DNA from: Eukaryota sp. TZLM1-RC
Taxonomy: Eukaryota > Protista > Metamonada: BaSk clade
Direction: 5' to 3'
Assembly: GCA_040285825.1 (NCBI GenBank)
Contig: JAUPSS010000004.1
Coordinates: 1,778,550 to 1,842,549 of the forward strand
DNA: 64,000 bases
Below, in pieces: positions 1 through 64,000 of this stretch. The translations under genes and the position numbers were made by a program. A model generated the notes under the pieces. The model was given only the letters and a program-made list of their open reading frames with translations. It was not told the DNA's origin and ran no database searches. Each line of letters begins with the position of its first letter. The first letter of the stretch is position 1.

Positions 1-335
1 ATGACTTTGTGAAGATTTACTTTAACCATCGCAGAGTTATTCCAATAGATGATTATTTAGCCAACTGTTTACCAAACTTAAATAGAATAATGGACACTCA
101 AGAACCACCCTCAAGACACGAAATGGCTGAGCTGGTAGAAGATCAAAATCAATCAATTCAAGAGACTTCAATCGACTTTTTAATGAATCAAATAATATCT
201 AGGGGTGAATCATTTGAAAGTCAAGAAGAATTGGAAGAGTTACTGGAAGGTATCATAAACTGTGAACTTTCAGAGTTACCAGATTCGCTCACTATTGAAG
301 ACTTAATGAATTTATTGCAGCTTTCTGTAGATTAA
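1..335 (+). CDS. 3' end of a CFAP251/WDR66-like axonemal protein (EF-hand-like C-terminus); gene starts before the window
   Basis: Frame from nt 3 reads DFVKIYFNHR...SRGESFESQEELEELL...LPDSLTIEDLMNLLQL, resembling the recalled WDR66 C-terminus (DFLKVYLNHK...GEHMTEEE...LPDEIT). Confidence 0.6.
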   Translation, partial: DFVKIYFNHRRVIPIDDYLANCLPNLNRIMDTQEPPSRHEMAELVEDQNQSIQETSIDFLMNQIISRGESFESQEELEELLEGIINCELSELPDSLTIEDLMNLLQLSVD

Positions 336-518
336 ATAAAATGTATTTTAGTTTTATTATCATTACAAATATTGTTTGATTAAATAAATCTTGGCAGTTG
401 TGTAGACAAAACCTTCATTAAAATCAGGATTGTTCTGAAAACTGCCTTTAGGGTATCTTGTTTGATAAAGTTCGCAAAAAAATAGAGTACTTTTATTATC
501 AAACGTCTTGAAACAGCT

Positions 519-857
519 ATGAGCAAAACACCACGAGGTGCCAAGCAGGAAGAACGTCAGAAACCATGTGTACGGGAGATTTCTGATTGGCAGATGGAAC
601 CACCTGAGGAGGAAATCAGAGAGTTCAGGCGAGAGCCTCCACAGTATAGCAGAACAGTGAACGAAGAAGAAGTCGGTGACACTGTTGAAACTGAAAGGAT
701 TTACTACGAACCAGTCTTTAAGATCAAGATTCAAAGAGAACCACTGGAACGAGAAGTGGTAATCAGAGAACCTATTAGTGGTGAAGAAGCTGACACAAAG
801 CGCGAGGCATATGACCTAGAGGAGAAAGAGCTAGATACTGGAACCACAAGATTATGA
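519..857 (+). CDS. Small charged (E/R/P/V-rich) protein of unknown function; paralog of 23791-24180
   Basis: 112-aa ATG ORF in AT-rich flanks; shares E.ERI..EPV...K..R.P.ER.....E.IS..E with the 129-aa ORF at 23791-24180. Confidence 0.7.
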   Translation: MSKTPRGAKQEERQKPCVREISDWQMEPPEEEIREFRREPPQYSRTVNEEEVGDTVETERIYYEPVFKIKIQREPLEREVVIREPISGEEADTKREAYDLEEKELDTGTTRL

Positions 858-899
858 TATTAATATTATAAAATTGATTATTCAAACCAAATTAACTGG

Positions 900-1520
900 A
901 ACAAAAAATAACAAAAAATAACAAAACAAACTAAAACACATAAGAAACAAAATTCTCCACGCCAACTCTTGATGAATCCTTATACAGCTTGGACATCATT
1001 AGACTCAAGTACTTGGGAACACTTCTGTACAAGGCGAAAATGATACGATTCTTCCATAAATTCCCTGCAAAATTCTTACCACTTGAACGACATAAATTGC
1101 CAAAAACGTTGAGAAAAATCAAAGCAGACTGTCCAATGTTGCCAAAAATCGAAAAGGCAAAAGGAACAAACGAAAACTTCGAGTAAAGATTCTTATTTAA
1201 ATCATTTAATATCTCAGTATATTTATCTCTTTATCTTTTTTTTTTCTTTATCTCTTTATTTATCTCTTTTATGATCTTCAGCCTTGTTTAAATGACCATT
1301 AGCACTAAGTAAAACATCATCACGATAAATAAAAGCAAAGGGATCAACTGTAGTAAAATCAACAACAACTTGAGAGGAATCAAAAAAAGGAGCAATTAAA
1401 TCACCTCAACGTGAATTAAACAGATTATTATCGCTATAATGCTTCAACAACGGTTCTACTTTGCAACTAAAATTGGAACACTTGAACATGTCATATGTCA
1501 CAACACGAACGGCATTAACA
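900..1520 (-). mobile_element. Degraded 3' fragment of a CRE-clade non-LTR retrotransposon (RLE domain)
   Basis: Minus-strand translation FSFVPFAFSIFGNIGQSALIFL...LWKNRIIFALYRS matches the RLE C-terminus of the other copies in the window; broken frames and a TCTCTTTA-type expansion at ~1222-1270. Confidence 0.7.
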
Positions 1521-1699
1521 CTATTAAAAAAGAAAACTAAATAATCCACGATTTTTGGACATATGTTGACGGCCGACTTCAAATGATCATAACTAAAATA
1601 TTTAACTAAAAACTAAATATAACTAAAATGTTTTTTACAGAATGTTTTTGTAAAACAAAACGTTTTACTGAACAAAGACCCTTTACTATCACATTTATT

Positions 1700-3713
1700 G
1701 AACATGCACACTTAATGAAATTAATTCATGATTAATGGGACGAATATCATTGGACCATTGTTTTCCTCTACAAAATCTTGATCTGCTTGCTGTCTAGCTA
1801 AAGCTTCTCTTATTCGATTGAAAAACCGAGGTAATCTATTGATAATGGCAAATTGAATCCGAGAACGCCATAAAAAATTATCAAATCTTTTCATTGTTTC
1901 TTGTTGAATCATTTTTGGAAGTCATTCAAAAAGTTTCTGCTTCATCTGATAATCTCCCATTTATGGAAAATGGGAAAGCAATGAAAACCAGCTGTGTATT
2001 TCTACCAGCATTAGCATCTTCAATATCTTTATCATATTTTCTAAGTCCTTCTTTTGCTTTAAAATCAAGAGCAGCCACAGGATTAAGTATTCTTCTGTGA
2101 ACCAAAATATCATTTGCAACATTACATGAGACAAAGTCAACAATAGCTTCAGAATTATCAATCCAATCACAGTATACATCACCTCTATCATCAGAACCAA
2201 AATTATTCAGAGAAAGTGTTTCCTCCAGCAGAGGCTCTTTGATACACGATATTCTTGCAGTTTGTGCCATATTGAAAACAGTGTCTCTAACAGCATCATG
2301 TAATGAGGAACGATAAGTTATCAATTTAGAACAATTCAGAGCATGGCGCAAAGTGAGTTGAGGTGAATTCGAACAAATACGTTTTTTTGATAATAATTGA
2401 TTAATAGGGATATTCAAATATAACCTCATTTTTGTTACAAATGCTTCATTAGTGGCATACAATCCAAATCTTCGTGGTACAATGGTTACAAAAAGTGAAG
2501 AATCTGATGACTGATTTTCACAAACACCCTTTTCCAATAACAATGAGTGAAGATCTTGATTAAAAACAGACGAGCTGCATATATTATTATAAAGATCATT
2601 TTCATTCATTCCAGTCAATCGTTTCTGTAATGTTCGATGAGTGTATTTTAAATTAAAAGGATTCTTTTCTGGAATATTGCCATTGAATGATTGGGGAAAG
2701 CATCGACTCCATTTTTCTACATCAATTTTTGAAACTTCTTCATTTAATGCAAAAACAGTGGAACTTTGCGTTGTCATCAATTAATCTTCCCAATCTGCAA
2801 ATCTTTCGGAAAATTCAAAGATTGCATTTCTGCATCCACCAATAAAAGCACACGAAGTAAGAATAGAATCCTTCGTCCACCCTAAACCGCCACAATGTGG
2901 ACTAAGATAAGCATGACCAGGAATTTGGAACATTTTACATCCAAGTAATTGTGACAAAACTTTTGCACGTAATTCTTTGAACTTCTGAAGTGAATGACCT
3001 TGGAATTTAAACAAAGTCTTTTATTGATAAATTTGATATGTTTCTGTACATCCAATTTCATCATTTGGTCAATATTCTTAGAAATCAATTTCAACTTATT
3101 AAACAATACTTTGGCTTTTCAAGATTTTGTAGAGGAAATCTTCGTTCGATGAATTTCTTTCCATTAGTTAGGAGTTTACTTTGTTAAGTTCGTAAATTCA
3201 ATAAATTAGTTTCTTTGGTAATTTCATCATTATTTCCTAAAAATGAAGCCAAAATGAGAAATAGCATCAGTTGAATATAACTTGGCTGAATTTCAATACC
3301 ATCAGCTGTCGCTGAAACTGGAGAATTTGAAAGTAAAGCACATTTAAGTAAGTTAAGTCGAAAGCCAATTTTGTTGAATAATTCTTCAAAACATAAAGTA
3401 GCTTCTCTGACAATCATCAAGTCACCTATAAGAACAACATCGTCCATATAAGCAATCATTCTTAAGGAAGGAAACATTGCTTGAATCTGCGATCAAAATG
3501 GATGAAGGGCCAAAAACAAAAGATTTTCTGAGGGATCTCCTTGCTGAACAGCACAAGATGATTTCAAAATAGAATCAGCAAAATACAAATCAGAACTTGT
3601 GCAACATGTTGTTTGAAAATAACAGCATTAAATCTGGCAAGTAGTTCAACAAAGAGAAATCAATACTGCACCGATGAATTGAATTAAATGCATTGCTCAA
3701 ATCCAACAACATA
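1700..3713 (-). mobile_element. CRE-clade non-LTR retrotransposon family 2, RT-to-RLE portion, pseudogenised
   Basis: Fragments LLDLSNAFNS, QQGDP, IAYMDDVVL, GFRLNLLKC, HCGGLG, RHALNC..RSSLHDAVRD..EPLL..DRGDV..IVDF..KYD..PFSING; nucleotide-level similarity to 21661-23750 in inverted orientation. Confidence 0.85.
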
Positions 3714-4250
3714 TTAACAACATATCTTTGTCATATTCGCCATGTTGTTCTTTCGCTTTGTATTCATAAGAATTTAGAGACTACAGTTTCCTACTTTGAA
3801 ACAAAATGTCGTTTGCCACATCGCAGAAAACAAAATCAACAACAACTTCAGAGTGCTCAATTCAATTGAAATAATTATCACCTTTGTCAGAACCAAATTT
3901 GTTCAATGACAATGGTTCTCTAAGCAAAGGCTCCTTGATACATTAGATTCTTCGAGAAAGTTGCCATTGAGTGATAGAAGAAAGCATCGATTTGATTTTT
4001 CTAGATGAAATTTTTTAAATTTGTACATTTAATGCAAAGATAGTTGATCTTTGGTTTGTTGCTAATCTTCCAAATTTGCAAATTTTTCAAAGAAATGCAA
4101 ATATGGTATTTCTGCAGTCATTAATGAATACATACGAATTAAGAATTGAGGCGTTAGTCAAGTCTAAGACCATGTCGTGGACCAAAATAAGCATGATTAG
4201 GAATTTGAAACGTTTTGCAATTCAGCAGTTGTGAACAAACTTCGTTAAAC
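3714..4250 (-). mobile_element. Additional internally deleted CRE-like fragment (thumb/RLE pieces)
   Basis: Pieces similar to family 2 (HAYFGPRHGL, IKEPLL, DKGD, VVVDF, KAKEQHGEYDKD) joined by deletions. Confidence 0.6.
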
Positions 4251-4349
4251 TTCTGAGTCAGAGGTCTGGAGATTAGAGGACTAAACAATCGAAACATTTG
4301 ATCAAAGGTCCAATTAATACAGAGTCTTATGATTATTTTGCCTTACCGC

Positions 4350-4670
4350 GAGATGTTAAAATAGAGAACGAGATAGGGTGAATGAGATAAAGTTGATGTA
4401 TTTTACCCTATTTCTATTTAAGGCTAAAGGTGCCACTACTGCTTCTCCACTTTTTAAAATTAATTAACATTAAACTGATCAACTAGTAACTAAATTATAA
4501 ATATACAAAATACTATAAACTAAATGCAAATGTTTACCATTGGTAAAAATCTTAAAACGAAATAATTTGTACTCGTTACTTCTTTTTGGTCTATTTTGGG
4601 AGGGAGAGGATACCAAGTCCGTTCTCGTAACCTCTATTCTATTATACCAATTATACCATAAATTCCCCAA
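4350..4670 (-). mobile_element. Probable old 3' end remnant (integrase tail, PPT, LTR) of an LTR element related to family C; duplicated at ~14170-14489
   Basis: GCCACTACTGCTTCTCCACTTTTTAAAAT resembles the family C LTR/PPT junction GCCAACACTGCTTCTTCCCTTTTTCAAAAT; ORF tail PSQNRPKRSN resembles family C PSNKPRRSN. Confidence 0.4.
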
Positions 4671-4841
4671 ATTTTACACTTTTTTGTTTCTGCCTTCTTA
4701 AACTTTGTGAAATCATACAAAACGCCCATAAGACTTGCTTGATTAGAGGATGTACAATCCCCACGTGCACCATAACAGATTTTCCCATTTCACCTTCTTG
4801 TGTGATGGTCGAAGATGTACAACCTCTACGTGCACCACAAC

Positions 4842-4996
4842 TGATGATCTGTGGGGGTTAGACATTGAGTATACCTTAAAAGTAATTTATTACAAGGGCA
4901 TGAGGATTTCCCTTAACTTAAGCGCATGGGCGCAATAATACAATAACTATTAATAAACTATAAATAAACTATTATAAATATTATCCAAGGCTAACA
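4842..4996 (-). repeat. 3' LTR of A1 (PPT at ~4997-5014)
   Basis: TGTTAGCC...AGATCATCA on the minus strand, preceded by GAAAAGAAGAAATGGCAG. Confidence 0.95.
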
Positions 4997-7900
4997 CTGC
5001 CATTTCTTCTTTTCGAGCGTCGAGGCCTGATAGGAGTTGGATTAACATTATTGTTAATATTATCAGAACGACGTTTACGGCGTGAAGGACGAGAGCGAGT
5101 ATTAGAAACAGACTTGGAGAATTTTTTATAGGCAGAGGTGTTTTGAACAGTCGAAACCAGCTCAGTGGTGATATGATTGCCAGGCCATTGGACTTGACAG
5201 TAATCACCATCCTGACTGAGGACTTTCTGGATCACGTGCTCTTCTGCATCGCCAGCAGCAACCCAGGAGTGAAATTCATCATCTACTGGTAAACTGGAAT
5301 GCCAAGGTTGGAGGTGCTTCACACTGGCTTTAACAACCATACCAGTACACAGGTTCTTGATGTTAGCTGTGGAGGTAGAGGGTGTGTCGATAACTAAGAA
5401 TGGTCCTTTGTAGTTACCATGTAACTTAGCAGTGGAAGACGAAGCTCGTTTGACCAATTGGCCAGGAGAGAAAGGGTTGGCTTCGATTTGGGAATCACGA
5501 GGAGGAGCCTTGGAAGCTTGACGGAGCTCTGCTTCCTCCTGTTTCTTCTTCAATCTGGCAAATTTGGATTGAATGTTGTTGATGTAGGTTGACTCAGACG
5601 TTGAGCTTTCGAGGGTCTCTATGATTTTGCCGGGGTCAGCTCTTGGGCTAAAATCTGAACCAAACATGAGCTCGTATGGAGAGTAACCTGTAATCGAACT
5701 CTTGGATGAGTTGATTAACAATTGTACATAGGGTATGTACTCTGACCATGCGTCGTAGGCGTTAAAATCTACGAGCAGCTTCCTCAAATTCTGCAAAATG
5801 TCACGGTGACGGCGTTCGACTAAACCGTTGGACTGAGAGAAGTGAGGGACGGACTTTGAGACCTCTATGCCCAAAAACTCACATAGAGCGTCGAAGACAG
5901 CTTTAGAGAACTCAGGACCGTTGTCACTATGGACTATGAACGGGATCCCGAATATCGCGCATACCTTCCATATGAGAGCGTCAGCGGTAAGGTTGGCGTT
6001 GAGTTCTTGGAGAGGGACTATGATAGTGAACCTCGTGAAGCTATCCACAAATACAAGAATGTATCTGTGGCCGTCTTGATCTTCTGGAAGAGGACCAATG
6101 ACGTCGACGTTAACTCTTGCGAATGGTCTGTCAGCCCACAAGGAACCAGTTGTAGGGACATGCAGTTTGGGGACTGCTGCTGTCTTCTGACAGGAGGGGC
6201 ATTCTTGGACGTGCTTGGTCATGTCTGAAAGCATGTTAGGCCACCAGTAGTCGCTGTTCTTGAGTCTGAGGAGACTTTCTGCCTTACTGGGGTGGCCACC
6301 TTGCGGGAGTCCATGTAGAAGGTTAAGCGTATCCTTAACCAGTGATTGAGGAATCACGATCTTGTGCTCTGGAGTCAGATAAAGATCTAGACGACTATCC
6401 AAAAGTACAGTTGTTAAACGAGGTGTCCTGGTTAGCGAGGGCTCGCTTTTGTTCGGACCTGATCTTGCAGAGCCATGGCTCGAAGAGTGGAAGGTCATTG
6501 GAGCATTTGTCTTGAAGGATGAGCACCTTCTCAAATGTATGGAGATCTTCAACGAAGCATCTCTCTGACTCAGTTTCGTCAATCCTATTTGTGTAGTAGA
6601 TAGGGTGAAACTCTTGGTCATTGGAATGGACCAGATGGTTGATGGTATGATTGTCTTGGGGCGGTACTATCCTAGATAGCATGTCTGCCCAATGGTTCTC
6701 TTCCCCTTTAGTGTGAACGATGTCGAATAGGAACTCAGAAAAGATGGGAAGCCACCTTCTGACTATTCTGTTTTTGTTCGGAGCGGTGAGCATGTAAGTA
6801 AGGTTTTGGTGATCTGTGAAAATGATCAGGCGCCTTCCTTTGAGGTAGTTCTCGAAGCCACTTTCGGTAAGCATGAGAAGGATAGCGTAAAGCTCTTTCT
6901 GTACCGTGGGCCAGTTCTGCTGGGAGTTAGTCAACAATCTGCTGAAGAAGCTGATTGGTCTACATTTCCTATTGAGTAAGGAAGTACCAGGGTCCTTAGT
7001 GGGTTCTATTTGTTCCCAAATCACGCCGCCAACTGCTATATCAGAGGCATCGCAACTAATTAGTACTTGGTTATCCACCGGAGGTAAGTTTAGAGGCATA
7101 TGCTCCGCGATCAGGCGTTTGATTTCGGCTAAATGGTGGTCGTGAGTGTCTTTCCACTGCAGGCGACGTGGTTTGCCGTGTGTTAGTTTGATGATCGGGG
7201 CAACATGCTTGGTTACCTGGGGAAGCCATTCCCTAATGAAGTTGACTGAGCCGATAAGGCTACGGGCGTCTTTCACAGTCTTAGGTCTGGGAAGATTCAG
7301 TAAAGACTCTGTGCGTGTAGGATCTATGGTCCTGGTTTTGTGTTGGAATCTGCTACCAAGGATCTTTATTGGGTGTCTAGAGGACACAAAATGGCACTTG
7401 GGCGGTCCAAGGCTAACTCTACGGGTTCGAGCCTTCTCGAGGACACGTCTTAGACGTCCGAGGAACTCGTTGAAAGTTCTACCTACTATAATGATGTCAT
7501 CTATATAGATGAATACACCGTCTCCGGAGAAGATGTCTGCCATAACGTTCTGGAAAACCGCAGGAACGTTCTTGAGGCCGAAAGCAGCACGTTTAAACAT
7601 GATGCTTTTGCCAGGGATGCTTAAGGTAGTCTTCTCCCAGTCCTTTTCTGCAATCTTTAGTTGCCAAAAGGCTTTGGGGAGGTCAAGGGTACCGATGACA
7701 AGAGCACATCGGATATTCTGGGGAGATTAGGTTCAACGGGAATAGTGTTGGCGTTGACTCCGTCCTTGCCGCTGTAATCACCAGTAAGGCGAGGCTTACG
7801 ATGATCAGGGTATACCACAAGACATACTGGAGAGCTGAACTCATGGTTCGATGGTACAGCAAATCCAGACTCGACGAGTTCATCGAAGATCTGTTCGGCG

Positions 7901-10900
7901 ACTTTCTGCTTCTCGGGGTTTAACCTACGAGGGGGTCGTCTGACTCGAATACTTTCATCGTGAAAGTTGATCTCCATTGGAGGACAGTCAATCCCATCAG
8001 CATGCGGCTTAAGGGTGAATGTCTCTTCGAACTCTTTCAAGGTTAGAAGTAAGGTCTTCTTGTCGTTATCACAGTCGAGGTTAATAGTACAACCAGAAGA
8101 CTGTATGTGCTCCAACCAACGTCTGGGGACGTTGACGACATCTGAGACTTGGGAGATTCGATGGTCGAATTCAGCCTCAGGCAGAAGTAATGTACGATGT
8201 TCCTCATCCATCTTGATGAAGAGGCCTTCATCGTTCAATAAGCCTAGGTGATGCAACAGTTCTCTACCAATTAGTAACATATTGTTGCCAGGAATGATGG
8301 CCAAGCTATGTTTCACATGAACTAATTGGGTTACACTACCGAGTCTGAAGCTCAGTGTGCCTTCTGCTGATCCTAAAGACTTCGACATGATGTTGTTTGC
8401 AGACTTAAAGTTTATGCAATGGTTAGTCTTTACCATGTTGCATCTCTCTGCTAAATCAACAGTGATGACTGATATCGAAGCTCCAGAGTCGATGATCCCT
8501 TCTATTTCGCAGTTATTTATTGAAAATTTCAATTTTAAATTTTTGCGTGCGACATCTGAGGTGCGAACCATGAAGATATCGCTGTGGGACTCTGAGTCTG
8601 GGTTCGAGTCGAACTCATGAATGAAACAGGGTTTATTTGGTGTTTCTATCGTTGTAGTTGTTTTAAAATTCCGGGTAGTCAAAGGATTAGTTAAGCACTT
8701 AATCCACTGGTTGGAGACTGAGGTTTGTTTTATGTTTGGTGTTTTACGTGCTGGAGAGCTGTCTTGCTCTATAGTAAACAAGGAACATTTGTTTGAACGT
8801 TGCTTTGATGTATTACCTGTTGGAGAGCTATCTTGCTCTATAGTAAACATTGAATATTTATGGGAACGTTTATTACTACTAGAAGGGCCCTTGCCTCTTC
8901 CTCTACGTCTACCTCTGCCTCTACTACTACTATTACTACTACCCCTAGCCAAATATGCTCGAACGGCATCTGGGTTGGCTTCTCGCCATTGCTTGGATCG
9001 CTGGCAATCAGGGTCGGGACATTCGTTAATGGAGTGGCCTGGAAGACCACAGAATCTACAGAGACCAGCTTTATCTCTTTCTTTCTTAATTTGCGACTTG
9101 CTCCTTTTTGGTAAGTTGAGCAGGGGCGACGCTGGAACCCGCAGGCTTAAATTTGCCTATTCTTTTTCTTGTCCTTTGGGTTTGCTCTAACATAGTGACC
9201 CATATGTTGTTGATAGCTGTCACTGATGTTGGCCCTTTGCTCGTCATAGGATCTTGCTGAACACCAACTCATGTATTCAGCAGCAAGGATGTCGACAAAT
9301 TGTTGTAAAGTATGGTGTTGCCAAACATTGGGTGTGGACCATACTGTTCTCAGGTTGTCACTGATGGCCTGAATACCAACAGAATCGATCATATGGGTTG
9401 CAATTTCCCAGTTTTGAATACGCTGTAGAAAGTGTTGACCATACAAGGCACGGTCGCTTGCCCTGACGTCAGAAATGGCAGTGCTTCGTGAAACTGTTCT
9501 CATTAGCCTCACTGTGAAGTCGCCCCAGCGATTCCTAAAGTCCTGAATATTCCAATTCATCTGGACTCTATATAACTGATTCCTCGCCGTTTCTAATGTA
9601 CTATACTGGCTGAGGTGTAAAATTGATTCCCATATTTGCTCCTCATTGATGTTGTCGATAGCTGAGATACTATCAGACATGGACGAAAACCTGCCTTGAG
9701 CTCTCAGAGCGGCCAAGCACTCTGGAGTAACACAGGAGGCGATCCTACGAGGGTCGACTTGAGCAGCAGCTCTGAATCGGTCCCACTCGTGGAGGGGGTT
9801 ACCATATCTCTGATCGAGAGGGAGGTTCCGGTTTTCTCTGCTTATGGATTGAGGAGTGGCAGGAGGACGAGAACGTTCCTCAAGTTGCCTTCTTAATTCA
9901 GACACTTCTCTTGCTAGTCTGACTTGAGTAGGATCAGATTCATTGATGTCTCTCTCTTCAATGGTCCTCTCAGTCCTAGCATACAGAATAAATCTGTCGA
10001 TGAATTTCAAGATCCTTACTGGGTCAGAGATATCGTTGGCTTCCAGGGTGGGTTTTCTAGGACGACCACCTCTTTGTCTATCTCTATCTCTATCTTGTGA
10101 ACTCGCCATAGCTTCCATCAGTAGAGTGTTGGAATACTGGGGAGCTATGGGAGTGTTAGAAGGAGTTACTCCTAGGAGCCTAGGGTCCTGGGAAGGAGTT
10201 GATGGATCCTGAGATTGGACAACTACAGGTTGTTGCATAGTTTCAACAGTGTCAGTAATTGCCATTGGCTCATCTTGTTGTTGGTCATCTTGAGGCTCAA
10301 TGCTCAAAGATGAGAAAACTGTGTCTGTCTCAACTGGGTCAGGCTCAGAAGTTCTCAATTCTACTGGGTCATGATCGCTCGGATAGTAACTTTGCACATT
10401 ACCATCGACATTGACCCACAGAAGAGAACTAGAATTGGTGACACCAATGTTCTCCTGTACATTCATCAGGGCGTCCCTTAGTGGCCTATTCCTTCTATGC
10501 TCCGGACCAAAATATGACGCGCAATGGTCTGGTCTGCGGTCTTGAAGGTACAATCTTTGGTAGTTCGTAGTGTAAGTGTACCACCATCCAGTCCTGAAGT
10601 CTCTATTGATATAAATATCAAGAGAGGCATTGTATCCAGGGCTAAACCTGGGGAAAGGACATGGGTTACATCGGTTGAGGAAGAGATTCAGCTCATCACC
10701 AGCGAAGATCCTCTGTACACCTTCACGAGGAGTTCTGAACCCTCCAACAGTATCCCGTTGAGGATAATTTGGAGGGGGGTCACAACGAACCGTAAGATTG
10801 TCTACTTCCTCCGTTGGGAAGTAGGGACCTATTCTTCTGCGGATCCTAAAGCCGTGATCATTAACCACTTCTGGACCCCAAAATGGGGGTAAAGCAGCAA

Positions 10901-12056
10901 TGAGTTCATTGGGAGGAATCGATGCAGGATCTCCTAGCATTAACTCAATACCAGCATTGAGAACTAAGTTTTGAGCTTCAGTTCTCTGTTGGGTAGAGAT
11001 GAAAGGAGAATCCGATTCCTGGGGTTGGCTTGGGGCTTGATAGGTGTTAGGCGGTGCAGCACTAAGCACCTGCCAAGCAGCAGGAACAGAAGAAACAACG
11101 TGACCTTGCTGAGGAGTCTGGCCAGAGGTTGGAGGGACATGAATTACTCCTCTAGTAGGAACTCCCGAAGGAGGAACAGATGGAGTTGAATGGACTTCTG
11201 TAGGAGCTACCGTAGTAGGAGCAGAAGTATCAGGAAGGCCTGCCACAGGAACTTCTTGAGAAGGAGTAGTAGGATTTGGGCTACCAGCAGGGACTGCAGG
11301 AGGAGCTGGTTGTTGCGGAGGGCTGCTTTCCATAGGAACTTCCCTAGAAGGAATGGAAGGAGCTTGTTGTCCTTCCCCAGGAGCTTCCGTAGAAGAAGTA
11401 GAAGGAACTTGTTGTCCTTCCCCAGGAGCTTCCGTAGAAGAAGTGGAAGGAGCAACCGGAGCGCAAACAATAGATGAAGAGGAAGGCTCTACCCTCTTGA
11501 GCTTCAACAGCTCAGATATCTTGTTGCTAGCCGAGTCGGGGTCAGTCTGGTTGATGATATACTTCAGATATTCATCTAAAGTACTGAACTGTTCAGGACC
11601 TAAAAGGGAATCTTCAACCTCTCCTTCAGAACCAGGGGGAGGAGAAAGAGGTACAAAGTTTTCCACATTAGAGGGAGGAACAGGAAGACTGATAGGAACC
11701 ACAGGAACGTCATCCGTAGATGGAGTGGAACCTTGACCCGAGGGTTGAGAGGAAGTATCACTTCTCTCGCCACCAGAGGGTTGTTCTGTTCCCAACTGAG
11801 GAGTTTGGGAGGAAGAACTTGTAACATTGGGTTGTGTAACAGAATCTCCGGAGGGAGGAGTTAACACAGGAGGAGGAGAAGCATTGCTTCCCTCGGACCC
11901 AGTTGACAAGGGTTGTTCTGGTCCCGACTGAGGAGTTCGGGAGGAAGAACTCGAAGAGTGAGACGTAGGAGGATCAGTCCTAACAGTCTCGGAGTTGTCA
12001 TTGGAACCACCCAAAGGTGATCCAATACGTATTGATGATCTGTGGGGGTTAGACAT
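4981..12056 (-). pseudogene. Gag-Pol of A1, frameshifted
   Basis: CRFCGLPGHSINEC knuckle, IDSGA protease, YIDDI RT, CDASD..TDH RNase H, HHCC + D,D35E integrase, GPF motif; lesions versus A2: +1 at 9163-9167, 9105-9109 and 6401-6404, and a net 19-nt deletion in RT at ~7700. Confidence 0.93.
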
Positions 12057-12187
12057 TGAGTATACCTTAAAAGTAATTTATTACAAGGGCATGAGGATTT
12101 CCCTTAACTTAAGCGCATGGGCGCAATAATACAATAACTATTAATAAACTATAAATAAACTATTATAAATATTATCCAAGGCTAACA
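12033..12187 (-). repeat. 5' LTR of A1 (contains the gag ATG at 12056)
   Basis: Identical to 4842-4996. Confidence 0.95.
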
Positions 12188-13254
12188 CAACTTGTCGAAC
12201 CTTGTTCTGTGAAATTTGTTTCATTTGTTCAGAAAGACAATTGGGTGAAATCAACTGTGCATTTTTCTTATGCTGCATTCAAAGGCACACACAAGTTCTT
12301 TTTTGATGATGAAGTTGATAGCTTTGTTCAAAAAGAAAAATCTTACAGATTTTTTGAGCAAAACTACTTTAAGCTTCCTATCAAATCTTATGTTAGTGAC
12401 GCTTGTTTGGAGAATATTGAATTCTACATGGGTTTTTTTATCTCAATAAATATTCAAGTTAAAAAAATCAAATCTTATTTTATCACCTCAGCGAAATTAT
12501 GAAACGTCAAATTGTATGAAATTGATGGGAAGCCTTTGTTAATGATAAGAAACACAGGAACAGTATCGAAAAACTGTCCTTATTTTAGTGACTCTGTCAT
12601 AGTTGCTTATAAATAAGGTTAGTAGATATCTCAGAATTTCACGTGATTACGTGGCACTCGTTGTTGAACGGGTCTCTTTACTAATCAACTCGCTCTTTTC
12701 TCTATTTACTTCTTTGGTATTTCTGCCTAACGGCACCAACTCTGAAATTTAAAGGTGGTTTAAGAAAGGACTCAAAGTTTGTTTTTGAATTTCTGTTGAT
12801 TTAACCAAAGATGAATACGATCTTCAAATACAAAAAAGGAAGCTAGGCATACTTCAATTGATGCATCCTGAATTGATCCTGTCAACTCAAGGATGAATAA
12901 AACTCAAGTTGCTTTTTGAGACAAACCAAATCAACGATTTTACTATTGTACCACCCAATATTTTGAAAGAAGTACAAGTTGTTAAAAAAAAATTCGTATC
13001 TCCATTTGTGTGATGTTGATGAAAAAGAAGAACAAAAACTGCAATATATACAAAAACAACAAAACGAGTACGGAAAAACGCTAGAAATCTTTGTTAGGCC
13101 TCTAAGAATACAAAGAGATACCAAAAACGGAAATTTTATCATGTCTCTATTACCATCATCTCCTGGACCAACAGCATCAAATGCAGAAGCTGAAGGGCCA
13201 ATTCAATGTTGCGACCAATCTGGAAAACTCACATAATTTTGAATATTTAATAAA

Positions 13255-13521
13255 TTTTTTTTTAAAAAAATTTTAATTTTATTCAAAACCTATAAATCAA
13301 CATCTAAAAAATCCATCTCTCCCAAAACAAAAACACTAGATGCAACTCTCTCATAGTAAGATCCAAGAGAAAGCAAAGCATCAGAAACCATCTTCAACTT
13401 CCCCTTAAAAATAGAATACACAATTCTATTTTGCCAAAACAATCTGTTGAAATTTCTGCCAGTTCTTCTCTTTACAATCATTTCAAAATCTTCCAAAAAA
13501 CGTAAAGCAGTTGGTGCAAGT
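13255..13521 (-). mobile_element. 5'-truncated CRE family 1 insertion with poly(A) tail and 9-11 bp TSD (duplicated at 15722-15988)
   Basis: Near-identical to the reverse complement of ~21387-21640; T-run at 13255-13263; TTTAATAAA at 13246-13254 and 13522-13530. Confidence 0.85.
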
Positions 13522-14069
13522 TTTAATAAATTAGTTTTAAATATTGAGATTAGACAAAAGCTCTTTGAGCATGACAAAATCACTTGTGTTGGAGGAGTCA
13601 AAGGGTTACTAGAAGACTCTTTTCGAATACGTCTCCGTATAATAGCAAAAAATGCTTCAACTGGATTGGATTCTGTTGCGTTCGGCCGTAAAATCATATA
13701 TTTGAGACCTGGTTTTTTGTACCACATTCAAAATAAGAAGATTTGTGAATACCACAACCATCCATAATAAGCACTGATCTAGGACCAAAAAACCCGTGGA
13801 TTACACCGGAAGAAATAGGATCCTTCCAGAAACCAATGAATTGGATTCGAGTACAATGTACTTCTTTCAATTGCCCAGCAACGTACATAAATCGGTTGAT
13901 AGCCAGTACTATAGAGACTTGTGGTAAAATTGATTTTATTCCTTTGATTAACGCAATTTTTCCAGTGGGGGACCAAATATATTCAGTGTAAAAGTGCTTT
14001 CTGTTAAAAAAGAGTTCATTAATGAACAGTAACTGAGGATGAACTACAGGTACCAATGTTGAGAAGAAG

Positions 14070-16538
14070 TTCTGAGTCAGAGGTCTGGAGATTAGAGGAC
14101 TAAACAATCGAAACATTTGATCAAAGGTCCAATTAATACAGAGTCTTATGATTATTTTGCCTTACCTCGAAATGTTAAAATAAAGAACGAGATAGGGTGA
14201 AGGAGATAAAGTTGATGTATTTTACCCTATTTCTATTTAAGGCTAAAGGTGCCACTACTGCTTCTCCACTTTTTAAAATTAATTAACATTAAACTGATCA
14301 ACTAGTAACTATATTATAAATATACAAAATACTATAAACTAAATGCAAATGTTTACCATTGGTAAAAATCTTAAAACGAAATAATTTGTACTCGTTACTT
14401 CTTTTTGGTCTATTTTGGGAGGGAGAGGATACCAAGTCCGTTCTCGTAACCTCTATTCTATTATACCAATTATACCATAAATTCCCCAAATTTTACACTT
14501 TTTTGTTTCTGCCTTGATAAACTTTGTGAAATCATACAAAACGCCCATAAGACTTGCTTGATTAGAGGATGTACAATCCCCACGTGCACCATAACAGATT
14601 TTCCCATTTCACCTTCTTGTGTGATGGTCGAAGATGTACAACCTCTACGTGCACCACAACTTGTCGAACCTTGTTCTGTGAAATTTTTTTCATTTGTTCA
14701 AAAAGACAATTGGGTGAAATCAACTGTGCATTTTTCTTATGCTGCATTCAAAGGCACACACAAGTTCTTTTTTGATGATGAAGTTGATAGCTTTGTTCAA
14801 AAAGAAAAATCTTACAGCTTTTTTGAGCAAAACTACTTTAAGCTTCCTATCAAATCTTATGTTAGTGACGCTTGTTTGGAGAATATTGAATTCTAGATGG
14901 GTTTTTTTATCTCAATAAATATTCAAGTTAAAAAAATCAAATCTTATTTTATCACCTCAGCGAAATTATGAAACGTCAAATTGTATGAAATTGATGGGAA
15001 GCCTTTGTTAATGATAAGAAACACAGGAACAGTATCGAAAAACTGTCTTTATTTTACTGACTCTGTCATAGTTGCTTATAAATAAGGTTAGTAGATATCT
15101 CAGAATTTCACGTGATTACGTGGCACTCGTTGTTGAACGGGTCTCTTTACTAATCAACTCGCTCTTTTCTCTATTTACTTCTTTGGTATTTCTGCCTAAC
15201 GGCACCAACTCTGAAATTTAAAGGTGGTTTAAGAAAGGACTCAAAGTTTGTTTTTGAATTTCTGTTGATTTAACCAAAGATGAATACGATCTTCAAATAC
15301 AAAAAAGGAAGCTAGGCATACTTCAATTGATGCATCCTGAATTGATCCTGTCAACTCAAGGATGAATAAAACTCAAGTTGCTTTTTGAGACAAACCAAAT
15401 CAACGATTTTACTATTGTACCACCCAATATTTTGAAAGAAGTACAAGTTGTTAAAAAAATTCGTATCTCCATTTGTGTGATGTTGATGAAAAAGAAGAAC
15501 AAAAACTGCAATATATACAAAAACAACAAAACGAGTACGGAAAAACGCTAGAAATCTTTGTTAGGCCTCTAAGAATACAAAGAGATACCAAAAACGGAAA
15601 TTTTATCATGTCTCTATTACCATCATCTCCTGGACCAACAGCATCAAATGCAGAAGCTGAAGGGCCAATTCAATGTTGCGACCAATCTGGAAAACTCACA
15701 TAATTTTGAATATTTAATAAATTTTTTTTTAAAAAAATTTTAATTTTATTCAAAACCTATAAATCAACATCTAAAAAATCCATCTCTCCCAAAACAAAAA
15801 CACTAGATGCAACTCTCTCATAGTAAGATCCAAGAGAAAGCAAAGCATCAGAAACCATCTTCAACTTCCCCTTAAAAATAGAATACACAATTCTATTTTG
15901 CCAAAACAATCTGTTGAAATTTCTGCCAGTTCTTCTCTTTACAATCATTTCAAAATCTTCCAAAAAACGTAAAGCAGTTGGTGCAAGTTTTAATAAATTA
16001 GTTTTAAATATTGAGATTAGACAAAAGCTCTTTGAGCATGACAAAATCACTTGTGTTGGAGGAGTCAAAGGGTTACTAGAAGACTCTTTTCGAATACGTC
16101 TTCGTATAATAGCAAAAAATGCTTCAACTGGATTGGATTCTGTTGCGTTCGGCCGTAAAATCATATATTTGAGACCTGGTTTTTTGTACCACATTCAAAA
16201 TAAGAAGATTTGTGAATACCACAACCATCCATAATAAGCACTGATCTAGGACCAAAAAACCCGTGGATTACACCGGAAGAAATAGGATCCTTCCAGAAAC
16301 CAATGAATTGGATTCGAGTACAATGTACTTCTTTCAATTGCCCAGCAACGTACATAAATCGGTTGATAGCCAGTACTATAGAGACTTGTGGTAAAATTGA
16401 TTTTATTCCTTTGATTAACGCAATTTTTCCAGTGGGGGACCAAATATATTCAGTGTAAAAGTGCTTTCTGTTAAAAAAGAGTTCATTAATGAACAGTAAC
16501 TGAGGATGAACTACAGGTACCAATGTTGAGAAGAAGTT
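14070..16538. repeat. Tandem segmental duplication copy 2; holds the empty (pre-insertion) site of LTR element A1
   Basis: GCACCACAAC-TTGTCGAACC is uninterrupted at 14651-14670; TT microhomology at the junction. Confidence 0.95.
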
Positions 16539-16990
16539 TAAAAAAACTTAATTTTTAGACTTGCCTTGCATTTAGATACGACTAAACCAGCAGCAACCTT
16601 GTTACTAAATCCCTCATTTTGAAAATTTTTTAGATTGTACTTTCAGAAACTTTCTTCCCAAAAATCCTTTGGGTTAGAGTCTTTATTTGGTACAAGAAAA
16701 GATCTGAGTTTTCATCAATAGTGGACAAAAAGGTGAATATTTCTGGTGACGTCAACAACTTGGCCCTAGCTCGTCGATACGCACCTCATTGTGAAGGGTC
16801 CAACGATTGTTGTAACCATTGAAAAATTGAAGCTTAAGGAACGCTGACTTGGTTGGCTATTTGTTCTGTGACTGTGATTGATAGTAAAACGCTGCACAAG
16901 TAGAGGCTCTTATATCCTCGGAACAGTGCAGATTAAGTGATAAAAGGTCCTAAGCAGATTTCAAAGTAGACAAAATGCGATAAGTTAAAG
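15998..16990 (-). pseudogene. IS630/Tc1-mariner transposase pseudogene (C-terminal half also at 13531-14069)
   Basis: HTH-like SEDIR...EQIANQVSVP*ASIFQWL, RAKLL...IDENSDLFL, and catalytic VLIMDGCGIHKS...ILRPNATESNPVEAFF (cf. MDNA..H...PPYSPDLNPIE), with frameshifts; TIRs not identified. Confidence 0.75.
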
Positions 16991-17089
16991 GCATTACGTT
17001 TGGGGGAATGTTTTGGGGAAAACTGAAATTGGGATATTATTCAACATTAAAAAATCTGCATAACGTGTAGTGGAAAAATAAATCAACAA

Positions 17090-17610
17090 TTCTGACAAGT
17101 ATTTCAACAAAGCTTTATAAATACTGCACCGATGAAATGAATTTTAAACAGTAATGAAAATCAACAGTATGCATACATTCGACACATTTTGATGAAGTAA
17201 TACACCAGTAGCATAAACTACTGATGCAACTCCATTAGTAGTATTAATTCCAAATAAGGAATGGTAACAGAGTTGTCTTTGCTCCTGCTCTAAATGTATT
17301 TAAACGATATACTGAACCGATAATGTGTAAACTTTCAGAGACTGCAATTTGACAAACATCTATTATTAAATTTTTCACAAGTAATGTTGATTTCGAACAT
17401 CTCAATTCTTCAGGGTATTTAAACCGGGCCAATAAATGTCTACCCAATAATTTTGTCAATGGAATTGAACAATCTTTCAAAGATTACTTTGGCCTTGATA
17501 TGATCTATAGAAGGACGAGAAAGTCCAAAAAACTTTCCACGTGGTCTTCTTTAATAACACAAAATACTTCTGATGCCATCAATGGATAATTCTTCCACAA
17601 CAATTTTGTA
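17090..17610 (-). mobile_element. Degraded CRE family 2-related RT N-terminal fragment
   Basis: Similar to 18300-18659 (inverted) and to 57980-58050 (NYPLMASE...RGK). Confidence 0.6.
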
Positions 17611-17639
17611 AAATTGAATTAAAAAAATGAGATGAAAAG

Positions 17640-18010
17640 GGAGAAGTGTATCTTTTTTGTATAATATCTTTAAAACTTATAAATCAAAATCTAAATAATC
17701 CATCTCTACCGAAACAAAAAAACCTAGGTGCAACTCTCTCCTAATGAGATCCAAGAGAAAACAAAGAATCAGAAACCCTGTTGAACATCCCCTTAAAAAT
17801 AGAAAACACAATTCTATTCTTCCAAAACAATCTGTTGAAATTTCTCTTGGTTCTTCTCTTTACAATCATTTCAAAATCTGCCAAAAAACGCATATCCGTG
17901 GGAGCAAGTGAACCAAATGAAGTAAATAGAAACGGAGACAAATTGTATTTTGCCTGCTGATGGGTTTGGACAGAGGTTCATTGTATTTTTTGATTTTGAG
18001 ATTTTCAGCA
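17640..18010 (-). mobile_element. Diverged CRE family 1 3' fragment
   Basis: PFLFTSFGSLAPTDMRFLADFEMIVKRRTKRNFNRLFWKNRIVFSIFKG matches the C-terminus of 20776-21618. Confidence 0.75.
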
Positions 18011-18299
18011 CTTCAAAGGATTATGAATTACGTAATTAGCAAAGTGTATTTCCTGTTTGAAAAGCATCAGTCTCTAACCTTTTTGCATCATTAATACATT
18101 AATCCTTATCCTTTGCGAGGAATCGATCAAAAAATGTTCTTTTGTTCAACTGATCAAATCTCTTTTTTGTGAAGTAAACTGATTCAGTTTTTCTCAACAA
18201 CAATCTCAATTTTTCTTGCCACACTTGCCCTAGTTCATTAAAGGTTGAAATGGGTATCACGGGAATATTATTATCAGTATTATGACGGAAATAAGTAAT

Positions 18300-21200
18300 C
18301 AAAAAAATGCGTGGAAAGTCTACAGGTCTTTTTATAGATCATATCAAAGCTGTGGTAATTTCGTTAGAAGATTGTTTAATTTTATTAACAACATTCATTT
18401 TTTAATGAGTTTTACCTAGCCAGCTCAAATATCCTGAAGAATTGAGATGTGTACGTTTTACTGCACTTGTGAAAACTCAAAAATGGATGTTCGTCCAATT
18501 GCAGTTTCTGAAAGTTTGCACAATATTGTTCAGCTTGGTGTTTAAACAGATTCAAAGAAAAAGCAAAAAATAATTGTAACCGTTTCAATACGGAATAAAT
18601 ACCACTGATGGGGTTGTTTTAGCAATGTTTGTTACAGATGTTTCATTTCATCAAGATGATTTTTTTTTCTCCCTCCCTTAGTCAACCCTCTCATATTTCA
18701 CTTTCTGTCACGGCGTTGAAATCGTACTTCTTATTTGCCAATAACGATGCCATTGGCTGATAGTGACTCTGATACTGATTGGAACGCCCAAGCAAAGATT
18801 TTACCAGTCGGAACAAGCTCATCTCCTTCACTCAACCACTCTCCCCACAATACAAGCTATGCTCGAAATTTTTTTCGAAAAAATTTCAATTCAAAAACTG
18901 ATCATTGTACCAGAAAAAACACACAAAAACCACCATTACGTTACTTACGTTCTTTTACGCGCTCTATGAACGACTCCGTTTCTCGAAATTTGTTTTCTCC
19001 TGCTAAAATTGGAAAAAGCCTTAAATCTACCACTGACAACAATTATGGCTTAAATAACAGAATTCATCATGGCTCGCATGTTGTTTTTCGTTCTTCTATT
19101 CAAACAAAAGAGTTAGTTGCTGAATATTCGCAAGAACAAAAAGAAAAAATAGTTGCTTTAAATATTGGATTACAATCAAAAAGTGTGAAAGGTTCTAAAA
19201 AATGTTCGATTTGTGGTATCAGTGGTCATAATTCGAGAACATGCCCTGAAAAACAAAAAAGAGAAATTGAATTAAAATCTGCTCAACAAATTCTCGAATG
19301 TTCTGTTCCAGCTGATGCCGTTGTGAAAGGTGCTGAAAATAATGTTTCTGACGATCAACATTTGAATGTTTCTAGTGCTCACTCTTCTTCCCCTTCTGAA
19401 CACAATAATTTTTGTTGTCCATTTTGCAAAAAAGATGTTACAGATTCAAGAAATGGTCGAAAACTTCTGTTTTGTACCAATTGTAAAGCTGCTGATACCA
19501 TAAGACCCCCGATCCAGATCCCAGTAGAAATTAGCCCCGCCAGTACAATTCCCTTCTCAATGGAAATGAGAAATTTTACTTCTGAATTGAAAAATAATAA
19601 GTGGAATATTTCATCCTTCTGGAAATATTTTGCTCGAAAAAACAAAAATTGTTTTAAAAAAAATTTGGAAATAGAAAAATTCTAAAATCAAAAATTTGCC
19701 GAAAATTGTGCTTACGTAATCGTTATGGTGCCGCAAAGCAGTCCTTGTTTTCTTCTACTTTGGCTGATGCAAACTCTGATACCCTTGAAAAACTTCAAAA
19801 GTTGCATCCTCAAGAAAATTTCAAGTGCAGCAAGCCTGAAGTGTATCCTTTTTGGATTGAAAATCCTATTACTGCAATTGAAGTTTTTAATGCTATTCAA
19901 AAATTACCAAAGGGGAAAGCAGCAGGCCCATCTGGAATTTCTCTTGATCTCTTAAAAATAGCGTGTTCCAGTGCTCCCGAAATTGCTGATGATCTAGCCC
20001 ATTATTATCAACAATTAATTGTTTTGAAAATTAATCCTCCATTTGAATTACTCGCTGCACGTCTGCTTGCTTTAGTAAAGCCTGGAAATGGAATTAAACC
20101 TGATGGAATACGCCCAATTGCTGTTGGTGAATCTCTTTCTCGTTTACTGGCATCAATTGTCTTCGATCGTGTCAAAGACAAAGCTTCTGCATTTTTGAAT
20201 CCTCATCAATTTGGAATCAAAACAATTGATGGTGCTTCTGTTGCTGCTATTGCCTCTGATACCTTTTTTAATGCAGAGGAAAATAATTTTATTTTTAATC
20301 TTGACTTTAAAAATGCTTTTAATTCTGTAAAGCGAGAAGCAATTTTTGAAGTAATTAAATCTGATTTTCCTGAGCTATCAAGTTTTTTCTACAATTTTTA
20401 GGGGGAAAATCAGATTTAATTTATAATTCATTTGGTCTTAAATCATCTTCTGGTCTGAAGCAAGGTGATCCTTTAGGCCCATTATTGTTTTGTTTAGCTA
20501 TTCACAAAACTTTAAATATCATTAAGCAAAAATACCCTTCTATAAAAATAGTTGCTTATATGGATGATATATCCTTGATTGGTTCATTTAATTTACTAGA
20601 ATTGGTTGCTCAAGAAATTGCCGATTCATATGAAAATATTGGCCTTTATCTTAATGCGAGCAAATGTCTTCTGATTGGCTCTTCTGTTCAAGATCTTGTG
20701 ATAAACGATTCTATTGTCCCTTTTACTAATTATAGTAGTGATGCTTTTAAGTTCCTTGGTTGTTGGTGAGGAAACGTGCCTCAAATTCAGAATGAATTGC
20801 AAGTTATTTTGGACAAAATGAAAATTGAACTTGATTCAATTTCTTCTTTAGTAACAACAATTCCCCAAGTTTATGGTAATATCTTAACTGATTCTGCTTG
20901 GACTCTGAATATGAGATTTCGTTCCTTTATCTGGCCTGATAATTTACCTCATAATTTAATTTGTAAATGTTCTCGAGAAATTACAACTACTCATTTGTTA
21001 AATTGTAAACATTTTATTACTTTTAGAAGCAAGGTTCATGATGCTGTAAGAGACCAGTTATATTGTATGTGTAAATCTCATAGAATTGAATCCTTCTTGG
21101 AACCTCTATTGTCAAATCTGTTTGATGCTGAAGATGATTTTCATAAGAATAATAGAGGTGATGTTATATTACCTGGATTAGATGGAAGTTTCATTTTATT

Positions 21201-23750
21201 GGATGTAATGTCTGTTGATCCTTGTAATGCCTCAAATGAAAGGCTAGTTAATTCTGAAATTCATAATCCCCTTTCAAATGCTGAAAATTTCAAATTCAAA
21301 AAATACAATGAACCTTTGTCCAAATTGGCCAGTCTACAGCATGCAAAATACAATTTGTATCCATTTGTATTTTCCCTTTTTGGTTCACTTGCACCAACTG
21401 CTTTACGTTTTTTGGATGATTTTGAAATGATTGTAAAGAGAAGAACTGGCAGAAATTTCAACAGTTTGTTTTGGCAAAACAGAATTGTGTTTTCTATTTT
21501 TAAGGGGATGTTGAAGATGGTTTCTGATGCTTTGCTTTCTCTTGGATCTCACTATGAGAGAGTTGCATCTAGTGTTTTTGTTCTGGGAGAGATGGATTTT
21601 TTAGATGTTGATTTATAGGTTTTGAATAAAATTAAAATTTTGGTGAAAAAAAAAAGATGAATCAAATGTATGTATGTTGTTGGATTTTAGCAATGCATTT
21701 AATTCAAATCATCGGTGCAATATTGATTTTTCTTTGTTGAACTACTTGCCAGAATTGTTGCCTCATTTTCAAACATATTGCACAAATTCTGATTTGTATT
21801 TACTGATTTTATTTTGGAATCATCTAGTTGTAAAGCGAAGAGATCCTTCAGAAAATCTTTTGTTTTTTTTGACCATTCATCCAATTTTATTGCGAATTCA
21901 AGTATTTTTTCCTTCCTTAAAAATAATTGCTTATATCGACGATGTTGTTCTTATAGGTGACTTGATGATTGTCAGAGAAGCAACTTTATGTTTTGAAGAA
22001 TTATTCAACAAAATTGGCCTTCGACTTAACTTACTTAAATGTACCTTACTTTCAAATTCCTCAGCTTTAACGACAGCTGATGGTATTAAAATTCAAACCA
22101 AGTTATATTCAACTGATGCTATTCCTCATTTTGGCCTTATTTTTAGGAAATATTGATGAAATAACCAAAGAAACTAATTGATTCAATTTACGAACTTCAC
22201 AAAGTAAACTCATAACTATTGGAAAGAAATTCATCGAACCAAGGTTTCTTCTACAAAATCTTGAAAAGCCAAAGAATTGTTTGATAAATTGAAATTGATT
22301 TGCGAAAACAATTGACCAAATGATTAAATTGGTTGTACAGAAACATATCATATTTATCAATAACAGACTATGTTTCATTTACAACTTCAATCATATATAT
22401 CGATATGCAGATTCACTTATCGTTAGGTCATTGACTCCAGAAGTTCAAAGAATTATGTGCAAAAGTGTTGTCCCAATTACTAGGATGTAAAATGTCCCAA
22501 ATTCCTGATCATGCTTTTCTTAGTCCACATTGTGGTGGTTTAGGTTGGACAAAAGCCTCAATTCTTACTTCATGTGCTTTTATTGGTGGATGCAGAAACG
22601 CTGTATCTGAGTTTTCTGAAAGTTTTGCTGATTGAAAGGATTTATTAGTGACACCGCAAAGTTCATTTGTTACTACTTTAAATGAGGAAATTTCCAGAAT
22701 TGATGCAGAACAATGGAATCGATGCTTTGACCAACCATTCAATGGCAATATCCCTGGAAAGAATTATTTATATTCAAAATACACTCTTCAAACGTTAAAA
22801 AACGACTGACTAGAATGTATGAATATGATCTTCATAAAATATATGTAGCTCGGTTGTTTTAAATCAAGATCGTCACTCATTGTTATTGGAAAGTGGTGTC
22901 TGTGAGAATAAGTCATCAGATTCTTCACTTTTTGTAACCATTGTACCACGAAGATTTGGATTGTGTGCCACTTATGAAGCATTTGTAACAAAAATGAGAT
23001 TATATTTGAATATTCCCATTAATCAATTATTATAAAAAGAAAAATGTATTTGTTCGAATTCACCACAGCTCACTTTCCCTCATGCTCTGAATTGTTCGAA
23101 ATTGATAACTTATCGTTCTTCATTACATGATGCAGTTAGAGACATTGTTTTTGATAGGGCACAAACTGCAAGAATCTCGTGTATCAAAGAACCTCTGCTG
23201 AAGGAAATATTTTCTCTGAATAATTTTGGTTCTGATGATAGAGGTGATTTATACGGTAATTGGATTAATAACTCTGAAGCTATTGTTGATTTTGTCTCAT
23301 GTATTGTTGCAAATGACATTTTGGTTCACATAAGAATACTTAATCCTGTAGATGCTCTCGAATTTAAAGCTAAAGAAAAACATAGAAAATATGACAAAGA
23401 TATCGAAGAACCTAATGCTGATAGAAATAAACCACTTGTTTTTATTGTTTTCCCGTTGTCTATAAATGGAAGACTTTCAGTAGAAGCAAGACCTTTTTTA
23501 ATCATTTCCAAAAAATGGTTCAAGAAGAACAATGAAAAGATTTGATTTCTCTTTTAGGCGCTCTCGAATTCAAAATGCCATTATTAATAGACTACCTCGG
23601 TTTTTCAATCGAATTAGAGAAACTTGAGCTAGACAGCAAGCAGATCAAGATTTTGTAGAGGAAATCTTGGTTCAATGAATTTCGTCCCATTAGTTATGAG
23701 TTTATTTTGTCAAGTGTGTAAGTTCAAGAAAGATAAAGAACTGACGAAAA
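18300..23750 (+). mobile_element. CRE family 2 element (RT to RLE) split by a nested family 1 insertion
   Basis: Joining 18659 to 21661 restores TDVSFHQDESNVCMLLDFSNAFNS; downstream YIDDVVL, HCGGLG, RSSLHDAVRD, DRGD, KHRKYDK; many stops and frameshifts. Confidence 0.85.
18660..21653 (+). mobile_element. Near full-length CRE-clade non-LTR retrotransposon family 1 (Zn knuckle, Zn finger, RT, RLE), internally deleted pseudogene
   Basis: CSICGISGHNSRTC; CPFC..CTNC; KAAGPSG, RPIAVGE, LDFKNAFNS, QGDPLGP, YMDD, FKFLG; CKC..HLLNC, HDAVRD, RGDV..LLDV..KFKKY; poly(A) at 21646-21655; 7-bp TSD AAGATGA (18653-18659, 21654-21660). Confidence 0.9.
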
Positions 23751-23790
23751 ACTCATTTAAGTAAATTTCTTTATTCATGTCTCAAATGAC

Positions 23791-24180
23791 TTACATCTTT
23801 TTGGAGCTACTATATTCTCGTCTTTGCTCAACCTCAGATGAAGATATGTCTTCCTTGCTATGACATACTCTTTCCATGGGTTGACGCACGACTTTCTCTC
23901 TACCAACAGGTTCCATTACGATACGCTCTTCCTCCATGCAAGGGCCAGTAGATTCTGTCTCTGTCCATCTACCAACTTCTATATCACGACAGATTTGACT
24001 TCTTGTACGTGGAACAGACCTGACTGGTTCACAGACCTGTTGCTGTCTTTCAGGCTGGCAAACCGTTGATTGGGATTCAATAGGAACTACCTTGTGTTCG
24101 TAGTGTTCCTTGGATTGGGAAGCGAGATCAGCTCTGATTTGAGAGGCAGTCCTAGGTTGGCGTTGTTGTTGCGATGACAT
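23791..24180 (-). CDS. Small charged/Cys-containing protein of unknown function; paralog of 519-857
   Basis: 129-aa ATG ORF; internal repeat PRTASQI/PRTRSQI; C-terminal half aligns with 519-857. Confidence 0.7.
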   Translation of the reverse strand: MSSQQQRQPRTASQIRADLASQSKEHYEHKVVPIESQSTVCQPERQQQVCEPVRSVPRTRSQICRDIEVGRWTETESTGPCMEEERIVMEPVGREKVVRQPMERVCHSKEDISSSEVEQRREYSSSKKM

Positions 24181-24434
24181 TGAAGATTGTTGTACATTTA
24201 TTAGTTTTTCTGCCTTTAAAGTTTTTAAGATTTCTTTGCGAACTTGTTGTTTGAAGATACCCAGCAGTTTGCATCATGTACATTCAATAAAATCAATCAA
24301 ATTTTGTACCACTGGCGGTCACCCTCTGGATATGATTTCCGCATCCAACTTCCACAATTGACTAAAAGTCACAAAAGTTATTCCGCAGTCAGCAGTCGTT
24401 TTTTCTATACGAAGTTTAAAATATTTTGCTGTAC

Positions 24435-24570
24435 TGATGCTTTATCCATATATGATAACAAAGAATAAGGAATAATTTATTAGAATTTCACTGGCCCTTA
24501 TAAAGGCCATCACTAGTGAACTATGTTATATAAATATAAATGTACTAGACTAATTGTCCACAGTACAACA
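24435..24570 (-). repeat. 3' LTR of B
   Basis: TGTTGTACTG...AAAGCATCA on the minus strand; the integrase stop codon abuts it. Confidence 0.93.
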
Positions 24571-25483
24571 CTACCTTTTCCCTCTCTTAGATCTCGAACG
24601 AGAGCTACGAGTACTGACTGCAGGGGAATTAGTCTTAGATTTGGAATTATAAGATACTTTCCGTTTCCTGGTAGTGTGAGGACTAATAGAGCGCAAATAT
24701 GTTTGATATGCCTCAGTGCTTTTGACGTCAGCAACTGGGACAGACGAAGTCTCGCCGCCATACCAAACTGCGGTACAATAAGGAACTTTATTATTGTTCG
24801 AATCTACGTAATCAAAGTGATCTATAATTTTAACGATTACAGATTCTTCCATATCGCCAGCAGCAATATTCTTATGCCAATCAAGATCTTCTTTAGGGAA
24901 GTCTGAAAGGTATAGTTTACAATGATTTATACTTGCCGTAGACATCGAACCAGTGACAAGATTCTTGAGTAATAAACTTTTATTGGATTTAACTTCTTCA
25001 ACGAGAAAAGGGCCAGCGAAGCAACCATGGAGTTTACCATTAGTCTTTAATCGCAAAACTAAGTCACCTTTATTAAAAGGGTTCCTATGTTTGTTAACTT
25101 CAGGCAGTTGTTGAGCTTGCCTGAGCTCTGCCTCTTCTCTCTTCTTTGAAATCCTTTCAAGTTTTGCTTCAAGATCTTTAACAAAGGGAATATTAACATT
25201 AGCTGATTTTATTAATTCAAACATATTACTAGGATCAGCTCTAGGGCTGTGGTCGCTACCAAACATTAAATTGTAGGGCGAATGACCAGTAATTCTACTA
25301 ATAGTTGAATTGATTTGAAGTTGTACAATTGGGATATATTCACTCCAATTGCTATAATCGCCAGAGTCCACCAAAATCTTTCTTAGACTTTGTAAAATGT
25401 CTCTGTGTCGTCTTTCTACTAAACCATTGCTTTGTGAAAAGCTAGTTAGTGAGCGACTTACATCAATGTTTAATAAATCGCAT

Positions 25484-28400
25484 TGTTAGCCTTGGATAAT
25501 ATTTATAATAGTTTACTTATAGTTTATTAATAGCTATTGTATTATTGCGCCCATGCGCTTAAGTTAAGGGAAATCCTCATTCCCTTGTAATAAATTACAT
25601 TTAAGGTATACTCAATGTCTAACCCCCACAGATCATCAATACGTATTGGATCACCTTTGGGTGGTTCCAATGACAACTCCGAGACTGTTAGGACTGATCC
25701 TCCTACGTCTCACTCTTCGAGTTCTTCCTCCCGAACTCCTCAGTCGGGACCAGAACAACCCTTGTCAACTGGGCCCGAGGGAAGCAATGCTTCTCCTCCT
25801 CCTGTGTTAACTCCTCCCTCCGGAGATCCTGTTACACAACCCAATGTTACAAGTTCTTCCTCCCAAACTCCTCAGTTGGGAACAGAACAACCCTCTGGCG
25901 GCGAGAGAAGTGATACTTCCTCTCAACCCTCGGGTCAAGGTTCCACTCCATCTACGGATGACGTTCCTGTGGTTCCTATCAGTCTTCCTGTTCCTCCCTC
26001 TAATGTGGAAAACTTTGTACCTCTTTCTCCTCCCCCTGGTTCTGAAGGAGAGGTTGAAGATTCCCTTTTAGGTCCTGAACAGTTCAGTACTTTAGATGAA
26101 TATCTGAAGTATGTCATCAACCAGACTGACCCCTGACTCGGCTAGCAACAAGATATCTGAGCTGTTGAAGCTCAAGAGGGTAGAGCCTCCCTCTTCACCT
26201 ATTGTTTGCGCTCCTGTTGCCCCTTCCACTTCTTCTACGGAAGCTCCTGGGGAAGGACAACAAGTTCTTTCTACTTCTTCTACGGAAGCTCCTGGGGAAG
26301 GACAACAAGCTCCTTCCATTCCTTCTAGAGAAGTACCTATGGAAAGCAGCCCTCCACAACAACCAGCTCCTCCTGCAGTCCCTGCTGGTAGCCCAAATCC
26401 TACTACTCCTTCTCAAGAAGTTCCTGTAGCAGGCCTTCCTGATACTTCTGCTCCTACTACGGTAGCTCCTACAGAAGTCCATTCAACTCCATCTGTTCCT
26501 CCTTCGGGAGTTTCTACTAGAGGAGTAATTCATGTCCCTGCAACCTCTGGCCAGACTCCTCAGCAAGGTCACGTTGTTTCTTCTATTCCTGCTGCTTGGC
26601 AGGTGCTTAGTGCTGCACAGCCTAACACTTATCAAGCCCCAAGCCAGCCCCAGGAATCAGATTCTCCTTTCATCTCTACCCAACAGAGAACTGAAGCTCA
26701 AAACTTAGTTCTCAATGCTGGTATTGAGTTAATGCTAGGAGATCCTGCATCGATTCCTCCCAATGAACTCATTGCTGCTTTACCCCCATTTTGGGGTCCA
26801 GAAGTGGTTAATGATCACGGCTTTAGGATCCGCAGAAGAATAGGTCCCTACTTCCCAACGGAAGAAGTAGACAATCTTACGGTTCGTTGTGACCCTCCTC
26901 CAATTTATCCTCAACGGGATACTGTTGGAGGGTTCAGAACTCCTCGTGAAGGTGTACAGAGGATCTTCGCTGGTGATGAGCTGAATCTCTTCCTCAACCG
27001 ATGTAACCCATGTCCTTTCCCCAGGTTTAGCCCTGGATACAATGCCTCTCTTGATATTTATATCAATAGAGACTTCAGGACTGGATGGTGGTACACTTAC
27101 ACTACGAACTACCAAAGATTGTACCTTCAAGACCGCAGACCAGACCATTGCGCGTCATATTTTGGTCCAGAACATAGAAGGAATAGGCCACTAAGGGACG
27201 CCCTGATGAATGTACAGGAGAACATTGGTGTCACCAATTCTAGTTCTCTTCTGTGGGTCAATGTTGATGGTAATGTGCAAAGTTACTATCCGAGCGATCA
27301 TGACCCAGTAGAATTGAGAACTTCTGAGCCTGACCCAGTTGAGACAGACACAGTTTTCTCATCTTTGAGCATTGAGCCTCAAGATGACCAACAACAAGAT
27401 GAGCCAATGGCGACTACTGACACTGTTGAGTCAGTGCAACAATCTGTAGTTGTCCAATCTCAGGATCCATCAACTCCTTCCCAGGTTCCTCAGGACCCTA
27501 GGCTCCTAGGAGTAACTCCTTCTAACACTCCCATAGCTCCCCAGTATTCCAACACCCTACTGATGGAAGCTATGGCGAGTTCACAAGATAGAGATAGAGA
27601 TAGACAAAGAGGTGGTCGTCCTAGAAAACCCACCCTGGAAGCCAACGATATCTCTGACCCAGTAAGGATCTTGAAATTCATCGACAGATTTATTCTGTAT
27701 GCTAGGACTGAGAGGACCATTGAAGAGAGAGACATCAATGAATCTGATCCTACTCAAGTCAGACTAGCAAGAGAAGTGTCTGAATTAAGAAGGCAACTTG
27801 AGGAACGTTCTCGTCCTCCTGCCACTCCTCAATCCATAAGCAGAGAAAACCGGAACCTCCCTCTCGATCAGAGATATGGTAACCCCCTCCACGAGTGGGA
27901 CCGATTCAGAGCTGCTGCTCAAGTCGACCCTCGCAGGATCGCCTCCTGTGTTACTCCAGAATGCTTGGCCGCTCTGAGAGCTCAAGGCAGGTTTTCGTCC
28001 ATGTCTGATAGTATCTCAGCTATCGACAACATCAATGAGGAGCAAATATGGGAATCAATTTTACACCTCAGCCAGTATAGTACTTTAGAAACGGCGAGGA
28101 ATCAGTTATATAGAGTTCAGATGAATTGGAATATTCAGGACTTTAGGAATCGCTGGGGCGACTTCACTGTGAGGCTAATGAGAACAGTTTCACGAAGTAC
28201 TGCCATTTCTGACGTCAGGGCAAGCGACCGTGCCTTGTATGGTCAACACTTTCTACAGCGTATTCAAAACTGGGAAATTGCAACCCATATGATCGATTCT
28301 GTTGGTATTCAGGCCATCAGTGACAACCTGAGAACAGTATGGTCCACACCCAATGTTTGGCAACACCATACTTTACAACAATTTGTCGACATCCTTGCTG

Positions 28401-31400
28401 CTGAATACATGAGTTGGTGTTCAGCAAGATCCTATGACGAGCAAAGGGCCAACATCAGTGACAGCTATCAACAACATATGGGTCACTACGTTAGAGCAAA
28501 CCCAAAGGACAAGAAAAGAATAGGCAAATTTAAGCCTGCGGGTTCCAGCGTCGCCCCTGCTCAACTTACCAAAAGGAGCAAGTCGCAAATTAAGAAAGAA
28601 AGAGATAAAGCTGGTCTCTGTAGATTCTGTGGTCTTCCAGGCCACTCCATTAACGAATGTCCCGACCCTGATTGCCAGCGATCCAAGCAATGGCGAGAAG
28701 CCAACCCAGATGCCGTTCGAGCATATTTGGCTAGGGGTAGTAGTAATAGTAGTAGTAGAGGCAGAGGTAGACGTAGAGGAAGAGGCAAGGGCCCTTCTAG
28801 TAGTAATAAACGTTCCCATAAATATTCTATGTTTACTATAGAGCAAGATAGCTCTCCAACAGGTAATACATCAAAGCAACGTTCAAACAAATGTTCCTTG
28901 TTTACTATAGAGCAAGACAGCTCTCCAGCACGTAAAACACCAAACATAAAACAAACCTCAGTCTCCAACCAGTGGATTAAGTGCTTAACTAATCCTTTGA
29001 CTACCCAGAATTTTAAAACAGCTACAACGATAGAAACACCAAATAAACCCTGTTTCATTCATGAGTTCGACTCGAACCCAGACTCAGAGTCCCACAGTGA
29101 TATCTTCATGGTTCGCACCTCAGATGTCGCACGCAAAAATTTAAAATTGAAATTTTCAATAAATAACTGCGAAATAGAAGGGATCATCGACTCTGGAGCT
29201 TCGATATCAGTCATCACTGTTGATCTAGCAGAGAGATGCAACATGGTAAAGACTAACCATTGCATAAACTTTAAGTCTGCAAACAACATCATGTCGAAGT
29301 CTTTAGGATCAGCAGAAGGCACACTGAGCTTCAGACTCGGTAGTGTAACCCAATTAGTTCATGTGAAACATAGCTTGGCCATCATTCCTGGCAACAATAT
29401 GTTACTAATTGGTAGAGACCTGCTGCATCACCTAGGCTTATTGAACGATGAAGGCCTCTTCATCAAGATGGATGAGGAACATCGTACATTACTTCTGCCT
29501 GAGGCTGAATTCGACCATCGAATCTCCCAAGTCTCAGATGTCGTCAACGTCCCCAGACGTTGGTTGGAGCACATACAGTCTTCTGGTTGTACTATTAACC
29601 TCGACTGTGACAACGACAAGAAGACCTTACTTCTAACCTTGAAAGAGTTCGAAGAGACATTCACCCTTAAGCCGCATGCTGATGGGATTGACTGTCCTCC
29701 AATGGAGATCAACTTTCACGATGAAAGTATTCGAGTCAGACGACCCCCTCGTAGGTTAAACCCCGAGAAACAGAAAGTCGCCGAACAGATCTTCGATGAA
29801 CTCGTCGAGTCTGGATTTGCTGTACCATCGAACCATGAGTTCAGCTCTCCAGTATGTCTTGTGGTATACCCTGATCATCGTAAGCCTCGTCTTACTGGTG
29901 ATTACAGCGGCAAGGACGGAGTCAACGCCAACACTATTCCCGTTGAACCTAATCTCCCCAGAATATCCGATGTGCTAGTCTTCCTTTCAGAAGCCAATTT
30001 CATCGGTACCCTTGACCTCCCCAAAGCCTTTTGGCAACTAAAAATTGCAGAAAAGGACTGGGAGAAGACTGCCTTAAGCATCCCTGGCAAAAGCATCATG
30101 TTTAAACGTGCTGCTTTCGGCCTCAAGAACGTTCCTGCAGTTTTCCAGAACGTTATGGCAGACATCTTCTCCGGAGACGGTGTATTCATCTATATAGATG
30201 ACATCATTATAGTAGGTAGAACTTTCAACGAGTTCCTCGGACGTCTAAGACGTGTCCTCGAGAAGGCTCGAACCCGTAGAGTTAGCCTTGGACTGCCCAA
30301 GTGCCATTTTGTGTCCTCTAGACACCCAATAAAGATCCTTGGTAGCAGATTCCAACACAAAACCAGGACCATTGATCCTACTCGCACAGAGTCTTTACTG
30401 AATCTTCCCAGACCTAAGACTGTGAAAGACGCCCGTAGCCTTATCGGCTCAGTCAACTTCATTAGGGAATGGCTTCCCCAGGTAACCAAGCATGTTGCCC
30501 CGATCATCAAACTAACACACGGCAAACCACGTCGCCTGCAGTGGAAAGACACTCACGACCACCATTTAGCCGAAATCAAACGCCTGATCGCGGAGCATAT
30601 GCCTCTAAACTTACCTCCGGTGGATAACCAAGTACTAATTAGTTGCGATGCCTCTGATATAGCAGTTGGCGGCGTGATTTGGGAACAATTAGAACCCACT
30701 AAGGACCCTGGTACTTCCTTACTCAATAGGAAATGTAGACCAATCAGCTTCTTCAGCAGATTGTTGACTAACTCCCAGCAGAACTGGCCCACGGTACAGA
30801 AAGAGCTTTATGCTATCCTTCTCATGCTTACCGAAAGTGGCTTCGAGAACTACCTCAAAGGAAGGCGTCTGATCATTTTTCACAGATCACCAAAACCTTA
30901 CTTACATGCTTACCGCTCCGAACAAAAACAGAATAGTCTGAAGGTGGCTTCCCATCTTTTCTGAGTTCCTATTCGACATAGTTCATACAAAAGGGGAAGA
31001 GAACCATTGGGCAGACATGCTATCTAGGATAGTACCGCCCCAAGACAATCATACCATCAACCATCTGGTACATTCTAATGACCAAGAGTTTCACCCTATC
31101 TACTACACAAATAGGATTGACGAAACTGAGTCAGAGAGATGCTTCGTTGAAGATCTCCATACATTTGAGAAGGTGCTCATCCTTCAAGACAAATGCTCCA
31201 ATGACCTTCCACTCTTCGAGCCATGGCTCTGCAAGATCAGGTCCGAACAAAAGCGAGCCCTCGCTAACCAGGACACCTCGTTTAACAACTGTACTTTGGA
31301 TAGTCGTCTAGATCTTTATCTGACTCCAGAGCACAAGATCGTGATTCCTCAATCACTGGTTAAGGATACGCTTTACCTTCTACATGGACTCCCGCAAGGT

Positions 31401-32856
31401 GGCCACCCCAGTAAGGCAGAAAGTCTCCTCAGACTCAAGAACAGCGACTACTGGTGGCCTAACATGCTTTCAGACATGACCAAGCACGTCCAAGAATGCC
31501 CCTCCTGTCAGAAGACAGCAGCAGTCCCCAAACTGCATGTCCCTACAACTGGTTCCTTGTGGGCTGACAGACCATTCGCAAGAGTTAACGTCGACGTCAT
31601 TGGTCCTCTTCCAGAAGATCAAGACGGCCACAGATACATTCTTGTATTTGTGGATAGCTTCACGAGGTTCACTATCATAGTCCCTCTCAAAGAACTCAAC
31701 GCCAACCTTACTGCTGACGCTCTCATATGGAAGGTATGCGCGATATTCGGGATCCCGTTCATAGTTCATAGTGACAACGGTCTTGAGTTCTCTAAAGCTG
31801 TCATCGACGCTCTATGTGAGTTTTTGGGCATAGAGGTCTCAAAGTCCGTCCCTCACTTCTCTCAGTCCAACGGTTTAGTCGAACGCCGTCACCGTGACAT
31901 TTTGCAGAATTTGAGGAAGCTGCTCGTAGATTTTAACGCCTACGACGCATGGTCAGAGTACATACCCTATGTACAATTGTTAATCAACTCATCCAAGAGT
32001 TCGATTACAGGTTACTCTCCATACGAGCTCATGTTTGGTTCAGATTTTAGCCCAAGAGCTGACCCCGGCAAAATCATAGAGACCCTCGAAAGCTCAACGT
32101 CTGAGTCAACCTACATCAACAACATTCAATCCAAATTTGCCAGATTGAAGAAGAAACAGGAGGAAGCAGAGCTCCGTCAAGCTTCCAAGGCTCCTCCTCG
32201 TGATTCCCAAATCGAAGCCAACCCTTTCTCTCCTGGCCAATTGGTCAAACGAGCTTCGTCTTCCACTGCTAAGCTACATGGTAACTACAAAGGACCATTC
32301 TTAGTTATTGACACACCCTCTACCTCCACAGTTGATATCAAGAATCTGTGCACTGGTATGGTTGTTAAAGCCAGTGTGAAGCATCTCCAACCTTGGCATT
32401 CCAGTTTACCAGCTGATGATGAATTTCACTCCTGGGTTGCTGCTGGTGATGCAGAAGAGCACGTGATCCAGAAAGTCCTCAGTCAGGATGGTGATTACTG
32501 TCAAGTCCAATGGCCTGGCAATCATATTACCACTGAGCTGGTTTCGACTGTTCAAAACACCTCTGCCTATAAAGAATTCTCCAAGTCTGTTTCTAATACT
32601 CGCTCTCGTCCTTCACGCCGTAAACGTCGTTCTGATAATATTAACAATAATGTTAATCCAACTCCTATCAGGCCTCGACGCTCGAAAAGAAGAAAGGGCA
32701 GTGTTAGCCTTGGATAATATTTATAATAGTTTACTTATAGTTTATTAATAGCTATTGTATTATTGCGCCCATGCGCTTAAGTTAAGGGAAATCCTCATTC
32801 CCTTGTAATAAATTACATTTAAGGTATACTCAATGTCTAACCCCCACAGATCATCA
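25484..32856 (+). mobile_element. Ty3/gypsy family A, copy A2, nested antisense in B
   Basis: Identical 155-bp LTRs 25484-25638 and 32702-32856; TSD GCAT (25480-25483, 32857-32860); PPT 32684-32701. Confidence 0.97.
25615..32717 (+). pseudogene. Gag-Pol of A2 (consensus single ORF of ~2366 aa)
   Basis: Continuous gag-pol frame 26111-~30880; +1 at ~26130-26134 and 30876-30880, and an AGA>TGA nonsense at 30939, relative to A1. Confidence 0.93.
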
Positions 32857-35624
32857 GCATAACCCTTTGAATATGGCATTTGCAAATTCAATACCATTGT
32901 CACTATGAATCAACAGTGGGATACCAAAAATTGATACTACACTCCATAGGAGGTGATTGGTTGCCTCCACTGCGTTCAATTCCTTTACGGGGCAAATGAT
33001 CGTATACCTAGTGAACGAATCTACAAAAACTATTAAATATTTGAATCCATTATCATCTTGTTGTAATGGTCCAATAGTGTCTGCGTTTAATCGTGCAAAA
33101 GGTCGATCAGCCCAAAGAGAGCCAGATGATTCAATGACATTTTTAGGCACATGCGCCGTCTTTTGACATGCTGGGCATCTCTTAATATGGTTAATCATGT
33201 CTTTGCGCATGTCGGGCCAAAAGTAATCACTATTGAGTAATTTCTTTACGCTAGTCGTCACACTAGGATGGCCAACATTTGCATGTCCATGAATGATAGT
33301 TAAAGTCTGCTTCTTTAAACTATCTGGGATGACAATCTTCCCACGATTGTTGGTATACAATTGAATATCTGAATTATAATTGTAATCTTTATAATAATCA
33401 GGATTTGAATCAACATCTATAAGTTGTTCTTGCATAATCTTTGAGATCCAAGTGTCAAATAAATCAAATTTAGTATCCTCAACTGGTTCTTTCAGTGCAG
33501 ATAAGCTATTGATCGTGGGTAGCTCAATTGTGGACGGTTGAGTAATATCATCCCTTAACAAATTAACTCTAGTTAATAAATTTAAATAGGTTAATTGTTC
33601 TTCAACTCTGTGAGGTGCCAAGTTTCTCACTTGTTGGAGTCGAGGAGTTTTGGGTTTGGTGTCAACCAATCTAGACAACATGTCTGCCCAATAATTCTCC
33701 TCGCCTGCAGTGTGGACTACATCAAAATTGAATTCTGACAATATTGGTAGCCACCTCTTCACAATTCTGTTCTTTTCAGGAGCTGATATGAGGTATGCTA
33801 AATTTCTATGATCAGTGAAAATAGTTAATTTCCTCGAAATTAAATAGTTTTCTAAACTACTGTCAGTGAGAATTAGTAAAATTGCATACAACTCTTTCTG
33901 AAGTACAGACCAATTCTTTTGTGAAGTTGATAATAATCTGCTAGAGAAGGCAATAGGTACAACCTTTCTCTTAATTAGCGGTGTCGTAGGATCTTTAGGT
34001 GGGTTAACTTCTTGCCATATTACTCCACCTACAGCCACATCGGACGCGTCAGCACTTATTAAAATATGCTTGTCTTCTGAGGGCAATTCAAAAGAGATAT
34101 TTGCTTTGATAAGATTTATAATCTTACCAAAAGCCTCGTCATGATCAGGAATCCACTTGATTTTTGACGGTTTGTTTCTGGTTAATTTGTTGATTGGTTC
34201 TATCAAGTCAGACAAATTTGGCAACCAGTCACGTATATAATTGATCGATCCTATAAAACTCCTAACTTCAGGTAATGTCCTGGGTTTGGGTAGGTTGATC
34301 AGTCCCTCAATCCTAGATTCATCTATATAACGGGTTTTGTTTACAAAAATACTACCTAGAATTTTTATTTCATGTTTGCAAGTGGTAAAGCTACACTTGG
34401 GTAGGCCAAGGTTAACTCTAAAACGTTTGGCGCGTTCTAGGACCGTACCTACTCTAGATAGAAATTCATCCAGGGTCGAAGCTACTATTATTATATCATC
34501 GATATAAATAAATACGCCCTCAGAATCAAATATTTCCATCATCATGTTTTGCAAGACTGCAGGAACGTTTTTCAAACCAAAACAAGCCCTTTTAAAACTG
34601 ATCGACATCCCGGGAATTGATACGGTAGTTTTATCAATATCCTCTTCTGCAATTTTGAGCTGCCAAAATGCCTTAGGTAAATCTAGAGTTGCTATATAAT
34701 TAGCTTTACTTAGAAACTCTAAAATGTCGCTAATCCTGGGCAAATTTGCCTCTACAGGTTTAGTTAAATCATTTACTCCACCAATACCACTAAAATCGCC
34801 AGTTAATCGTGGTTTCCTGTGATCAGGGTAAATCACAAGACAGATGGGACTACTGAATTGAGACTTTGCGGGCACAGCAAATCCATTACGGATCAATTCG
34901 TTAAAAATTTCCTCGGCTACCCGTTGTTTTTCTGGGTTTAATCTTCGAGGTTTCCTTTTGACGACCTTACTTTCGTCATAAAATGGAATGGTCATCGGCT
35001 GACAATCAATTCCATCCGGGTGAGGTAGCCCACTAAATACATTTCTATATTTTTCGAGTAGCACGACTAGGCGTTCCTCGTCCCTAATGTCATCCAGGCA
35101 TATTCTACAGCCCAACTCATCTAACTCATGTCTAAATGTGGAATGCCCAAAATCATTACCTAAGTCTGATTTATTACTCAATGGTTCTATGAATCTAATT
35201 GGTTGACAAATTCTATTATCGAACTCACATTCAGCATTTAAGATGGTGCGATGTTCGCGATCCAAATTAATATTAAAACCGTGCTCCGTGCGTAGCCCCA
35301 AGGTTTGTAATAAGTCTCTTCCGATCAAAAAATTATTGGTACCAGGAATGATCTGGAATTCGATCCTTAAAAACACTTGAGTGGCCAAGCTACCCACATT
35401 TAGAGCAAGAACACCACTTGCACATCCCAGGGTTGTGGAGCGAATACCATTTGCCGATAAGTATTCGACAGTCTTATTGTCATTAACTGTCATATTACAT
35501 TTAGAGGCTAAATCCATTGATAATGCTGAAAATGCAGCTCCATTATCAATTTCGCCTTGTACTTCCACGTTATTTATGGTGCAGGTTAACCAAAGTTCCC
35601 CGTTAGAACTTTCTTGATCCTCTG

Positions 35625-38597
35625 CTACCCTGGATAGTTTAACACTGTGGATAGAACCCACAGGATTGGATGACTCCTAAATCTTTTTAATGGATTTAGG
35701 TGATTATAATTCGAATCTGTTTTGCTCATTTTATAAATGGATTTGATTGAATTATTTGTAAGGTTATTGTTAAAAGATGTATAATCATCTGATTTATTAC
35801 TACTACTTTTACGTTTTCTATCACGTCTTTCACCTCCTTGACGCTTTTTTGAACCAGGTCTTCCCTTTAATTTAAAACATTTCTCTTCAGGATGTTTATT
35901 GGTTTTACATAAGTTACACCATTGCTCTGAAGGGATGGGTCGACTGTTTACTCTAGGGTTCTTAAAAGGACCTTTTGACTGGCTTCGTCCTTTTTGCGCA
36001 GGAGCGTGAGCACCAAAAGCTGTTCTTATCAAATTCATGTCTTTGATCGAGGATTCAAGGCTATTGACCTTGTTAACAAATGCGTTACCTAAATCGTAAA
36101 TCGCATCGCCCAGTTTCTCGTTACTTGAATCAAACTTGCCAATCCAAATGATATATGTGTCCATCAATTGATTGTTTGTTTTGTCGTTAATAGTTTCGAG
36201 AAATCTCTTTGCTGGGTAGACGACAGACGGATTACCATCCGTTCCAGGCATAATTGTAGAGCGTCGAATTATATATATGATCTGCTCTATGAAGGCTGTC
36301 CATGAAGATTCAGCAGTTATTCTGCGACTGATCTCAGGTGGTCTTACAGACCTTAAAGCCTTCTCAACATCGGTAGGGTATTTGTACTGGGTGCTGAGTA
36401 GCAAATATTCCCAGATTTCGGCGTCAGATGGGTTGTTGCCTAACACGTTTGTTCGGCCTCCATAAAAACTCTGCCATTCTGCGATCACCTTACCCTCGAT
36501 CATAAATCGCAGATACAAAGGGTCCACTTCGAAGAACATAGATCTAACGAAGTCGTACTGATGAGCAGGTTGACCGTATTTGGTGATCGGCGTAAATGCT
36601 CTGGTGGGTCCATCGCGATCCCTAACTGTTTTAGCCCAATTGCCAAAGTTAAGAACGAAGTCGAAGATCTTCTTGGCGTCAAACGCTTCATTTAACTTAA
36701 CTAGGCATCTCAGTTTGTCGTCTATTCTTTTCCTCAATTTCTCCTCGTCTGTTACAGGAGTTCTATAAAGACCGAGGGTGTCGACGAGAGAATCTCTAGG
36801 AGCATTCGTTCCTAGGGGTTGCGTGGGTATAGATGATTTTATAACAAATGCTTGTGTAGGAGTTGCTTCACAAGAAGCTCTCCTAGATGCCAGAGGCCCT
36901 ACAGAAGGTGTACTATATAGGTTCATATTCCTCTCTTCTGAAGGCAATGTTTCGCCCAACTTAATGATAAATCTTGTCTTAGGAGGTTCCTCCTGCACAG
37001 GTACGGTCTGGGCTGGTGGCCTTAAATCCACCCAATCTGGTGCATCTTTAGATCCTCTAGGGACCCCTGCTAGTTTATGATCATATGGAAGGCAACTGCT
37101 CTTTATTAAGACATTCTCAAAAACATTTTGGTCGGGCCAGCTATCAACCCACGCCTTAAGTTTAGCCATCCATGCATCAGGGTATACTAGTTTTAACTTG
37201 TTGGGGCCAACACGTTGGTCTTTCAATTCAATTACCCTTGTGCCTATTTCTCTAATATAGGACTCTTTGGTATGAAATTGAAGGGTGTCACCTCGAGATT
37301 CATCGAATCTGCCCCCAAGCATGATAAAAATGTCCGCAATGGAATCTTTTGGGTGTACATTCTCCACTAGGAAATGCCTTACGACGCCTCTAAGGTTTCT
37401 ACCTTGTTGATTATGAGGGTACATCTTAGCTATCCAAAATAGTCTGTCGTAAGCTTCTTGATTTCCACTGAAATATATTTTGTGGTCATCAATTGCATCC
37501 CTATGCCATTTGGCAGGCCTGGGAGTAGCAGCTTGATACTTTGAACGAGGTGCGTTAAAATAGCAATCCTCGACTGCACTCATTCCACACGAGACTGCCG
37601 AATCGGTAAGATCATCCAATCTCTTCAAAAGATTTGGACTCTGATCATAACTCTCGTAGACGACGTCGTCAAGTGTTTTGCCGTGGGCTTCCCCAAAGAG
37701 GAAGGGCCAACGTTTCGCTAAATGGTCACGTCGGACCTTCTCACATTCGGCTGGGTCTACGTCTCCCGCAAGACGCTCTGACTCATTCTCAGCCATTTTT
37801 AATAATTCGTCATCACTTTAATCCATTACATCTTCGGGAGGATTGGCGATGAGGTCCAATAAGAAATCTCTAGTTACAGCCTCAACTGCCTTTGCTAATT
37901 TCCTTCGGTAAAGACCCTGAGAAGTCCTTTCCGTAGATGGGAAACTAGGAGTTGGATTAGGAGGATTGGGTGTATGAGGTGGTTCATCATCGCTCTCATC
38001 CCCTCTCCTGCTGTAGTTCTGATTAAGAGATCCTCTGGAATCACTTTGAGGTTCCTCACTTGAGCTGATGTCAGAAGTAGGTGAGGAGGTAGTTTTACGT
38101 GAGGAGCTAGTCGTAGACTGTTGCTCGCCTTCGCCTCCTTCACCTTCTGTACAAGCGTCAGGTTTATTACTTACAACAAACGCTTTGAATCTCCGTTGCT
38201 CGCTCGGAGTGAGAAAACTCTTCCTACAAGGAAGGAGCTCCGAGGAGTTATTGGGATATGTGTACAGTTCTGTCACATCCACAACGTGGTTACCTCTCTC
38301 CTTATTAGGGAGGTGACTTCCTTTCTGGGAGGAAGGGCTCTCCTCAGTGTGAAGTTCACTCTCCTTATTAAGGAGGTGGCTTTCTTTCTGAGAGGCAAGG
38401 CTCTTCTCAGCAAAAAGCTCACTCTCCTTAGGAGGATTACTCTTCCCGAAGGAAGGATTACTCTCCGTAGGTGGAGGATTACTCACCGTGGGTGGTGGAT
38501 TGTTCTCCTTCAAAGAAGGGACATTACTCTTCCTCAGAGAGGAAGGAGGGTTATCATTGTGGCTTTTCAGGCCATTAATTAATGATGCTTTATCCAT
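35625..38597 (-). pseudogene. Gag of B (~990 codons) with one in-frame TAA at 37818-37820
   Basis: ORFs 37818-38609 and 35625-37796 are in the same frame, separated by TAA plus 7 codons; capsid region similar to A Gag (YGQPAHQYD..VDP..EIWE..TQY); CNLCKTNKHPEEKC knuckle. Confidence 0.85.
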
Positions 38598-38712
38598 ATA
38601 TGATAACAAAGAATAAGGAATAATTTATTAGAATTTCACCGGCCCTTATAAAGGCCATCACTAGTGAACTATGTTATATAAATGTACTAGACTAATTGTC
38701 CACAGTACAACA
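38583..38712 (-). repeat. 5' LTR of B (contains the gag ATG at 38597)
   Basis: Matches 24435-24570. Confidence 0.93.
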
Positions 38713-39622
38713 GTACTCACTTTTGTGCGTTTGGATAACTGTGTGTCAGCTTCCACACGATTCAGCTTTCTGTATATCATTTGTTTCATGTTCAGACAGT
38801 GATCGCCTTCTTGATTGAAGCAACAATGTGAAAAAGATTCAGTGTGTTGAGTGTTTAGTTTAGTTTAGTAGAGAGAAAGCTTTATCGCATTCATATTCAG
38901 ACAGTCACTTTGCGGACTCAGTGCCTGTGCTTATGGAGAAGGTACAATATTATATTGTATATATAATGGATATAACTATCATTGAAGATTAATTTACTGC
39001 CTAAAACTAGAAAATCGACAGTCCCTTTATTATTGGAGACAATATAAAAATTGCCATATTGAGTCTCCCCATGTTCACTATAATTAATGTTAGGAGCTTT
39101 GTTGTGCCCCTGATTGGTTCTTTAGGTAACGCTGCTGTACTGCTACGTAATATTATTTTAGCCATCAGTTCTGAAATGGACTATTGACAAGTCCGTTTAA
39201 GCACACTACAAACTACAACATTTTGAAACTAAACGGACAAACCACGGTCTGGACTAATTGATCAACGAATGAGAAACCAACGAACTAATGTCTGGTCCCT
39301 TGTTCGATTCAACGCATTACCGACATGTACATAATTAGAAAAGTATTCTAACTACCCCTTTGGAATATGTTTCTTGACCCAAATTTGTAGCAAGTGAATG
39401 AAGAGATATCAAGGATGAAGCCGGATTAAAATTCCCACTTAACTACATTCTCTGCACAATCAACACAATGAAAGTTGCTGATTGTGTTCTAAAAACACCA
39501 CACTATTGCTGGATAACAAACAAGAACATAAGAATAGATTATTGCAATGGTTGAATGGTATAGGAATGGGATGATTTTCTTCAATAATTTTTTGAAGGCG
39601 TAAAATTTTGATTCATCAAGAG

Positions 39623-42600
39623 ATGTCTGACCCTGCAGATTCTCAATCAAGTGCCCCCAACCGCAAGAATGATGGTAGTCAAAACGTCTCTAGAATTCGT
39701 GGCCGTAGGTCATCCAAACAAAAACAACGCCGCAAACCAAAGCACAAAGATTCACCAAAACATGAGAAGAAGCCTGACAACGACATCCTTCAAGAACTCC
39801 CTTACCCTCTACTGCCAACCAATATTCCTGATTTTAGCAAGGTTTCAATCTTTTATCCTTCCGATGAGAACAACATTACCCTCAAAATCGATGACCAAGA
39901 CCAACTGCACATTCTCCAACCAAGTAGTTGTTATGAAAACATTTCATCAATAACAGTCGATCTTCCCCCTGGACAACATTCGCTTCAGTTCTTCCAAAAT
40001 GGAGTTGCCTTGGCCCATCCAGGTTATCCTTTTTCCGATAGTAATGTCAACTATGTACTTGTAGCTGAAAATCCGACCGTTATGGAATTAGATTTGCTAT
40101 CAGATTGCACAGCCGAAGAAGCATTTGTTCATCAATGTGAATTGCTTCTATCAGATGACAACTTTTACTTTGGCTCTACATTGTTTGAATGGATTAGAAG
40201 CAGTAACGACAAGGTCTTTGTTTCTTGGCCCGACATTAAAAAGTCTCAACTGTTTAAGGATCTATCTTCTAGGTTTGGCAGTATTGCTCAAATGTCTGAT
40301 ACGGCTCTTGCTGATCTTTTTGAAACCAGTGATGTTATTACTTCTGATGTGAACCGTGGTCTAAAAAGGTCTGATCTCAACCTTACAACCAAGCAAGATG
40401 TTCTTGAGCGTAAGCTTTCATTCTTCCCTTTAATCAACACTGCTGAAGTTGGGGCATTGAATGAAGCTCTTTCTGCTACCTTTGATATTACTTCTTTTGT
40501 AGCTTACCTCAAAAACGGGATACTAACCGCTGATGTTTATTTTAGGTCCAAATCCGATCTTCATTCTTTGAAATCAGTGGGAGAGTTTCCTTTCAATGAC
40601 CGCATTCTCTCGATAAGATCAGAGTCTCTTTCTCCAAAGAATTCACAAACAACAACACCAAATACCCCTCCTAGATCCAATAGTCCAATGTCGCCAAAAG
40701 GAGCAAAACCGCAGCAAAAACCTGCGTCAAAGTCAAAGCGTAAACCAAAGAAGCCACACGAACTCCCTTACCCTCTACTGCCAACCAATATTCCTGATTT
40801 TAGCAAGGTTTCAATCTTTTATCCTTCCGATGAGAACAACATTACCCTCAAAATCGATGACCAAGACCAACTGCACATTCTCCAACCAAGTAGTTGTTAT
40901 GAAAACATTTCATCAATAACAGTCGATCTTCCCCCTGGACAACATTCGCTTCAGTTCTTCCAAAATGGAGTTGCCTTGGCCCATCCAGGTTATCCTTTTT
41001 CCGACAGTCATGTCAACTATGTACTTGTAGCTGAAAATCCGACCGTTATGGAATTAGATTTGCTATCAGATTGCACAGCCGAAGAAGCATTTGTTCATCA
41101 ATGTGAATTGCTTCTATCAGAAGACAACTTTTACTTTGGCTCTACATTGTTTGAATGGATTAGAAACAGTAACGACAAGGTCTTTGTTTCTTGGCCCGAC
41201 ATTAAAAAGTCTCAACTGTTTAAGGAGCTATCTTCCAGGTTCAGCAGTATTGCTCAAATGTCTGATACGGCTCTTGCTGATCTTTTTGAAACCAGTGATG
41301 TTATTACTTCTGATGTGAACCGTGGTCTAAAAAGGTCTGATCTCACCCTTACAACCAAGCAAGATGTTCTTGAGCGTAAGCTTTCATTCTTCCCTTTAAT
41401 CAACACTGCTGAAGTTGGGGCATTGAATGAAGCTCTTTCTGCTACCTTTGATATTACTTCTTTTGTAGCTTACCTTAAAAACGGGATACTAACCGCTGAT
41501 GTTTATTTTAAGTCCAAATCCGAGCTCCATTCTTTAAAATCAGTGGGAGAATTTCCTTTCAATGACCGTATTCTCTCGGTAAGATCAGAGTCTCTTTCTC
41601 CAATGAATTCACAAACAACACCACCAAATACCCCTCCTAGATCCAATAGTCCAAAGTCACCAAAAGGAGCAAAGCCAAACAAACGGAAAAAGAATTTGAT
41701 GAGTTTGCAAACACGAAGAAAGAATAGAGTAAAAAATCCTTTGCCTATTTATTCTCAATATGATACTATTCTCAATCGTCTTGAAAATGAAAATTTCTTG
41801 ACAGTAATTGCTACTACAGGTTCTGGAAAAACCACTCAACTTCCCCAGTATGCTGCAGAAAGATTTGGTTCTGAAGGAATAGTTATCTGTACCCAACCAA
41901 GAGCAATTGCTGCTATTTCTTTAGCTGAAAGAGTTGCCAAGGAGTTTGATGGAACTGATCCCGGAAATAGAGTTGGTTATGAAGCAAGAGGAAAAAAGAT
42001 CAATGGCAATCAGATAATGTTTTTGTCTGATTCATGTTTAATTAAGAAAGCCGCTGCTAATTTGACTTTGTCTGATGTTTCGGTTCTGATAATTGATGAA
42101 GCTCACGAAAGGTCATTGGATACTGACCTGGTCCTTGGAATTGCCAAGATTATAATGCAAAGACGAACACTTAAACCTTTGCGAGTAATAGTTTCTTCAG
42201 CTACAATAGACCCTTCAAAGTTTATTAAGTTTTTCCATAGTTCCAACCCCACCCCTCCTCCTCCTCTCAATGTTCCTGGTATGTTGTTTGAAGTTAAAAT
42301 AGAGGAGAGGCCAATGGAGCCGTCAACTATCATGACGGAACTTCCTCATTTGGTTTACGAGGCTATGTATAATCCAGATTATTATGAAGATGGTCGTCCT
42401 TCAGACCATGTATTGGTGTTTTTATCAAACACTAAAGACATTGATTCAACAGTGAAAAAATTCAACCAAATTTGCCGTTCCAACAATGATTTTCATATTG
42501 AAGCAAAGCCCTTACATGGAAGACTTACTACGGAAGAACAAAACCAAATTCTTCGCTTCGACTCTCAATCAGAGCCTGAGATTTTCGATAGTGACGATGA

Positions 42601-45600
42601 TTTATTTGTTGAAGATGTTAGAAAAAGGATGGTATGTTTCTCTACTAATGTTGCCGAAACTTCTCTGACTGTACCTGGTATTAAATTAGTTGTTGACACA
42701 GGTCTTGCCAAGGAAGCCAGATTTGATCCAGCACGAAGACTTACTGTATTGAGTGAAGTTTTGATTAGCAAGAGTTCTGGTTTGTTTTAATCTTTTCTAT
42801 TACCTTATCGCAGCTGATCAACGTAAGGGGAGGGCTGGACGACTGTGTAGTGGCTTTTGTTTAAGACTTTTTAGTTATAATGACCTGCCCAGAGCTTCTA
42901 TTCAACCCGAAATAATGAGATCAAGCTTGGACTTTGTTTGTCTCAAGCTACTTATGCTCAAACAAGACCCTGTTAATTTTGATTTTATTGACTCTCCAGG
43001 GGCTGAGTTATTGCAAAGTTCTTTGGATTTACTGAAGAAGTTTGAGTGTGTTTCTAGTAATGGTAAGGTAACTCCACTAGGGAAGCAGTTTTTCGATTCA
43101 AATCTCGACATTCGACTTTCATATTTTGTGTATATGTGTGCAAATCAAGGGTACTTGCTTCCAGCTGCTGCCATGGCTTCTATACTTACGGCTCCTGGTT
43201 CAATCTTTTTCCATTTCCAGTCTGATTTTACCAAGAAAATTGCTGCCAAGAATGATCGCAAGGAACAATCAGCTTCACTCGAGTCTGATTTGCTTCATCT
43301 TTTCCGCACTTATTGTCAATGGCATGCTGTGCAAAAGAAGAGTGTCGCCAAGGGTAAGGCTTTTGTTAAACGAAATCAATTAAATGGTAGGATTTGCAAA
43401 ACAATTCAGGAGGAACAGTTCAATATTGAGAGAAACTTCTCAAGTTTCAAGACAGAAAACCAATCCTCTTTGGCAAATGTTGAAGATGATCAGTTCAAAA
43501 CACTGTTGAGTCGATGCCTTTCAATTTGTTTTGAAGAGCAGATCTGCCAGTTCATAGAATCCTATGTTCCAAACAAATTTGATGTTTTTGTTTTAAGCTC
43601 TGGACTTCGGGGGAAAATTCACAATGAGTCTGGTTTTGCTAACGTTGAACCCCCTTCGAAATTTGCTCTTGCCTACACAATAGTTGATAATGACCGTGGT
43701 CTTTTCGTCAAACTACTGCATCCTATTCCTTTGAATTGTATATCTGCTGAGTTGAAGCAGAATATACAGACAAAGTCTATTGTCCATGAACAAGCTGTAG
43801 TAAGAAAGAACGTAGGACCTTGTTTCTTTGCATATCTTCGTCGTAATTTGAGTCAAAAAGTACTTCAAGAACCCCGCAATTCTCCCTGGAACTTTATTGA
43901 TCTTTTGTATGATAATTCTGTGGTCTCGGCTATTGCTCCAAAGAGTATTCTTCAGGAGGTAGTTGAATGGGGGTCATTTCTATTAGAAACTGAGATCAAT
44001 AGGCAACAAGATGAAGTTCGAAAATTCGACATCTATCATTGCAATGTGGAATTTTCTGCCAGTCTTCGTGTTCAATCTGTCTCAAAACCTGGGCCAACAT
44101 TGGTAATGAAGAGGCCTGCTACCGAGTCCATTCCGGAATTTGAGACATTTTGCAGAGGAGTTCTTGGAGGAAAGCTTATTAGGACTATCACAAACAATGA
44201 TACAAAATCTATTAGATTTAATCTAGGTAGAACGCAGTCTCATGATGTTACCAATGAAGGAGCAATTAGTAATGTAAATGGTTATATTGGGTTTCCTCAA
44301 ATTGATCCTGACGTTTATAAGGAAATATTGTCCAAGTTTGATCAAGCAGGACAACTGGAAGTGGAAGAATGTTGTAGAAAGGAGACTTTTGGTAGGACAC
44401 TGGAATTAACTGGAGATTTCGAAGAATTTGAACTGTATCGCAAATTTTCTAAATGCAAGGTCACCCAAACTCAAAAAGGTTCCATAATTGTGCGAAATTT
44501 CCCCAACAGTACTTCTTTAAAAGAAATTCGAAAAATCCTGCCCGATGGGGTTTCTCCCGCTGAGTGGAACACTAATAACAATGTTTCAAAGTCGTTTAAA
44601 CTTTTTTGTAACAAGAAAACCGGAGATGTCATTTCTCATCTTGAAAATTCAAGTCTGTTTCTGAAAGAGCACGTCATTACTTTCCCTAATAAAAGTGGCA
44701 AAATTGTGTCAAAAACTGTGAAACCCGAAGTTCACAACACTCGACCAGGCCTATTCAAGTTGGAATTTGCGTCAAATAGTGAAGCAGCGGAAGCTTTTGG
44801 TACTCTATCATCTAATGGTTTCCAATGTCAGTTCTTTGAAACATTTGAGCATTCTGGTGTTCGCGATTCAGCCCAGAGTATCTCCTCCACCATTGAAAGC
44901 CAATTTTCAGTTAGAGCTGTAGTGGCGAATCAAAACCTCTTTGTTAAGTCAACTGATGTGCAACAATTATCTGCCGCATCTCTGTTTTTGAGGGACATGC
45001 TTAATCCCATGAAGCTTACCTTTTCAGCACTTGATCAAAAATATTTGATCAAGGAGGTCCACAACAACGGGAAAATTGCAGAGTGGGAATCGATATGTAA
45101 TGTGGAGGTATCAGTTAAAGACAGCAAGTCTGCTAAGCAAGATACCACTGTTGTTAGCGTCTATGGATCACCACAAAATCAAGGACAATTCATGTCCTGT
45201 CTCAATCAGTACCATGCAGACTTCAAGGAACGCTTTTATGTAATGACTCTATCTTCACAAAAAAAGTCTCTTTTTATGGGCAAAAATTCAATTTGGAGTA
45301 AGTTTTCCAAGAATTTGTCTCAAGATATTAAACAATCCATATCAACAGAGTTAGGCAAATCAAGTTTGGTTCTCCATGTTTTACCTGATTCTGGGGTCTC
45401 ATTGAACCATTTACAAGGGATAGTAAATGAGTTTTTCGACTCGCACAAAATGGAAAAGTACGTCGAAAATGCCTGTGTATTTTGTGCATCGGTGTGTAAG
45501 AGTCCAGTTCTTTTGTACTTTTGTGGACACACTTGCTGTCCTGAGTGTCTCAAGAGCCTTGCTTTGAGTCTTGCGAGTTCTAACAATGAACTGAGCTGTC

Positions 45601-47936
45601 CTCATTGCTCTTCCTGTATTTGTGCAAAGGATCTGATTCCATTGTTCAGTGCTCGTGAAGAATTTATGGATCTTTTGGCCACAATTCTTGTCAGAACTAT
45701 TCAGTCAAATGATACTGATTTTAAAGACTTGTTTATCTGTCAAAATTCAGAATGTAGATATGTTATGCCAAAAGTGGAGGGTTATTCGTTTTGCCCAAAA
45801 TGTTCTTTTGGCCAATGTTCTTCATGCGGTTGTTTCAACGATCCACTTCATTTGAAAGCAACTTGTAGCCAGTATAGCGCGAAACGACGAAATTCTTCTT
45901 CAAATTTGGAATATCTCTTCACAAAGGCAGAGCAGTTTGTTAAGGAAAGGTGGACAATCAATCCACCACTAGCTGCTGGTAGTCCTTTCCGCAATCCTTT
46001 TTTGGAATCTGGATGTCCCGCTATGCAAAAGTTCCTCAACGTCGTCCGTGAAAAAGGAGTTGATTGTCTCAATAAGGTCGTGTGGGGTTGGCACGGAACA
46101 AAACATGATGCGGTGACCTCCATCGCAATGAATGGTTTTGACCCTGGTTACCGAAGAGGGCAAGCTTATGGTCCTGGAGAGTATTTTGGACAAGCCGAGA
46201 ACCCGGCTGTTAGTGTTGGTTATTCCAGTGGTTGCAGGTACATGTTGGTTGCTGCCATTCTTCCTTTGGACGGTGTCTTTTCTTCACACAGTTCTTTCTG
46301 CTATGTTGTCAACAATCCTAAAAATTTTCAATCATCCTATTGCCTTCCCGTTTTAATTCTAGAAATGAACAACAATGTTCCTAAACAGGACCTTTTGTTC
46401 AATAGTATTGATGTTAATCCTATTCACTGGGAAGAAGAAGGCCATTTCCTTCCCCAACAAAATCTGAGTGAGCAGAATCTCTCCTCTGTTGCTCAGTGGG
46501 AGTGGAAAGATGATAGCAAATGGAGAGCCTACCCTGAGTCAATGTCACGGTTGATTGAATCAAGATATGCCATGTTTAAAGAAGGTGAAGCCGAACCTTG
46601 TTTTATTGTTAAAAACATTGTTCGTTTAAGAGATGATCAACCACAAGACTATGATGTTGACTTTACCAACATGAAACAAGTCAATCGCAAAACCAAATAT
46701 GAAAGGAAAATTCAACGAAAGTTTGTTGAAATCAAGGACCCAGAAAGGGGGGTGTGGCTCTTTGACAACAATGGAGAATGGGTCAAATTTGATCGACTAA
46801 GCCAGTCCACCATTGAAGTAGCCTACTCCAACTATCTCAATGGTCAGGCTTCTGCTGTTGCGAGACTATCTTTCCCCGGTCGCCCTGAGGAATACTTGCT
46901 TGATTTCTCCACAGGAACCCAAACAAATACCCAGTCCGGAACTACAAGATTGATCAAGAGATCTACCGATAAGGACGATGTTGTTGATCAACAATCCTTT
47001 TCCGTGTCAGTTAAACATCTGAATGGTTTGGATCCCATGAATTTAACCATTGTTTTGGATTCTTTGATCAAGAATACCATCAAAAATGTGGGTATTGGAG
47101 ATGTAAATACTGGTGATGATCATGTAGATTATTCGGTCCATTGGGATGAATCTTCATCCAGTTTTGTTGTCACTCTTGAAGAACATTTAGTTAACTTGGC
47201 AACGGTTCTGTTTGCTACTACATACCATTATTTGACCAAGTCTGGGCTCGAAGTTGTTGATGGTCAGCAGAACTCCCTCTGCAATCTTCGTCTTCGCAAC
47301 ATGCTTTGTGGAATTTACCCTACAAGATTTACCTGCAGGTCTTCTGTAATGCAATACATTGCTCATCTTTTGGTATGGGAATTACAATATTCTTTGTTTG
47401 GTTTATATGTCAGAGACCATCTTGTACGTAATTGGAAGGCTCAAAGTATTGATGTTTTAATTCCTTCTTCAAGTAAATTAGGCGGTGCAATTAATAAGTT
47501 TATTGACCTAGTCAGGCAATCACATTTCCATCCAAAAGTGCAAAAGTTGGAGAAAGAAGACCTGTCACAGACAGTTAAAGTTGTTATCGGAAATTATGTC
47601 ATTCCAATTACTTTCTTTGTTGATGGGTTCTCTAGGCTATCCAATGATTCTTGTCCTCCTTTTGTTGATGCAGATGTCTCAAACTTGAAGGTAAATCAAA
47701 ATGGCTTTTCATTTGTTGAACCTGAAGCCTCTGCTGGAACAAACCTTTTCAATGTACTGAATCACTGTATTGATATGGAATATGAATTTTATTATAACCT
47801 TTCTGCAAATCCAGAAAAAGTTAATCATTTAGATCAACTAGTCAAGAGTGGATTCACTTGCCTGACCAGACTCCCTGTTCAGTATGTTGATAGAGTATTT
47901 GGACACGTACCTCATTTCTACAAGCCTGTGAATTAA
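39623..47936 (+). CDS. ~2759-aa multidomain protein: 2x(CBM48-like + La-motif-like + RRM-like), DEAH-box RNA helicase/HA2, RRM/KH-like region, RING, IBR, PARP-like ART domain, 2x WWE, nucleotidyltransferase-like C-terminus; intron 42780-42813
   Basis: TGSGKTT, TQPR, IIDEAH, SAT, STNVAETSLT; splicing the 34-nt GT-AG intron restores SKSSADQRKGRAGR; CVFC..CGH.CC.EC..CPHC; CQNSEC..CPKC..CSSC..H..C; WHGT..YGPGEYF; two W-W-Y WWE repeats; GLYVRDHL..IDV. Confidence 0.9.
39794..41676 (+). repeat. Intragenic in-frame tandem duplication (period 966 nt = 322 aa; copies 39794-40710 and 40760-41676)
   Basis: Near-identical nucleotide copies with scattered substitutions. Confidence 0.97.
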
Positions 47937-48486
47937 CTAATTTGTATAAAGTTGTGTTTTTGTCAGTAAATAATTGTATATATTTTTGTTTTTTTGTCAA
48001 TGTTGGATTTAACAGAAAATGGCAAACTTAAATATTACTTGAATTGGATGAATTGGTTATGTGTTAGTTTCCTGCTTTTTTTCGACTAAACAAAGTGCGT
48101 AACAACAGATTCAACACATTGCAAGTGTTTGTCCTTGTCTATGTGAAACAAACCAATGAAGAATTTGCAGATATTGTAATGATGACTAGTTATTCAATTG
48201 AGTTCTCTTTATCCTTATTTACAAACTGTTCATTTATCCATGTACTCAAAAGTAGATATTCCCAAAGGCAACGCTCACTGACTGACAGAAATCTTGAGTT
48301 AAGGTTTCGGTCACCATTAATATCGTTTTTTAAAAGTTTACCCTATATATTGTCTTTTACTTCATCAAATCTGTAGCATTTTGGGTTTTTCCACCAATCC
48401 CAAGCTCATAACTTTCAACGTAGATCAAGATTATCAAAAACTTCATCTTGCTCTGGATTCGAGGGTCATTTGACTCATAACTGATT

Positions 48487-49206
48487 ATGGAATCCCATGT
48501 TGAAGTGCTGTACTCCATGTACCCTGAAGCTGTTTCATATTCCTATGGTGTCCTAACTTTTGATTTTGGTACACTTAATGATACTCTTGATGGTCTTTTT
48601 GCTCAAATCTCGTTGTCAAACTCCTCTCAGACCTTTCACAGTAAACTATCCTGGTCATCTCAGCCAAAACATGTAGTTTCAGCTCTTGACCATTTAAGCA
48701 CTAACAACACCCTTGATTCTCTTCTAGAGTATATACTCTCTGTGCAGGAGGCTGCTGTTGATGTAAGGAAATCCATTGCATCCCAGTCAAAACGCGTAAA
48801 AGACTCCCTAGAATACCCTTTTACCATTATTAAAATGCCATCATTCACTGATAGGAAAAGCACATTTCAAGCGTTTGTTTCACAGTGCCATTCAATGGAA
48901 GATTGTCAATTATTCATAAACTGTCTTCTTCAAGATTCCAAAATAGCAGCAGCAACCCATAATGTTCTTGTTGCTCGCTTTTGCGTTGATGGTCAACTTC
49001 ATGTAAGAGCCGACGATGATGGTGAGCAGGGAGCTTCGATGGCAATGTTGAATCTTTTAGAGAAGACGGACGTGGTTAATATCATTTGTGTAGTGACTAG
49101 ATGGTTTGGTGGGATCTTGCTCGGACCAACTCGTTTCAGACATTTTGTTTCCCAGACTAGGGATGCTGTCCAAGAGGCGAGGAACAGAGGTTTGGTTGAC
49201 GACTGA
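48487..49206 (+). CDS. IMPACT: IMPACT/YIH1 family protein (RWD-like + UPF0029 ancient domain)
   Basis: DRKSTFQAF, KIAAATHN, DDDGE.GA, VVTRWFGGILLGP.RF.H motifs. Confidence 0.92.
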   Translation: MESHVEVLYSMYPEAVSYSYGVLTFDFGTLNDTLDGLFAQISLSNSSQTFHSKLSWSSQPKHVVSALDHLSTNNTLDSLLEYILSVQEAAVDVRKSIASQSKRVKDSLEYPFTIIKMPSFTDRKSTFQAFVSQCHSMEDCQLFINCLLQDSKIAAATHNVLVARFCVDGQLHVRADDDGEQGASMAMLNLLEKTDVVNIICVVTRWFGGILLGPTRFRHFVSQTRDAVQEARNRGLVDD

Positions 49207-50193
49207 GTTTATAAACTTGAGTTAATCTTTATTTTTTATTGTCTTTTGTGGACTTTTTCATAATTTAGTTACTGAATTATTGGTTTGATATTGATTTTGA
49301 TATTAAATTTTAAACAATTGGGATGGATCATTTATTTTTAAAACTTTCAAGAAATTTTTAGAATATATTTATAGAAATTTTTTTAATTTCTAATAATGTT
49401 CCAACATTTTTAGCAAGCGATTTCAAGTTAGCTTTAACGTACATTTTACAAATCATTCACTCTTGGTAATTCACAATTTTAACCATGGATATAAGCCCAA
49501 AGTCTATTCCAAAGACTTCAGCAGATGAGGAAGCCGAACAATATTGTAGTTATCAACAAAGTTAACTAAAGTTGCAGAAATTCACTTGATGTAAGCAATT
49601 TGACATTACCTTACGTTATTCTATTTGTTAATTAATTAATTAAAAGCGGAATTATTTTGTTTCAATATTTCAACAATACAGTAAATTTGGGAAAAAAACA
49701 TTGAGTGTATATTCATTTTCATCACATCCTAGTCTGATTTCTTCTTACAAACACACACGCTGACTCCTGAAATACCTGTAGCTCTCGTAGGTGTTCTTTA
49801 TGTGGCTACTTACTACTTCAATGAGGTTAAAAGTGCTGGGTGATTGAGTTATTGCTTTTTCAACACCATCAATATAATATAATTTGACATTAATGAAAGC
49901 ACAATGGTTTCAATAAAGCAAACTTAAAAAAAGCCAAAATTGTGTTCATAACTACAAAAGCTGATGAAATTCATTGGGGGTTGACCAATAAAAATAACTC
50001 TTCATATGGACCGAAGAATAGTCACTCGTCGGATATCTCACTTACAAGAGAGTTGATGTTTGAGACTCTTCCATAGAATTGGGTACATTTCATGGAGAAG
50101 GAAGAATGTCATAGAATAAAGACAGATCAAAGATTTGAGAATTTCCAGTACCATCTCTTCAACTTTGTGTTTCCTACACCTCTCCAACAGAAT

Positions 50194-52849
50194 ATGCAAG
50201 ATCTTCAATACATTGAGCTTCCACCATTTGTGGATGACGAAATTCTTTCCCTGCATAAGCAGGTATGCATTCTTTTAATACATCTCTTATACTAGTACCT
50301 CAAACACGAAGAGCAAATAGCCAACACAACCAACGCTCTCGAGGAAATCAAAGAACGGTTCAAAGTCCTTTCAGATCATAAAGTCAGTGTCGAACACGAA
50401 CTAGACCACACTAAACAAGTGCTTGCAGCCCGAAACCAGGAAGTCGCCACTGAAGAACATCTCATAGCCATTGCCAGCCGTGAAAAGGGCAAACTTGAAT
50501 CTGAAATCAAAACCAATCAAAAAGAGATTGATTCACTTCGTGACCGCATGAATGTTCTCCAGAACGATCTCTTCCGTGCTACTGAACGCCTAGATAAGTT
50601 TAGAGATGACCACCACTTCAACCAGCAACAACTTGATCAATGGTTTTTAGCAGCCAAACAGAAAGATGAAGATTCTGCTGTGCTGTCAAAGTACACTGCT
50701 GTTGACGCTGAAAAAGAAAAGGAATTAATCAGGAAAATTGAAAAAAATGAGAGTGAAATCCAAGCCAAAAACTCTGAATTAGACCAACTTTTAACTGTTT
50801 GTTTTGATCATTTTCTTAATTTACTCACCCTAGGACACCAAAACCATTCAAATAGAACTAGAACGAACTGCGGAAGACTTTAAAACTCTTCATAACGAAA
50901 GAAAAAATCTGGTGGAGAAGTGGGATGAAGTGGTGAATGCGATGGGGAGGAGAGACGTTCAGATTAAACTTAATGGTGAACAGTTGTTGGAATTAAGGCA
51001 TGAAAAGCGTGAAGTTGAAGGGAAAATTAAGCAAAGGGAAAAGATCCTGCAGACATTGGACAATCAAAATGATGAATATAGGTCAAAAATAGAGCTTGAA
51101 GAACGAAGAATTCTTAAACTGAGAGGTAGTATTAATGCAAAACAGGAAGATGTGGGCACTTTGAAGAACGAGCTTTTATCTCTTGAAAATACCTTAAATC
51201 ACACAAAAGGACAATTAAATAATGAGCAATTAAAAAATGAGTCATTGAAATCAGAAATTCAGAGATTTAATTCTGCTTTCATTAAAAAAGAAAAAGAATT
51301 AGCTAATTTGAATCAACAGTTAGAATCTCATTGGATGGACGCTGGAAACAAGGCGGAAAAAGGAAAGAAATTGGAAGACTACCTTAAAGACGAACAAGGA
51401 AGGTTGAGTCGAACTGAAAGAGAATTAGAAACTTTAAGAAAAGAAATATTTGAATTATTTCAGAAATTATTTAATCTAAAAAATGAGGAAGCCACTCTTT
51501 TAGCTGAAATTTCTGGCACAACTAGGGCAATTAATAATTTAGAGTCGAATATTCACAAACTAGATATAGAAACTTCAAAACAGGAAGAAATTCAATATTC
51601 AGTAGAATTTCAGATCCAAATGATGGAAAGGAAGGTGTCTAGAGCTTCAGGTCAGCGATCTGATGAAGAAAAAAGAAAGCTTTCTGCTAAAATTGAATCA
51701 CTAGAAGCCAAACTTGAGGAAGTGAAAGAAAGGGAAAAATTACTTAAAGGTGAGGTAAATAGAGTGGAGAGCCATATCAGAACAATTCTTCATAAAGTAG
51801 ATTCAATCACTTCTCAGCATGAAAAGCTAGAAGTTGAAATCAATGAATTAGAATTAAATAATTCTGCTCTAGACAAGGAATACAGTAGTTTCTCTGAAAA
51901 AAAGAACGCATTAGCCGTTGAACATGATTTGTTGGAAATGAAACTTGAATCAGCTCAGAAAAATTTAGACCAAAAAGCTGACGCTGTTTCCTCCTTGGAA
52001 AATAAGCTATCCCAATTGAGAATTTCTATTGAAGAACGAGTTTTGAAAATTAATCTTCACTTGGATAACAGAAGGTTTGAGCAACGGTGTATTGAAACCG
52101 AAAGGCAAAAGCTTGCATCTGAACTGAATGAAAAGTTGGTTAAGATTGAAAAATTGAAAAAGAAGAAGGAAGTAATTGAATCTCGTGTTGATCGAACAGA
52201 CGATTCCGGTGAGAAGCACTCTCAGGCTTATTTGATTGTCGCAAACGCTCAAAAAAGAGAAGAATTGCAACGACTTGGTGATCACCTTGATCAAGAAATC
52301 AAAAAAGCGGTTAAAGATTTACAACAATTAGAACAATTATCTTTTCAAACAGAGGACTCTAATTCGGCTTACAAAAGGAAGCTGATGGGTGAAGATGAGC
52401 TTACTGACAACCTAACACGTGATCTCCAAACACGTGCTGAGTCAGCAGTTTCTCAAGTCAATGCACTTCGCCGGGAAAAACTTGAATTGGAAGAAGAGCT
52501 GAGTTACAAGCAACAACTACTTTTGGAAATTCAATCAGAACATCAAGAATTAAGTCAAGAAGTTGCTTCCTTGAAAGATCAGCTGGATGTGGTGAAACAA
52601 AAGATTAGTACATTAAATCAACAATTAAGTAGATCAGAGAACAGTGTGTCGAGGCTTTCTAGAGAACATCGATCTCTAAGTGGTGGAGAAATGACTCAAT
52701 TCGAACGTAATCTTTTCGCTAGGCAGTTTAAAACTGTTAAAAAAGAAGTTTGTTCTGGATTGATTGATTTATTGCCTGTGTTTAATGACCCAGTTAGAGA
52801 AGAAATTGTAACTGTTTTGAATTCTATAGGGGTTGAAGTTGATCAGTGA
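50194..52849 (+). CDS. CCDC39: Coiled-coil domain-containing protein 39 (FAP59, axonemal ruler); introns 50263-50295 and 50797-50833
   Basis: TEEHLIAIASREKGKL, QLDQWFLAAKQKDED...KY, ELERTAEDFKTLHNER, QYSVEFQIQMMERKVSRASG, HSQAYLIV.NAQKREELQRLGDHLD; both short GT-AG introns restore the frame. Confidence 0.92.
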
Positions 52850-53005
52850 TTTTAATTAAAAAGAATTGTATTATATTTATTGACTTAATTTCATTTCAGA
52901 TTTTCAAAAATCTTATTTAAAAAGTAAAATTAATAAAGGTTAAATTTCTGAATTCTTGTTTTGAATCTATTATTTATACTCAATTATCAAATTATTAATT
53001 GATTT

Positions 53006-54490
53006 TTAACCAAAACTTACATTGCATCCTTTATCTTTTTGATATGGGTTTTGCTTAAATTCTTCAATGAATAATTCAACTCTACTTAAAGAATTGCTAA
53101 TTATCATTGATTCAGGACGAGAACCTTTCAACTTTCTAATTTCGGGTAAAACAAATTCTTCTACAAATAAAACTAATTTTTTAAATTGGTTCTTATAAAT
53201 ATTAATTAATTTCCAGCTAGACATTTTCAAACAAGAGGATAAGAAAAGCCCTGCATAATCATTACTTAAGGACAACCAACTTAAACCAGATAAAAGTGAC
53301 CAAAGTTTTGAATAATCAGCTGAAACTAATAAAAAAGCAACATAAAAATAGCATAAAGAATGATTAATTGCACTTCTTCCAGTAATAATTAAAGGAATAG
53401 TTAAAGGTTCATCACTATAAAATTTTGTTAGTAGGCACATTTTAAATCTATTTACCATCCCCTTAATAGAATTAAATGCTGGATTATTTATCAAATCACG
53501 AACAAACAAGGCAATATGATAAGACCTAGAGTAATCAGCATCTCTAACGTGCTTAGAGGCATACTGGAAGACAGATTTAGCAATTTCAATAGCAAATACC
53601 CTCTTAACATCCTCAATATTAAAATGGCCATCTGAAACGACAGCAAGTCCTTTTGAGACACTGTTAGCTACTGATTCTGCTTTTCTAGTACTGTTATTAG
53701 CCAAAACTTGATTTATGATGAGAGGAATTCCCTTCTTACTAAACAAATCTACTAATTGTGGATGATTTCTAATTTCGGTTAATGGGACATTGCTCATAGC
53801 TTTATTGACCTTTGCCACGTCATCACTTGCCGATTTTGAAAGATTTTCTAGTTGGGTAATGACATCAGGTGGAGGTTCAAATTGTTTGACTCCTGACGAC
53901 TTCTTCATTGAAGCTGACAAAGCTGGTGGTGAAGGTGATCTAGATGGTGACACAGAAGGTTTGTCTGGCTCTGTAATAGTTTGGGGAAAGGAAAAGGAAA
54001 AACTTGACTGAGTTGCTTCTGCTTTAGGTTTGGGTTTTTGCTGAGGTTTGGGTTTTTCTGAAGGTGACTGGAATGAAAAAGAAGGAACAGAAGTGGGGGT
54101 TACTGGTGGTTGACTAGTAGTAGAGGCCGTGGGTGGGACAGTTATAGTGGAGGTTTGAGGCATATTTGAGGTTGGAAATTGGGTTTGAGAAGTAAAATAA
54201 GAAGGGCTCGTAGCAGCACCTTCTCTGGGCACTGATGAGCTTGCACCTTGCTTAAAAATGGGGGCAGAAAAAAGAGGTGCTTCCGATGTAGAGTAAGAAG
54301 TATGAGCATTCTTGGGGGAAGAAGTCATAGCTGATTCAGTTGTCGTTGAAGGAGGAAATTCCTTCGTGGTTACCTTGAATGGTGGGAGCAAGAAGTCAGA
54401 TACATCAAGTTTAAAGGTTTTGGGCCCAGTTACCCCACCACTTCTCCGCCTTTTACCAACCGCAAGCCAGTCAGGATTGACATACTCCAT
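53006..54490 (-). CDS. GLE1: GLE1-like mRNA export factor (S/T/P-rich N-terminus with FSF motifs, GLE1 C-terminal domain)
   Basis: P.TIP...YVAF...LWSLLS...FLSS...KLINIYKNQFKKLVLFVEEFVLPEI...RVELFIE pattern typical of the GLE1 C-terminal domain. Confidence 0.7.
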   Translation of the reverse strand: MEYVNPDWLAVGKRRRSGGVTGPKTFKLDVSDFLLPPFKVTTKEFPPSTTTESAMTSSPKNAHTSYSTSEAPLFSAPIFKQGASSSVPREGAATSPSYFTSQTQFPTSNMPQTSTITVPPTASTTSQPPVTPTSVPSFSFQSPSEKPKPQQKPKPKAEATQSSFSFSFPQTITEPDKPSVSPSRSPSPPALSASMKKSSGVKQFEPPPDVITQLENLSKSASDDVAKVNKAMSNVPLTEIRNHPQLVDLFSKKGIPLIINQVLANNSTRKAESVANSVSKGLAVVSDGHFNIEDVKRVFAIEIAKSVFQYASKHVRDADYSRSYHIALFVRDLINNPAFNSIKGMVNRFKMCLLTKFYSDEPLTIPLIITGRSAINHSLCYFYVAFLLVSADYSKLWSLLSGLSWLSLSNDYAGLFLSSCLKMSSWKLINIYKNQFKKLVLFVEEFVLPEIRKLKGSRPESMIISNSLSRVELFIEEFKQNPYQKDKGCNVSFG

Positions 54491-54777
54491 TCAAGGCAGG
54501 GAGGTTTTGGTCACTGTAAATGTTGGACTTGGCAAATCGATTGGAAAGTGGGGAAATTCCCAATATAGCAGTGGTGTCCAAGTTTTGGTTCCAAACCAAA
54601 ACCACTTTTTCCGAAACCGGGCTGAACCAAAACCGACCGTACTGAAACCACGCTGAAAACAAAACCGCCGGTTCCGAAACCTGAAAACCGTCAGCTAAAA
54701 TTTTCGTCAATTTATATTTTTTTGAATTTATAAATTATAATATTATTGATAATATCATAATATCTCCTTTTCATATA

Positions 54778-54972
54778 GACAACGATCCACTTGAAGCGAG
54801 ATTTCCCCATTTAGCATTGCTTGCTCGGGTCGTGTTGAGTATTCAAGCATCTTTGGTTCCTTGTGAACAAGTGTTCTCTTCTGCAGTAAGGACGGTGTCA
54901 GAACACAAAGCGTCATTAAGTGACAAAAATGTTGAAGCTATTGTGAGTTTGAAGGTGTGGAAAAGGTTTTAG
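54778..54972 (+). pseudogene. hAT transposase C-terminal dimerisation-domain remnant
   Basis: RFPHLALLARVVLSIQASLVPCEQVFSSAVRTVSEHKASLSDKNVEAIVSLKVW*; not in the ORF track. Confidence 0.85.
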
Positions 54973-54981
54973 TAATATACT

Positions 54982-57957
54982 TGTGGTTAACTGTCCTCAT
55001 CCACAGTTTTTGTATTTATGTTGCCTAAAGTCTATTGTAGTAAAGAAAAGTCTGATTTATTTTCTATTCATATTATATAAACCTTAGGGCGCCAACACTG
55101 CTTCTTCCCTTTTTCAAAATAAATCAGCTTATATGCATATGAACTAAACTATAAACAAATAACTAAATAACTATAAATAATGTATATAAACTAAGAATTA
55201 GCTTCGCTTCCTAATTCTATTACTACGTCTAGGCTTGTTAGAAGGCGTAGACTCATTGGAGGTACCTTGACATCGATTAGTTGGTACGCTTTCCAATTTT
55301 CTTATCATCCTTACTAAATAACTTATAAGCTTCTGAATGTTTAAGCGAATGGAGAGGCTCTTTTGTTGTTTCACCGCCAAATCATTGAACAGTACAGAAA
55401 CTACCTGAGTCAGAGCTGAGTTCTGAGAGGATTTTGTCTATAACGTGTTTTTCAGCATCGCCTGCTGCGACTGCTGTGAGGAACTCAATGTCCCGTGGTT
55501 TTTTAGCGTTATAGATTTTATAATCTTTCTTGGCAGCTCTTAATTCTGTGCCAGTAGTAAGATTCTTCAATAATAAAGTGGATTTGGAAGGAAGGTCAAT
55601 AACTAAAAATGGTCCATTCCAAGATCCATGCAATTTATTATTCTGCTTGATTTTACGTCAGACATAGTCACCAATATAAAATACTGTAAAGCGTGAATTA
55701 GTATTATCTACTGAAGTCGGAGTATTAAATGCTTGATGATGCTCTGCTTCTTCCCTTTTTTCCTGCAGACGAGTATTTTTCAACTTAATGTCATCTAATA
55801 AAGGAATATTGGTATCGAATTTGGATAAATTCTCTAATATGTTAGCAGGGTCTGTTCTTGGACTAATCGAAGAACCGAACATAAGCTCGTAGAGGCTAAA
55901 ACCAGTTTTTCTGCTTTTAGTAGAATTCATTAATAGTTGGGATATAGGTACATAGGTTGACCAATTTCCGTAATCATTGAAATCTATTAATAGTTTCCTT
56001 AAGTATTGAAGAACGTCTCTATGTTTACGTTCTACATGTCCATTACTTTCTGAATAGTGGGGAATTGAGTTACTCATCTCAATCGCTAATCTGTTACACA
56101 CTATTTTGAAAGTCTCATTAGCGAACTCAGGTCCATTATCGCTATGAATTAACATAGGTATGCCAACGATGGAGCAAACAGTCCAAATCAAAGCATCTGC
56201 GGTTTCTAAGGCATTCAGTTCTTTTAGAGGGACTAAAATTGTATATCCTGTAAAAGAGTCTACAAATACTGATAAATATTTATCTCAGTCTTTGTCAGTG
56301 TTCAGAAGTCCAATTGTATCGACGTTTAATCTGGCAAAAGGACGATCTGCCCATAAAGATCCTGTGGAAGGTGTTTTTGACCTTTTAACTGGAGCCGTTC
56401 TGTGACAAGTTGGGCAACTTTTCACATGATTTATGAGGTACCTTCTCATATTAGGCCAGCAGAAATCACTTTTGGATAGTTTGTGTAAACTATCGTTTTT
56501 GCTGGGGTGGCCAGATTGGACTAAACCATGTATTAATAATAATAGTGCCTGTTTTCTGAGGCTTTTTGGGATTAAAATTTTATTTTTATTATTTTTCCAA
56601 ATTTGATTATTCCAAATTTTAGTATTATCATCTAGAATTGCATTTTCAGATGAAGAGTCATTGTTGTTTTTGGCTATTTGTTGTTCACATCTTATTTTAG
56701 AGAACCAGGAAGAAAAAATAGGTAAGTCTTGCTGTCCACTGAGGAATGAGATTGATGGGAATTATTCAAATTCCGAATCAGAATCATCGTTGAGTGGATG
56801 TATCTCATAATTCGAAAGTAAAGTATTTTTTATATTTATACTGCAAATGGAAGGAGCTTCCTCGAATTGATCCAAATCAATATTCCTCGATAGCATATTT
56901 GTTCAGTGGTTATCTTCACCTGGTTCGTGGACTATGTCAAAGTCGAATTCAGCTAGTTTCGGCAGCCATCTCTTTACAATTCTTTTTTTTCAGGGGGCCG
57001 TAGCCAGGAATGCAATGTTTTTGTGATCTGTATAGGTTAATTTTTTTATGGAATTATCGGAACCACGACAGGTAGTTTGGAAAGGTGGCGAGATGTGGAT
57101 GGATCTCCCGTTAACATTTGTCTGAAATCTCGTTGTTTCCTGAACCAGTTACCATGTTGTTTGGCGTAGTTGTTAGGAAGGCTCCTATACATGGATCCAC
57201 ATGATCGTTCCGTATGAATATTGTTTAAAGCGTCTGCGTCGAACCAGGGTGTTACTGGTTCAAGCTTGTCCGGATTACTACTGTCCTTCTGCTCCATAAA
57301 TCTTCTAATTTTTGTGAAAACACTTTCTGTTAGCTCCGTATAACTATGAATTTCTGAATCAGGGTGAGGATCAAACCAGGCAGGTAATTTAGAATGTAGA
57401 ATGTCCTCCAGTTCTGTCCTACTTCTCTGTTCGATGAAGAGGAATCTTGTTCTTCTGCCTAAGTGATCCAGATGAGTCGTCTTTCAGTCTAATCTGTCCT
57501 TGATGAGAAGGGTCATAATTTCTTTGATTCTTTTGTCCATGTCAGAGAGTCTGGGACGTCGCTCTGCGTTACGCACGAACGTCTCTCTGTTCAATTTGTC
57601 AAGAGCTTTAATGAGCTCATTCCTTTCATTAAGGGGAATTTCTTATACCCTTTGGGTATCCCCGACCATACCGAGGGTCTGAAAAACCACGTTTCTGCCT
57701 CGATTAGAAATGGAACTTCATAGAGGGGGAAGCTGCTCGAACAGACAGAAATCTGTAGGCTCGAGGTAAGTTTCCGCGTCCTCTTGTAAATGCTTTTAGA
57801 ATCCCTCAGATGAGTCGTTTTCCCCTTGTATTTTATCTAGGTGAGACTGAATTTCTTCATATTCTCCTAGTGGGGAAGACGTGTCTAAGGTGGGACTTCC
57901 ATTTGTTCCCTTTGTGACAGATTCTATATTTGGGAGGAGAGAGGGAGCATTACACGA
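54982..57957 (-). mobile_element. Ty3/gypsy family C remnant (gag piece fused by deletion to RNase H-integrase, PPT, probable 3' LTR ~54982-55097)
   Basis: TDHKN..IVKRWLP, LWADRPFAR, HSDNGPEF, SNGHVERKHRD, GPFLV, VAAGDAE; PPT AAAAAGGGAAGAAGCAG followed by TGTTGG; no 5' LTR found. Confidence 0.85.
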
Positions 57958-58900
57958 TCAATAGCAAAGTCCGGCAGACTTACCGCGTGGTCTCTTTTTC
58001 ATCACCAGAAATATTTCTGATGCCATCAATGGATAATTTTCCCAGTAAGTTCCGTAAAAATTTTGATCCATTATAGGGTCTTCCAAAGGATAAAGAATTT
58101 TTAGTTTATCTATTTTATTTTCTTTGTTGGGTGCTTTAATTCCGAAGCTTAAAGCTGACAAAGCTTTGGACCATTTGTTGTCAAAGCATTTGTCTTCAAA
58201 AATTTTACTTAATTTCTCAGATGACTGTTTTCTCGGTGTTATATTGGTTAAATTTTCGGAATTATTTACGAAATTTTGTTGAAAAGGAGGACAAAAAGAA
58301 TCAAAAGAATTCCAAAGAATATTAATATCATATTTCTCTTTACATAATTGATCCAAAAATCTTTTAAAAACGAAAGCAAATTCATTGCATTCTGACGGAT
58401 GAATTTCTTAATGTATTTTTATAAGAGGATGGTAGTTATCAACTATGCGGCATTTCAAGGATCGATCAGCCATTTTTCCTTTTGCATTTTTTCTAAAAGT
58501 GATACCACAATTGTTGCATGTTTTGTGCTTGAATCGATTGTTAACTGGTTTTGCCACAACTTTTGGAGAATCATTTATTGGTCTTACCGTAGACTCTGTT
58601 CTTCTAATAAATTTTCTTTTACATTTTGTTTCAGAATTTGTCACATCATTTTTTCCAACATTGGGGCATGTTCGAACATTTTGTCCTTGAGGTCCACATT
58701 TTGAGCATCTGTAGGAGCGTGGCTTTGTCTTTGAACAAACATTATTTTCATCCTGATTTTCTAAAATTTTTTGATCATAAATTTTTTATCCAAAATTGAA
58801 GAGAGAAGAGGTTGAGAAGGAGAGGTGGAAAGCACGTCTTGAGCATCTTGTTGTCTATCGTTCATTCTTTTGACTCCATTGGAATCAGAAACTGATTCAG
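57958..58900 (-). mobile_element. CRE family 2-like 5' fragment (Zn knuckle and pre-RT region)
   Basis: CSKCGPQGQNVRTCP, CNNC, KLKILYP, PLMASEI...PRGKSAG. Confidence 0.7.
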
Positions 58901-59049
58901 GCATCAGCAAAAAAATATAGAAGCAATGATCACAGTTCATCCAGGATTTAAGTTAAACGGTTTTAGATTGGCTTTATTCCAAGAATGCAAATAAGATTAC
59001 TATAAACCACAACAATGCAAAGCAATATTCTAAATAAGTGATCACTAAC

Positions 59050-60720
59050 AGAAAGAAGGTAGATTCTCACTATTTACGTGTTCATGAGCACTTACATTGT
59101 GAAACTCAGTAATACTTGAAAGTATTGAGTTAAAATAACGTGGTAGACCCTTAAAGAGTGAGAATTCTGTTCTTCCAAATAGGTTGATCAAAAGAACGTC
59201 CTGAGTCTTTTAAGAAACTGCCTCAATCATTCAAGTAAGATAGTCCTTCCCTGCCTAAAGTACCAAAAATAGAAATTCCAATTGGAACAAAAACGATGTT
59301 TCTGCCACGTTGTTTGTTCAAACGTACAAGTAAATCATTATACTTCGAGTGGTTGCTCCTTTCTGCATTGTTGAGGGTTGATTCAATGTCCGAAGACGAA
59401 GACAACTTCCAAGGAGAAACAGTTGTACAATCAATAATTAATTTTTGGCCATATGCCAAGCACATTGATTTTCACCTCTTTTTTGACTTTGAGCAAGCTG
59501 CATTTCATTAAAAACTGGTTCTAGTCGTACTGGATGATGGGCACTCTTCAACAAATCATAAATGCAATCGCGAACGGCATTGTGAATTATCGACCTCTTC
59601 TGAGTGAACTTCCTACAAAATAAGACATAAGTATAGAAAGTAACTGCTCCACATTTACAACGAAAATTTGTTAAACACTGAGGGGGAGGTAAGTTCAAAC
59701 GTAGTCTCATAATTGTTAAAAACTGGGAATCGGAAAGCAACAGACCAAAACGGCGAGGTACTTGGGTTATTAGGCAAGATGCACTGTTGATAAAAGAACC
59801 CTTATCGCAAAGAGAGGATAGAAATGTTGCAAATTAGCCAAGCTAATTTGTTCTTCTAGAGATTCCGCTTCGAGAGCCTTAATCAATTTCTTTTGCAGTT
59901 TAAAAACAGTTTTCAAAAAATTACTTAAATCTTTAACTTCAACAGAGGCACGATCAACTGTAGAAGCAAACATTGAAAACCAGAGTTTATCAGAGCAGTT
60001 ATCAAGGAATATTTTGACAAAGAGAGCAGCACTTAAGTTAGAATTAGTGACTAAATCAATCCAGCTATTAGGGAATCGTACAGATAATTCAAACAAGAAA
60101 TTCTTAATGCCTCCGAAGAACGCAGCATTTGTCAAGATGGATGAACGAGTCAAACCAACACCACCATGCGAATGTGACCTGAAACATTGAAGCGGAATAT
60201 CCTTAATGTTCTTAACACTGAGTAAGTCAGCCAAAAAGTTGGATCTTCGAGACAAAAACAATTTGATTTCAGGTGTGGTCAAATCCGGTGGAATAGAGCG
60301 AATCAGGTGATTTACTTTAGAACTGAAGCATAACCTATCCACATGGAATTTAATATGTTTTTTCAACGGCAAAGCCTGAATTTCATCCAACTTAGCAGAT
60401 GCACTTTCAATTTTCTTATGTAATGAGCTACTAATGGCTGATTTATTTCCAATGAAAGTACCCAGTAATTCAATACAATCACTTTGATAATCCACAAAAA
60501 GAATTTCTTCATCATTAAGCACAATCGAATGAAACGAAAGCCCAAGAACTTGACACTTGCTAGCGTTACGTTCTAGACCAATATTCAGTGCAAGTTTACC
60601 AAAATAAGTGACAGCTTCGTGGACTAGAGAAGCATTGCCATTAAGGGAGACGTCATCCATGTAAGCAACAACTTCCAAATCAGGAAACCGAGACTTCAAC
60701 TTTTCCAACAAAGGATGTGG
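59050..60720 (-). mobile_element. CRE-clade family 3 3' portion (RT motif 5 to RLE)
   Basis: VAYMDDVSL, GLERNASKC, ELLGT, HGGVGL, RLRL..CKC..HNAVRD..EP, IIDCT..AERS..KY..FVPIGISIFGTLG. Confidence 0.85.
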
Positions 60721-62317
60721 AGCAACACAGAAGAGAAAAGGAGGTTTTATGTAGAGGAAGAAAAAAAAGTTTAACCCTATTCAACACGCAGTTTTTATTC
60801 AATATTCTTTTGATTTTATGGAAAATTTCAATATTTTGATTTACTCTTAAATCACCTGTTTTCTGGTTCGGAACCGGAACCAAAGAATCAGAAACCGAAC
60901 TGTAACCAAAACCAGTGTTTTAGGAACCAGACTGAAACCGAACCTGGTTTTTGGTTTGGATACATACCTTGGACAGTACTACAAAATTGGTGGAAGCTAT
61001 TCTCTTTCGATTTCATATACTAAATGTATATACTAAATGTGTTCAATTTAAGTCCAATTCAATGTTTTTCCATTATACTAATTCCAGGTCCTACGAAATC
61101 CATTACACTTTCCCAAGGGTACTAAATGCAAATTCTCTCTGAATTGCCATTTTCCAATTTTCCGCCTCCACATCCAGAAGACCAAATTCTATCAGTCAAA
61201 TCAAGAAACGTTGTACTAGAAGACTCTTTATGGGTTCTTCAGGTAAATACTGCATAGACATTTCATGCAAAATGTTCAAATTGTCAATTCAAGATTCATT
61301 GAATTTGTATAAGAAAACCAGAGACAATATCATTGGAAGCAGAACAATTGACAAAGAACAAATTATACAAACCCAAATGTCAAAGAAGAAATTTTGAAAC
61401 CATCAAAAACATTCATGGTAATGATTATGTTTGTTGTTCTTGCAAAAGAATTTCTAAATGAAGTCATGAACTGCAATTTTTAAATAGAAATAATTCAACT
61501 GTGGAGAAAGCAATTTCCTTGATCAATTATACCATGATGATCACCCTAACTTCATTGTGTTGTCAAATGAAGTGTCGTGTCATTGAGGGAAGTACAGTCT
61601 TCCTAGAAAAAGACTTTATTATCTCAACTACTTCACCCATACAATACATAAAAACGTTAGGTTTAAGTAATGATTAGTGTGTCAAAATCAGAAATACTGA
61701 TTGGTTGGATTCAACATAAAATCAACAAAAACAGGCATTATTTATTTATTTATGGGTATTTTTCATTGATATCAGTAGTTGATGCTATATTAATTAATCA
61801 ATCTGCTTTAAAAACATTATATTGATTATATGTATAGAATTGTGTTGCTTAAACAAACCATAATGGTTACACAAAGCAATCAAAATTCTGTTGTAATTTT
61901 GAAAGAATCCCTTATTTAGCTGGAGTGTAGGGATGAAGTTTCGAAATATAATTCAAAGCTGTTCAAACATTGAGTAAAATTTCATCCAGGGGCTTCAGAA
62001 TTCACTTGCCAAATTGCAGTTCTAGTTTCTTGTATTGAATTCTTGGCTGATATTGTTTCCTTCTCGATTGTTTGAAACACCTACAAATTTAACAATAAGA
62101 ATGTTCTTTGAACAAGGCCTTTGAGTAACACATCATGATGACTATCATCAACGAAACTTATGTCAGATTGATCAGTCCGATATTAAACTAAGATTTCTGA
62201 AAAATTCAATTTAAATCCGTACACATTCATAACAGTAAATCGTCCTTGAACAAAAGGTATGGAAACAATTACAATTGGACAAAAGAGTTGGAGATCCAGC
62301 CTGACCACAGTCACAAA

Positions 62318-62809
62318 TTAAAGCATGTGTGAGACTGACAAAGGAACTAAGTGTATGTAATGTATATTAGCAAATGTTGTGCAAATGTAATTGGTAGATT
62401 TGTTCAGACCAAATCCATAGCAATTACCACAAGCAGTGAGTGCCAATGTATGATGAACACCTACACTACAAGAAACGATGTTAGAGAAGAAGGGTAACTG
62501 GAAATTCTTTCTACCAGTAGCATGAGGAGGAAAATATCGGGAGAGAACACCAGGTGTTGGAGATGAGAATAAAGAAACAGAAGGTGCAACAGAGCCAATA
62601 AGGTTGATTCGTTTTGTGCGAGACCAGAGAATTGAGTTTCCTTTAGATATGTAGCGAATTCTGTGAGATGGTACAGATAAGGCAAGAAAATCGTGAAGAG
62701 GGAGGAAGAATACACCGCCAAATCTATCCTCAAAACCAACAAAGAAACGTTCTTTAGACAAAGAAGTATCGTGGACTAATCTGTTGATGATGCTGAGAGC
62801 GTCTTTCAT
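62318..62809 (-). CDS. MJ1316 (DUF504) domain fused to an RCC1-like repeat; possibly a pseudogene or a spliced gene continuing toward ~61050
   Basis: IINRLVHD...FFVGFEDRFGG...P..DF...VPSHRIRYI....LWSR..RINL, followed by IVSCSVGVHHTLALTACGNCYGFGLN. Confidence 0.65.
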   Translation of the reverse strand: MKDALSIINRLVHDTSLSKERFFVGFEDRFGGVFFLPLHDFLALSVPSHRIRYISKGNSILWSRTKRINLIGSVAPSVSLFSSPTPGVLSRYFPPHATGRKNFQLPFFSNIVSCSVGVHHTLALTACGNCYGFGLNKSTNYICTTFANIHYIHLVPLSVSHML

Positions 62810-63016
62810 GAGTTACATAGAGTTGAAATTCCAGAAACTTTTACAAAGGATACCTAGTTTATGAACCTAGTTTATGAATTGAGGGGAAAGTGTGGGAATA
62901 GTGAAAACCTCCCAAAACCAAGTTGAGGGTTAAAAACCTCCCAGAACAGGCAACCAGAAGTCGAAAATGGGGTGACAAGTGTAAAATTTGATAGATGAGC
63001 TCTTTATTCTCACTAC

Positions 63017-64000
63017 ATGTCAGACACCCACTCTGTGGCACGTGTATTCACTCGGTCTTGTGCACTTAACTCGCTGCTGACCCCTGCAGCGGTGCAACAA
63101 ATTCGGACTGACCTTCCTTTGGTCACCGAGATTTGTCATGAAGCTTCTTTATTGCTTCAATCTTTTCTTCTAAATTTTCCGTTGGCATCAAGAGCTTTAG
63201 TGGAACAGGATGTATGGTATCTGTTTATGACCGTCATCACCACTGGTTCTTTTCCAAAGCCTTCCACATCTAAAGGCCAACGCCAATTACTCCATATCTT
63301 TTACAATGGATTTCTTCCTGAATGCCCACAAGACAGGTCTCTTGTTGCTGTGTGGGAAAATTCTTTAGTGCCTTACAGAAATTCATTCAATCTTTTCCTC
63401 AATGATTGGCTGCAGTCCCAGAACTGTAATTTTATCAATAGAAAAGGGCTTTCTCCTTACCTTGCTTGTCGGGCTCGTCAATTGGCCTCCAACGTTAAGA
63501 CAAGTTTACCTAAAATTTGTCAATCCTGGACAAAAAACTTTATTCGTGCTCATTGTAGAGCCCTGAATAAAACAAATGTCTTTGCAAATAATATTCTTTC
63601 ACTTTTGCCAGATGAACCACTAGCCCAACCCGAGGAAGTAGTAGTTGATTCTGTTCTTGAATACCTCATCAATTTCAATTTGAATAATTCAAGAGAAAGA
63701 TTCTTCTTATTAAATGCATGTAAGTTTATCTTGAATCTCTTTCAAAGATTTCCTACCACTGCCTCCCTACTGTCCTCACATGATAAAATCACCTTTTCAT
63801 CAAAGGAAATTGGTGAGCTTTTTCTCTTCAATCTTAAAATTTCACAATACTTACTCACTTTCTTTTCTCATATGCATTGCTGGAAGAAATTTAGAATAAT
63901 ACCTTTAGCTTCTCATAAAGGTTCTAAATTTATTGAGGTACCTTCACAAATTTTCCACTCTGTGAAAAAATTTCCAATTATTGAAGGATCATCTTCCAAA
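63017..64000 (+). CDS. Probable Fanzor1 (eukaryotic TnpB-derived RNA-guided nuclease) N-terminal half; runs off the window
   Basis: 328 open codons with no stop, so missing from the ORF track: TRSCALNSLL..IRTDLPLVTEICHEASLLLQSFLL...GLSPYLACRARQLASNVKTSL...KKFRIIPLASHKGSKFIEVP, matching recalled Fanzor1 WED/REC motifs; RuvC not visible in the window. Confidence 0.65.
   Translation, partial: MSDTHSVARVFTRSCALNSLLTPAAVQQIRTDLPLVTEICHEASLLLQSFLLNFPLASRALVEQDVWYLFMTVITTGSFPKPSTSKGQRQLLHIFYNGFLPECPQDRSLVAVWENSLVPYRNSFNLFLNDWLQSQNCNFINRKGLSPYLACRARQLASNVKTSLPKICQSWTKNFIRAHCRALNKTNVFANNILSLLPDEPLAQPEEVVVDSVLEYLINFNLNNSRERFFLLNACKFILNLFQRFPTTASLLSSHDKITFSSKEIGELFLFNLKISQYLLTFFSHMHCWKKFRIIPLASHKGSKFIEVPSQIFHSVKKFPIIEGSSSK

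Follow-up and report, generated by a model that had tools for sequence, protein, structure and literature searches.

The choice of the primer is a defining step in the life cycle of LTR retroelements, and to our knowledge only two primers are established, a host tRNA or, in the Tf1 group, the 5' end of the element's own transcript. In Tf1/sushi elements, about 11 nt of the LTR, corresponding to the 5' end of the transcript, are complementary to the site that follows the 5' LTR. Short palindromes in the 5' leaders of retroviruses, such as the HIV-1 DIS and those of HIV-2 and MMTV, pair two genomic RNAs. For Tf1, it is established that the self-primer is made by RNase H cleavage of an RNA duplex (summarized in PMC7175516). 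The fungal GalEa elements, which belong to Ty1/copia, carry a palindrome that includes the last base of the LTR and replaces the primer-binding site (PBS) by an unknown mechanism (Donnart et al. 2017; PMC5445492), and the authors of that study raise the comparison with the retroviral leader palindromes. Here, we describe a clade of very compact Ty3/gypsy elements of the free-living protist Skoliomonas and its relatives that have a palindrome in place of the tRNA PBS.

The palindrome at the 5' LTR end

The window, i. e. the whole stretch of 64,000 nt that was analysed, is from Eukaryota sp. TZLM1-RC (GCA_040285825.1, contig JAUPSS010000004.1, positions 1,778,550-1,842,549 of the forward strand). 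It contains three complete LTR elements, A1 and A2 of family A and B of family B, and all three carry a perfect 12-nt palindrome made up of the final 2 nt of the 5' LTR and the next 10 nt, the LTR-terminal CA being palindrome positions 1-2. The LTR ends were set independently of the palindrome, by the LTR pairs and the 4-bp target site duplications (TSDs). Element A2 on the forward strand has its 5' LTR at 25484-25638 (155 nt, TGTTAG...ATCATCA) and its 3' LTR at 32702-32856, the two being identical at 155/155 positions, and is flanked by the TSD GCAT at 25480-25483 and 32857-32860. The palindrome, CAATACGTATTG, lies at 25637-25648, with positions 1 and 2 as the LTR end and positions 3-12 as the first 10 internal nt. 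It is enclosed by a candidate flanking helix with the 5' arm GATC at 25631-25634, which is followed by an AT bulge (25635-25636), and the 3' arm GATC at 25649-25652. The gag ORF opens at an ATG within the 5' LTR (25615-25617). At the other end of the element, the segment 32683-32701 lies directly 5' of the start of the 3' LTR, and what comes after this LTR is the TSD rather than the palindrome.

Elements A1 and B are both located on the reverse strand. The 5' and 3' LTRs of A1 (12033-12187 and 4842-4996) are again identical at 155/155 positions, the TSD is GTTG, and the palindrome, CAATACGTATTG, lies at 12023-12034; a gag ORF of 969 aa is open from an ATG within the 5' LTR (12056-12054). The 5' LTR of B (38583-38712, 130 nt, TGTTGTAC...GCATCA, TSD GTAC) contains the gag ATG at 38597-38595 and is joined to the palindrome CATTAATTAATG at 38573-38584, and its 3' LTR (24435-24570) is longer than the 5' copy by an insertion of 6 nt. 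The insertion of A2 (25480-32860) splits element B. A preliminary description of this DNA had claimed perfect 12-nt palindromes in the same LTR register for families A and B, with two compensatory changes between them: The LTR pairs and TSDs confirm the register, and the two changes are found at positions 3/10 and 6/7.

Palindromes of 12 nt with CA..TG ends occur three times in the window as compared to 1.0 expected from dinucleotide shuffles, and all three are located exactly on a 5' LTR end. The chance of a perfect palindrome at a fixed 12-mer of the same base composition is about 3e-4, as calculated from the base counts. Chance as the source of the palindrome was rejected on the basis of the window shuffles together with the covariation test presented below. 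Further palindromes of the window, at 14015, 16482, 18026 and 20011, are located away from LTR ends. Across the whole window, there were no matches to Rfam families, and no tRNA genes were found.

Pfam matches in A2, B and the relatives fetched from the genomes give the order protease, RT, RNase H, integrase, which is that of Ty3/gypsy. Other LTR features of this group are present as well, i. e. direct LTRs with TG..CA ends, a 4-bp TSD and a polypurine tract in front of the 3' LTR; one family deviates at the LTR end with TA in place of CA. Across the families, the LTRs are 91-155 nt long, and gag starts inside the LTR.

Covariation across nine families

Our survey covered Skoliomonas and two relatives, and the three genomes were those of Eukaryota sp. 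TZLM1-RC, GEM-RC1 and TZLM3-RCL. Further elements were fetched by Pol similarity and not by the palindrome. Eleven of them had a recognizable 5' LTR end, nine with both LTRs, and each carried the palindrome in the same register. Window and survey together comprise 14 elements of nine families from three genomes: The 12-mer is present in the same register in 14/14 and perfect in 13/14, and the 5' LTR end is fixed by an LTR pair and a 4-bp TSD in 12/14, that of L005 being recognized solely through its identity to L004. Most LTR pairs are 100% identical, indicating that the insertions are recent. The single imperfect palindrome is that of a decayed copy, L003 (LTRs 95% identical), whereas the palindrome of L013 from the same family (98.7%) is perfect; thus, the palindrome decays in unselected copies. 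L006 was omitted since its LTR pair was not recognizable, and the candidates L008:18924 (CAAAAATTTTTG) and L007:19162 were kept out of the counts. Alignment A3 takes in L009:4801 (CAATAATTATTG), a candidate with an unverified LTR that is not counted as an element. Among the cluster members, which came from NCBI genome assemblies only, there was no transcript contig carrying these proteins.

Three sets of observations support the idea that the palindrome is a selected, covarying site whose register at the LTR end is fixed. (i) Of all cells, 97.9% are paired, and in four of the six pairs both partners have changed; no pair has changed in a single partner. The covariation score was reached in 0/500 shuffles, and structures shifted by 1-3 columns had no double changes. 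(ii) The 8-mers between the ends differ from family to family while the symmetry is kept (ATACGTAT, TTAATTAA, GTACGTAC, ATTATAAT), and even the central pairs stay complementary: pair 6/7 is CG or AT, and pair 5/8 is A-T or T-A. (iii) In a family from GEM-RC1, the LTRs end with TA rather than CA, and palindrome positions 11-12 are TA rather than TG; this terminus was seen in two insertions with the TSDs TAGA and AATG. Thus, the pattern on which the preliminary description had relied holds, palindrome and covariation alike, in nine families of three genomes, with CA..TG turned into TA..TA in one of them. Moreover, the RT-RNase H tree places all three RCL families in a single clade (support 100/99), and each of them has a palindrome of its own; in addition, an identical palindrome recurs in different clades. 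Both findings indicate that the changes of the palindrome were repeated events.

Proposed priming at the palindrome and alternative functions

Sites for the two established primers were not seen beside the 5' LTR. A TGG within 0-3 nt of the LTR end is absent, as the preliminary description had stated. TGG is present at palindrome positions 11-13 in seven of the nine families, two recently active GEM families have none near the LTR, and the sister families A and L013 diverge right after the TGG. In agreement with the tRNA independence proposed earlier, complementarity to the host tRNAs for Glu, Pro and His, the three species found in the fetched loci, does not exceed 7 nt. The lack of a near TGG, the two families free of TGG and the short match to these three tRNA species led us to reject a tRNA PBS beside the 5' LTR, and an internal tRNA fragment as the primer is excluded by argument, though with three tRNA species compared not exhaustively. 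The earlier search for LTR sequence complementary to the site had found nothing convincing, and indeed the longest LTR complements to positions +1 to +14 are 4-7 nt in the nine families, no better than in shuffled LTRs (P 0.23-1.0); thus, self-priming of the Tf1 type was rejected for 9/9 families. A second primer site conserved next to the LTR and separate from the palindrome was not found. Finally, a coding feature was rejected, since the palindrome has the same frame in six families and another one in L009, and lies upstream of the annotated ATG in L002.

How, then, might the site act? Positions 6/7 are adjacent and 5/8 are two bases apart, too close for pairing within one strand, yet both pairs covary, and a hairpin within a single molecule cannot explain this covariation. 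Judging from the alignment, either two molecules must pair with each other or one half must be copied from the other, and the pairing of two RNAs seems to fit best. The self-complementarity that would allow two genomic RNAs to pair, as at a DIS, is present, and homodimers are favoured over monomers in the predictions: the dimer of the 12-mer has an energy of -7 to -18 kcal/mol, and of -13 to -28 kcal/mol with its flanks, as compared to -1 to -12 kcal/mol for two monomers; the AU-rich palindromes of B and a GEM family reach just -7 to -10 kcal/mol. The observation that started this work is confirmed and extended, and from the sequences we infer a mechanism, i. e. the RNA-RNA pairing, the occurrence and place of a cut, and the priming of cDNA by the site.

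We suggest, with a probability of roughly 45%, that the genomic RNAs dimerize at the palindrome and that the same site provides, in trans, the primer of the minus strand. Two copies of the genomic RNA would pair via the palindrome at the junction of U5 and the leader in a duplex of 12 bp, which would often be extended by a helix of 2-4 bp across a bulge of 1-3 nt. One of the RNAs would be cut inside the duplex by the element's own RNase H, as Tf1 RNase H acts on an RNA duplex, and the simplest place for this cut would be behind palindrome position 10. The new 3' OH would pair with the first post-LTR base of the partner RNA and prime minus-strand strong-stop DNA that starts exactly at the LTR end, and the uncut partner would provide an intact site for the second strand transfer. 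A symmetric cut of both RNAs would delete the sequence needed for this transfer, and an asymmetric or partial cut is therefore required: the cycle can be closed only if one RNA acts as the donor and the other as the template, and this is an extra assumption. The LTR end seen in the genome is set by integrase processing, and the true primer junction could be a few bases further in. It is tempting to speculate that such trans self-priming, in which RNAs pair and one is nicked in the duplex and extended on the other, is a third mode among LTR retroelements; we regard this as possible, at somewhat short of even odds. If the proposal is correct and plus-strand synthesis extends over the residual RNA primer as far as position 1, each cycle would re-template one half of the palindrome from the other, and this would explain both the strict Watson-Crick symmetry and the instant "compensation".

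The palindrome might instead be merely a dimer-linkage or packaging signal, with something else as the primer, e. g. a host RNA that pairs further downstream through a short or internal match. We consider this unlikely, but it deserves attention since the covariation directly supports intermolecular pairing and since the site is near the gag start codon in most families, as would suit a switch between translation and packaging. Moreover, retroviral leader palindromes, some of them in or beside the PBS, start dimerization (see the comparison in PMC5445492). However, retroviral dimer sites accompany the PBS and do not replace it, a pure dimer signal gives no reason for the exact register at the LTR end or for the covariation with the final two bases of the LTR, and no other candidate primer site is conserved beside the LTR.

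A hairpin formed by a single RNA, with the flank helix, the bulge, the four outer pairs and a loop of 4 nt, could be recognized by RT or another factor in the manner proposed for GalEa. The GalEa Conserved Hairpin Site is a precedent, and both the flank helix and the outer pairs are compatible with such a fold. The extension across the AT bulge, which the preliminary description had reported, is present in both families, as GATC..GATC in A and just GC..GC in B; its statistical support in a flank-shuffling test is weak (Fisher p = 0.018, with families that are not independent), but it gains support from L013 of the sister family of A, in which GACC-AT-[palindrome]-GGTC is a compensatory change with respect to GATC/GATC. 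Still, pairs 5/8 and 6/7 would be in the loop, yet they are complementary and covary. The monomer hairpins, which would leave only a 4-nt loop to expose the palindrome, are weak and no better than shuffled sequence (z -0.7 and -1.1), and the dimers are predicted to be far more stable. A second complementary sequence of the GalEa CHSeq2 type is absent downstream, the longest matches being 3-5 nt and at chance level in 9/9 families. All this makes a single-molecule hairpin improbable, and of the two options of the preliminary description, dimer or fold-back, the pairing of two RNAs is the better fit whereas the fold-back is disfavoured.

A constraint at the DNA level, by a dimeric protein such as integrase or a host factor on the palindrome or by a palindromic end of single-stranded cDNA, may be suspected because only Watson-Crick pairs, and no G.U, occur in the 48 cells. 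The lack of G.U is equally consistent with RNA pairing, templated copying and a constraint at the DNA level. A DNA-level constraint is nevertheless very unlikely in our view: free change of the sequence with kept symmetry is at odds with sequence-specific recognition by a protein, and in the finished cDNA the site is internal and not an end handled by integrase. Least probable of all is priming by a host tRNA, tRNA fragment or other host RNA at or just after an incidental palindrome, which the TGG of seven families and the limitation of our comparison to three tRNA species would favour, but which is opposed by the TGG-free GEM families, by the difference of the post-TGG sequence even in sister families, by the symmetric paired changes that no match to a host RNA would demand, and by the 10 extra bases that the cDNA end would carry if the site were 10 nt from the LTR.

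If dimerization and priming by the palindrome are indeed coupled, both would be joined in one 12-nt element. A clade with neither established primer, made up of nine families or more and found in three species of a deep-branching lineage of protists, would mean that primer choice is more plastic than thought. Pipelines for LTR annotation that require a site of the tRNA type will overlook or misclassify elements like these. Being small, and with several of them apparently recently active, the elements are suited to in vitro work.

Comparison with known systems

As compared to canonical Ty3/gypsy elements, the LTRs starting with TG, the polypurine tract, the short TSD and the order PR-RT-RNase H-integrase are shared, but the palindrome is found where the complement to a tRNA stands in the canonical elements. 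The nearest relative found outside Skoliomonas, L011 (33% Pol identity), has ...ACA, one base, and then TGGCGCCC, which is a classical tRNA-type site. The retroviral sites differ from the palindrome in that they are in hairpin loops beside a tRNA PBS, at a distance from the LTR end that is not base-exact. With Tf1/sushi of Schizosaccharomyces pombe and relatives, the elements described here share a site that abuts the 5' LTR; under the proposed mechanism, they would also share the independence from tRNA, the use of their own RNA as the primer and the RNase H cut in an RNA duplex. Unlike in Tf1/sushi, however, the site is complementary to itself and not to the LTR, where complementarity did not exceed chance in the nine families, and this points to pairing in trans.

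The closest parallel is the Conserved Hairpin Site of GalEa. In both cases, there is no tRNA-type PBS, the palindrome begins within the final base or bases of the 5' LTR, and where variants differ, they do so at paired positions (CTGATCAGT vs CTAATTAGT in GalEa). By our reading, the palindrome centre also lies between the fourth and fifth base past the LTR end in both (A|CTGATCAGT vs CA|N8|TG). There are also differences: GalEa elements are fungal members of the copia superfamily with 5-bp TSDs and a palindrome of 10 nt, whereas gypsy domain order, 4-bp TSDs and 12 nt are found here, and membership in the GalEa clade was rejected because of this domain order. A second conserved sequence, which is complementary to the first, lies 12-41 bp downstream of it and folds with it into a hairpin containing a fixed A/A mismatch, is found in GalEa only. 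The claim of the preliminary description that the mode is distinct from both known ones stands in so far as neither a tRNA nor a Tf1 site was seen, but it was overstated in view of the GalEa precedent of 2017 (PMC5445492). If priming in trans is correct, the unexplained site of GalEa could be accounted for in concrete and testable terms, and the geometry shared with these fungal copia elements would suggest that the mode is ancient or has arisen twice.

Palindromes at the LTR boundary

The window contains three complete Ty3/gypsy retrotransposons, A1 and A2 of family A and B of family B, and their ends were determined by self-comparison and alignment from the LTR pairs and TSDs. A2 is located on the forward strand (LTRs 25484-25638 and 32702-32856, TSD GCAT); A1 (LTRs 12033-12187 and 4842-4996, TSD GTTG) and B (LTRs 38583-38712 and 24435-24570, TSD GTAC), which A2 interrupts, are located on the reverse strand. 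The LTRs are very short (A, 155 nt; B, 130 nt), start with TGTT and end with CA, and a polypurine tract precedes each 3' LTR. The domain order protease, RT, RNase H and integrase (Pfam) is of the Ty3/gypsy type. Since the LTR pairs of A1 and of A2 are identical at 155/155 positions, both are recent insertions. The nested A2 (25484-32856) splits the integrase region of B (24435-38712): the ORF at 32854-35661 resumes at 24571-25374. The 3' LTR of B differs from the 5' LTR by a 6-nt insertion. A1 sits in a tandem repeat with a unit of 2,469 bp (12186-14071 and 14655-16538 are 99.5% identical; 4248-4842 matches 14067-14661).

The preliminary description had placed perfect 12-nt palindromes in a fixed register at the LTR end, and this is borne out: CAATACGTATTG is found at 25637-25648 in A2 (forward strand) and at 12023-12034 in A1 (reverse strand), and CATTAATTAATG at 38573-38584 in B (reverse strand). 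The first two bases are the LTR-terminal CA; the LTR pair and the TSD place the LTR end there independently of the palindrome. The preliminary description is also right about the two double changes that distinguish the A and B palindromes and about the lack of a TGG within 3 nt of the LTR in both families. All three CA..TG 12-nt palindromes of the window, as compared to about one expected from shuffling, are located at 5' LTR ends. As the gag frame starts at an ATG within the LTR (25615 in A2, 12056 in A1, 38597 in B), the palindrome corresponds to codons 8-12 of this frame in A and 5-9 in B. Neither tRNA genes (ARAGORN) nor known RNA families (Rfam) were found in the window. A short ORF at 19706-20398, with a partial RVT_1 match and no LTRs nearby, is thus the remnant of a degraded retroelement, and a 12-nt palindrome inside this ORF, at 20011, is probably due to chance. 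Two long forward-strand ORFs at 39608-47936, the first encoding DEAD/Helicase_C domains and containing a 966-bp tandem duplication (39791-41676), the second encoding WWE domains, look like a host gene rather than a transposon. Moreover, the window harbors a pair of inverted 2-kb repeats (1694-3713 and 21673-23731, 85% identical).

Conservation and covariation in three genomes

A protein search with the Pol region identified 100% identical hypothetical proteins from Eukaryota sp. TZLM1-RC, which is hence the source genome of the window, as well as proteins of Eukaryota sp. GEM-RC1 and TZLM3-RCL; all others were at most 33% identical. Eleven loci from the three assemblies were picked on Pol similarity only, their LTR pairs were obtained by self-BLAST, and the ends were set by 4-bp TSDs; one locus (L006) was left unscored as its LTR pair was not detectable. 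Wherever the 5' LTR end of an element could be recognised, the palindrome occurs in the same register, and thus in all families scored from the three genomes: CAGTACGTACTG (L001), CAGTAATTACTG (L007) and CAATACGTATTG (L010) in TZLM3-RCL, TAATAATTATTA (L002 and L008) and CAATTATAATTG (L009) in GEM-RC1, and CAGTAATTACTG (L004 and L005, the latter with the 5' LTR only) and CAATACGTATTG (L013) in TZLM1-RC. The single imperfect palindrome, CAATAAATATTG with a central A.A in L003, looks like the result of decay after insertion, since L003 is an older copy (LTRs 95% identical) while L013 of the same family (98.7%) is perfect. The LTRs of the fetched families are 91-155 nt long, and each family has an ATAAA-type motif 40-60 nt upstream of the LTR end that could serve as a poly(A) signal, as a TATA-like box or in both roles; in these families, R and U5 are necessarily very short. 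Clusters of a different, repeated palindrome were also seen at L001:22880-23262 (CAACACGTGTTG, TZLM3-RCL) and L008:17066-17311 (TAACACGTGTTA, GEM-RC1), where they lie in tracts rich in ACACGTGT and may represent the termini or an array of some other mobile element.

In the alignment of the 12-mers, 97.9% of the cells have standard pairs. Four of the six pairs (1/12, 3/10, 5/8 and 6/7) vary on both sides, one-sided changes are seen in none of the six, no shuffle scored as high in covariation as the observed alignment, and double changes are lacking when the structure is slid by 1-3 columns. The most telling case is the GEM-RC1 family of L002 and L008, in which the LTR ends with TA rather than CA and positions 11-12 are TA rather than TG. 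This end is backed by two independent insertions (LTRs L002:9895-9985 and L008:9895-9985, TSDs TAGA and AATG) with LTR pairs that are 100% identical at both loci. The LTRs of this family start with TG, and it has at least 23 protein-cluster members. In the RT-RNase H tree, the three TZLM3-RCL families form one clade (support 100/99) with three different palindromes, and identical palindromes recur across separate clades; this implies that the double changes arose repeatedly rather than being a single inherited state. The palindrome is real, non-random and clade-wide.

The kind of pairing and the rejected alternatives

Pairs 6/7, which are neighbours, and 5/8, which are two bases apart, stay complementary in all intact copies, even though the central pairs switch between CG and AT and between A-T and T-A. 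These bases are too close to pair in one strand and yet they covary, so that a simple monomer hairpin cannot be the structure under selection. Two possibilities are left: pairing of two molecules, or copying of one half from the other. For the 12-mer alone, homodimers are predicted at -7 to -18 kcal/mol, and with 8-nt flanks at -13 to -28 kcal/mol, as compared to -1 to -12 kcal/mol for two monomers, and the monomer folding of the region is not better than that of shuffled sequence. Thus, of the two modes proposed initially, pairing of two RNAs is best supported, whereas the fold-back of a single RNA is unlikely. The extension over a 2-nt bulge recurs: the flanking helix is GATC/GATC in family A, GGC/GCC in both L001 and L010, and GTCA/TGAC in L009. 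L013, from the sister family of A, has GACC/GGTC instead, a matched change that keeps the AT bulge. The significance of the extension upon flank shuffling is only marginal, and this helix is probable but not established.

Self-priming of the Tf1 type would require an LTR complement of the site. As stated previously for families A and B, there is no convincing one: in nine of nine families, complementarity of the LTR to +1..+14 does not exceed chance. A tRNA 3' end site is contradicted by three observations: no TGG adjoins the LTR, both GEM-RC1 families lack the TGG at positions 11-13, and the bases following this TGG vary even between sister families. The proposed comparison with host tRNAs agrees: the fetched loci encode three tRNA species, and complementarity to these does not exceed 7 nt. 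A control is provided by the closest Pol relative from beyond the three protist genomes (33% Pol identity; L011:1-60, Logan contig SRR18067283), which has a classical tRNA-type primer site: an LTR-like ...ACA, one base, and then TGGCGCCC. Recognition of the DNA sequence by a protein does not fit, since the 8-mer core is highly variable while the symmetry is retained. Finally, a coding artefact can be dismissed: the palindrome has the same frame in six families, a different one in L009, and lies upstream of the annotated start in L002.

A putative priming scheme and known elements

Among the interpretations of these sequences, a tRNA-independent site that acts via base pairing between two RNA molecules has the best support. 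By the logic of reverse transcription, the U5/primer-site junction is the position of the primer 3' end. The register of the palindrome is locked to this junction in every family, and the palindrome covaries with the last two bases of the LTR; a part in priming is therefore more likely than a free-standing dimer signal. Priming from the partner RNA is plausible but unproven. We worked through the full replication cycle of such a scheme by reasoning: a 12-bp duplex would form between two genomic RNAs, one RNA would be nicked after position 10, and the 3' OH, paired to position 3 of the partner, would be extended through CA into U5 and R. For Tf1, it is established that the RNase H of the element cuts an RNA duplex to make the primer (PMC7175516). 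A symmetric cut of both RNAs would result in minus-strand templates without positions 3-10 and limit the second jump to 2 bp, so that the scheme would need a donor RNA plus an intact template, or a short separate RNA as the donor. If the plus strand copies the residual RNA primer to position 1, positions 11-12 would be re-templated from 2-1 in each cycle, and this would explain why the symmetry is strictly Watson-Crick, why G.U pairs are absent, and how the TA/TA family came about.

Other elements without a recognisable primer site have been reported, for example SM-Tcn1 (PMC2864245) and the bivalve TRIMs (PMC6934838), but these two lack such a palindrome at the boundary of the LTR. The closest counterpart is provided by the fungal GalEa copia elements, which lack a primer-binding site (Donnart et al. 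2017, PMC5445492). A conserved 9-bp sequence of these elements becomes a palindrome once the last A of the LTR is counted, its variants CTGATCAGT and CTAATTAGT are distinguished by changes at paired positions, and the site matched no priming model according to its authors (PMC5445492). By our comparison, the centre of the palindrome lies between the fourth and fifth base past the LTR end, as in the elements studied here. In contrast, GalEa differs in superfamily and host and has a second complementary sequence 12-41 bp downstream that forms a hairpin; such a sequence was not found in our elements. The claim of a mode unlike those already known has to be toned down, since a palindrome that takes in the LTR end was already published for GalEa. 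We rate the present elements as a variant of a kind, the palindrome in place of a primer site, that is already known from GalEa, though unexplained.
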